From: Ruditapes philippinarum | Lineage: Eukaryota | NCBI RefSeq assembly: GCF_026571515.1 | Contig: NW_026860638.1 | Coordinates: 1-64,000, forward strand | Length of the DNA stretch: 64,000 nucleotides | Direction: 5' to 3' | In this document: one piece after another, positions 1 to 64,000 of the stretch | Layout of the letters: each line of letters begins with the position of its first letter | How positions within the stretch are numbered: position 1 is the first letter of the stretch | Translations under genes and position numbers: made by a program | The notes under the pieces: generated by a model | The model's input: the letters and a program-made list of their open reading frames with translations, nothing else | The model's database searches: none | What the model was told of the DNA's origin: nothing

Positions 1-376
1 CATCGTTATACCCTTGCAGCTTTGTTTCCGTTCATTATATTTCAACATATACGTAGCTATAGACTATGTTATTATTTGTAGCTTGAACGGTAATAGTGTA
101 CTATTATACGTTAATGTATTTGCTTTGAATAGTGATTTTTGTCATTATTAATGAATTATTTTATTACTATTCTTTTTGCTCGAAGAATTAAATATATTGT
201 ATGGAATATAAATAAATGATGAGCTGAAAATTACTACACTGTTATTTGATGTCAGAACTGAAACTTTACAATTCTTTCACTTCACTGAATATTAGTAAGA
301 CGCATAAGACGCATTGCATTTTTGTAAACTATTTAAAATATTTTTGAAATTACATTTTAAATATAAAACAAAAATA

Positions 377-3300
377 ATGTATACCTTACATGCGCCTTAT
401 TTGGTATCAATTGTCAAAATTATCACAATTGTAATGCATATGATTTGCGCTCCGACCGAAGGCGTTCAGTTTGTTGAATATTCAACTAGATTTAATGAAA
501 ATCTGAAATCTTATGAGCTATTGTCCGTAATTACAAAAAGCAGAATAAGCTGTGGAAGTATTTGTGAGGAAACGGTGAGGTTTTCGATTTTATTTTCTTT
601 ATACGTTTGCCAGTTTGATATACATATAAAGCATTCAGTTTGTTGCAAGTTCGAACAAAACTTCTTCGTGACAATTGACCTTTTAGCCATTCGTCTTCCA
701 TCGCTGACTCAGATATCCTTGGGGATTAGTAGCTGGCTACTTGCAGAATGAACTGGTAATTACCGCTTATTTATCCAGGAAAGCCGGTAAGGAATATGAC
801 CAAAATGTGTAAGAAATAGTGTAAACACAAATAAGTTTAGCATTATTTACACATTTGGACTCAAATTATAACAAGCTTCATTTTTGTCATTATCAATGGT
901 TATATGAAGTTATTAATACCAATTATAAGGTTTCATTTCAAATGCTTAATCATATTTTATGTTACTGAAATGGAATTGTTGTAAAGAAAGTAAAAATCGT
1001 TTCAAAAAATTAGTTAACTCTATATATAATTCTTTATGACAGAATTGTTCATCTTTTACGTTCCAAGCCGTCAACAAAACTTGCACGTTATATAGTGTAT
1101 TTATGGCGTCAGCTGATAACGCAATTCAGGGCAGATATTACGTCAGATCAACGGCGGAAGAACATATCATAACAGGTACTTAATTATAATAATTTAGGAT
1201 TATTTAAATCACAATATGCACGTGACATATAATTTTCTAGTTTCAATGATTTAGTAATTTAATGAGTGGCCTGAAGATATAGTATACTCAAATGTGATAT
1301 ATTAATACTGTTATTTGTTACACAGTCTATTTTATATTTGAAAAAATGTATAAAAAATCGCTCAAGATCAAGATTTGTTACCATTTTAGCTCAACTCACT
1401 GTATGTAAACTCAGCATAAATACAAAGTATAGTTTATAAAGAAAGAACCATATAAACTTGTAAAATAAAATTTATAAAATTTCCTACCGAATTTAAAAAA
1501 GTGTGTATTCACATCGATTTCATAAAACTGTAGTAATATCTTAATGTTATTTAATACAATTAATGCTATTGAATACACATGGAATGCAAAAATAAATAAA
1601 TAAGATTTCAACTATTTTTCTAAAGTTCTACTTACTGGAAAGCTACAATCATTTATTCTTTCAATTTACGTATCTTGGTACAATGTTTCTATCAGGGTTC
1701 CAACAAATATCCCACTATTGACTGATGTGTGTACACTTAAAATGAGAGAAAGAAATTGGTGTTTTCATGATAAATCTGTGAAAGTCAAGCGCTCGAAATG
1801 ACTAAGGAGTAAGGATCTTGCTCTAGATTTTAAGTCACACCACAAAAGTTATTTTTAATATGATGGGAATGGAAATTATTTTTCGAAATTCTAAACCACA
1901 ATGGGTCTATAACAATAAGTTATTTGCAAAACATTTATCATCTGTTTATAACGTTTCTTTTTCTTTCTTTTTTATTTTTAAACAGCAACAAAAAAACCAA
2001 ATCATTTCATGGTACAAGTGAGCTTAAAAAAAAAGATATTTAGCGTAGCCTTTTAGTTAAAAATGGTGATGTTGAACGTGTAACATTTTAGATTTTTATG
2101 TTTGTAGGCTTTTGGACGTCAGCGAAGATCCTTTTATATACATATAGACGAGAATTAATTTAGCTCCATTTGTACTCAATTAAGCTACTTGGGTTCCCTG
2201 CCTACATTTACCTTACGTGGTGTAAGGAGAAATAGATTCAGACTATCAATTAAGCCAGCTTCAAGATTTATTTTGTTTGTCTTTTTACGCCAAACTGCTC
2301 ATGTTTTATTTGATTTAACACCGATTTACAAATAGAAATCAATGAAACATGTTTGGCGAATAACGTTCGAGTAAACATTTGAATGCATTACTCATTCAAT
2401 ATCTTTTTCCAATTGTCATGTAATTTATAATTAATATTGATTAATTTGTTTGATCAAGTGTCCAAAATTTGTTAAAAAGTGGGGACTGTTGAGAAGTACT
2501 GGCAGTACTTATTCAGTAGTCAATATTGGGGAGAATGTGTCATTATTTTTATAAGATAAGTTGTTTATAGCATTACTCAGTTTAATCTTTCTATCTGAAG
2601 GCAATATAAGCATTCCCATTGTATTGAAAAACGCTGTTACATTTATGTGTACTCATTATTCATATTTCCTATAGTATGTACCCTTTATTTTTATCATCAG
2701 GTATATTTAATTTTGTGTTGTAAATTTAGACAGTTTTGCGAAATATTAAATTTTTATAATCACTGTTTTGAGTTCGGATGCGAGTAATAATATGACTCTC
2801 GTGATACAATGCCTCGTACATCTGAACTTCAAACACTGATTTTATTAAGCGATAAAATCACTGCTTTGGATAAATATTTTTATTCTTACACGATATCGAA
2901 AAATAAATGCTGCTGCACCCGATATCAAGCTAAATTGTGCTTGATTTGTTCCCGTACTTATTGAAAGAAGACTTGATGCGTGGTCTCACGCATGTTTGTG
3001 AACATAAATTTTAACAAAACAGGATACATGACTTGATCACGACTAAACGTTATTTATAAGATGTAATTTATGAATGCTTTTTCAAAATTAAACTAATAAC
3101 TTCACAGTGCTAGGTTAGAATAAAGTTTGCAAAAGCTATTTTTATCAATATGAATTTCAGAAGTTACAGAGACTTGCAGCAGTGGCAATGAATTACCAAC
3201 TTCAAGTCCAAATGTTGCTCTAAATAAACCGGTGTCGTTAAGCTCTTATTATGCAACCTCCTCGCCTGGTAGTTTAATGGTAAGTTGTCAGTGAATTTAC

Positions 3301-3584
3301 ACCATAACAATATTAAACGACACATTATATTTTCTCGAAAGCACCATATAAATATTTGAGGGAGGTCACTGGAACAAATATTTGACAACACCAGTACCAA
3401 TATTAAAGAACACAGTTTAAATTTATTTTGAAAATAAACATTGTTTGAACAGAAAGTAACAATAAAAGGTATTTCTGAAAAACACAAAAACAAATATTCA
3501 AAAATACAAACAAAAATACGAATGTTTAAAATCAACGTAAACACAAAAAAAAAAACGACAGGTTTAGGTGTACATTTTTACCAG

Positions 3585-3627
<43 letters not shown>

Positions 3628-4968
3628 TATTTATAATTATATTCTATTTTATTCTGAAGAAGTTTCAAATGTAAGAAAAATGTATTATGTTATCAGACGG
3701 ACGGAAGTCGTGTACCTTCATGGCCTTGCGCTTGCACAACGTACGAGAAATATCCTGAAGCAGTTGTTGATCTCGGGCTGCCGTTTGCCATCACTGCAAT
3801 GTACATAGTAAACAGGGGAGACTGTTGCCGTGAGTGTATTATTGCACCTTTTGTAAAATAACTGTCATTTTAGTGTTCTTAAAGGTTATATAAATTATGA
3901 CTGTTTAAAAAGAAGAAAAGTTTGCCATAATAATTATCAAAGCAGCCAAGAACACCGCCAGAGGACACTTTTCAAGGTTTAGGTTTAGTCATTGTTCTTT
4001 TTTGTCATTGCTGCCCAGTAATGATATAAAATGCAATGTTACAGTTTTGTGGTTAATTACTTAATTAATGCGTTTTTTTCCAAGTTACTGTATGTCAATT
4101 TTGTTTTCCAATTGGTTGGTAAATCAACGCACACGAGGGAAAAGGCACAATGTTTCATCAAATAAGAAACAGAACATTTATAGTAACTTCTGCAATTATT
4201 TTAGTATTCTTATAGAACCATTTGATATTTATAAATATATATATTTGAAGCAAAAGGTTGTAGATGATATGCCTGTCTTCAATTATTCACTTGGAACTGG
4301 TAATGGGAGTTACATGTTTATGCATTACAATTCAACAGTGGAATTTATTTTTTATTTGTGTAGCAAACATGATGATATCATAATTTAAGAAATCATTTTT
4401 GAAAGTGCACGCTGCATGCATTTGCAGTGAGATCCTGTGTGGCTGGATTTTTCCTGGAACTGTGTTCTGTGAATGTCATCATCTTTTGTCGGACATAATT
4501 CAGAGTGAAATATGTAAAGATGCACAATTATTAAACAAAATGTCATTTGATGTAATTTTAAAAACCTCTTCAAATACATAATCAAATGTTACATGAAAGA
4601 AGAGATTTTCATTTTTTTTCTTCTCAGGAATTATGCCGAAATATGACATGATACAGCCATAAACTGAGCTGCTACAAGATCACTCTTAAATGAACATTTG
4701 CATTTAGTGTTCTTATCTTTGATTGATCTTATATTATAACCCAAAATATTAATGTTTATGTTTTTCAGCTGAGAGATTACATGATCTCGTTATCCAGGTA
4801 GGGGACGACATGTCAAATCTGAAAACAATTTTTAACAATACTGGCGCAATTGGTGCAACCTGCACAGTCTTATTTGATAAACAGCAACAAGGACGCTACG
4901 TCAAGTTGTACATTGAAGGAACATCATTTCTGACTGTGTGTGAACTAGAAGTCTACAGTAGCGGATAA
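377..4968 (+). CDS. Secreted PAN/apple + F-type lectin (fucolectin, F5/8C-like fold) protein, paralogue 1; 5 exons, ~260 aa
   Basis: Exons 377-574, 1043-1175, 3161-3279, 3697-3829, 4769-4968, all with GT..AG introns and compatible phases (783 nt). Hydrophobic N-terminus. PAN-type CGSICEET-NCSSFTF...CTLY. F-type lectin hallmarks NVALNKPVSLSS, TDG, VVDLG, NRGDCCPERL, GRYVKL, LTVCELEVY. Confidence 0.88.
2761..2838. repeat. Imperfect inverted repeat, probable MITE fragment in intron 2
   Basis: cactgttttgagttcggatgcgag ... ctcgtacatctgaacttcaaacactg are approximate reverse complements. Confidence 0.4.
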
Positions 4969-7900
4969 ATGCTCATCAAGCAATCTGACCTATGTGTTGG
5001 TTACTAGCATTTTCAAACAGACATGTAGCATTTAATTTTTATTCGCGGTTTCAAAGATTAAGCAAACGCACTGCATAGATGGAAACATACGATGGATACA
5101 TGAAAAGTGTTCCAATTCTCTTTAATATCTATTGTACTCAATTCCAATGTTTTACACTTCTTAGCAATGAGAGTTGCTATAAGTTTTAGTACTCAAAATA
5201 TGTTAAACATTTCATCAAATCTTACGCATTAGTTCATTTGAAACAACACTGATAACGGATTTCGTATCAACTGTAGGCCTGACATGGAACTTTTAGAATC
5301 TGCAGCAGTGAAGCTCTTTGTTCTTTGTACGTGTTGGCATACAAATGGTGAAATATATATGAACCGTCTTGTGATGTATAGAAGATGAGCGGGAACCTAT
5401 TTGAGTTTAGACATCATTGTGATCATTGTGTCCTGATAAGCATAATTTACTTTTAAATCGATTGCATTGGCAATAAATCAACCGCTTTGTTATACAATAA
5501 CAAGTTTTACAAAAATCAATTCTAAAAAAATATTTTCAGTGTAGATAACAGTTGTCCATTGAAATCATCTGAGCAAATTGTAAACACCAGAACAATGTAG
5601 AATAAATATCGTTATTTCAAAAAGCTAAATATTTAATTGATTAAATAATTTCAAGTCAATAGTGGCGGACTTTATTGACTGTAACATTATCTTTTTTGTC
5701 ACTGTTGAGCTGAATCTGAATAAGTAACATATTTTAGGAAATTTACTATTATTATGGTGATTAATAATTGATTATAAAAAAATGTTGACAATAAAGAGTA
5801 AATCTCTTTAATTACAAGAGAGACTGCCCCACACTACGATACTGATTCGTTTCGAATTATATTTTTAGAAATATCCACGGGTAACGTGGATAATTGTTTT
5901 TTTGCACAGTAAATTATAATATTGAACGCAATAATGGCAAAAACTAAAATGGACCTACCTGTGCACCCACCATTTACACTTTGATGGGCATAATTTTGGT
6001 TAAATACGAAGTGTGTTTGTGCATCTATAAATAACAATTGCAAACAAATGAAGGGAAAAAATAGCCAATATAAAAGCTGAGCCTTTTACGTTTTCCTGCA
6101 AATATCAAATTGTAAAAGTGTGATAAATTGCCTGATAAACTTCGTACATTTTCTTTGTTTTTATAAATAAACGGTCTTCAGCTAATTCATCACTGCATCA
6201 TTACGTTCCGATAATTGTCTGACCGAATGCCTCTTCACGTTGTCTTTATTAATTATAAATTGCATACAGTTTATTTGATATTCTCGAGTCGTCTTCGTCA
6301 AATCAAAGTAGGTATTTGTATATAGGATATCGACCGAGTACAAAGTCTTTCTGTTCAGGAGAGACCCTGTGACGAATTTTATGAGACACCGAGCTCACGT
6401 AGCGCTAGATGTGTTTCATGAAATTAAACAAAATGAATAAGTGCATACAATTGCTGTGACATTCATCTTTAACCACCGACATTATGAATTTTCCCAATGA
6501 AAATGTTTTCATTTTAGGATCATTCGTGAAGATGACGATCTGACTACTGTTTTGAAGGCCACTTTTGTGTTTTGACAATATTGCTAAGTACAATTACGCA
6601 TTTAAAACATTTGACTTTTCACATCCGGTATACGTTTGACATTTGCAAAACCATTAGTATAACATTATTCTTGAAGGAAGCAGATAAAATATGCTTCAGC
6701 TGCTTTTCATCAGGTAGCTAGCGTTGCTTCGACGCATTATAAACGAAATAGCATAAGTCCATAGCATAAATATAACCTTCTTAACGCTTACAGTAAACTG
6801 CATAACTATACCACTTTCGTCGTTTTAGACGTAAATTGGTTTGATACCCTATTGTTTACACCGTTTGCACCAATAAAAGTGTCATCAATTAGGCGTACCC
6901 AAGTTTACACTGAAGCCGACTATATTATTAGAAATACATAGTCTAAGAAGTTTAAAAAAAATTATATAGTTTTATTGATAATGCGTTGTTAGTTAAATAA
7001 TTCAAGATGTTTCCAAAGTTTGATTAAAGCAACATTCGGCTCTTTTTTTATCGCTGTTAAGATTGGTTGAATAAGTAATATATCTCAAGAATTTGACTAT
7101 TTTATAAGTAATTGACTAATAAATGGAACTCATAAAAGCTTAGGGTAAAATATAAAAACTATCTTAATAAATTATAAAAAAAAATCAACGTTATCGATTG
7201 ATTTGTAACAATAGTAAAAGAAAAAGAAAATTCCATAGGCTATTTGGATTGTTGGTTATTTTAGCATTATGATAGTGAAATATAAAATTGAACAAAATAA
7301 CGCTATTGTAATAGTTGTGATGATGATAATTATTACTTTGTTCCTGAATCTTTTATTTTTTCTTAAAATCACTGTTTTTTGTTAGTATAATTATTTAAAC
7401 TGGTGGCATGCAGCCTTCAGGTAGAATAATGTTTTCGATTACTGCATGCACAAAATCGAAGAAAATCCTACTTAGAATAGTAATTGGATATTTTCAGGTG
7501 TGCGTTAAATTTAAAAGCTCATGATTGGGGAACACCAAGACAAATAGATGATTGAAAAATAAATACTTAGAAATACATAGAATGTAATTAAAATTTAATT
7601 AAACTTTGCATAAACTCAAAATATGATAACAGAAACATATTCAGCGGAAACAAAGTTATATTAAATAGTGTAAAAAATCACAGTGGGAACATTTTGAAAA
7701 AAAAACAACAACACTTGTTCTCCATGTTCTCGTTTTAATACCTAAGCTTTGCATTGTAACCTTCTAATTCCTTTTACAATCATTTAAATGTAAATAGTCA
7801 ATATTTTGTGCGCTTCATTGTTTTTTTAATCTTTCACGACTTCAAAAAATTAAAACATAAGCTTATTTACCCTTTCTTGTTGACAGAGTGTTGGATTAGA

Positions 7901-10261
7901 ACACTTGTCGATTTTGGATCATTCGTCAGTTGCATGATGTGCTACCATTGCATAATTAATGGAAAAATCTTTTATGATCCTTTTTCGGATGCAAGTGTAA
8001 TGGGTACAACACGACGAACAATAAAACATTCATAATCATAAATCCCTCTTTTCTGATTAATTATGCATTGCTTTTAGCTACATAATGCCGTACAATATAT
8101 GAGTGGCAATGTACTTTTTAAATCATGTTTTATGTGTTCTATGTATATTGTTGTATGTATGTACATTGATGAGACTAAAATAAAGATTGAATATATATAC
8201 AATTTATTCTCTATCTCTAGTTTTCACACTCTCGTATTGTTTGTGAAACCAAGGCTGATTAACAAAGTTTTTACACTTTTCTATATTTTTCTTTTGCATT
8301 ATAGATGTCTGTATTGAATAAAAAATAAAAAAACGCCTGTAGACTTTTATTATCCATTTTCCTTTTATTTCTATTTGCACTGTTTTGTGATTCTTTTAAT
8401 GATACTGTCAATATTGCATATGGTTGCAAATTTCATAAAGTAAACATGAACAAAAATATAATAGGGGCACCTCAATCTAAATAGGAGTTGTCTTACATTG
8501 AAGAAACATATATTTTGTATGTTTATAATCAAATTTTTTATATGTCTACAAAAATGTTGTTCCCTTAGCTACAATAAGTTATTATGTCATTGTTATGCAA
8601 GCATTGCTAACATCTTATATAACAAGATATACGGCAGCTTGTAAATTAATCATTGGCGGAGGCAGATTTTTCAAAAGTATTCTCAAAATGTCGTGTACCT
8701 TTCTGAAGGTGAAAAAATATAGCATGATATATTACATGTATTAGAAACAGGGATGATCTGAAATCAAGGAACGGAATATAGCCAGACAATCACGTGGAGT
8801 GTGAGATAAGCTCATGTAAGATAAGATTTTCTAGCAATGCTATTCTTGTCGGTCGTATTAAATGCATGCTACAGTCCACTGTTTAAGCAGAATTCATCTT
8901 TTAACATGAGAATTGTAAAATTTTGAAGTTATGAATACATACGCAGGTGTGTTTATACAACGGATATCATTATTTTTCAATGAAAACATGAATTAAATGA
9001 GATTTCAACAGTCTGACATATGCAAATGTAAAGGTATCCTACATTCTGCAGTAATGTATCAAATGATGTTATGACTGTTTTACTTTACACCTTTGGTGCA
9101 TCTAGATATAATCTGGAAAATACATGTATAGTAAGAAGTTTAACGTCTAGTAAAATTATGGTTAATGGGTTTCAAAGATTAAGTTCAGTATATGAAACGA
9201 CATAACAAATATTTTTTCAAAACCCAAAATACAAAAATTATGCATGATTAGTACAAATAGCCTTGAGTACTAGCGTTGCGACATTTAGGTCCTTGATCCG
9301 ATACTGTTAATGTTAGGTATTGAATACCGCTTAGGTTGCCACTGGGAGGCATATTTAGTTTTGCATTTAAACACATGAAAAGCCTCAATGAAACTGTGTT
9401 TGTCCTCTTTCAAAATATGTACAGGGAGAAAATGCCAATAGCGTTTAGCTTGTTTGTGGCCAGAAACATGTAATTGTTGCTCTGTTAAGCATCAAAGTAA
9501 TCATAAATTTGAATTCAGGGATCTATATTATCGTTTTATTATTCATGGGATAATCAATCAAATCACAATGTTTGTTGTTCCGTTTCAAGAGCAGTTGAAA
9601 ATAGTTAATAAAACATAAACATTTCAGTAAAATAACTGAACAAAATGTAAAGATGTGTTTTAATACAAATGTATTTTACATGTTTAATTTATTAAGCGTA
9701 ACAATCAGTCTTTGCTACAGTCCCCGTAGGTTTGATTACAAACAATAAAATCATCCGCAATCATTTGATTTGCAAATTAGCATGCATTAATGATATACCT
9801 GAGAACGGCCAAAACGGCAATTGAAAATATTGCAGTTAGACTCGACTTTATTCTTACTTTTTCTATTCCTTCCTACTTTTAAACCTGGGTCAAACTGTTT
9901 ACTAATTTGAAAATAGACTGTTTATCCATGATCTTGTTTTCAAAATGAATGTAACCAAATATGACAACTGACTTTCATCATATGATCTGTAGTTCATGTA
10001 TGAAAGCAAATTGTTTCACCTTGTGACGTCCATTTTTGGTTTTGACAAGTCATCCAGTAATTTACTGACGATTAAAGATATGTTTGTTTCCAGCATAGAC
10101 AGAACTAAAGATACAAACATTACTAGTGTCGTTTTGCTGTTAGCATAATACGGTAATTTCAAACTAAATTGTAAATAAAACATTTCTTTTATCCCTACGT
10201 TTTAACATACAAATCGTTAATTTGTCCTACTGTTAACTCAAAAGAGTCCTACATTTCCCTT

Positions 10262-10962
10262 TGTCGTGAATTTCCTTTTAATTGTATTTTATAATCCAAG
10301 ACATTGGAAGAAAGAACACATTTCCTTCTTGAATATTAATTTAATTTATAACACAACACGTTTTAATCCAATTAAACTATTTTATTTAATCATCACAAAT
10401 ATAATCCAATTATTTGACTTATTTGACTTAAACAATTTCATTTAATAATCACAAATATAATCCAAGTATTTAATTTAACAACCTTTATTAACAAATCAGT
10501 CTAACTTATTTTATTTCACCCACAATTAACTATATTTATGTCCCTATATATATAGCAAAACTTTCCCGCCTTTATAATTAAGCATGGCAAGAAAAGCATG
10601 TAAAACATGAAAACATAAATATCTCGTGCACAATAATTCACCGTCGGGGAACTAAAACAATAGGTTGCACGTGAAAAACCTTGAACTGACTGATAAAATA
10701 CGTGCAAACATGAATACATAAATATATCGTGTACAATAATTCACCGTCGGGGAACTGAAACAATAGGTTTACTAAATGCACGTGAAAAACATTGAAGTAA
10801 CTGATTAAAATACGTGCAAAATGCTACTATATCTTCACCGTCGGATAACTTAACAATAAAACTTTAAAGACACGGTGATATATGATGTAACTTACAAAGA
10901 AAATATTTCTTGATAAAAATAGTAGTATATTAAAATACATGTATATCGCAATATCTGCGACA
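10262..10962 (-). repeat. 3' LTR (701 bp)
   Basis: Direct repeat of 18527-19225 with TG...CA ends. Preceded on the - strand by a short purine run GGGAG (weak PPT, ~10963-10967). Confidence 0.96.
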
Positions 10963-11208
10963 CTCCCGACGAAGAAGATAAACTTAACAAATGTTTATAA
11001 CAAACATAACTAGATGTATTTAAAACTTTCTGTATTTTTCAATTCTTAGAATTAGTGAAAGTTTAAACTTACATTTAATACATTTTACATATGAAATATA
11101 TTTATTTTTAACAATTCCATTATTAATACCCACATATATACAAACAAGTTAATATAGTTATATGCAGTTCATTGTTCATATTCTTTTTGAATATCCTTTA
11201 AACTTAGT

Positions 11209-12408
11209 TCATTTTATCCATCGATCACCAGTTACATATTCTTCTTCATGTATTATATCATTCCCTCTGTAAGTATACACTGTTCTCCATGTCAAACAAT
11301 GGTACAAAGTTATTCGTCTTATGTCGTGTGTAGTTTCAAGCGCACTTTCATCTATATTAGTTTCATTGTCACTTATCAAAATGACGTCATCATTATTACT
11401 GTTTACGTCATCATTACTAAAGCTATCATCGCAATCATCACCACTGACTTCTCCATTTAAACTAACATCATTATCAGTATGTTCATCACTATCATTAGTG
11501 GATTTAATGTCAAGATTCTCATTTTCACTGTCAGCATTCATATTTGAATTCGCGTCATTCTCGCAATTTGTACTGACGTCATCTTCGTAATCGTCGCAAT
11601 TCGTATACTCGTCATCCTCGCAATTTATATGCACGTTATCCTCAGATTGGGAATCTGTTGTGTCAACTTTAGCATAAACATCAGCATTTAATTCATTTAT
11701 ATTATTGTCGACGTCATCAATGTCGCTTGTATGTTTAAGTTCATCATTTTCAATAATATTGCCATCATTATAATTCAAATCTAATTCATCATGACTTGTG
11801 TCGTTAGCAACAGACTGAATTTTCATTTTATCAATACTGTCGCTATAATCATAAGCCTTTGTACTTTCATTATCATCTGTTGCTGTCAGTTTATTATCAT
11901 TGACGTCACTTCTTGTTTCATCATAACAATCAATGCTTATATCTGGGTCTTGACCAATGTCGAAACTTTTTTCTGATTCTAATTCTGCACTAGAAATGTC
12001 ACTATAAATAGCATGACTAAGGTTTTCAGAATTAATTTTGACTTCAACTGTTACTATGTCTTTGTTGTTGTTGTTGTTGCTGCTGTTGTTGTTGCTATCT
12101 ACTTTGCAGCTATCGTCGAGGAGGTTAATGTCAAAGTCATTGATTTTTTCTTGAAATGTGTTGTTACTCCCTCTATCACTGTAAAGAACATATTGTCTCG
12201 CTTGACCCAAGGTAAAATCATGCACGTGAATTAAATGATTTTTTAAGTATCCTTTCCTTATAAAGGTAGATTGACATCCATTTACACCACAACGATATCT
12301 TCTTAATGCTGTATGTTTTTCAACCTTGTGCCGTCTAAGACTCCTATATTGTTTATATTCATTTGAGCATTCGTCACACATGTATCGTTTGAAATTTTTC
12401 TCATACAT
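11209..12408 (-). CDS. Retrotransposon accessory ORF2: two N-terminal C2H2 zinc fingers plus D/E/N/S-rich acidic region (399 aa)
   Basis: YMCDECSNEYKQYRSLRRHKVEKH and YRCGVNGCQSTFIRKGYLKNHLIHVH fit the C2H2 consensus. The ORF is intact, lies between the pol stop and the 3' LTR, and is on the same strand as gag-pol. Confidence 0.85.
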   Translation of the reverse strand: MYEKNFKRYMCDECSNEYKQYRSLRRHKVEKHTALRRYRCGVNGCQSTFIRKGYLKNHLIHVHDFTLGQARQYVLYSDRGSNNTFQEKINDFDINLLDDSCKVDSNNNSSNNNNNKDIVTVEVKINSENLSHAIYSDISSAELESEKSFDIGQDPDISIDCYDETRSDVNDNKLTATDDNESTKAYDYSDSIDKMKIQSVANDTSHDELDLNYNDGNIIENDELKHTSDIDDVDNNINELNADVYAKVDTTDSQSEDNVHINCEDDEYTNCDDYEDDVSTNCENDANSNMNADSENENLDIKSTNDSDEHTDNDVSLNGEVSGDDCDDSFSNDDVNSNNDDVILISDNETNIDESALETTHDIRRITLYHCLTWRTVYTYRGNDIIHEEEYVTGDRWIK

Positions 12409-12710
12409 ATTTGAGGCTTGTTGAAATCGTTTTAATAGTCTATCTCTCAGAACAGTATTTCAAATTATGCTCATGAATGTGTACAGTATAAACAAGCACG
12501 AATGTTTTCACAAAATTACGATTTTTCGTTAATTCACGTGCGAAATAAAAGACACTAAATCGTTTGCACCGGTGGTGTATAATGATAACTTGCTGTAGTT
12601 TCACGCAATTTTACTGAATTTCGAGAATCTGAAAATAGTAAAGAAAACAACTCACTTATTTCAAATAATTTCGTGATTGATTGTTATAACTATTTTATAA
12701 CAATATAGGC

Positions 12711-15700
12711 TTATTGTGAAGCTTTAATTATTTCTTTAATCTTAAGTTTTGCTTTAGTCGCAGCGTTTCTTTCTATTTTTTGTGTAGAATTATACTCTGT
12801 ATTGTGTTTTATTTCACTCGGTTCAGATATAATTCTATTCTCTGAAGTTTCTAACGGATATAGTAAGTTTAACGGTCTCCCTATAACCCGACCAGACGAC
12901 AATCTGATTTTTGCGGACCTTATTTCTCCGTCGAAACTAGTTGGCAATTCGACAATTTTCCCAAGTTTCCAACAATTGCGTGGTAAATCTTCTTTTATAT
13001 GTACTACGTCACCAACAAATGGTGTTGTTGCTGATTGTATTCTACCACATTTTAGTTTTGACTGAGTTCTTTCCCTTAGACTTAAAAGGTAGTCATTACG
13101 CCATAATTTCCAAAATGAATCAAGAAGTTTATGACCTTTTCTCCACAATTTTAGAATATCAGCTTCAGAGCTTTTGAAAGGAAAATACTCAGAATCACTT
13201 TCGTCATTTTTCTGCAATTCAGGAAGACTTATATTCCATTTCAATGATAAGAAATGTCCAGGTGTAATTGTTATACAAGAGTCTATATCTTCCTCTACAT
13301 AAACGAGAGGCCGAGAATTAATAACAGACTCTGTTTCTTTTAACAATGTTTGAAGTTTAACACTTGTAAGTAATGTGCGACCAATTGTTTTACGAAGTGT
13401 TCGCTTTACAAGTCCTACTAATCTTTCATAATAGCCTCCCATCCAAGGTGATAGTTCGACTATAAATTTCCACTTTATTTTGGCATTTGATGCGTAGTTT
13501 TGAACATCTTCAGATATCAAAACATTTTTCAAAACATTCTCTAAAGTTTTGTTTGCCGCTTTGAATTGCAATGCATTATCGCTTATCACCATTTCTGGTG
13601 TTCCTCTCTGAGCAATAAATCTTCTAAATGCCAATAGAAATTCTTCAGTTGTCATATCTTCAACCATTTCTAAATGAACGGCTCTTGTCACTAAACAAGT
13701 GAATAAACATATCCAAACCTTCTTAGGGTCCTTTTCAGTTTTTATGAACAATGGACCAAGGTAATCAAGACCAGTTCTAAAGAATGGTGTTGATTCCGAT
13801 ACTCTTAATTTTGGTAAAGGTGGCATATCGGGCATTTTATAAGGCCCTCCTTCAACACGTCGACACGTGTAACATTTTTTAAGAACTGACTTAACAGTTG
13901 CACGACCTCGAACAAGCCAATAGTTGCAACGTAATTTACTCAATGTTTGAGACACACCGCTATGCAAAATTTCAGCATGTGTCTTCTGTATCAACAATTT
14001 CGTAAAAGCTTCATTTTTTGGAACTAATACTGGATATTTTGCTCCAAATGTGAGGTCTGAAAGTTCAATGCGCCCTTTACATCTGATAAGTCCAATTTTA
14101 TCTATGAATAATCCAAGTTGATGTTGCAAGTTATCCCTTTTATGTGTCTTCAATGCATTAAGGGTTTCGGCAAAATGTTTCTTTTGTATATGTTTTAGCC
14201 ATAGAGTTTCTGAATTTAGTAATTCGTCACTAGTGAGAAAACCTGATAATATGTTTGATCCTTTTCGAACATTTATGAGAAATCTTGTAACATATGCTGT
14301 CACCCTTAGTAGTTTCGTCATGGACGAATAATTATCAATGTTCATACCATAAGGTGCAAGATCCGAATTGACACATACATTCGTGATTGTATCATTTTCG
14401 GATGTGTTTACTTTAAAGGGAACAACGGCAACTGATAATTCATCTGAACAATTCTTGTTAATGTCATAAGTTGGCCAATCTGACTTTGGCAAGGATAACC
14501 AATTAGGTCCATGCCACCACATATTATTATTCTTTAGATTGGTAGTACTTGAACCTCGTGATGCTATATCAGCTGGGTTCTCGTAAGTTGGAACATATCC
14601 AATAGAGACATCTTCATATTTATTGATTTCATGCACTCTATTTTTTATGAAAACTGGTTGATCTTTCTTTGAATTTATCCACTGCAAAACACATTGTGAA
14701 TCGGTCCACAAGAATCTTTTATTGATGTTCAATCTGAGTTGATCATTCACAAAGCGTAAAGAACGAATTCCAATAACAACAGCCATGATTTCTAATTTTG
14801 GTATAGTGAGTGGTTTTACTGGAGCGAGTCTTGCCTTTGAAAAAATAAGCTCGGTTTTGATTTTAGAGTTAGATTCTTGATGAAGATAAATTGAACATGA
14901 GTATGCCTTTGCCGAAGCATCACAGAAGCATGCAAGTGTATTTTCAATATGTTCTTCATTTTTGTGATCTAACGTTACACAACGTTGTAACATACAATGA
15001 CTTATTTCTACCAAGTCATCCCTAATTGATTTCCATTCAGAGCTTTCTTTGTCATCTATTTCGTCATCCCAACGTAATCCTTTACTCCATAATGTCTGGA
15101 TAAGGATCTTTCCCTGTAGCACAATCGGAGAATATAGACCAAGCGGGTCAAAAACCGATGCAACCAATTTAAGAACATTGCGTTTTGTTTCCTTTCGTTT
15201 TGTATTTTCAGTAACAATAATTGGCTTGATTGAGAGAGTGTCTGTTTCAGTATTCCAATTATGTCCAAGCACCTTAATTATACCAGGATAAGCTCTATCT
15301 TTTGGTTGTATAAATGTATTAACTGATTCATCATTTGTTATCCATTCTCTCAGATTCATGGATATTTCATCAAAAAGTGACTTTGCATCTTTATAAAGTT
15401 GCATAGCTTCTGATTTCGAGTTTGTTCCAGTAACTAAATTGTCGACATAAATGTCGTTTTTCAGTTTTTGTGCTGTTTCACTACCGTTTGATTCAAGATG
15501 ACTTTCTATTGTAGCACCAAGCAAAAATGGTGATGATATGACTCCAAACGGCACTCTACAGAATCTATATTCTATTATGTTACTTTTTTCAAAAATGGGT
15601 TTATTGAAATCCTTAACCCACAAGAAGCGAGTTACATCCCTATCATTAGGCTGAAGGCCTATTTGTAAAAACGCTTTCTCTATGTCAGCGACAATAGCTA

Positions 15701-18485
15701 TCTTATGAAGTCGAAACCTCATAAGCATTCCACAGAGGTTGTGTAACATAACAGGTCCTCTATACAAGTTTTCATTTAAACTTTTGTCACTTTGTTTTGT
15801 TTTGGCAGACGCATCATACACAATGCGTAATTTAGTTGTTGATTTAGATGGTGTTACAACTGCATGATGGGGAATATAATGGACGAGACCATTTTCTCTA
15901 GTTTTGTTATCTACCTTTTCAATTATTCCTTTTTGTTTTTGGTCTTCGATCACATTATCATACAGTTTCATCATTTCAGGTTTTCGTTGCAATTTGGATA
16001 GAACAGATTTAAGTCTACCATATGCTAATTCACGATTGACTGGAAGAATTGGTTCTTCATCTTTCCATGGCCATGCCACTTGATATCGACCATCATTAAA
16101 ACTTAATGTGTCTTTAAAATGCCTCATGGCATTTTCATCATTAGAAATATCAGGATTGTCAAGGATACCAATCGACTCGATATTCCAGAAATCTTCTAAA
16201 TTTGGTTTAATGGGTATCGAACTATCAACACTTGTGAAAGTATTTGTATTTGCTGAGATATTTCCTTGAGTAAATATCAACATATTGATTTCTTTACTTT
16301 CTTCATCGTGATCATTCTTTGTACGTCCACTTAATATCCAACCACATTTTGAACTTAGTAAATATAATCCAGGTTGAATCTCTAATTTCTGACACAATAC
16401 TATATCTAAGTAGTAGTCATTTCCTATTAGCATTTCGATTTCACATGATTCATTTTCACTTGCAATTGTGTCAGCTAGATCAACAGTTTTCAGAATATGA
16501 TGTGCATTTTCTGAAAGCTGACCGATAGGTTTTCTTTGAATTGTGCCACTGATAACAGGCACTATGTTCACAGACATATCAAGCTGTTTATCACTTTTCA
16601 ACATAAGAGTTATGGACGATAACTTTGTTGTTATATGTTTTGATTTATTAGTACCAAAGGTCATAACATTTATCTCTTCTGTACCTTCTGCTTTCAAATC
16701 CAGTCGTTTTGCCAATGCTTCAGATACATATGAACGCTGTGACCCTGAATCAAGAAGTATTCGTATTTCTTGCTTTTTACCATTTTTTGGATTATTTACA
16801 GTTGTTGTCACTGTTTGCATAAGTATCATCTTATCAGATGAAACCATTCCAATTTCTGGTAAAATACGTACTTCTTGTGATGTTTCAGTAGCGTTTTTAT
16901 TATTGCATTGTTCATTGATCACTTCTCTTGATAGATGTGAACTTGTATTTGAAGCTTTGAATTTAGTTGGGCACAAGCTTCTGTGATGACTATTTCTGTC
17001 ACCACAATGTGCACAAATTTTTCCTCGTTTACATTCGGTTGATTTATGCCCGAATTTAAGGCAATTGAAACAACTATTTTTCAGCATTCTTTTTCTTTCT
17101 TCTATAGATCGGTACTTAGGGCATTCATCACTCCAATGCCCCTTTTCGCAATATCTACATAATGTAGAATAATCTTTACGAACAGTATTAGTGTTCACAG
17201 AGCCTTTTGTATTTCTATTATCAGCCATGAGAGCTTCACCGGAAGTTATTTTATTGTTTTCGCCATTGAAATCTCTTCTAGGTGTAGGTCCTTTGGGACC
17301 GTAACTAGTAGAATGTTCCCTAGGACCAAAACTATTATAAGGTCCTCTCGGGCTAAGACTTGATATCATCCCCTGTGGGTATCTTTGAACGTTATCACGA
17401 ACATTTCTTTGTAAACTATATGGTTTTAACTTATGTTCTACACTACAACTTTTCTTTTCAGATCTCTCACGGGCCACGATATAATCATTTAATCTATCAC
17501 GTAATGTTGCTAAAGTCCATTCTTTCTTAGATCCGTTAGACATCTCAAGATGTAACAGCACGTTTTCTGGTAGTTTTGCTCTTATCATAGCAATAAACAC
17601 ATCTTGATTGATATCTTGTCTTAATGCCTCTAAACTACGAAGATGTTTTTCGATTTGATCAACAAAACACCTAAGACTATGCACATTATTGGATGCACTT
17701 TGAATATTTATCAATTTGTTATAGTGCAAATCTATAACTTCCTGTGCATTTCCATATCTTTCCCGTAATAATTTGATAGCAACATGGTAATTGTCACCAG
17801 AAAGCTCTAAACCTGATATTGCACTTCTAGCTTCTCCATATAGTTTGCTTCGTAGATAATTGAACTTTTGAATATCGTAAATATCTTTGTTACTGTGAAC
17901 TGTGGTATTAAATGTATCCCAAAATTCACACCACTTCAACTTATCGCCATTGAATGAACACATGTCTAACTTTGGTAATTTAACGTTCATTGTTTTATCA
18001 GAATCTTTCTTTTCCTGACGTTCAAAAAAAGCTTGTTGCAACGTCATTTGATTCTCTTGTTGCTTCATTTGTGACACAACAAGATTTTGAAACTCATGTT
18101 GCAAATCAATCATTTCTTTATATTCAGAGGAAACATTTGGTTTTTCTTCCTCTTTTCGAAGCCTTTCTTTAATTCTTTTCAGATGCATTTGACAATCAAT
18201 TGCTTCTGAATATAATGTTTCATTCTCTTCAGCAATCGTTTGTAAAAACTCTGTATTTTCCGGTTCAGACTCGGATATTACAGAAACTAGTTTTTCCGAT
18301 TGCATTTCAATTTTTGAAACATATACATCTATTTTTTCAATGAAGCTCTCAATTGAATCAAGAGCATCACTACTTTCCATATCATAAACATCGGTATGGA
18401 CAAATTGTTTACCTTCTAAAATCAAATTAGAAAGTGTATTCCTAAATCTTGTTCGCACACCTTTGATATAAGGCACAGAAGACAT
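12711..18485 (-). CDS. gag-pol: BEL/Pao Gag-Pol polyprotein (DUF1759-type gag, three Cys/His knuckles, aspartic protease, RT, RNase H, integrase), 1924 aa
   Basis: KLPKLDMCSFNGDKLKWCEFWDTF. CRYCEKGHWSDEC / CFNCLKFGHKSTEC / CAHCGDRNSHHRSLC. LLDSGSQRSY (protease). ADIEKAFLQI...VPFGVISSPF...YVDN (RT). FCDASAKAY...KARLAP (Pao RNase H). H..ILHSG...CYTC, GLDYLGP, ISDNA, GGYYERLVG (integrase). Confidence 0.97.
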   Translation of the reverse strand: MSSVPYIKGVRTRFRNTLSNLILEGKQFVHTDVYDMESSDALDSIESFIEKIDVYVSKIEMQSEKLVSVISESEPENTEFLQTIAEENETLYSEAIDCQMHLKRIKERLRKEEEKPNVSSEYKEMIDLQHEFQNLVVSQMKQQENQMTLQQAFFERQEKKDSDKTMNVKLPKLDMCSFNGDKLKWCEFWDTFNTTVHSNKDIYDIQKFNYLRSKLYGEARSAISGLELSGDNYHVAIKLLRERYGNAQEVIDLHYNKLINIQSASNNVHSLRCFVDQIEKHLRSLEALRQDINQDVFIAMIRAKLPENVLLHLEMSNGSKKEWTLATLRDRLNDYIVARERSEKKSCSVEHKLKPYSLQRNVRDNVQRYPQGMISSLSPRGPYNSFGPREHSTSYGPKGPTPRRDFNGENNKITSGEALMADNRNTKGSVNTNTVRKDYSTLCRYCEKGHWSDECPKYRSIEERKRMLKNSCFNCLKFGHKSTECKRGKICAHCGDRNSHHRSLCPTKFKASNTSSHLSREVINEQCNNKNATETSQEVRILPEIGMVSSDKMILMQTVTTTVNNPKNGKKQEIRILLDSGSQRSYVSEALAKRLDLKAEGTEEINVMTFGTNKSKHITTKLSSITLMLKSDKQLDMSVNIVPVISGTIQRKPIGQLSENAHHILKTVDLADTIASENESCEIEMLIGNDYYLDIVLCQKLEIQPGLYLLSSKCGWILSGRTKNDHDEESKEINMLIFTQGNISANTNTFTSVDSSIPIKPNLEDFWNIESIGILDNPDISNDENAMRHFKDTLSFNDGRYQVAWPWKDEEPILPVNRELAYGRLKSVLSKLQRKPEMMKLYDNVIEDQKQKGIIEKVDNKTRENGLVHYIPHHAVVTPSKSTTKLRIVYDASAKTKQSDKSLNENLYRGPVMLHNLCGMLMRFRLHKIAIVADIEKAFLQIGLQPNDRDVTRFLWVKDFNKPIFEKSNIIEYRFCRVPFGVISSPFLLGATIESHLESNGSETAQKLKNDIYVDNLVTGTNSKSEAMQLYKDAKSLFDEISMNLREWITNDESVNTFIQPKDRAYPGIIKVLGHNWNTETDTLSIKPIIVTENTKRKETKRNVLKLVASVFDPLGLYSPIVLQGKILIQTLWSKGLRWDDEIDDKESSEWKSIRDDLVEISHCMLQRCVTLDHKNEEHIENTLACFCDASAKAYSCSIYLHQESNSKIKTELIFSKARLAPVKPLTIPKLEIMAVVIGIRSLRFVNDQLRLNINKRFLWTDSQCVLQWINSKKDQPVFIKNRVHEINKYEDVSIGYVPTYENPADIASRGSSTTNLKNNNMWWHGPNWLSLPKSDWPTYDINKNCSDELSVAVVPFKVNTSENDTITNVCVNSDLAPYGMNIDNYSSMTKLLRVTAYVTRFLINVRKGSNILSGFLTSDELLNSETLWLKHIQKKHFAETLNALKTHKRDNLQHQLGLFIDKIGLIRCKGRIELSDLTFGAKYPVLVPKNEAFTKLLIQKTHAEILHSGVSQTLSKLRCNYWLVRGRATVKSVLKKCYTCRRVEGGPYKMPDMPPLPKLRVSESTPFFRTGLDYLGPLFIKTEKDPKKVWICLFTCLVTRAVHLEMVEDMTTEEFLLAFRRFIAQRGTPEMVISDNALQFKAANKTLENVLKNVLISEDVQNYASNAKIKWKFIVELSPWMGGYYERLVGLVKRTLRKTIGRTLLTSVKLQTLLKETESVINSRPLVYVEEDIDSCITITPGHFLSLKWNISLPELQKNDESDSEYFPFKSSEADILKLWRKGHKLLDSFWKLWRNDYLLSLRERTQSKLKCGRIQSATTPFVGDVVHIKEDLPRNCWKLGKIVELPTSFDGEIRSAKIRLSSGRVIGRPLNLLYPLETSENRIISEPSEIKHNTEYNSTQKIERNAATKAKLKIKEIIKASQ

Positions 18486-18503
18486 TTTATTTTATTGGTT
18501 GTT

Positions 18504-18521
18504 TCCCGGGTTCCGGCGCCA
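18504..18521 (-). promoter_or_regulatory. Primer-binding site, tRNA-Phe-like
   Basis: The - strand reads TGGCGCCGGAACCCGGGA 5 nt inside the 5' LTR boundary. It matches 16/18 of TGGTGCCGAAACCCGGGA, the complement of the metazoan tRNA-Phe 3' end as recalled. Confidence 0.75.
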
Positions 18522-18526
18522 CTCAA

Positions 18527-19225
18527 TGTCGTGAATTTCCTTTTAATTGTATTTTATAATCCAAGACATTGGAAGAAAGAACACATTTCCTTCTTGAATA
18601 TTAATTTAATTTATAACACAACACGTTTTAATCCAATTAAACTATTTTATTTAATCATCACAAATATAATCCAATTATTTGACTTATTTGACTTAAACAA
18701 TTTCATTTAATAATCACAAATATAATCCAAGTATTTAATTTAACAACCTTTATTAACAAATCAGTCTAACTTATTTTATTTCACCCACAATTAACTATAT
18801 TTATGTCCCTATATATATAGCAAAACTTTCCCGCCTTTATAATTAAGCATGGCAAGAAAAACATGTAAAACATGAAAACATAAATATCTCGTGCACAATA
18901 ATTCACCGTCGGAGAACTAAAACAATAGGTTGCACGTGAAAAACCTTGAACTGACTGATAAAACACGTGCAAACATGAATACATAAATATATCGTGCACA
19001 ATAATTCACCGTCGGGGAACTTAAACAATATGATTACTAAATGCACGTGAAAAACATTGAAGTAACTGATAAAATACGTGAAAAATGCTACTATATCTTC
19101 ACCGTCGGATAACTTAACAATAAACTTTAAAGACACGGTGATATATCATGTAACTTACAAAGAAAATATTTCTTGATAAAAATAGTAGTATATTAAAATA
19201 CATGTATATCGCAATATCTGCGACA
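18527..19225 (-). repeat. 5' LTR (699 bp) with TATA-like TATATATA (~18810-18819) and tandem U3 repeats
   Basis: About 9 substitutions and 2 single-base indels versus the 3' LTR. Followed on the - strand by the PBS and the gag ATG. Confidence 0.96.
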
Positions 19226-20299
19226 CCCTTCTTTTCCCCAATCTTTTGAGAAATATTTTTAGGAAGACGGTAAAAAGCTTTGATCCAAATCTGTTTGAAC
19301 GTTGACGAGCTTTATACGTATAAACAATTATATAGTGAACGTTATTCTTTGGTAGATAAGAAGGCTAAAGCAGTGAAAAAGAAATGAAAACAAGACCCAC
19401 GAGGAAGGGGTGCGTTAAACGCACCCCAACAAAAATTAGGAACACAGGTTATAGGCGATTAATGATAAATAACCTTTTTAACTTCATATATTCTATTATG
19501 GAGATGTGCCTTTTGTATCTTTTGTACAAACAAAAAACAGAAACATAGTCTGCATACGTGTTTCTTGAATATACGGACATTTATACAGAACGCCTTGTCA
19601 TTTCTCAAGCACGCATGCAAGCACAGTAACACACGTACATATCACTTTTTAACAGTAGTTGTCACGCCCGGTTTAGGGTATTCTAAATTAAATTTAGAGT
19701 GATGCCTCCGATCAATACTATTCAAAGCCTTGTTAGTGTTTTGTCATGGTCAATTATCTCATTATTCGAATCTTAATCGAAACAAAATATGAAATGATGG
19801 AATATTCTCTGTCAAATACAGGTTCAGAAGTGATTTGTGCTGAAGAAGAAAACAAATTTAGATTAAAACAAAATCAACAGAAGGTCAGAGATTATCTCAA
19901 TATTACTATTTGATATTATAAACCTAAGTTTTAAAACTGATTTTTTAGCTGTAAATTCTATTTATTAATTAAATGGTTATGTTAATTAAAGGCAGAATTG
20001 CTATTTCATTAATTTTTAAATAATGTTTAATTCATTACAATCGACAAAGCAGCGTTTCGTGGATGATAGCGACCCAGTAGTGAAGGTGTTGCAGTCATAT
20101 TGTTTATTCGCTATAGGCAGTGTACATCTGTGTCTGTCTGATAATTTTATTTATTTTATTGTGAAGAGGTTCTCAATTACTTTTTAACTCGGTGTTTTTT
20201 CTGTTTTTTCAAGTTTTACTATATGTTACAAAGAAATTTGCATAACTAGATTAGAATAAATATTAATTAATACAATTTTACTTGAAGAAATATCAAACG

Positions 20300-23200
20300 A
20301 TGCATTTCTTTTCAAGTGGATCTGTTCTTATGGTATCGGGCTTTTTCATTGCATGCGTTGTCGTTTTGAATAGTATCGCCGACGGAATCAAATTTGTTGA
20401 ATACAAAACGGGTTTTAATCCAAATTTGAATTTGTATATATTGCAAGCAACAAGCGGTATAAGCAGAATTACATGTGGAGCTTTATGTGACGAAAAGGTA
20501 AATACATAAGTTTAAAATATTTCTCTTCAAATATATAGTTGCCAAAAGATTTATACAGTTTTTATCATCACAATCTTTTCCAAATTATCATAATTTTAAT
20601 GTTTCAGGTCCTTGGTAAAGTGTAATGCAGTGCTTACCGAATATTTATTTAGATATGTATATATTGCATTTTGTTATCATGTTTTCGCGGGTGTTTCGAA
20701 GGTTGGTCATCCACGGTTGCCCCTCGCTACGAATGAAGCAGCAAGACACTTTAATATGTAAATGACAGTTTAGAGTAAATTTAAATTTTTGGCACATCAT
20801 AATTTATATCTTTGAAGATGTATTTTTAAAAGCTATGTTTTTTTTATTTCATTTGCAAAACTGTTACGAAGCAACGAAAAATTACAAAAGATAAGTCAAG
20901 AGCTGAATGGAAGCAATGAAACAGTTACCTTGTACATTCTTAAGTCCTTATCTCTGATATTGTCCTTTGCGATATTTGATGTCATGTAGAATTTAAACTT
21001 CTAAATGCATTGCTAAATAACATATTTTGTTCTTTTCATTGCCTTCTATAAACCAAATTTGCATTTTTATTTATTTATTTATTTATCTTTTTTATTTATT
21101 TTTTTTTCAAAATTGTTCTCGGGAGACTTGTTCCATTTTAAGACTGTCATTAAGCCGTAGTTGTAACCAAAATATAATATAAATGTACACCAGACAGTCC
21201 GATTCATATACCGGTATATGTTGCCGCAAAGTGGGGCTGCCATTTTTCTATTTTATTATTTATGTCTTATAATCATCACGGCACTGCAATGGTCAAACGG
21301 CCAATATCCAGCCGAAAATAGCATGATTTATTCCTCACGTGCAATTTGATCCCACAGCATTGAAGAGTCAGGTGAGTTAAAGTCGACCACATCTACCACA
21401 AATCCTCGAGGACGCTAAAATGAGATTAAAGAATTTAAAAAAAATGTTAGTTAGATAACTATAGCCTGATGAAAATGAAAATAGACATCTTATTAAAAGG
21501 TAAAGTCGCTTCAAACTTATGCTATCTAAATTAAGATTCAGTTTGTTTAGCTTGTATCCAAGACTTTGCAAAAAATAAATATCAATACGATGCCAAAATT
21601 TGAGTATTATTTCAAAATTTCGGATTTATCTCTAAGGTCATGAGGGCAGAGATTTTCATTTAAAATTTATCAAAATCTATTTTAAACCAGGAATGCAAGT
21701 CATTCATTTACGACGAGTCGGCAAATCAATGCACGGTGTACAGCGTATTCATGACTGATGACATTGCTGTGGCGATTGGTAGATACTACATAAGATCAGA
21801 TGAAGTGAAAGGTTTATTCTTTATTTTACTAAATAACCATTGTTTGATACTGTAAAGAATGAACACATCGGAATAAATGTCGAGAAAACAAAAATTATAT
21901 ATTTTTTATTTAGAGGACATATATTTTTGAAAAGATCACAATTTGCATGATCAATCCCTCGCGAATTGTTTTGATTATAGAGAAAATAAGATATGGCCAT
22001 ACATTCACAAAACAGATTTTTTATTACATACGTTAACTACATAAAAAGTGCAAGCGAATAAAACTGTGAGCTAAGGATTACAAACCCAATCTAGAACCAT
22101 TTCGTTTGCTTCTGACTTTTTTTCTGAAAACTATATTGGAAGCCTGTAGTCAAGGGGTAACATTCTCGTTTAGGATGAAAGAAGTCTGTGGTTCAAATCC
22201 CAGTCAAGGCAACTGATGTTTTTAATGACTTTTGAGCGAGTATAACTTTTTTCTTAAGTAGTTGGCCGCGATATGAAATGACATACATGTAGTATGGCTG
22301 TAATAAGAAATGAACAGAAATGATATTATAATGCAAGTTAGAAACTCTGGCCATTCAAACTTCCGTATGTATAAAACTCAAACTGTTATAGCGAAAAGCC
22401 TAGACGATGAAATTATTTTAAATTTTTAGAGTTTGTTTATAAATATAAAGATATTTTGTATTTAAGTTTTGACAGATTTCCAACATACGAATACTGGTTT
22501 TAGTTAAGATATGTCATTTTTGAGCCTGTGAAAAAAGGAGTTTATTTTATGCGCATGCATTTATCTCAGATGGAAAATGTCAAACACAATAAATACGTGT
22601 TATTTACACTCTTCTGTAAATTGAATATTGTAAAAGTTCAAATAGAAAATATAGAAAAAGATATCTTCAATGATTTTTAAAAAAAAAACAAAAAAACATG
22701 TTTTATGTGCAATATTATTTCCTTTTAATATGCTATGGTGATTGAAATTTGAGCAAAGATTTAAAGATTGGTTGTGGCATAATAATAAAAAAAATCTGAT
22801 GGTGAATTTTTTTTATATTTGAAAAATAAATGTTTTATTTTATCTAGCTATAAAAAAGTTATAAAAACCTGTAATTATCCGTGACCGTTAGAGTCTATAA
22901 TCCTTAAGATTTGGTAATTTACATTGATCGATTAATAGTAAGAATTATTTTGTTGAACAATAAGGACCGTTTTGTTTATTAACTTAAATTTATTTAATGA
23001 CGGCAAAGTATACATATCTTTAATCCGAATTGAAAACGATGTTAAGAATTCTGACGGCCATGTTGATTTGATTTCGAAAAAAAATCTTTACATATGCGTC
23101 TCTTAAACAGCTGATGTTGAAATAGTTACCATGGTTGCCATGCTTTACATATAATTATGAAATCTGTAATAATATTACAGAACCTCTACTGTACTTTGCG

Positions 23201-26200
23201 AATTCAGATGCAGCGTGAACGCGGTTATAAGGAACACTTCTGCTAGGTCCTTATTGATTTTATTATTAACCCTAAAATGTTATGATGATGTAAAGACTCA
23301 ATAATATCTATTTCCGGAAATATGCTATTAGTTATAAGCTACTTGTTGTAACAGATATGTTAGCTATAAATTCAAAGAGTATAAATTACTTATTTCTAAT
23401 ATTAGTTATAAGCTTGTTTGTTTTGGCTTTGCCGCGCAGCAATTCTTTATAGGTCATATGGCGCTGGAACAGGAACGATGACTGACTAAACTCTGTTGTT
23501 ACAAACTTTAAAGAAACTCCAGAGGTCAAAACAAAAACTCACCTACTGGAGCTGAGAGATGAGAGATGCACAGTTATTCGAAACAATTCAATCGCCCCTT
23601 ACAATATTAATTTCCATAAGAAACTTCGGATATTACGTGCACAATGCCGTGGTAATAAAGTTTTAAAGTATATTAAAAATGCAACGTTGGTGGCCGAATA
23701 TTTGTTCGATTACACAACATAAATCACAGACACAGTTTAAGTGTATTGTATGTTCTTCTGAGCAAATAGTTATTATTTAAACAAATTAATGATATTCACG
23801 CTAGATTATTAGATAAATTCTTGTATGTTTTTATAATATGATAGGTGTTTTGTTACTTGTTTATATATAATATACAATAATCAATTAATATAAGATTCCA
23901 ATTACAGATACGTGCAGCAACGAACCTTTGTTGAACACAGGTCCAAACATTGCTCTTCACAAACCGGTAACATTGAGCTCTGAATTTGATGGAAGTCAGC
24001 CATCTCCTGGGAATTTAATGGTAAGATTAAAATTGTTTTGACATCTTGAATCATCTGTCGTAATGTCGATCATATTTCATAACAATGTAAATGAAATATG
24101 TATAATCGATGCTAAGGAGAGATAGCGTTTGAAAAAGGCATTGCTAAGGTGGGTGACACGTCTCATTAAATCAGTGCTAGAAAGGTAACATATTTACAAC
24201 ACCCTCCAGCCAAGTGAACAACCAAAAATTAACACCGATTATGAAATAACTTGATAAAAAAGAAATTAAGGGTAGAATATTACTGGTATCTTATTACCGA
24301 CCACATAAAATAAATAAAAATAGCATTTTTGGTCCTACACCTAACCCAAACTTCACATAGTTAATCCTTGGTAATTTTAACCTCCCGAAATAAATTTAGA
24401 ATCTGACCATATAACGTATCTTTAAGCACGTTGAAACAGAGGATCTGTGTATAACAAATTTCTGGACATCATTGATGATCTAAATCTTTTCAAAATTATC
24501 AATGAAAGTACGCAAAATGACTATATTTTTATGAACTTCTCATTCAAACCTCATTTTTGTTAACAATGTCAAGGTCATACCTGCAATAACATACCATGAC
24601 AACATCTACACAGATACAACTTATAGGCCGTCCCTTCTCAAACATAAGCCTCGTATTTACACTTTGATTAAAAAGGTCAATAGACTGAAATGGAAATATT
24701 CATTAAATAGTGAAAAACATAATTAAAACCTCAACGTCAGAAATATTTCAAAAAGCTAAAACTTGTAGGACTTTTGATCCAGTTCAAATACACACTTGAG
24801 GATGGCATATCAAAATTCATACCAACTTAAAGAATAACGGCTAAACAATTTTTGCTCTGGATAACAAAATCCAGTAAAATGAAAAGCATGACAAATTGGT
24901 AGAATTTATAAATTTAAATCTAAAAAAAGCTAGAAAGCCTACTAACTTAGGAAATATTTTAAATGATGAAATTAATACACATAGTCAGGTTTATACCAAA
25001 GCACAAGACACTTATAAAAAGTCTAAACAAGATTCATCAAAAAGTGTTTCCTTAAAAATCAAAACATGGTTTTTAAAAGTAGCGCTTAAAGAAGTAACAC
25101 TAATGGAGCAAACTCTCTTAACAAACAATTTCAGTCAGTTTCCTTACCAAACATACAACTCTTACTAAGAGACATGCATACAAAAAACATACAAAATCTC
25201 AATTTTTGTCTAAAAGTACCTGACTACCAGTATTTTCCATCTGGATCAGTACAAATATATTTCCTGTCTATAAAACATTGATACCAGTGATCCAGCAATC
25301 TATCGACCAATTTAACTGACACACATCCTCTGGAAAACAGTTGAACACATTGTAGCTTCTTAACTGTCCTCCTATTTAACAACCTAAAGCGTTGTCAATG
25401 ATCTTCAGTGTGTATTTAGAGCAAGTCAGTCATGCAGGAGCAGGACATAGCTCATTGAACAAAATGATTACCTTGTCAAAAACCTTTCAAATGGCAAACG
25501 AACAGATTTTATATTTCTCAACTTTTCTAAAGATTTTGATAAAGTAAGCCATCTCAACTCTTAAATATCCCACAGGAGCATGGACAATGTCCTTAAAATC
25601 TAAAATGGACACAGTCTTTTCTTATAAGCCGAAGGCAGAGAGTAATTTGTGAATGTTGTCTGAAGTGCCTGTTACCTCTGGAGTGCCTAAAGGATCGGTC
25701 CTAGGACCCCTCTACGTGATTCTCTAACTACCTACCCCGTCTTCAAATCTCATGCTGTATACTTGATCATCATTTTCTCTTAAGACATTAACATACACTC
25801 TAACATGATCTAGACCATCTAGTTCAGTATTAGAAGCATCGGGACATGTAATTTAACCCACCAAAGTTTTTCATTTCACCATAAATAATACTATAATTAA
25901 ATACCAACTATAACTCTATGGCAAAGTCATGAAATCGGCTTTTCATGCTAAATATCTCGGACTAGATCTGCTTGCTTACCTTAAATTTAGCACACATATA
26001 CTTAAAATAATTCATGCTAACAGATCCCTTGACTTTGCTCTGATTTCAAAATTGTGAAAGTGAAAGAACTAGCATAGAAGTCCCTGGTCCGGATTCGGGT
26101 TGAATATGTATCAACTACATTAAAACCAATATTGAGATGGACCAGAGACGTGCAATACGATGGTTAATTGGTAAAAATATATTACTCTTTTTGTAGTGCC

Positions 26201-27269
26201 ACAGCCATACAAGATGAACTGGGCTGACGATCACTTAAACATCGCAGACTGACCGGACTGTAGACTCATCATGTTTTAAAACAATTCCATAATATAGTTG
26301 CATTTAGTCTCCCACCATATGTCTAAGCTTCGCATAGGTTAACCAGACATATGTACGTCAACCCTACATCAAATACAGGTTTCTTCTGACTACCATAATT
26401 ACTCATTCTTCTATCATAGCATTGTACTATGGACAAAATTTTCTAGCTACATTGCCTTCCTGCCCAACTTAAGGCAGATTAAACGGGCATTTGTAGGTTT
26501 GGAGAATGAATCTTGCTCCCAGTGATTTTAACTGTTTTATCCGTTTTCCTTCTTTCACTATTAACGTTTTAACCATACTAGAATATTTTTCCAGTCCCAC
26601 ACTCGTGTTGTCTATTTTGTTTTCTTTCACCTAACAATTCGATACGCACTTAATTCCCGCCTATTCTACCCGCAAGAGGGGTTGGCAGTATACAGAGTGA
26701 AATAGAGATATTCACACACTTTGGCACGTGATCAATACAAGCGTATATACGAAGTTCAGCTACCGATATTTTTTATATGATAACGGATTAATAGTTAATT
26801 TATTTTTTTCTTCAAACAAGTCTAAATAAGTTGTGTGCTGATTTATGAGACTATGACTAGAGAAAGGAATAAAGAGACTAGTGAAAGCGAATCTGATGAG
26901 ATATTGAATCCCAAAAAGTAAACAAAGAATTTTGGATTCAGTGAAATATTGAATGAGACACGTGCTAGTTTTTACCATCAGCATTGTGCATTGAAGAGAA
27001 ATGATTAAAAAAGCGCAAATGCAAAAGTATTAAACAACAAGCAGACAAAATGCATGGCTAAAGTAATACACAAGATTTGTTATTATAGGCTGTAACGGAT
27101 ATAAAGAAAAGTTAGGATAGTATGAAGCATATGCTCGCATTGAAAATAGATAAATTCTGGTCTGACGTAATGGAGAACATCAAAAATATAGGTCCTACAT
27201 GACGAGTTGTCAATAAGTTTAAACATATTTTATTTAGCAAATTTACAAGCATGCATAATTTTACACCAC

Positions 27270-27319
<50 letters not shown>

Positions 27320-29177
27320 TGGAAAACAAGCACAACAGTTACTAGTATTTTGATTCATTTCAATGATTGAGTTTCGTCTTTATTATTTCACTCTATATGA
27401 TAAGTGCATGTTTGAAATTTCAATATTAATCTAAATTAACAAAATTTTGATTTGTCAATTGATATCGCCCGAGAGAGTAATCGACTAGAACAAAACACAA
27501 AAGCTGTTCAAACTATGCAATCTCGGATCACAATTGAACATAGAGTACCGCTGAAGCCAGTACTACGGAGCTTGAAAGATGATGCACCTTTTACAATCCC
27601 TCATGTACAGACTCGATCAAACAGAGTCTGTAATTTTCAAGTACTTTTATTGTGATAAATGCTTCCGAGGGATCACACTTTATCAGATTTTTTATACTTC
27701 ACAACAGCAGCTGTAAAGTACTGTGTGGCAGCTGTACAAAGTTGCCCCGTACTTCACTTCAATGTTGGTATATTTTTCTGGTCCATCGGGATCATTGATT
27801 CCAGCTCTTTTGAGTGTTAGAAATTGAGGACATGTGTGTAAAATAAGGTATAATGAACATTCCTATCATTAAAAACCAGTAAATCGTAATAAATTACGGA
27901 AAAGACTGTCGATAATTAATGAGTCTCAGGTCAATATTGCCAAACAATATTCAAACAGTGTTTCACAAACCTTATGTATGCGATAGACATTAAAGAAAGA
28001 CCATGGCAGAAATATAATAATTTATTTATATTGAACACCTTTCTAGTATAAAGTTCAATAAATATTTATGACAGAACATAATACAAAATTAACGTGACAT
28101 TTTGATTTCAATTACAAAATCGTATGGTAGTGTTATAATAGTGTCTATTGTTAGTTAGATGGAAGTCGTGGTGGCATATCTCCATGTACTCATACAGAAC
28201 GCAAAACAAATCCCTACTCCACTAGCTGATCTGTTATATTACTGTAATTTGTTTGGTGGATGAAAGTCGTAGTAGTATATTTCCATGTGCTCACAAAAAA
28301 CGCGAAACCAATCCCTACGCTGTTAGTTGATCTGTTTTAATATTGTTTATTGTTAGGTGGATGGAAGTCGTAGTGGTATATTTCCATGTGCTCACACAGT
28401 GCGTGAAACAGATCCCTACGCCATAGTTGATCTGCTTCAGACGTTTCAGATCAGTTCCATGTATATTGTCAACCGTTCAGACTGCTGTGGTAAGTAGTTG
28501 TGGGTATATTAAAATTTTCCTTGCTGTCATCGACACTGATGAGCCTTTGCTACAAGTAAAGAGCCAGGCCAACCATCCATTTAGGCTTGCCAGCCTCTGA
28601 ACCATTGGTAGCTCAGTTTTTGTATTGTTATTTTAATATTCCTAAAACATTAAAAATTGACTGATTACAATTCTAAGCAGGATTAATCCATAAAACATGT
28701 TAATTTAGTAGGTTAAAAGTGTATCATCTTTGCAATGTTATATATATATCTACTGCATGTATCAAGAACACACACGCGCACGCACGCACACACACAAACG
28801 TGTATGCTGAAGAAAGTAACAAAATGGATCAAACTTATCATATATAGTTTTGCAGTGTTGCTAAAATATAAACTTTGATGTTTCTAAGACATACAATTTA
28901 AAACGGCAACCCGCATTTTATGTTTCGTCAGTCAATGCATTTTATATAATAAAACACATTTTAAACTCTATTTACAGGTGAGCGACTGCGACAACTCGTT
29001 ATTAAGGTAGGCGACAATTTGACCAGACTTAAACCAGTGTTTAACCATACTGCCGTTATTGGTGCAACCTGCACGATCTTATTTGATGAACAACACCAAG
29101 GACGTTACGTCAAGTTGTATATTGAAGGACTTAGTTCTCTGGCGGTGTGTGAACTAGAAGTCTACAGTAGCGGATAA
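20300..29177 (+). CDS. Secreted PAN/apple + F-type lectin protein, paralogue 2; 5 exons, ~254 aa
   Basis: Exons 20300-20497, 21691-21811, 23908-24020, 28357-28489, 28978-29177 (765 nt), with the same intron phases as paralogue 1. Motifs CGALCDEK-ECKSFIY...CTVY, NIALHKPVTLSS, CAHT-...-NRSDCCGERL (H-X26-RXD-X4-R), GRYVKL, LAVCELEVY. Confidence 0.88.
22141..22225 (+). repeat. Degenerate tRNA-like/SINE head fragment
   Basis: A-box-like tagtcaagggg and B-box-like ggttcaaatccc followed by a T-run. No intact cloverleaf. Confidence 0.35.
24270..26710 (+). mobile_element. Degenerate CR1/L2-group LINE (endonuclease + RT remnants) in intron 3 of paralogue 2
   Basis: Remnants YYRP (~24292), GNFNLP (~24370), DFDKVSH (~25532), VTSGVPKGSVLGP (~25671), AKYLG (~25947), with many stops and frameshifts. 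Confidence 0.8.
27271..27314. repeat. (TA)n microsatellite
   Basis: Perfect TA run. Confidence 0.95.
28140..28440 (+). repeat. Three 101-bp tandem copies of the intron 3 acceptor + 5' half of exon 4 (two pseudo-exons, then the real exon)
   Basis: Exon-start equivalents at 28155, 28256 and 28357. Copies 1 and 2 run into TGA at 28227 and 28328. Confidence 0.9.
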
Positions 29178-29660
29178 ATTATCAACAAGCAATTTGACCT
29201 ATGTGTTACTTGGATATCTTAACATATATGATATAATTGCTATATTAATAATTGAACTATAAGTCTACATTGGCAGATAAATGCTCAATAAGCAACCTGA
29301 CCTCTGTGTTACTTAGATATCTTTACATATATGATATAATTGCTTTATTATTTGAACTATAAGTCTACAGTAGCGGATAAATGCTCAATAAGCAACCTGA
29401 CCTGAGTGTTACTTGGATATCTAAACATATATTATGTACTTGCTATATTATTTGAACTTTAAGTCTACAGTGGCGGATAAATGCTCAACAAGCAATCTGA
29501 CCTATGTGTTACTTTGATATCTTAAACATATATATGATATACTTGCTAAATTATTTGAACTATAAGTCAACAGTGGCGGATAAATGCTCAACAAGCAATC
29601 TGACCTATGTGTTACTTGGATATCTTAAACATATAAATGATATACTTGCTAAATTAATTG
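29151..29660 (+). repeat. Five ~100-103-bp tandem copies of the last codons, stop and proximal 3' UTR of paralogue 2
   Basis: Units gaacta..aagtctacag.agcggataaat start at 29151, 29254, 29354, 29454, 29557. Confidence 0.92.
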
Positions 29661-30019
29661 AGATTTTCACTGATTCAAATTAGAGTTGTTGTGGCATACT
29701 CTGTTGTCTGTTCGACCTAATAGATGCAGAAATTTTATGATTTTCTAGAACAGACCACGTGTACTCCTCTTTAATCAAAGACAAGTTCAAAATCGGGTCG
29801 AGCTTTTTCTCATTCAGGCTATATCCCAACGTACTTTTCGCCGGCAAATTGTATACCTGATAACAATAACTCTCAAGAGGCATGTTCTTTTTACCGTTAC
29901 ATTATTAAATAACGTTATTCGCAAGGAAAATGTAATGCATTTTATATATTCTTTCTGCTTACAGCTACGTTATTAAATCACCTTGTTAAATTAAAATAAG
30001 TATAGTTAGTTACATGCCT

Positions 30020-31710
30020 ATGCCCCCGAGCATATAATAATTTAACCGTCTGTCCATCAGTCCGCCCGTCCGTCTGTCCGTAAGAGGCTAAGCTGAGCCA
30101 AACAATTGGATTTATCTTATATTCTACATATACCACTTGCTTCATTTGCCCTTTCAGCACTTTGAAAATGGATATGATCTTAGACTACCGAAATCGGAAA
30201 GTTCGATTGTTTTTTTAGTTCTTTCTTTTCTTATGGCTTCATAATTTCCAGTTTTTCACACATTCTTATCAATTCAAAGTACATTAAATTGCCAAGTTAT
30301 TTTACTGAGCTAGTTGTTTTCCATTTTCATCGTCTAGAATGGTTAACATATTCCGGCAAATTGAATTTATATCAAATTTCTCTTTATTTCTTCATTTATT
30401 TTAATGATGTCTTCAATATTTTGATATTTTGTGGTTGGATATCTGAAACGTTTTGTGGAGTAACGGGTTACAAGGGTCAAGGTAATGGGTGTAATTTTTT
30501 ACATTTTTCCTACTGCTTTTTATTATAGTTTTTCCTCTGGCGGTCGGGCGTTCGGCCTCCAATTTTGTCCGGATCATATCTCCCACACGCATGGACGTAT
30601 GTTAATGTAATTTCATAGAAATTGTCATCACTGTAAGAAGTTATGTCGCGCACACAAACCAGGTCTCTAGGTCAAAGATCAAGGTAACACTTAGAAGTCA
30701 TTGAAATAGGTTTGTCCGGAGCGAAAACTTTACTTGCATAGAGGGATTTTATAGGGGGTCATACATAGGGGTCAAAGTTAAAATATGAAAATGTGTATTG
30801 GACCATTTAGTCGTCATTTATTGAGAGATTGAAACAAAAATGGTCATCAACATGACAACGATTGCGAAATATGTAATTTAAGTTAATATATGCAAGTTTA
30901 AGATGATAAAATATAGAGATTTTGTCCATTGCATAACTCTTACATGGTGGGATTCTACTGAAACTTCATGGAAATGTTCACCACTATAAGAAATTATGTC
31001 GCGCGCATGATTCAGGTCTATAGGTCAAAGATCAAGGCCATACTTGGAAGTCATTGAGAAACGCTTGTCCAGTGCAAAACTTCTACGTCTATAGAGGGAT
31101 TTCCATATAATTTGCCAAATAAATTTCCATTGTAAGGCAGTGTCGAAAATCAGGTCACTGTATCCAATGTCAAGGTCACACATAGGGGTCAAAGTTCAGA
31201 TAAAAATATGATATTGTGTATTCGGATCATTAAGTTATCATTTATTAAGGGATTGAAACATATTATCATGACTACGGTTGTGAAATAGGTAATTTAGGTT
31301 AATATATGCAAGGTCACTAAAGATGTTAAAATATAGAGATTTTGTCCAGAGCATATCTCCTACATATATAAAATTTCATAGAAATGTTCATCACTATGAG
31401 AAGCAGTGTCATGCGCATGAACCAGGTCTCTAGTGCAAAGGTCATGGTAATACTTAGAGGGCAATAAAAACATGTTCGTTCGAAGCCAAAATTCTATATT
31501 CATCGGGAGATTTTAATGTAACTTGGCACAAATGTTTACCATTCTGAAGCTAGGAATTGTGCACATAATCCAGGTCCCTGCTATCAAAGTCAAGATCACA
31601 TAGAAGGGCCAAAGTTAAGATAAAAATAGAAGATGTAGACAGGGACCATTTAGACACCATTTATTTATGGATTGTAACACAAATGATAACTATCATGACT
31701 TGAGGTGAGG
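30020..31710. mobile_element. HINE/pearl-like (non-autonomous rolling-circle-type) repeat with GTCC microsatellite and internal tandem repeats
   Basis: (gtcc/gtct) tract at 30046-30080 and recurring ~360-410-bp blocks (caggtctctaggtcaaagatcaaggt..cacttagaagtca at ~30660, ~31013, ~31423). Boundaries are approximate. Confidence 0.55.
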
Positions 31711-31945
31711 GTTACAGGGTCAATAAGAAGGGCACTGTACATGTAAATGTATATACTGCTAGGATCCTGTGAACCAAACGCCATTCCTTAATGGAGTACA
31801 CTTTAAGCACACAATACATACATGCCATGCCCGTAAGAGTACTCAGCATGGGTATTTCTTCTATAAGGCTATATATAAACATATAATTATGTAACAAAGT
31901 ATGGTATAACATTTTATTATACAAAGTCATAGATGAATTGCTAAA

Positions 31946-32175
31946 TGTTTGTTTGTTTTTTTGGGTTTTACGTCACATCGACACAGTATAGGTCATATCG
32001 CGACGTTCCAGCTTTACTGGTGGAGGAAGACCTCAGGTGCCCTTCCGTGCATTATTTCAGGCACGAACGGGTACCTGAGTAGAACCACCGACGTTCCGTA
32101 AGCTAGCTGGATAGCTTCCTCACATGAAAGAATCCAAAGTCCCTGTCGGGATTCGAACCCACAGAGGTGAGGGGA
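31946..32175 (-). mobile_element. 5'-truncated tRNA-derived SINE resembling molluscan Meta-type SINEs
   Basis: The - strand has a B box GGTTCGAATCCC, body gaggaagctatccagctagcttacggaacgtcggtggttctac...gtcttcctccacca, and an (AAAC)n tail. Family assignment is from memory. Confidence 0.75.
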
Positions 32176-33417
32176 ATTGCTAAATATTACATTTTAAGTT
32201 ATTATAATTTTCTAACATTCCTTTCCATTACCAATGATAGATGTATTTATATACATGTATTTCATTTAACTATTCACCATTTACACATTTTTGTCATGGT
32301 TTTTGAAACAATTCATATTGATGATTCTGTCTATCTATGTGTTTTTTCTGTTTAGATCTTGCATATATGAAAGATTATGCATTCATGAAACACAACAGAT
32401 AATTACAATAGAGACATACATGTATCTTTAGGAATACAACTACATGTAGTCACAGACATATTATTTCGAATTAGATATTTTGGAATCCAAGGGAAACAAA
32501 CACGAGGAAAATGTTTTCAAAGCTTGTTAGAGTAGTGTATCCTATTTTTGTACATCTCACTATTTTAACATATACTTTGTTTATTATATTTAAAAATTTA
32601 TTGTTAACTAAAGCCAATATTTATTCATATGTTTATAAACAAAACAAATAATTATGAGGTATAATGACTTTGAAAAAATAAGGTTTCTTCTCCTTATTTT
32701 TCTAGGATTTTCAATATAAGCAACTAGTATACATGTATTCATATAATAACATATGCTTTCTCTATAATATTTTTACGATTTATGTCAAATAACATCAAAT
32801 TAAATCGTAAAACAAGCAAATGATGTTTGATTGAGTACATATCAGTTGATACCGTTTTACATATTCATTTTTCTAAGACATTTGTATCATCAGCGCTTTC
32901 ATAAGCTACATGTATTTGTTGAAATATGTTAAGGCATGTTATTATATGACCTTATTTTGATGTCGTTGTATGTTAACAATTAGTACACATATGCCAGATT
33001 GAGTATGATATGCAATTTCGGAAAATATTTTGGACTCTGGAAATGAATCATAAGTCTTAATAACTCAATTACTAAGATTGGGTCTGATTTCTGTTTTCTC
33101 CTGGTGCGAATGCTGAAAATATAATAGAATCTAGTTATATTTATAAGGTGTGAAATAAAAATATTTTATATGATTATATATAATTATATATATAGATGTA
33201 TGACATGTTATATGCCTCGGTAAAGACTGTTTTAAGTTATATAACCCGAAAAGCTAAGCCACATAATATGTTTGACATTACAACGGATTAACTTTTAACG
33301 AAAATTTGTCCTCGCTAAAACAAAACTAATTTTGGGGTTTTCTAGGACAGAAAGCAGGCATTTCTTTAAAATAAACATACCAAACTAAACATTTCTTTGA
33401 ATGCAATGACGGAACTC

Positions 33418-33870
33418 GGGCATTTCTATGATAGAAAAATAGACATTTCTATGACTTTGGATAGAAATATGATTTCTATTAGAATAATAAGGCATTTTTG
33501 GCATAAAACATATACATTTCTATGGTCTTAACCAGACATTTCTGTGATAGAAATAATACATTTCTATGATATAAATCAGATATTTCTATGACAGAAATAA
33601 GACATTTCTGTGATATAAATCAGATATTTCTATGACAGAAATAAGACATTTCTGTGATAGAAAAAAGACATTTCTATGATATAAATCAGAAATTTCTATG
33701 AAAGAAGTCAGACTTTTCTATGATATAAATCAGAAATTTCTATGAAAGAAGTCAGACTTTTCTATGATATAAATCAGACATTTCTATGATTTAAATCTGA
33801 CATTTCTATTATCTAAATGTGACATTTCTGCGACATCGATTAGATATTATTATGACCTAAATTAGATATT
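33418..33870. repeat. 22-bp minisatellite (gacatttctatgatagaaatca-like)
   Basis: About 20 units with period 22 (e.g. 33671, 33693, 33715). Degenerate relatives at ~39350-39425, 40260-40910, 42415-42750 and 50030-50640. Confidence 0.9.
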
Positions 33871-36800
33871 ATTCGTCAGTCAACCCTTAAAACGATTTAA
33901 ATCTCCGACTTCCTTGAATAAGCACCGAAAAATAACATTCCTTAGTTTTCTTCAAATCTTTCTAATTTTTACATCGCTTTCACTTGTGTTTTAAAGCAGC
34001 ACGGCTCGAGATTCATGTTAATATTCATATAATTTTTCGAAATGTTTTTAAAAGTAAAATAATGTGAGGTAAACAAATAAAGCAATTTACATATTGCAAA
34101 TGCACTAAAGTCTTACAATCCACGAAAATTATAAAAAGGTGGTCAACATATGCAAAAACCGCTAACGCAGTAGAAACATAGCGATAAAATAATCCTGCAA
34201 ACCGTGTTAAACCGCACATAATATGTAAAATATAACTTTGATCTTGAATGTTCTTACCTTTTTTTCATGTTTAGTTCATTTTTCTCATTATTCATTTCCA
34301 TGAAATATTTTGGATCATCTGGTGGCGTGCTGCTTTAAGGTGTTAAAATGTATATTTATTTATTAGAACTTATTACAAATAAATAACTTGATACCTGCTC
34401 ACATTCTATATATTTTTTATGGTTATACAGAAAATACATATGGCCGATGTTTTGTTTTTAAGAAAATTGCTTATTTTTTCCGCACCATGAATGCCTGGCA
34501 CCTACCCATCTCCCCTTTCCACACTCTCTATCAAATATTATACAAAAAAACGAACAAAAAAAGAGTCGGCAACAACATCAGAAAAAAGCTATTTGTGTGA
34601 TAACTAAAACGATATTTGTGTGACAACTAAAATATATGTGTGTCAACTAATCTTCTACAAAACAGATGTTATTGTACTAACTTATCTTCAACAAAATATA
34701 TAAATGTGATGTGACAACTAATCATCAACAAAATAAAATATATTTATGTTTTAACGGATCAATTCAGTTTTCATGTTATTAAAAAAACTCATGACAATAC
34801 ATCTTTTTTATTTCGTTATTTATTACAAAAACATTAAAATCGTATACAAGTATGAAATGAAGTTTTAAACATGACACATATCAAGGCACATAAATTCCTC
34901 TACTAGTTAATAGACTCTCATTATTGAAGATATGAGATTGTAGACAAAATAAACTCCAAAATAAACCTCTTATCATTAAAATAAAACACGTTTAACCTAC
35001 ATTTGAAAGTTGTTTTCTTCCAGGAATAAAGATATTGTAGTAAACTGCTACATTTATTTCCCCGGTTACATAACTTCTCACAGAACATCTGGCTTTTATT
35101 GGCTTCATTTTCTGTGAGACTTTTCCAAGGCTTGGGTGTTAATAACAAACTACGGAATTCGGTTAGTGCTATATTGAATGTCATTTTTCGCCATGTAAAA
35201 GCAACGCTCGACAAACAAAACGCGATGCAGGACATGACGCTTAACACTGCATTTCGACATATGACGAGATGAAATGTCTTAATTATGATATCTACTAAAG
35301 TGATCAAAGAAAAAAAATGCAAATTTTAAAAGTCGTTACATAAAACACGTGCCTTGCAAAATGTCGTGTTGTATTAAGATATCGTGCGACGTACACATTT
35401 TCCAATGAACATTATCATGCTCGTTTAACGCATTGGGATGTATTGTTATCGAATTTTTTTATCAATGATACGCGATCAAGTCTGACAAACCAGACATCAG
35501 TTCAAGTCATACTCTGTGAAAATGTATATGTAAATATATAGGTAAATACGGGAGTCGGATGACATGGTATGTTCAATTTTTGCCATCTTCGTATGCGGAT
35601 TTCTTTGGTAAAATCAAGCGTATGCTATCAACTTTTTCATCATCATGACCATTTTAACGAACTTCTGTATCTGAAGAGCTATATTATACAAGAATTTTGA
35701 TTGAAGATGACAACAATGTTTAATAAGAAGAAGAATTTTGGCAAAAGTTACAACATATACGTGGTTTAGTCTTAGTAAATAATAGTCTAGAGTTCCTTCC
35801 CCTTACTTAATGTTATAGTAGTAAATGTAGGCAGGGAACCAGAAAAAGTAAACTATTGCAACCGATGTTCCATAAGCGTCACTATTTTGTTTTTTAAGTT
35901 CAAACCTTGGTTTCTTAAATGTATATACTGTAGAGATATTAGCTATATAGGTTGGTATGTCTTTAAAAGTTTAGTAACGATAGCAACAGTATGCTGGGAT
36001 TGATAATAACAACAACACAAATACAGATAATGCTAAAACAGGCAAACAATAGTTGCAACAAATCATGTCAATCATAAAGTAAACGTGTTTTTTTGAAGTA
36101 GAAAAAGGGAAAGATTTGAAAAATTTCATTCACGGTTACATATCGTTCGAAATGGAATAAAAGATTTTCTGTGAAGGAATAAAACCAATGCAAGATATGC
36201 AAATGTTCATTGTTGCAATAATAGCATGAATTAAGCCAAGTTTGTTTAAGGCTTATAAAAGGCAAAATAATAAGTTGTAATAATAAACTGAGGCTAGAAA
36301 ATGTTTACTTTTGCGAGTTATTTCCCCAAATGCCTTATCTTATCGAAAATGTTCACGAGAGCTTTAATTAGTAGAAATACAGTAAGTTGGTTCTTTACAA
36401 TTTAATGTAAAACAGACGTAAATCTAATCTTTTGCATCAATCCTTATCCCCCCACTGATACGTAAATGAACAGAACCGTAGAACAGAGCTTTATCTTTAA
36501 TCATGTAATCACAGAGGAGTTTTTTTGGCAATTTAACGTTAAGTGTGTAATAATTTTCCTCTCTCATTTTCAATAAGTTTAAAGAGCTCAACCGAGGTCA
36601 AAAAGCAAAAAAAGAGAAGAAATTCTTCCATAAATCGAGTGAAGAAAATGAATTGGTAAAAGATATAAAGAAACTTTCTCAGAATTACAATGAATATCGA
36701 TTTTAAGCTGGTTTAGAGCGGACAATGTTGCGACACTTTTCATTTTTGAGTGATTTTTAGCGAAAAATCTTAAACATTTGCACATAAGTTTTTGATCAGG

Positions 36801-37090
36801 ACCTACATCAAATGGTACACAAATCTCGGACAAAAATAGTTCCGTCATGTCTAAAAACCTCAGTGAAGTCTCTTTAATGACATAGAAGAGTGTAGTAATA
36901 CGCTGAAAAGATTATTTCAAAATTTGAAACACTCTTGCTGACTTGGATTGAGAGGATGTTATGGTTTATATCAGGATGTGAGGCCGAAAAATCACCTTAG
37001 AATAAACATTAACTTAATAGCTTCATTGAAAATCTTTAGTGTAAAAATTACAGCGAAACGTTCAGTGGGACACATGCCCGTTGAGAACAA

Positions 37091-38425
37091 TTGGGAGCAA
37101 CTTTTACCTATTTCGAATCTCAAGCTGATATTGTTTTTATCGTTAAAATGATTCAGTCAAAATGACAATATATCTGGATTGGCTATGCAGACGTTGAGAC
37201 AGACTTTTTTGGGGTTTCAGAAAGAACTGGTCAACCTTTATATTTCTAGTGTGTATTCAAATCAATTCAATTCAAATCAATTAGTATTATCTGAAATGAT
37301 TGGTGATCATTTAGGAAGTAACATATCGTAGTTTACGTAAAATTAAAGCAGTCATTTGTCCAACAAATTACAATATAAATGAGTTGTATCAGATAACTGT
37401 TGTCATGACAAAATGCTTACAAGTGTTTAAAGTTGTTATATATTATTTTGCTGCCTGATGTGAACACAATTACTGTTCAGTTACTTAAATGTTATCTCAA
37501 ACAATGTACATACAATTTGTTGATATATATTTACAATGGCAATGAAAAGATATGTGTATGAAAAGGACCAGAGCCGAAAGCTATAAAGCTTATAATAGTC
37601 TTCTTTTACATGTGTGTACTTAGCAATAAAACTGTGACAGTATATATTATTATTCGCATGTAAAAAAAGGAATAACTCCAAAATACTTATATGTATATTT
37701 CCTTGAGATAACGATAACAAATCGCCTCAAAAGTTTCATAATATTCTGTTCCATTTTACCGGAAACATTGTATTCTAATTATGTACATTATTCACGACCA
37801 CAAGACTAGGAAAAACACAATATCAACGTTTATAATTTTTATTACAATATTTCATTACATAAAGCTTTTTATTAAATACTTTTTAATAAAATATTGAGTA
37901 ACATTGATGAAATAAATAGCATATTTTCATTTTCAGTGATTTCTTTATACAAAGTTATATATTTTTACTGCAGTGAAAACTGTTTTCCGTACATTCACTG
38001 ATTTCCTTTTCTAGATTTTACCAATGAACAAATTAAATTAATGGGGAAGACTTCCAATTGTATGGTCAAATGTTATGTGCCATTGGAATTGGAAATATTT
38101 GTCTGGAACATGTTTATTATTGAAATATTGAAAGTTAATCGAACAAATAATAGCAAAAAGACATTTTAAGTAATGAACTTTGTCATTAGCGGCAAACAAA
38201 TGTTGCCTTTACAAAATTTTATGTGAAAATTAGTCAATGTAATATGCAAGAAATTTATGTGTATAAATATATATAAAACGTATATTTTCAGAAACTTCGA
38301 GACGAACAACCTAGCGGATAAACATGCCAAAATTACGTTGCAACTGGATTAGAAGATCCTCACGATAAATGGAATGATGTGCTTTGTTAAAACAAATTAA
38401 GATTTATTTATTTAAATAATCGCGG
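37091..38425 (+). pseudogene. C-type lectin pseudogene (paralogue of the downstream genes)
   Basis: 37091-37248 translates LGATFTYFESQADIVF...*QYIWIGYADVETDFFGVSERTGQPLYF followed by GT. 38292-38425 follows ttttcag and gives NF/DEQPSG*TCQNYVATGLEDPHDKWNDVLC*. Same intron position as the intact genes, with stops and a frameshift. Confidence 0.8.
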
Positions 38426-38789
38426 ATGTGAATACCAGAATCTGTATCATTAAAGGCTTACATTAAAAAAAATATTGTCGTTCTATGTTCAGTTTCAATC
38501 ATTGATAATGCTCAACTGCATCATCATAATAAACGTTAATCTTTAAATTTTCTCTTTTTTCATTTTTTTTTTAACTTTTTAGCTTTATATTTTATTTTCA
38601 ATACAAAGATCGAATAAATAACTATTAAACAGAACGAGAGTGTGACTGTAATTGAAAACTTGTTTAAAATTTTTGTCTTTTTCAATTAATAAAAGTAAGT
38701 TTCGTTGGTGCAACAGGTAAAAGAGTAAGAAGACAACGAGTGATCTCTAAGCTTCAATAAAATTTGTCATGGCAAATAGAGCTTCTCTT

Positions 38790-39110
38790 GAATATCCCTC
38801 CAATAGAATATAGCTTTTTTCAAATTAAGCTCCCGAAGAATACCGGAGGTAAGCTTCAGTCGGATATAGCTAACTCCATATAAAGCTAACTCGGAATAAA
38901 GCTATGTTAATAGTTCCTGTCGTAAAAAGGCCCCGTTGAAGATATCTCCTGCCGTATAAAGTATCTCTAAATACATCGTCTGCCGTATAAAGCTTCCTCT
39001 AAATATAACTCCTGCCGTATAATGCTCTCTCCAAAAACAGCTAATGCCGTATGAAGCTCCCTCCAAAGACAGCTCATGCCGTATAATTCTCCCGCCAAGA
39101 CAGCTCCTGG
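38790..39110. repeat. ~30-32-bp minisatellite (tgccgtataaagct...aaatataactcc)
   Basis: Recurrent tgccgtat core at ~38950, 38981, 39013, 39045, 39077. Confidence 0.8.
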
Positions 39111-39424
39111 TGGATTTTTTGTCCTGATAAGACCTAGTCTAAATGAAGGTTATTATTTCCTAATGAGGTAACTAAGATTTTATAAGGAGATTTTTAGTTG
39201 TAATTCTAAGATTAAAGTCCTAAGTCCTACTAAAGAGTTACTTAGACATAGATAGGAGTTAATGAAATCCTAATAAGATTTTTATATTTTCTAGTCAGGA
39301 AGAGTTAACAAAGAAAACTGGTAACTTAGTGTTTGTCGGGAATTAGGCACGTCTGTGACAGAAATCAGACTATTTTATGACAATTATCAGACATTATTTT
39401 ACAGAAATCAGGCATTTTATGACA

Positions 39425-40258
39425 ACACTAGAGCTTGTCACAAGTACCAAAACCCCCGACACGCGCTTGTCAGAAAACATGCTTTTTAGTTAACTATTTG
39501 CACGCACAAGGATGGTGTTGATAGATTGTTTCTATTTTTTATATTATTTTTCCTACATTAAAAATATAAATAAAGTTTGGATTGGAGTTTTCATGACCTT
39601 TTTAAGGGCTATACGTTCTTTCTCCCTGAGATTTCTGCACTTTAACTCAGTGAGATCTATCTACCAACACAGTTTTAAGTTGATACTTTTTATAGTTTTC
39701 AAGTGATGCCCAGGACAAGGTTCAAAGTGTTAAAATTAACAAAGGGTAATAACTCCAAAAATTTGGAAATGATTGTAATGCACTCCTACTTAGTGATATC
39801 TTTCTATTAACAAAATTTTAAGTTGATCACTTTGATAGTTCTCAACTGATGTCCAGGATAAAGTTCAAAGTGTAAAAATGAACAAAGGGCAATAACTCCA
39901 AAAAATGGAAAGGGAGTTTTACCGTTCTTATTCACTGCAGTTCAGCTCAGTGAGATTCATCTATCTACAAAATTTTAAGTTGATATATTTTATAGTTCTC
40001 AAGTTATGTCACGGACAATGTTCAAAATGTAAAAATGAACAAAGGTGAGTAACTCCAAAAAAAGGAAAGGAAGTGTTACGGTTCTAATGTTACTCATTCA
40101 AATGTATCAACCTACACAATTTGTAGTTGATAACTCTTCTGAGTTATGTCACGGACAAGAAATCTGCAACGGACGGACAGACGTACCGACCAGCCAACAG
40201 ACCGACCACAAGCTGACTCCAGTATATCCCTCAAACTTCGTTTGTTGGGGGTATTAAT
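39425..40258 (+). mobile_element. HINE/DINE-1/pearl-like non-autonomous element
   Basis: Starts actagagc. Has ~3.5 internal tandem repeats of ~145-160 bp, a ggac/gacc microsatellite (~40170-40210) and a terminal stem-loop atatccctcaaac-ttc-gtttgttgggggtat. Inserted within the 22-bp satellite. Confidence 0.75.
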
Positions 40259-40912
40259 ATTATATTTCTTTAACAGAAATCAGGCATTTCTTTTGCGAAA
40301 ATCCAATACAGGAAATCATAATTTTTCTTGACAGATTGGCTGAATACAGACATTTCTGAGACGGTAATCAGACATTTTGTTTAGGAAAGAAAACAGGCTT
40401 TCCTTTGAAAGAAATTTTACTATGACGGATTGCTACGTTTTTATGACAGAAAAACGCATTTCTCTGACATCTATGACGGAAATAAAGAATTGTTATCACA
40501 GATCAAAACATTTCGATGCAAATAAGGCATTATAATCATAGAAATCTAGCATTATAATAATAGAAATTAATCATTATTGTAACAGAATTAAGCATTTAAA
40601 TTATAAAAAATAGCCATAATATTTAGAGCAATTAGGCATTTTATTTATAAAAAGTAGGCGTTATTATTATAGAAATTAAGTTTTATGATCTAAATAGAAA
40701 TAAGGCATTATTCTAAAACAAATAAGGCTGTGGAAAAAAATAAACATTTGGCCTTATAGTTATAAACATAGGCATTTCAATAGTAAAAATTAAGCATTAT
40801 AAAAATAGAAATTAAGCTTTATAATAACAGAATCAAGCATTACAATCAATTAAAAAGAAACTTTTACTAGAAATAAAGTAACATAGGATTAGAAATTAGG
40901 TATTGAATTATA

Positions 40913-42412
40913 CAACTAAAAATTTGTTAAGGATCACCTTTTTGACATTGCATGTTTCAGTCCTATTATCATCATACTAAAATCATATTTCCGCTAACGA
41001 TACACCTGTACGGAGACCTCATAATCGTGTACTTAAGTTATCGACTTGTCATGTACACCTTGCACGATTAGCACGTGGAAAAGCATACCCATAGAAATTT
41101 GGTGTTTTATGGCCTTATGCTTTCACTTAAAAACGTGTACAAGCAGCAAGACTTCTCTCATTTTATTGTATAACTGTGTTCGAATTCAACAAACTATGAC
41201 AAATCGACAGGTTTGACGTCGTCTAAGTGAAGATGACATGAACAGGGGTATTGGAATGTTAGAGGCTGGCCGTTCACAAAGTTGCCCATGTCCTTGGGGT
41301 TTCCAAGAGCGTTGGCTCCAGGATGTGGAACCGATTCCAAATGACTGGAAATGTCTTGCAGGGCCATGACAGAGGTCGGAAACGACTCAAGCCCAGAACC
41401 GATTTATTGTCCTTCAGGCCAGGCGCCAACGGTCCTCGAACGCTACGACCTTTTGCAACGACTTCCAGAACGGAACTGGTGTGGGTGTAAGCACAGGTTG
41501 CATGCTGCTAGGTTGAGGTCCTGAAAACCAGCAATTCGCATTCCGTTGACACAACGCCATATTCAAGAGTGTTTGCAATGGGTCCAGACTCATGTCACAT
41601 GGACAGTTAGTGATTGGGCCCTGGTTTTGTGTGGACTTCACGGACAGACGGGCTAGGGTTTGGACGCTTAGCTCCAGCATGCGTTGCAGAACACGACCGA
41701 ATTAGCGGGGGTTCAGTCATGGTGTGGGCGGGAATAAACGCTCAGGGGAAAACGGACCTACACATCATTGAAAACGGTACACTGACGGCAGTAAGTATGT
41801 CAATGAAATCTTGGACGTCCATGTACGCACTTTCGCAGTCGGTCCTGATTTCATTCTTATAGATGTTAACGCCCGTGCACACAGAGCCCACATCACAAAC
41901 CGATATCTTGAGAAGGCAACTATAGCCCCGCATTGATTGGCCAGCGAGGTCCCCGAATTTAAATCCAATTGAGCATGCTTGAGATATGCTGCATAAAGCA
42001 ATTTCTTAAAGCCACGTCCAACCAACAACAGCTCACACAGAAGTTAAGACATGCAATCATAGAGGAATAGGCCCAGATACCGCATCACAAGGCCATTATC
42101 AGCATGCGGCGGCGATGCCAGGTCAAAATTAATGCCCGCAGACATCATACTCGGTATTTAACACCCTACGCCGACCATTTCCTGATTTGCATGTATTTTT
42201 ATTCCACTATGTGATCTCCAAAATGTTGATTTTTTCCAGCTTACTCTTTCCGCGACAGGCACACGTCAAGGAAAACTTCCATTGTCATTATTTTCATAAA
42301 AATCACTTCCTAACTAATATATTTAATTCTTTTTAATCAATTTTCACATTTATTTCAAATACTCAAAAGTAACGCACTGTAGAAAAAGTGATCCTTTACA
42401 AATGTTGAGTAG
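40913..42412 (+). mobile_element. Degenerate Tc1/mariner DNA transposon (1500 bp)
   Basis: TA at 40911-12 and 42413-14. Imperfect ~40-bp TIRs (caactaaaaatttgttaaggatcac / gtgatcctttacaaatgttgagtag). Broken transposase ~41196-42160 with GIGMLEAGRSQ, GGSVMVWAGI, DVNARAHRA, DWPARSPNLNPIEHA. Confidence 0.9.
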
Positions 42413-43523
42413 TAATTAGGAATTGTAATATTAATAGAAAATACGCATAGCAATAATAGAAATTAGGCATTGTAATCATAAATTAAGTATTACAATTATA
42501 GAAATTAGGGAACATAGTAATAAAAATTTCGCATGATAATTATAGAAATCAAGCGTTTTAATATTGATTGTAATTAGGAATTATAATAATAGAACATTAA
42601 TTATAATTTTAAATTGAAATTAGACAATACAAAAATGAAAACTAGGCCTAATAATAATAATAGAAATTAAGCATTGTAATAATAAGCATTATAATAAAAA
42701 AATAAGGCAATATTAAAATAGAAATTATGCATTACAGTATTTGAAATTATGCATCAAAATAATTGGAATTGCATGACTGGTTTAAAATTACGGAATTAAC
42801 TATTTATCCTTCTTTTCCTGCAAAGAAAATGTGGCTTCTAGTGAGTGAAAAATATATTCTTATGAAATATGTTCAATTATTTCGCGTACATAAATGCCTG
42901 AAACCTTCTACCTTGATTACCCGTTCCATTATGCACAAAAACAACATTACAGAATTGTAAAGATAAACAAGTTGTTAACCTACAGCTGAAAGTTTTAAAA
43001 TTCAAGGCTATATGGTTTTTTATGTGTGATGTTTTTTTTTTCAACAGTGTTGCTATTATTGGCTGCATTTCGAGTTTAAATGATTTTCGCACGATGTTGA
43101 TGTAAACAAGGAACTACGGAATCCGGTTTGTGCGCATTGAAAGTTGATTTTCACCATGTAAACGCAACACTCGACAATCAACACGGCATATTGTACAACG
43201 CAAAACATTGAATAACGTCACAGATTACGTGTCATATGGTATGCCCGGAAGGGTTGTATTATGGTAGATTATATCTCAAATACATGTTGGTGTTTTGCTT
43301 TCTCCTTCCATAAGAATTTTGGATAAATACGGTATTCCGATCATTTCAATTTGTGTAAGCTTGAATGTCTGCCAAATTGAAAATAGTTTCAACAACATCA
43401 CATTCGGTGTTGTTGCTAAAGAAAATTCAAAGTTATTTCTGTTCTTCAACCTGTTCGTTATGATAATCACATTAACTTTCAAATCATAGTCTCAAAATAC
43501 TCTTTTTAAAACAAAAATAAAAA

Positions 43524-45268
43524 ATGCTAAAGTTAACAGGATATATAATGCACAATTTGTGTTTTTTATTCTTATGTGTTTTGATGGTAGATTCAATACC
43601 TTTAAGGGGAAGAGTTGATATCATCGAAAAAAGAATTGGTGTGGTTGAATCACGAATGAATTCTGACAATGAACTGGCAAGAGAAATGTTTTTGTCGCTC
43701 CAACAAAATTTTGAGGACCTTAACAGTTCTATGATCAATCTTAAGAATCAAATGTGCCCTATCATGGACCAATGTGGAGTCAAAGAGGATCAGAGTGATT
43801 CTGAAAAAAATGTTGAAATTCTACAGTCAAGTCGAGTAATGATGACCTTAGGACTAAAGAGAGAGAAACAATGGGTACGAGATCAAGTAAAAAAACTTTT
43901 TACTCAGATGGGTGAACATTCCGATCGGTTAGATCAAGTGACAAAAATGGAATCCGATGCTTATATAGAGATTAACAAAGCATGCATGGTTATGAGTTCG
44001 CAGCAGAAAGAAATAGAAGCTCTAAAGGAAACCCGAACTAACCTTTTAAATGCTTTAATTTCTAAAAACGAGGAAAAATATGATTATACATGTCCACCAG
44101 ACTGGAAAAAATATTCATCATTTTGTTATTTGTTTTCCGAAGATATAATGAAATTTGATGAAGCACGTGCTTATTGTAAACTTCTAGGTGCAACTGTGGC
44201 TGATTTTAAGAATCAAGCAGAGAATGATGTTATTGCTGATCTCCCAAAAGTTTTGCGTTTTGCTTGGATTGGTTACTCTGATGAGGAGAAAGAGGGTACT
44301 TGGATCTCAGAAAGAACTGGCCAACCTGCTTCTTTCACGTACGTTAATATGATCTAATCTTAATATATACACAAATCATTAGATAAATCTTATATGACTG
44401 ATATTCATTTTAGTAGTTATACATAACTTTCTTGCTTTCGGTCTGTGTATTTCTACAAGATACAATTATAATAGGTAACGGCGGTGTTAATGACTGGATA
44501 ATTGATACAACCATTAACTTTCCTTTGTAGTAGTATTTTCGATCACGGTAGTCTTGGAAACAGATAACTGCTGTATGTCAAGGTATAAATACCACATCTT
44601 ATCATATTTCGATATTTCTTTGTTTTGAAATATTTTTGATAACCATACAGACTCAAGGTCCCATATTCAATAAAAGTAGAAAACATGTCTTAAGACATAA
44701 CTATGACCTATTATGATACATAGCAGAGACTAGGGCAATGAATAACATTAATTTTTGCATATGTCTAGTACATTTATAGACGGAAAGCCTAACAGAACCG
44801 TATGCTAAAGTTTCATCCTATAATTTAAACAAAAGAAGATTTCATTACGAAAGGCAAAATAGCGTTCTAATTATTTACAAACCAAATGATAAATAGAAAG
44901 ACAAAAACAGGAAAAAACCCAAAGAAGTTGCTACCGATATAAAATACCAGTACACATTATTTATGACTTTAAGTTACTTATTGAGCTTTAAGGTAACACA
45001 CATGATAGTTTATCAATAAAGTATACAGCGCATAATCACTTTATAAAAACATTGGTGATAATACCAAAGAAAATGTGTTTTCATAAATAAATATCATATA
45101 AATGTATATTTCAGAAACTTTGCGGATGGTCAACCTTCCGGAGGAATTCACCAGAATTGTGCCGTATTACATTTCTACAACGGTAAATGGCATGACTGGA
45201 CATGTCACTCCGGCGGAAAGTGGCATGTTGTTTGTAAAAAAGATGCCACCATAGAGTTCAAGTTGTAA
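43524..45268 (+). CDS. Secreted coiled-coil + C-type lectin domain protein A (2 exons, ~322 aa; QPS/WHD)
   Basis: Exons 43524-44338 and 45115-45268 (phase 2). Signal-like N-terminus, heptad-rich stalk, CPPDW..CY, ARAYC, WIGYSD, GQPSGG..QNCA...WHDWTC...VVCK. Confidence 0.9.
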
Positions 45269-45524
45269 ATATCAGTACATCTTTAACTTCAAGGTTGACC
45301 GGGCTTGTTGATCATTATTCATAGTACAATTATTATTGTGTGAATGAATCCTAGTTGATTTACATTTATATTTAGTCTCGCGCAATGTTCTAGCGTACAT
45401 TTCTATTGTACTGTTTGTACTTTTATATGTATGCTTTAAAATCAATTCATCACGTGTGTACGTTCTTTACAGTTGTGGTATTTCTTTTTATAGAGCATGT
45501 CCTTGAACAAGAAACTGACGGAAA

Positions 45525-45562
45525 CACACACACACACACATACGCACACGCACACACACGCG

Positions 45563-45608
<46 letters not shown>
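45525..45608. repeat. Compound (CA)n/(CG)n/(TA)n microsatellite
   Basis: Seen directly. Confidence 0.9.
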
Positions 45609-45609
45609 G

Positions 45610-45687
45610 AAAAATCGGCACGCCGCAGCTGGGACACGAACCACAGGTCTCAGGATTGCCTGTCCAGTATGCTAACCACTACACCAC
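45610..45687 (-). repeat. tRNA-like/SINE-head sequence abutting the gap
   Basis: The - strand reads gtggtgtagtggttagcata...gtggttcgtgtcccagc...ttttt (A box, B box, Pol III terminator-like T run). Confidence 0.5.
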
Positions 45688-45844
45688 NNNNNNNNNNNNN
45701 NNNNNNNNNNNNNNNNNNNNNNNNNNNNNNNNNNNNNNNNNNNNNNNNNNNNNNNNNNNNNNNNNNNNNNNNNNNNNNNNNNNNNNNNNNNNNNNNNNNN
45801 NNNNNNNNNNNNNNNNNNNNNNNNNNNNNNNNNNNNNNNNNNNN
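45688..45844. other. Assembly gap (157 N)
   Basis: Run of N. Confidence 0.99.
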
Positions 45845-47395
45845 TGAAATTTTGAATATTCAAGGAACTTGTTAATATGTTGTGTGTAATTAATATACCA
45901 CTATGAACAGGACTAACATGTATATATTTCTAATAAGATTGTGTTTTTCATACAAAATACAAAAGTGGTATAATTAATTAGTACAGCTGGTTAAAATAAG
46001 TGATTTATAATTATTTTCGAATGTCAGTGTCTTAGTGTTCAGTCAAACCGAGCCTGCAACATTTTAAAATTTTGTGGCGTTGGGCTTTATTTAGGGATTC
46101 TGTTTTTCTCTATCCGTAATATTTTGTTAAGAGCTTTTATTGTGCAGTTAGCTCCTATTGTTCAAATATAGGAAAGTAGTCAGTGTAATCAAATGACCAG
46201 TGAATATCATTCCGCCGAAGCAATAGATCACTTTTAAAGCTTACACATTTTGTTCCGGAAAAAAACGGGACCTCTTCATTCATTGTTAAAAAGGAACGGA
46301 TGAAGAATAAGTTTGGGAGCTTTTTGGCGAGATTTATATACGGCGTTGTAGTGCACTATCTTGTACATACCAAATATATCATATAATGATAAATCACATG
46401 GCCATTGACAAACGTTGGTATGTTGTACCCACATGTGTATATTCATGCTTTCAAGCTTTTCATTCTTTCCTCCGTACTTTCTTCTATTCCTAATATTAGA
46501 ATATAAAATATAATAACAAAAATATATACTAGTAACAAAATCGTTATATATGACAATGCATTACCTTTCTCTAATCCCAGATGTCAAACCTCTGCCAATA
46601 CCCAGTGGCCTAGTGGCCTCTACTCGCATACCTTCAACTCATTCCATAACCTACCTGAATCCACACCCAAATCTAGCTAAAATTCCGCGCTCGGCCATTC
46701 TCTTCTTTAAAGAATACATCCTCTCTGTTCAACAAATTCAATTTTCACTTGAAGCAACACATCTCCAGATTCATGCTTATTTTAATGAACACTTTTAACA
46801 TGTATTTAAAAGAAAATATTGTGGAGTAACCAGGGGGAAGCAAATCACACATTACAAAAAGCACCCACAACCCTCTTAAATTACTTTGGTTAAAAATATT
46901 CAAATATAGCCTTCGTCGCACTAGAAATGCGGTTATAAATACTAAAAATCATTAATTGCACATTACATGTAAATCATTACTTAAACAAGTTTTTTTTTCT
47001 TCTTAAGATCTAAGTACGTTGGGTTTTTTTCGGGTTTGATTTAATAAATATATATGTAATTTATCTGGAAGCCCGGCCCGCAATCTCCATTCACCGCCCT
47101 CTAACAAGTCCATGTCATCAAGGCGCAAAAGCACCCTTCTGCCTACATCTTCCAGTCAATTTTGAATTATACCCATTCCGCATTCAACGAAGCACACGCA
47201 CGACCCTGTCCTTTCGGCTCCGATCCATCCTTGAGCATTGCAAAAACAAATGTACTGCCGATATTGTAAAAAATACCGGTTTGACCATTTAACGTTCTGA
47301 ATACAAACGCTTTAAATAAACGTGCATATGGTGGGCTGCGAACAGAGAACGCTTGCCATATATTGCCGTTAACTAACTGTTTATATGAATAAAGC

Positions 47396-47491
47396 ACCGG
47401 CCTTCGATTAAGCTAAATGATATATACGCTTCTATACAGATCATTGATATGTATATAAGCTTATACCATTTACCTTAATTGAAGGCCGATG
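47396..47491. repeat. Hairpin-forming inverted repeat, probable MITE
   Basis: ccggccttcgattaagctaaatg...catttaccttaattgaaggccga. Absent from the paralogous segment near 56300. Confidence 0.6.
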
Positions 47492-47949
47492 GTTCGTACA
47501 AAACAACCGGCGCCTGCCTCTACTTTTAAACAGAGGAGAAAAAAGCTATAATAGTATCTTAAGTGTGAGTTGGACATTTTATGACTTCATTCAATGATAT
47601 TTCAGTTGTGATAAAGGGACGTGTACTGTTTATTGATTTATCTATTTGTATGAATACTTGCTAGCGTACTGATATATGTAAACATTCCAAAATAGCTAAA
47701 GGATTATTTGAAAACGTTCAAAATACTTACATATTAATATGCATTATTTGTTGCAAAATGTGCTATTCAATATCAAGTTTACCTAACGACAACAGATGTG
47801 TTCTGAAAAACAAAACAGATAGTTTGAGAGAAATGAAAATGATAGATATCAACGCATCAAACATTCACAACCTTAAATATATCATATTGGTTACATGTAC
47901 ATATTTGAGCGTTAACTAAAGAAAATGAAGGTGACATATTTCAGTCTAT

Positions 47950-48305
47950 ATGTATTTTTATTCCACAAATCCAGTAGACCGGACTGTTCCATGGGGCAAC
48001 CTATTTACGATATAAAAGGTAAAGGTCTTGTTTATTATAGTGTCACCCCTACTGAAAGGGCCAGCCATTTTGACTTATGAGACACCTTTTGCTTGCATGC
48101 GATGTACCTCCTACCACTATGCAAGGCGCCAGGCGGATAGAAATAGGTAACCATTCATTTTAACAACCTCGCGGCTCACGAAGCGGCTATTTCGGATCGA
48201 GTCCCACGAGAAACATTCATCCTTCAATAAACGCTCCCCGTGGGGCTCGAACCTTCGACCTCCCGATCCGCAGGCAGATGCCTTAACCACTAGGCCAACG
48301 GTACC
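47950..48305 (-). mobile_element. tRNA-derived SINE
   Basis: Head on the - strand with A box TGGCCTAGTGG and B box GGTTCGAGCCC, continuing into a ~280-bp body. The 3' boundary is approximate. Confidence 0.75.
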
Positions 48306-49120
48306 GATATATATGAGTATAAAGGTCACACGGCATCAATGGCTAACTATTTCATACATAATAATCATACTCATACAAAAATAACCTTTGAAACAGACTA
48401 TTCATTGTAAAATATATACATGTACTTATTTGCAAAATAAGCTTGGAAACAGACTAAACATTTATAAAACTTTACTATTAAACACACAGGGATTGAAAAC
48501 ATCTGCAAAACGTTTGTCTGTATATACCGTAATATATGATTATGAAACAATACACAACTGTTAGGAGATAAAGCTTTTAAGCGGGCAATGCCACCTATAA
48601 TGATTTGATTTTAATTTTGGACTATCAGAACCCCAGCTTGGTGTCAAAATATTGGAGCCAGTATTTATGCAAGTTTTGTTTAAGAATCAATGATAATGTG
48701 GAAATATAGGACCAATGTTTATTGGAACGTATTTCGTGAGATTCCATTGGAACGTATTTTTCTTAAGTTGCACTTGATCCTATGCTTGTATGCCCGACAC
48801 AATGTTACCACATATTTTCATATAAAAATGATCTGAGAGCATAATCGGAAAAGTAGAAAAGCTGCAATGGAAAGTTATGTATCTTTAAAACCGACAAATA
48901 TTTGCCTGGAACATAGTATATGTTTTAAAGAAATATTCAATTATTGCATGATATAATATAAAAATAGCAAATTACGTTTAGAGTAATGGACGCCGCCATT
49001 AGCAGTGATCCAATGTTCCGTAAACACAATGTCAGGTGATGACCTGCTCTGTATATACGTCGGTGAAATGTTTAAATCATTGTTTTGTTTACAAATATAA
49101 TTATATAATATGTATGCTTT

Positions 49121-49260
49121 CAACAACCTGATGGGAAGGAACACGGCAAAATTGCGTTGCAACTGGATAAGAAGGTTCTTACAATAAATGGAATTATGCG
49201 CCTTGTAAAAACATATATAGATTTATTTGTAAAAGAATCGCCGCAACAAATTTGAGGATG
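49121..49260 (+). pseudogene. Orphan C-type lectin last-exon remnant (QPD type)
   Basis: QPDG/QNCVATG*EGSYNKWNYAPCKNIYRFICKR with a frameshift and a stop. Clearly homologous to 38292-38425. Confidence 0.75.
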
Positions 49261-51491
49261 TTAATTCCAGCATCTGTTTATTTAAGGCTTACGTTGCGTC
49301 CTTTATTGGGGTTCGTTATTTCTCTCTATTTTACTAGAGATTATTTAGTATTATACTTATTGGTTTCATTTCAGTGTCTGATTATGCTCACCTGCAAAAC
49401 TAAAATTTGAAATGCTAAGTTTTTTTTTTTAAACTATCGTAGTTGTTGGTGTTTCAGTCAAGAGAGATAAATGATTTCTTCAAAATCTAGAATGTTAATT
49501 GAGTTACTCCCCTTGGCGTGTCAGTAACAAACATGTGAGATTCACTTCTTGAAAATTTCTCGTGTTACACACACCGAATTACACCATTTTAACCACTATC
49601 TCCCCACCACCCACCTGTGGCTACTCATTATTTTTTATTATGTCTCTTTTGCACTTATTCGTATGCTTTGCATGCAACAATTTATACATTTATATGTGTT
49701 ATGGCTTTTGCTCTGTATGCACCACCTTCTATTGTGCATATTGTATATAATGTATATTGACTGGGTTAAGCTTATTTCATTACATTTTTTTATCATTGTG
49801 TAAATAAACTGTTATTTTACTGTTTTACCCAGCCAATTATATAATTCAATTTTGTTGAATCGTCATTTATAGCATTTATAGCTTGAAGTACATGTTTACC
49901 GGTTAATTTCTGCAACAACGTCGTCGAATCAGAAGGTAGAATTCTAGAATCTACAACTAAGTGTTTTATTATACACGCTTCATATGTGAATTGGCATTCG
50001 GATTTTCTTTGACGGATCGTTACATATATTATGACAGAAAGATGCATTTCTTTACGGGAACAATATATTTCTATGACAATCAAACACATCTTTGACGGAA
50101 ATACATGACAAATCAAAATATTTCAATGACAGAAATTACGCTTGATTACATTAATTGGAAATAAATCATCATGATAATAGAAAATAGGCAATATTATAAC
50201 AGAATTAAGGATTGCAATTATAGAAAGTAGGCATCACAGTAATAGAAATTAGGGATTATACTTGTATATAACATTCCATGAAAACAAACGCTTTTCTTCA
50301 GCTTTCGACGTTTTTTTAATAATTATATTATTATTATTTTTAATATTATATAAATAATTTTATTTAGTAATCATTATAGAAATAAAGAATTATAATATTA
50401 ATAAATAAGGCTTTAGAATAATAGAAATTACATTACATTTATAGAAATAAGGCATTATAGTTATAGAAAATAGGCATTATAATAATAGAAATTAGGCATT
50501 ATAGTAGTAGAAATACATGTAGAAATTAGGCACAATAATAACAGAATTAAGAATTACAATCATAGAAATTAGGCATTGAAGTAATAGAATTGAGGCATAA
50601 TTATAAAAGAAATACTAGCCTCATAAGTAAAGACATTATGCATTACAGTAATTTAAATTATGCTTTAAAAGAATTGGAATTGCATGACTGATAAAAAATA
50701 ATCTGCGACTGTTATGAGTAAGGAAAAAAATCAAAAACGTTAAAGATTGTCTTTAAATGCATATACATTTTCTTGTGATTTAAATAATGACACATTTTAA
50801 GTACTTGATATAAGCAGTTCGTATAAAATAACTATGTACACCTTCTACCTTCCTTTATAACCCGTTCCGTTATGCACAAAAACAACAATACCGAATTGTT
50901 AACATAAACACTCAAGGTTCTAAGATAAGCTTTCTTCATCTGAATGTTTTTTCGATAACGTTTTAGAATATTCAAGGCGATTTACGTTTTATATCTGTTC
51001 TCTCTAAATGTGTTGCTATTATTGGCTGCATTTCCTATTTAAATGATTTCCTATGATGTTGATGTAAACAAGAAACTACGGAATCCGGTTTGTGCCGCAG
51101 TGAAAGTTGATTTTTACTATGTAAAAGCGACACTTGACAATCAACACGGCATATGGTACAACGCAAAAAAATGAATAACGTCACAGATTATGTGTCATAT
51201 GATATGCCAGAAAGAGTTGTCTTATAGTAGATTATGTCTCCAATACATGTTGGTGTTTTGCTTTCTCTTTCAATAAGAATTTTGGATAAATACGGTATTC
51301 CGATAATTTCAATTTGTGTTAGATTGAATGTCTGCCAAATTGAAAGTAGTTATAACAATATCATATATATTCGGTGAAGTTGCTAAAGAAAATTCAAAGT
51401 AATTTCTGTTCTTCAACCTGTTCTTTATGATAATTACATTAACTTTCAAATCATAGTTTCAAAATACTCTTTTTTAAAACAAAAATAAAAA

Positions 51492-54400
51492 ATGCTAAAT
51501 TTAACAGGATATATAGTGAACTATTTGTGTTTTTTATTATTATGTGTTTTGATGGTAAATGGAATACCTTTAAGAGGAAGAGTTGATATCATCGAAAAAA
51601 GAATTGGTGTGGTTGAAACACGAATGAATTCTGACAATGAACTGGCAAGAGAAATGTTTTTATCGCTCCAACAAAATTTTGAGGACATTAACAGTTCTAT
51701 GATCACTCGTAAGAATCAAAAGTGCCCCATTATGGACCAACGTGGAGTAAAAGAGGATCAGAGTGATTCTGAAAATAATGTTGAAATTCTACAGTCAAGT
51801 CGAGTAATGATGACCTTAGGACTAAAGCGAGAGAAACAATGGACAAGAGATCAAGTAAAAATACTTTCTACTCAAATGGGTGAACATTCCGATCGGTTAG
51901 ACAGACAGTTCTTAAACCTTACAAATCAGATTCATTTACACAATGACGAGTTAACCAAGAATTACTCGAAGCTTAGAACTGATACGATAGACAAAGCTGA
52001 AAGAGAGAAACAATGGACAAAAGATCAAGTGAAAAACCTTACGAGTCAAGTACATGAACAAACTGATCAGCTCAACAATAACTTCTCAGAACTCAGAACC
52101 GAATTAATAGGTGTGAATGAAGAAATAAAATCCGATATATATTTAAAAATAAACAAAACAGACATGTTAATAAGTTCGCAACAGAAAGAAATAGAAGCTT
52201 TAAAGGAAACTCAAACTAACCTTTTAAATGCTTTAATGTCTACAAACGTGGTAAAATATGATTATACATGTCCATCAGACTGGAAAAAATATTCATCATA
52301 TTGTTATTTGTTTCCCAAAGATAGAATGAAATTCGATGAAGCACGTGCTTATTGTAAACGTCTAGAAGCAACGTTGCCTGACATTGAGAATCAAGCAGAG
52401 AATTCTTTTATTGCTGATTACCTTAATGATTATTCGTATTTTGCTTGGATTGGTTACTCTGATGAGGAGAAAGAGGGTACTTGGATCTCAGGAAGAACTG
52501 GCCAACCTGCTTCTTTCACGTACGTTGATATGATCTCATCTTAATCTATACTCAAATCATAAAATAAAGAGGATATGACTGATTAATTAATCATTTTAGT
52601 AGTTATATATATACATAACTTTCTTGCTTTCAGTCTGTACATTTCTACAAGATACAATTATAACAGGTAACGATGTTAATGATTGGATAATTGATACATC
52701 CATTAACTTTTCTTTGACGAGAAGTATTTTCGATCACGGTAGTCTTGGAAACAAATAACTAATGTATGTCAAGGTAGAAATACAACATCTCGTCATATTT
52801 TGATATTTCTTCTTTTTGAAATATATTTGATATCCGTACAGACTCAAGGTCCCATATTCCATAAATATTTTAACAGTTTATTGTCTCATTCCAAGCATGT
52901 CATATAATTATACAATACATCACAATGTGCAATCAATTAAAAAAACATGTTGGACCAATCTCGATAGATTTATAAGAGACATTTAAAAACATGATGATAC
53001 TGGTAAAATATATTCTATAGCTAAAATCCAATTTACTTTATAACCAAGTTACATGTATATATAACATACATTTTTGCTTATTCCTTCATAAATAAACAAT
53101 ATACTTAAAACAATAATGCCCAGAATATTTGTGACAATACTACTGCAATTTACTTGTGATGTGAGTGAGGCCAAGTATGTTCATACAAAAGCGTAAGTTT
53201 AGTGCAGCATACATGTACCCAGCATTGCTGTATAATTATCATTATTCAGTAAAAGAGTAATAATGTTCCAAATGAATGCATATATCATGGAGTATAAGGT
53301 TGTAACCCCAAAAGCACCTGACTGTGAAAGGTGTGTGACCTAATATATTCGAATAAGTACATGATTATGCTAAATGTGTGTTCCAATAAGTACATGATTA
53401 AACATGGTGTGTGACCCAAGGTACAGAATTGTGCATGATGTGTGATCCAATAAGTACATGATTGAACATGGTATGTGTCCCAATAAGTACAAGATTGTAC
53501 ATGATGCATAACCAAATAAGTACATGGTAGAATATGGTGCGTGAAAGGTCATTATTCTGCACTACCTTAAATGACAGTCTAATGAATAATATTAACAATA
53601 ATTGGTTGGTTGGATATATTTGACTGTATAGGGTGATCGCCTTCCAGCATGATACATTTGTGTGCCAGTGTAGATAACATTAGTAGGGTACAAACAAACT
53701 GCACTAAACTCAGCCTAAAAATCAACCATTTAAATCAAGTCTATACACAATATGTCTTAATATTCAATGTCGATACACTGTGGCAATGTACTGCTATATC
53801 ATTGCCACAGTTAAATCTTCCTTCACAACCAAAATAAAACAAAAATATCTGTTTTACATCTTCAATTATAAAATATAAAACTAATTGCTGTTAAAAATTA
53901 TGTACTATGTACACTACTATTGTTACATTTCTACTACTTTAATAACAGGATTAAAACATCCTATTTACACATAAACAAATTCCTTCTTTGTAGTATCTGG
54001 AAGGAGGTTTTGGCACTAACTCTAATTACATTAGTATTACTAAATATAACTTTTAATTTCTCATCACTGTTCAGGTCGATAAAATTGTTAACAGCAACTG
54101 GAGCTTGTTCAAAAAGTACATTTCTTAAATCATTGTATAACTGACATTCTAGTATTACATGAGTTTCATCCTCTACCACATGACAAAATGGACATAGACG
54201 TCTATCTACCTGGAGATTTTCAAATCTTCCGGTTTCTATACGAATTGGTGCTACACCACATCTAAATTTGCTAAAAGCTGATCTTTTGCTTACAGGCAAA
54301 ATCGTTGTACAAAAAGGTTATCCGTACAGACTCAAGGTCCCATATTCCATAAAAGTAGAAGACACATTATGATAAATAGCAGAGACTAGGGCAATAAATA

Positions 54401-54899
54401 ACATAAATGTTTGCATATGTCTAGTACATTTAGAGACGGAGAGCAGAACCGTATGCTAAAGTTTTTTTCTTTAATTTACATTACAAAAAGCAAAATTGCG
54501 CTCTAATTCATTCACAAACCAAATGATAAATCGAAAGACAAAAACAGGAAGAAAACAAAGAAGATGCGACCTATTTAAAATACCAGTACATATTATTTAT
54601 GTACTTTATGTTACTTACAGAGCTTTAAGGTAACACATATGCTAGTTTATCAATGTAGTATGCAGCGCATGATCACTTTATAAAAACATTGGTGATAATA
54701 CCAAAGAAAACTTGTTATCATAAATAAATATCATATAAATGTATATTTCAGAAACTTTGCGGATGGTCATTCTAACGGAGGTATTGGAGGTAATTGTGCA
54801 GGAATAAGTCCCTGGGGCGGTAAATGGTATGCTTTGAATCCTCAATCCGAACAGATTGTTGTTTGTAAAAAAGATGCCACCATGGAGTTCAAGTTGTAA
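51492..54899 (+). CDS. Secreted coiled-coil + C-type lectin domain protein B (2 exons, ~391 aa; non-canonical HSN/WYA)
   Basis: Exons 51492-52519 and 54752-54899. Close paralogue of gene A with a longer stalk. Exon 2 reads NFADGHSNGGIGGNCAGISPWGGKWYALNPQSEQIVVCKKDATMEFKL*. Confidence 0.88.
52866..54318 (-). mobile_element. 5'-truncated LINE in the intron of lectin B, flanked by a 35-bp TSD
   Basis: ORF2 C-terminus 53961-54299 (FRCGVAPIRIETGR...LCPFCHVVEDETHVILEC). ~1.1-kb 3' region with AATAAA near its end. Identical 35-mers at 52831-52865 and 54319-54353; single copy at the equivalent site in gene A. Confidence 0.9.
53350..53545. repeat. ~33-bp minisatellite inside the LINE 3' region
   Basis: About 6 units of ccaataagtacatgattgaacatggtgtgtga. 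Confidence 0.85.
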
Positions 54900-56469
54900 A
54901 TATCAGTACATCTTTTAATTCAAGGCAGACCGAGCTTTTTTATCATTATTCATAGTACAATTATTATTATGTGAATAAATCATAGTTGATTTACTTTTAT
55001 ATTCAGTCTCGAGAAATGTTCTAGTCTACATTTCTATTGTACTGTTTGTACTTTTTTATGTTTTGCTTTAAAATTAATTCAGCACTTGTGAACGTACTTT
55101 ACAGTTGTGATATTTCTCTTTATAGGGCATGTCCATGAAAAAGAAGTGTACGACAATTTTTTATTTATAATATGTATCATATTATTAAGAGTTGGGGGAA
55201 GTTTGGTTATTCAAAAAAACTTTTTAATAAGTTGCATGTAATAAATATATCACTATGAACAGAACAAACATGTATATTATTCCAATAAAGAGAACTTTTA
55301 GATTGTCTTTGTCATACAAAGTAATAGAGTAACTGACTTCATAAAGCTCGTTAAAATGAGTTGGCTATAATTGTTAAGTTTTGTGTGATCTTCGTAATTT
55401 TTCGTTAGCCGTTTTTGTGATGAAGATAGCTCTTATTGTTCGGAGGCCTTGTTAAATATAGCGTCTGCCGTATAGAGGAAAGTAGTCAGTGTAATTAAAT
55501 TGTCAGTGTGTGTATTTCCGTCGAAACATTACAACACTTTAAAAAATAGTGCATTTTGATAATGTGAAAAGAACCCAGAACCTCTAGGTATTCATTGACA
55601 CATAACGTACACTAATAAATCCCCGCCAAGCTCCGGATAAAGGACAAATTTGGAGGTTTTGTCGGCAGGATTTATATATGGCGTAGAAATGTTAACTATA
55701 GTTAGTGACTATATTATATACTAATAAATCATATAGCAATGGACAAACGTTGAAATCCGCAAATGTGTAACTGCGTGATTTCAAGCTTTGAATTCCTTCC
55801 TCACTACCTTTTTTCTATTCCTTATATTCGAATGTATAAAATAATAATAAAAATATATTGTAAAAACGATGATATATGACAATGTGTGTACACCATCCTC
55901 TCAGTTCAACAAATTCAAGTTTCACTTGAAGCAACACATCTCCAGATTCATGCTCATTTTCGTGAAAATTTTTGACATGTATTTAAAAGTAAAAAATTGT
56001 GAAGTAACCAAAAAAGCAATTTGTACATTACAAACAACACCACTCACAACCCACGTAAATTACCAAAATGAGGTAAAATATGTTTTAAAAAGCCTTTACT
56101 GCATAAGTTACGCAGTAGAAATACGGTTATAAATACTGAAAAATCAATTATAAATCGCAAATTTCATGTAAATTAATACTTAAATCTTTGATTTTCTTTT
56201 TAATTTTCTTAAAATGTTAGTACATGTACGTCTTTCTTGGGTTTGATTTAATGACTTATAGTTTGACTAATCCATCATTCCATCCCCTCTTACATGTCGT
56301 CGACGTCCTCAAACAAGGATAATATAGCTAAAGGATTATTTGGAAACGTTCAAGACTCTGCTTACATTTAAAAATACATTCATTGTAGCAGAATGTGTCA
56401 TTTAATATGAAGTGACGCGTTGGACAAAGGCTGAAAAACATAGCAAATAGTTTGGGAGAACGGAAAAAT

Positions 56470-59400
56470 AACAATAACAACAACAACAACAACAATAAAA
56501 ACAACATTTCATTTTGTTAATAAAGGCCGCCGGCCCAAAATATACAATACTCGTATAATTAGAGCAGATATGCATATTTGGCTGTGTCTACAATACACAT
56601 TGTTATCTATGACATGTTTTCCTATTTATTATATTTTATTTAGTTATCAACAATTTTCATAATTTCAACAAGTTAAAAGCAATAATCTTGACAATATTTT
56701 ATTTGAACTTGATCAAGAATTTCAGAGATTTCATTTCCATAAATTTCGGCACCATAGGTAAGTATAGGTTAATAATTAAAAATAATCAGAGTGTAAGAAC
56801 TTTCCAAAATTTCTTTGATATGATTTAATAGTATAAATAGATTTCCTAGCTTGTGCAGCAAGTTTAGTTTTTACTTTTGTCCCAGATGATTAAGATGTAA
56901 ATTAAAAACCCATATATGTGTACATTGAGGTTACATTTACTGCACTGCCGTTGTAAAGCAATTTTTCATATGATCTGGGCGGTCCCCCATTTCGAAACAC
57001 AATAATTTCAGTTTTACTTTCATTTATAGACATTCCGGTATTAAAACAAAATTCTGTAATTGAATTTAACTGAGACTTAAGTTCGATCGCAGTATCGGCA
57101 CAATTAGCAACATCATCGGCGAAAAGAATGCATATAGTATTGGGAATTTGATCTTACTACGCAGGAAATGAGATAACTCATTTATATACAAGTTAAACAT
57201 AATCGTACTCGTTACGTCCCCTTCCCTTTTTTTTAGTTCTGGTAGTACTAACTTGTACACATCCCCGGAATTTTGAGTACATTGATATAAGAACACGGGA
57301 TAAATTCCCTCTAAGATCACATCGGTTTATAGTATTGTTTAAGTCCATCAAATGCTAAATTTAAAATCTACATAAAGGACATAAAATTTACGAATAGTTT
57401 TCTGTACCATACTTTGTAATATAAAAATATTATCAATTGTAGAGTAACCAACTCGAAATTCGGCTTGAGTTTCATCTATTTTATCAAATTTCTCTACCCA
57501 GTTATATAACCTTTCATATATAATATTAGAAAATATCTTATACATAACATATAATTTGAGGGGTCATCCTGAAGCCCAGACTAGTAAACGGGTCCTATTA
57601 TACTATCCCTCCAAATGTCTGAAAACACCCCAGTACTTAATACCTTATTAAACAATTTACAAAGAACAGGTGCGATTTATGACGAAGTATTTGTATAAAA
57701 ATCTTGCTCTAATGCCATCACTTCCCTTTGCTTTTCCCCATTTCAGTTTGTTTCTACTTTTAATTTAAATACAGATTTTCCTCTTCAGTAATAACTCTAA
57801 AGTCCCAATTATTTTCATATATATTAGGCTGGTTACTTTAAATAGTTACTCATGGAAATAATCAAACCAAGCTCCCGTATCTATCAATGAAGATTGTTCA
57901 TTTATATTACTATTTCTAGATTTTAATAGTTTAGTTTCCAAAAGGCTTTGGGATTTGATGGTAACGTAATGAGTAGATCGCGCTTAGACTTTTGGTAAAG
58001 ATACTTTTAATATATTACGTTTTTTTAAAACGTTTTCGGAGCGCTACAAATTGTTGAAAGTCATTTATGTTATTAGTCCAGCGAAATCATCGCAGAGCTG
58101 CATATTTAATCTGCTTAGTTGTTTCACATTATCGATCCAACCAGGGTCGATTACTTTTTAGATAATTTCGCGCTAAATATCTAACGCGCATCTTTGCTGG
58201 TTATTTTTTTTTTAATTTTAAATATTAATAATATGATTAACTGCATGGTCAATACTAAGATCTATTTTATTAAGTAAATTCTCTCGTATACTCGTATACT
58301 CCGCGGTAAATATTGTAAGAAATCCGCCGTATGCATATCATTTCATCTATATTTTTCGACATGAACCTTATATTAGTTAGAGGTTTCGATTTCATTGTTA
58401 TATCTAAAGAATGATTGCCACCGCTCTTAAGTGAATATTGAACTAACTGTTAAATGGTCTGATTCATGACTCTCTTCAACGTTAGAATAACTTATATGAG
58501 AAAAAATATCAGACGAGACAATGTGATATTGAACAACACTTGCTCCATTGTAATTTAAACAAGTAAAATTACCTGCAACATCGTTGTACAAACGACATAA
58601 ACTATGGATACTATGAATACAACATAATTCTACAAGAGATCTCCCAAATAAATTATATCTCTCAATATCTTTGTTATTTCTAGAAATTTCAAAATGGTCT
58701 TAAATCATAATCAATTTCTGTATTAAGGTAGATAAACGTATCTGTATAACTGTGGTCGATTTCCAAATAATTACGCTCTACAGACGCTTTCTTAACCAAA
58801 GTAGTTTTGGATATCTGCCCCTTCTGTCGCGAGCAGCCATTTTGAACATTCGGATGACGTAATGGTTTCCCGCTATCGTGTTATCCGTTGACTGGTAAAA
58901 TTACTGCAAACATATTTACAAACAACCATTTAAATAGGAGTCTAGAATCGAAATTACTTCCAAATAAATAATTCCAATAGTTTGTTATTTTAAAATTTCA
59001 AAGATATCATTTTCTTATTTAATATACACATGTATATGGTACAATTAATCTAAGCAAATCCTTTCGTACATTGAAATCCCCACCTTAGTATAGATATACA
59101 TTTGAATACATATTATTTAATATTTCAATATTACTTTTAATGGTTTTAATTCCATGTTTTTCGGACTTTTTGTCATAAATATATGACCCTTCAAGAGAAA
59201 CATAAACAATGTATAAAATAATATCCTGCATGGATCTATATAAAGCACTTTTAATATATAAAACTATACAATCGTTTAAGTCAGTGCATATACGTGAAAT
59301 AAAATTGTTTGTTATCAGGTGCGATTCAATATACACGGAAACACCACCGCTGTTACGTAAAGAGCCAGAACATTTTAAACATACATTATCGAAACACGTG

Positions 59401-59600
59401 TACCCATACAAAATATTTGGAAATTCATTTTCAACATCATTCCAAGTTTCTACTAAAACCAATAATGTCAAATAATGTCAAACCTCTGTTAATAATTTAA
59501 GAAATTGTAGTCATGTACATGTTTCTTTAAACCGCAAATGTTCCATGTGACAATGTTTTTATTTACACAAGGACCTTTGACCTGTTTCCTATTCTTCGCC
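56470..59600 (-). mobile_element. Degenerate, internally deleted LINE (AP endonuclease + RT) with (TTG)n tail
   Basis: VTWNICGL (~59550), LVETW, RNSGGVSVYI, YKIFSNIIYERL...QAEFRVGYSTIDNIFIL...YVDFK, FADDVA (~57120). (caa)n on the + strand at 56470-56505. Confidence 0.85.
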
Positions 59601-60865
59601 TATTTCCTCACTTTCGATCTCTCCTTCGTTTCCTGATTGGTCGCCATCGTTTACATTAATCGATCGTACCATTATAATATAATAGGTTATTGAAGTTCTT
59701 TAATTAATATTATATAAGTAAGAATATCCAAATGATACATTTTTTTATTGTATTTATCAATTTTTGAAATACCTATAGCAAATGTTCCTATTTTAGACCA
59801 ATCCACCTTAAAGTTGTTTAAACTGTTCATTCACCAGGACAATTTTTGCATTGAAACAACAGAGCTGTACCTTTAAGGAAAGGTTTCTTTGACAGGCATT
59901 AAACATCGTGTAATAACAGTAATGGGGTTGAAGTTGTTAATCACCTAAACTAAAAATATTATGTAATGACAAGGCTTAAGCTTTCGGCGTGGTAGCCTAC
60001 ATGTAACCACAATCTTGTGGAGAATGATTGGTGAGCGAGAGATTTAATACTTTACCTGCAGGGACTGTGTCATCATCACATGCGGGAACGGAAGTCATGG
60101 TAATTTGTAATACTGAAACGTTATTATATCACAACCTTTTCAACCTTGTTTTGTACCAGTTATTTAAGGCAACATACGCAATAGCAACGTAACTGCTAGC
60201 TGACAAACACTTTACATGTTCTGTATGAATTTTAATGAGATTAGTAATTCCTACTCGTAGAAATTCGGAACTTTTTGCAAAAATTTGTGTTTTCTCTTGT
60301 TCAATAAGCGTCGGCCTAATCATGAGCAATTAATCATTTAAGCCAAGATTAATGCCTTCATATAAACGAATTACGAAACGTCCGAAAAATTACAAGCTCT
60401 TAAAAGTACTCGACTGAGGTTCAAAGGCCTAAATTGGGCTAAAATCATAAAAATTTAAAATCTTATAAAGATAAAATAAAGCACTTAAAATTTAAAAGTC
60501 TGCAAAGAATAATACTAAGAAATAATTTGAAATCGATTTTTACCCTGATGTAAGTGAAAAGCGTTACAACGTTTTTTCATTGTTTTGTTATTTTGCATGT
60601 AGAATAATAAACTTTATTCTGGGCAAACAGGGCGGGGGAATGGTCTGGAGTTTTGCACACAAGTTATTGGTTCAGACATTTATCTCTCGGAAACATATTT
60701 CCATTCCCTTTATGTCCAAATGAAAAATTCAGTGGAGTCCCTTTAATGAATACTGGGCTTAGTTACAGCCATTGTCATTTGTCATGCGTAAAAATTGATA
60801 TATATGATAGTAACATGAAATTTAAAGGCAGCATCAATCACTATATTCAACAACAATTGTTATAC

Positions 60866-61103
60866 ATTTGAGCCGTGTCATGACAAAACAAACATAATGG
60901 GTTTGCGACCAGCATGGATCCAGACCAGCCTGCGCATCCGCGCAGTCTGATCAAGATCCATGCTGTTCGCTTACCAACCCTATAACAAGTAAACAAACTG
61001 AACAGCATGGATCCTGATCAGACTGCGCGGATGCGCAGGCTGGTCTGGATCCATGCTGTTTGCAAACACAATACGTTGGTTTTATCGACAGTCATTTCAA
61101 AAT
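60866..61103. mobile_element. Palindromic MITE-like element
   Basis: cagcatggatccagaccagcctgcgcatccgcgcagtctgatca is followed by its reverse complement tgatcagactgcgcggatgcgcaggctggtctggatccatgctg. The outer arms are also approximately inverted. Confidence 0.85.
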
Positions 61104-64000
61104 GGCGTCCATTCAGACTATATTGACCTTAATTTTACATTTGATATCTATTTTCTCGATCAGAAGAAAGAAGAAATTATTAACAATCGCAGTGTTAAAA
61201 ATGTTTTATTCTACTCACAATTCCTTGTCAGCCGTGCTGTTTGATCACGTGACTTTTACCTCTTCTAATTCTTCAGTCTGTCTGGTTGAGTAAATAGAAG
61301 AGCTTCTGAACATAGAAAACGACCAATCGAACAGTCTGGACGAGCAATTTTATTTATGGTAGCTCTTCCGTTACCTCATTCGTAGCGACCACTAGTTTTG
61401 TAACGAGTAGAAGAAACCAAAGACTTCCTCTATTGTTGGTACAGTTCTACTGATATTCTGTTAACAATATGCAACAAGGTCAACCAAAGTCGTGATTTTA
61501 TTTAAATAGCATCATATGTTTTGTTTTAATTTACAATTACAAAATAAAAACCTGGCTATAATGTTAATAAATTTGGTTGGACATGTCCTGTCCACCGACG
61601 CCAGACATTGCCAAATTTCTAGCTCAACTGGTGAAAGAAAGCTATCTGCAGTCATGAAAAATATCCTCGTAAAGTACGTATTATAAGATATACCCAGCTT
61701 TTGATATATTGTTTATTTAATTTAATTATTTAGTTTAGATGGAAAGAATCAAATGTATATGTTTAACTTTAAGACCCAACTACCTCTATGTAAATTTTAA
61801 CAAGCTCGGACTGACACCTTTGTTGTTTGCCTTTTAAGGTTATGCTTTATGGAAATACACGAAGTTGACCGTCTTTTAAACTACGTGGTCACAATTCTGA
61901 TGTTCTTACTATTTGGGCTATCGGACAATATTTGTTGATTTAAGTATCGAAATCTATAGTATCTTTTAAATCCTAAGCGTGCATCCTAACAAATTACGAA
62001 AACTAATGAAAGAACGTTCGACTTTTGGTGTGAATGAGTCTCAGGTCAATATTGCCAAACAATACACTATGCAATAACCATCTCTCTCAAACCATAACAA
62101 AAAAATGAAAAACACAATAAACATTTAACAGACACTACCGGTATCACAGCAGTTTCTGTTAAAACCAAATGAGATTATTTCAGAATATCTGGAAAAAAAA
62201 GAACCGAACAAAAGAACATCCGACAGTGGGGGTCCTGCCTTATTTTTGTGAATAAAAAAAATTATACCATTGTCACACGTTTTATTTCTTATGATCACTA
62301 GCATTATTTACTATTATCAAACGCATTATTTACTATATTATCACACGCATTATTTACTATTGATACCTATGTTACTATTTATAGTAACAAAATCTAGGGT
62401 ATTTCAAGGCAATTATGGCAAGATCTAGGTCAAAATGCAATTTTGGCCGCCTTGCTACTCGGCATTATTTTTGCAAAATGACGTCATCAACTCTCAGTGA
62501 CTTTCAAGATGGCTGCTGACGTTGAATGAATTGTAGTCACTTGCACACAAAATCATATAGATCTAATTAATTGCAATTAACAAAGCATAACAGTGAAGAT
62601 TTATAAACTCAAGACCTCAGGCCATTATGCAAATCATCGGGCCATTATCGCATAATGGCGAACAGCATCCAAGTATTAATATCTAATTATCACACGCATT
62701 ATTTACTATCGTCACGCACTATACGCATCACAGGGATTATTCAAGTATTAACAATAGTCACGTACAGTATTATCGTCGGATACGCACGGTTGATTAACAT
62801 GCAACACAACATCTTATGTAAATGGTTCGGCCGTGGGTATCCGACGTGGCAAAATATATACTTTTGCCACGCTCCTAAAATTTCCATTTTACATGTATAT
62901 CAGTTTTATGTGAATTACTATTTTAACAACCATTGGGACTTTATAAAAAGAGGAAACAATACCGAAAATGAGTTTATTTTAATCATCCGAATATAGTTGG
63001 TCACGTTGTCGTGCTTTTTGGTGGTTTTATTTATTTATTTATATATTTTTTTTTGCTCTTTGTTTTTGTTTGTTTTTACTGATGTTTTTGTTGTTGTTTT
63101 TTTTGTTTGTTTTTTTTCTTGTTGATTTTTCGTCTCCTTGATTTCTGACCAAAATGTTATTCATCTTCATTTGCGGATAACATATGATTTTTAAGAACAA
63201 TTGCCCATATGGTTATAGGAGCGCCGTGGTTAGAAATAGGAAATGAGTTTCATCCTATCTTTAGATTATAAATTTCCATTACTTCACAATCATTCAAATA
63301 AAACACCAGACGAATCCAGAGGCAATGTTGTGGTAAATGTTTGCCCACCAGATTCTATTTTAAGGTAATGGGAAAGCGAAAATAATTTACCACGTTGAAA
63401 AAAACTAAGATTAAATATGTACCCAGGAGCGAGTTTATTTTTAAAAAATGAATGATTAAGTTTTATTATTTTTTGTGATTTTTTTTTTCTCCCTTAGTTC
63501 TGTCTGTTTGGTTTTTTTTGTGAATTTATTTTCTGTTTGTACGCCGATTTAATAAATTTTATGCCATATCTCGGATCCAACTAACAGGCCTTCCTGGACA
63601 ACTATCAAGGCGGTAGTATACACAAATTGCCCCTAAAAGTGACCGAGTCTTAGTTCCACGTAAACTCTGAACATCGGTTAGAGACAAATGACCATAAGAA
63701 CTTATTTCCTAGATCAATGTAATATGTATGTCATGGAGTAATTTCGCCTCTCCGGAGGATCGCACTAGCAACCCTGAGTCCGATGCTCTCCATAATTAAC
63801 AAAGCCGACGAGCTCTCACTAGATAACAAAGCCCACAACGTGAGCTATTGTAACAGCTCACCGTCCGATGCCCGTATGCATAACGACATGATTTTAAAGG
63901 AACTCCACTGAGGTTTATAAGCCTAAAACATAAAATTTGAATTTCTTACATAAATGATCTGGGGCACTTCAAACAGAAACCTATGCAAAGACAGTTAAGA

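Follow-up and report, generated by a model that had tools for sequence, protein, structure and literature searches.

Elements of the BEL/Pao superfamily are described as gag-pol retrotransposons, at times with an additional env gene. A stretch of 64,000 nucleotides from Ruditapes philippinarum (contig NW_026860638.1, positions 1 to 64,000; hereafter the window) carries a BEL/Pao element with a further open reading frame, ORF2, in the place of env. Is this frame a real gene of the element, how far does it extend beyond this copy, and what might its product do? The coordinates of all features are collected in Table 1. The element is young: its LTRs of 701 and 699 bp are 98.7% alike, with 9 mismatches in 700 aligned positions and 2 indels. 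TG..CA ends, a 5-bp target site duplication and a primer-binding site, the latter one of two types common to the clade described below, complete the picture of an LTR pair. The single gag-pol frame encodes Pao-type domains (Pao Peptidase_A17, DUF1759, DUF1758, RT, integrase-H2C2, DUF5641) in the order PR-RT-RH-IN, as usual for BEL/Pao. ORF2 starts 302 nt past the pol stop, ends approximately 250 nt short of the 3' LTR and lies on the strand of gag-pol. It is the sense frame of 399 codons that the earlier note had placed between pol and 3' LTR.

Table 1. Features of the window element (window coordinates) and of related Gypsy loci (locus coordinates).
Feature	Position	Strand	Remark
BEL/Pao element, whole	10262-19225	-	LTR pair and TSD
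TSD CCCTT, 5' side	19226..19230	.	
5' LTR, 699 bp	18527..19225	-	tandem repeats of ~103-111 bp in U3
CCGACGGTGAA, three copies in 5' U3	18902-18908, 19005-19011, 19098-19104 (span 18902..19104)	-	candidate ORF2 sites
GGCGGGAA	18827..18834	-	in LTR; presumed E2F-type site
Primer-binding site	18504..18521	-	
gag-pol, 1924 aa	12711..18485	-	open frame
pol-ORF2 spacer, 302 nt	12409..12710	-	putative internal promoter; CCGGTGCAAA at 12565-12571, CACGTG at 12535-12540
ORF2, accessory gene, 399 aa	11209..12408	-	
Zinc finger 1, aa 11-32	12313..12378	-	helix position 3 Ser, position 6 Arg
Zinc finger 2, aa 40-63	12220..12291	-	helix position -1 Arg
Motif 1, YSDISS, aa 135-140	11989..12006	-	family form Y[ES]D[IV]S[DES]
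Motif 2, VILISD, aa 342-347	11368..11385	-	presumed SUMO-interacting-motif-like
Conserved C-terminal domain	11212..11319	-	
Short purine-ending tract before 3' LTR	10963..10971	-	position of the PPT
3' LTR, 701 bp	10262..10962	-	
CCGACGGTGAA, same three sites in 3' LTR	10637-10643, 10740-10746, 10834-10840	-	
TSD CCCTT, 3' side	10257..10261	.	
BTB-tailed Gypsy ORFs	L138:6587-8449, L139:1010-3307, L141, L142:6619-7878, L143:6874-8508, L145:1725-3419, L149:6557-7528		

The ORF2 frame is not explained by chance: the other five frames contain 10-92 stops, and none of 2000 base shuffles reached more than 186 open codons. Two C2H2 patterns were found as had been claimed. They show the ligand spacing of classical C2H2 fingers and stand in tandem with a linker of 7-8 residues, which in this family differs from the TGEKP type, and finger 2 is followed by a conserved, probably helical stretch. 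The Pfam zf-C2H2 model scored the window protein at 20.5 bits, below its cutoff of 25.2, and 7 of 10 relatives above it; zinc fingers were all that the Pfam scans returned for ORF2 and its relatives. Residues 71-365 are indeed acidic (27% D/E, 6% K/R, 55% D/E/N/S). The earlier note had regarded a DNA-binding module together with such a region as typical of transcriptional activators. The region does not resemble a plain activation domain; it is a spacer of variable length (whole proteins of the family measure 185-527 aa) with two short conserved motifs. The denial of an env identity stood, as neither signal peptide nor transmembrane helix is present and the highest hydropathy over 19 residues is 0.33. 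What had been called a short aromatic C-terminal segment exists, and it proved to be more than that, namely a conserved domain of about 40 aa common to the family. This domain matched no Pfam family, no PDB entry and no Atlas feature, with short Atlas matches reaching a TM of 0.56 at most; the Atlas search with L030 returned generic C2H2 clusters.

The window family alone does not allow a judgement on ORF2, since all six related places found by DNA search are incomplete. One is about 82-88% alike and broken, one is cut by a contig start within ORF2, two have internal deletions that removed the fingers, one is decayed and one short. In the whole genome, the finger region found 102 places. Of 40 loci examined among the 55 best matches, 36 have a same-strand BEL pol upstream and mostly lie within LTR pairs, which bears out for this genome the expected repeated linkage; L013, L014, L040 and L050 were without BEL pol over the sequence examined. 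A complete ORF2 of 264-475 aa is present in ten BEL families (window, L017, L019, L026, L030, L035, L041, L043, L047, L048), and these copies are 19-27% identical to that of the window. As a control, 40 BEL elements were picked by DUF5641 (the matches with the longest open frames, best 40 of 150 listed), and 0 of 40 had ORF2. Picking blindly by integrase (best 50 of 150 neighbours), 30 elements with fingers, 5 with a C-terminal remnant only and 15 with neither were obtained, the last group indicating that ORF2 is dispensable in cis. A quick tree was built from 91 integrase rows, all from elements of the R. philippinarum genome and with L113 and L038 left out. All 37 rows with ORF2 or a remnant fell into one clade of 52 (SH-aLRT 100), and 0 of the 39 rows beyond this clade had either; L007 was scored as lacking ORF2 despite a decayed finger match. 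From this distribution, ORF2 is likely ancestral to one BEL clade and was then repeatedly lost. Absence or disruption in sister copies, which had been named as an argument against the gene, is found in part: most old copies are broken, and ORF2 is missing in 15 of the 50 nearest integrase neighbours. Ten families keep it complete. Some losses have themselves spread. L104 and L108 (L028 family) share their deletion ends, as do L121, L103 and L106 (L023 family), and the four ORF2-less derivatives with mapped flanks each sit at a different site. Since shared deletions recur at separate sites, these derivatives moved without ORF2 in cis. Two variant forms were also seen. In L091, L092, L097, L100 and L127 an acidic linker and the ORF2 C-terminal domain follow pol and fingers are undetectable, which could be decay or a fingerless form. 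One BEL family (two copies, L095:7195-7860 and L101:7886-8551) has a 222-aa ORF2 that stops at a hydrophobic motif and lacks the C-terminal domain.

Selection was analysed by dN/dS for 32 pairs of copies; one pair was left out, and in many the divergence was either saturated or too low. As predicted for a functional gene, values for fingers plus helix were well below 1 in the informative pairs: 0.12 (0.05-0.24) for window-L011, 0.21 (0.08-0.43) for L030-L036, 0.10 (0-0.43) for L030-L025 and 0.23 (0.07-0.84) for L019-L038. In others the range included 1, e.g., L030-L045 with 0.41 and L030-L037 with 0.36. Behind the fingers, values ran from about 0.3 (near saturation and with uncertain alignment) via 0.60 (0.30-1.10) to 2.0 (0.75-9.2). 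From these low finger values and the range of the post-finger values, the fingers are under purifying selection and the acidic linker is weakly constrained. Benchmarks from pol were left unused, as the segments were often mis-paired. Neither a near-identical nor an intron-containing host counterpart outside of elements was found among the 40 finger-picked loci. A one-off capture of a host gene is ruled out by this result together with the ten diverged families, the spread over the clade and the finger dN/dS. ORF2 is a real, conserved accessory gene family of one BEL/Pao clade.

All evidence for the link to BEL pol comes from the R. philippinarum genome. A single-sequence homolog search with the window ORF2 gave no match at E<=0.001, and relatives outside were found only with profile searches. 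Among representatives at 50% identity, 80 of the best 150 listed passed the family filter. Of 30 clusters looked up 3 had a name; named relatives are Mercenaria mercenaria XP_045158344.2, several proteins of Dreissena polymorpha and Mytilus edulis CAG2208915.1. A scan of metagenome loci with one family member found no relative. Within the R. philippinarum genome the cassette also occurs in a Gypsy family (L050 and relatives) with LTRs of 289 bp, where it is in frame with the C-terminal tail of integrase in L050, L112, L113 and L117; in protein P0136 a similar tail is fused to fingers. L147 of this family has RT and integrase, and its contig ends ahead of the fingers. The ORF2 tree, with 6 of 43 branches starred, gave no direction for an exchange between BEL and Gypsy. 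Several further observations concern these Gypsy elements. Members of the L050 family (L050:4814-9398, L111-L117, L147) measure about 4.6 kb, most lack RT, their gag-like ORF has two hydrophobic segments close to the N-terminus, and close relatives of their cassette are the Dreissena proteins P0005, P0006, P0185 and P0186. At 7 of 20 Gypsy loci a sense ORF behind pol begins with a zinc-finger-like pair, continues as a low-complexity linker and ends in a BTB domain (Table 1); PF02214 scored above cutoff in all six of these ORFs that were scanned, and four of the seven carry an L-[ED]-[ED]-[VI]-S motif past the fingers. Four more post-pol ORFs begin with zinc-finger-like motifs (L136:2271-3020, L150:6844-9024, L151:2127-2963, L153:2668-3270), two of them with Gln/Glu-rich, coiled-coil-like tails.

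The two motifs of the linker exceed chance. In a set of 105 non-redundant tails, which includes at least one non-member (P0157), motif 1 occurred in 71, compared to a mean of 1.6 and a maximum of 6 after shuffling, and mostly 23-29 residues past finger 2. Motif 2 (V/I-V/I-x-V/I-S/D plus acid), which is SUMO-interacting-motif-like, was found in 28 of the 48 full-length members, against 5.3 (maximum 12) after shuffling, mostly 13-30 residues ahead of the C-terminal domain. In SMRT (YETLpSDSE) and NCoR, Tyr at -4 and acids at +1 and +3 contact the SPOC domain of SPEN (accessible text of PMC9834408; for background on SPOC motifs, parts of PMC10111866 and PMC3424240). Motif 1 is in register with this SPOC-binding motif, with Tyr at -4, a hydrophobic residue at -1, Ser, and acids at +1 and +3. 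It differs from the C-terminal LSD motif of NCoR/SMRT (PMC9834408 and PMC10111866, accessible parts) by Ile/Val in place of Leu and by its internal, often repeated position. The window protein has no motif 1 at the usual place past the fingers, and its copy further on (YSDISSAE) misses the acid at +1. Host SPOC domains are split across exons. Motif 1 resembles the NCoR/SMRT motif and motif 2 appears SUMO-binding-like, a combination as compatible with repression or RNA export as with activation.

To which DNA might the fingers bind? The contact residues are nearly fixed: Arg at position 6 of finger 1 in 78 of 81 proteins, Arg at -1 of finger 2 in 80 of 81, and at position 3 of finger 1 Asn in 68 and Ser in 10. 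By the finger code, Arg-1, Asn3 and Arg6 should read G-G-A. A post hoc motif, GGAG[CT]A, was spotted by eye in the spacers between pol and ORF2. It is present in 9 of 9 Asn families (21 matches versus 0.87 shuffled) and in 0 of 6 Ser loci, one of which (L015) has a replaced spacer. In the LTRs it occurs in 5 of 8 Asn families (19 matches versus 1.25 shuffled), the other three lacking it. The outgroup gave 1 match in 17 LTRs and 0 in 17 post-pol regions, and upstream pol was at background level. The Ser clade of the window has CGGTGCAAA in the spacer at the place of the CGGAGCAAA of Asn families. Each of its LTRs holds three copies of CGGTGAA, which differs from the Asn form by one base at the predicted place. 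Among 20 loci obtained later, five Asn-family copies match the strict pattern and five Ser-family copies do not. Of eight held-out loci from new families only L161 fits it, five having deleted or replaced spacers; L164 (Asn) carries three copies of GGAGTTT, and the spacer of L170 (Ser) contains no match. L156 from the Gypsy family had 0 strict matches, and L171 proved to be a finger gene of the ordinary host type. Pooling the GGAG core with the later families, a rule relaxed after L164, gave 11 of 11 Asn spacers versus 0 of 6 Ser spacers. The naive Fisher p-value of 8e-5 overstates this covariation, because the motif is post hoc and Ser occurs in only two lineages, giving two independent changes from Asn to Ser. 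An exception is L026, in which position 3 of finger 1 is Lys although GGAGCA is kept. All spacer GGAG matches (29 in 11 families) lie on the sense strand. Upstream of the cassette in the Gypsy carrier (Asn), 11 GGA were counted versus 5.9 shuffled (maximum 9), with no GGAG. A shared k-mer test of each spacer against its own U3 was null (p 0.26-0.43). Three to five LTR sites are retained in the ORF2-less copies L096, L104, L108, L119 and L121. The repeated U3 motifs, which covary with the contact residue of finger 1, are plausible ORF2 targets, and we consider it quite likely that the fingers would bind the element's own DNA.

The spacers contain further enriched elements. CACGTG was found in 11 of 15 and E2F-type sites in 8 of 15, compared to 0.8 and 0.9 matches in shuffles; the names E-box and E2F-type are our assignments. 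An A at -3 of the ORF2 ATG is present in 13 of 14 families versus 248 of 509 internal ATGs. TATA occurred in 7 of 18 spacers, which is not beyond shuffles (maximum 7), and neither a conserved splice donor nor a conserved acceptor (1 of 14 spacers at p<0.05 for the latter) was found. Two other motifs were dropped as ORF2 targets in favour of the GG(A/T)G core, since neither visibly covaried with the fingers: CCGNCGG, present in 7 of 14 family LTRs, and GGCGGGAA. The latter is found in 6 of 14 ORF2-family LTRs and 3 of 4 loss-family LTRs, in up to five tandem copies (e.g., L023, L026), and in 0 of 17 outgroup LTRs. In the window LTR it is likely a host-factor site, and its presence in LTRs of the ORF2 clade hints at cell-cycle-linked expression.

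The Tas (Bel1) protein of foamy viruses transactivates both an internal promoter and the LTR promoter (accessible text of PMC12789967). We judge it probable that ORF2 is a comparable autoregulator, binding its own internal promoter and U3 and predicted to raise transcription. The proposal in the earlier note of a transactivator or anti-silencing factor encoded by the element is supported in part. The spacer would serve as internal promoter, primed by host factors via the E-box and E2F-type sites; the ORF2 protein produced from this promoter would feed back on the spacer and the U3 repeats via its finger pair and, as Tas does, raise element transcription in trans. The acidic linker may reach host chromatin factors via the phospho-Ser motif (SPEN/RBM15 SPOC type) and the SUMO-binding motif. 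The C-terminal domain may oligomerise, by analogy with the BTB and coiled-coil-like tails on the Gypsy finger ORFs, so that two fingers could hold clustered sites. For copies that retain U3 sites after loss of ORF2, the protein would be supplied in trans. That binding has a positive effect is the better bet, if a modest one. The opposite sign, with ORF2 at the same sites repressing via SPEN/NCoR-type or SUMO-dependent silencing in order to limit copy number or to confine expression to the germline, appears unlikely to us. It draws on the register of motif 1 with a motif bound by the corepressor SPEN (PMC9834408, accessible part) and on the several sites reached by the ORF2-less derivatives. 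However, a mimic of the NCoR motif would presumably compete with NCoR for SPEN instead of recruiting it, and a positive factor would more readily account for intact ORF2 in ten diverged families.

Would the protein act on RNA instead, in the manner of Rev or of CERV from the Caenorhabditis elegans element Cer1? The fingers would then bind GGAG in the transcript and motif 1 would recruit RBM15 for nuclear export. The sense orientation of the spacer matches agrees with this reading, the SPOC domains of RBM15/B serve viral mRNA export and bind EB2 of EBV (accessible text of PMC10111866), and CERV is a precedent (PMC10309623, accessible part). The motif is, however, often antisense in U3 (TTGCTCC) and has sites of E-box and E2F type around it, the covariation agrees with the finger code for double-stranded DNA, and CERV is made from a spliced mRNA whereas ORF2 lacks a conserved splice acceptor, all of which makes an RNA role quite improbable. 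A drift of host transcription factor sites along with the lineages, with ORF2 functional and unrelated to the repeats, could be read from the mere two Ser lineages, the L026 exception and the weakness of the strict held-out test. L164 and L170 stood outside motif discovery and obey the Asn/Ser rule at the core, and we regard this as very unlikely. The related notion of a passenger host gene is excluded by the finger dN/dS and by frames that stay open in ten families 19-27% identical, and an intron-containing counterpart was not found among the 40 finger-picked loci. Least credible of all is a steering of integration, comparable to the chromodomain at the end of chromovirus integrase. The Gypsy cassettes in frame with the integrase tail and the fusion in P0136 would suit it, but the BEL gene stands apart as an ORF with a start context of its own, the sites are internal to the element instead of marking targets, and a count over the flanks of 18 insertions gave 0 GGAG[CT]A in 10,373 bp, against a shuffled mean of 4.6. 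Extending the Tas-like reading, two bivalve LTR superfamilies might have evolved transcription factors of a common design (a pair of fingers, a phospho-motif that mimics NCoR, a disordered linker, and as oligomerising tail the C-terminal domain or BTB), with the BEL feedback loop decoying SPEN/SUMO silencing and the site tracking one finger residue; this we offer as a tentative and rather doubtful proposal.

Comparing ORF2 with known systems, Tas (PMC12789967, accessible text) is a regulator encoded, as ORF2 is, at the 3' end of its LTR element. It belongs to a vertebrate retrovirus with env, whereas the ORF2 element has none and its circuit is a proposed one, and the two are likened by layout, not by sequence. 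CERV (accessible text of PMC10309623) is a nuclear protein that an invertebrate LTR retrotransposon encodes as an accessory, and it depends on a phospho-serine, a trait also presumed for motif 1; it exports genomic RNA, whereas ORF2 has C2H2 fingers and candidate DNA sites. VANC of the Arabidopsis VANDAL elements (PMC5735166 and PMC6719617, accessible parts) acts on short, often tandem, non-coding motifs of its own element, and protein and targets co-evolve, as may hold for the ORF2 fingers and their candidate sites. In contrast, VANDALs are plant DNA transposons with family-specific targets and demonstrated demethylation, whereas most ORF2 families share one core site and a chromatin effect would be hypothetical. 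BEL/Pao elements with env (accessible texts of PMC3118150 and PMC13524379) also have an extra ORF between pol and 3' LTR, which there encodes membrane glycoproteins, whereas ORF2 has no hydrophobic segment. ORF2 shares traits with Tas, VANC and CERV and is a member of none of them. Tas is not known as a C2H2 protein.

The family is apparently undescribed so far. In the literature searched no description of the gene was found; an annotation may exist in supplements, subscription journals, Repbase, Dfam or GyDB. The word "zinc" is absent from the main texts of surveys of BEL/Pao (PMC3118150), mollusc (PMC6238403) and annelid (PMC8556966) elements, and the accessible parts of PMC13524379 and PMC10547256 contain nothing on such a BEL gene. 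A clade-wide, selected and probably DNA-binding gene would make these BEL/Pao elements "complex" retroelements with their own regulator. Its two natural finger variants (Asn, Ser) are a directly testable protein-site pair, and since motifs 1 and 2 point to the host silencing or export factors SPEN/RBM15 and SUMO, ORF2 may offer a handle on the silencing of LTR elements in molluscs. The same plan recurs with BTB tails in Gypsy elements of this genome. As ORF2-type proteins are annotated as host genes in RefSeq/GenBank (Mercenaria, Dreissena, Mytilus), some of the zinc-finger genes counted for bivalves may be element genes.

Sequencing runs over the window have no bearing on ORF2 expression either way. 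X22 and X23 (window 10964-19300) are labelled RNA-Seq and look like proximity-ligation DNA, as 57-58% of their reads run on into unlike sequence, with loose ends at GATC. X24 gave 3 reads, in the LTR only, and the X1 contigs, whose RNA nature is a guess, covered 29 of 30 bins and contained no splice joint. A transcript start was not seen in these data. Joints 11254-14967 and 12515-15039 in X22/X23 likely stem from deleted copies in other individuals. Elsewhere in the window, tandem repeats of about 100 bp were noted at 28131-28433 and 29124-29632, with a related 237-bp repeat 24 kb off (4762-5017). Finally, two alike ORFs at 43524-44357 and 51492-52544, with hydrophobic N-terminus, coiled-coil-like middle and an end that we take to be C-type-lectin-like, are a tandem pair of host genes.
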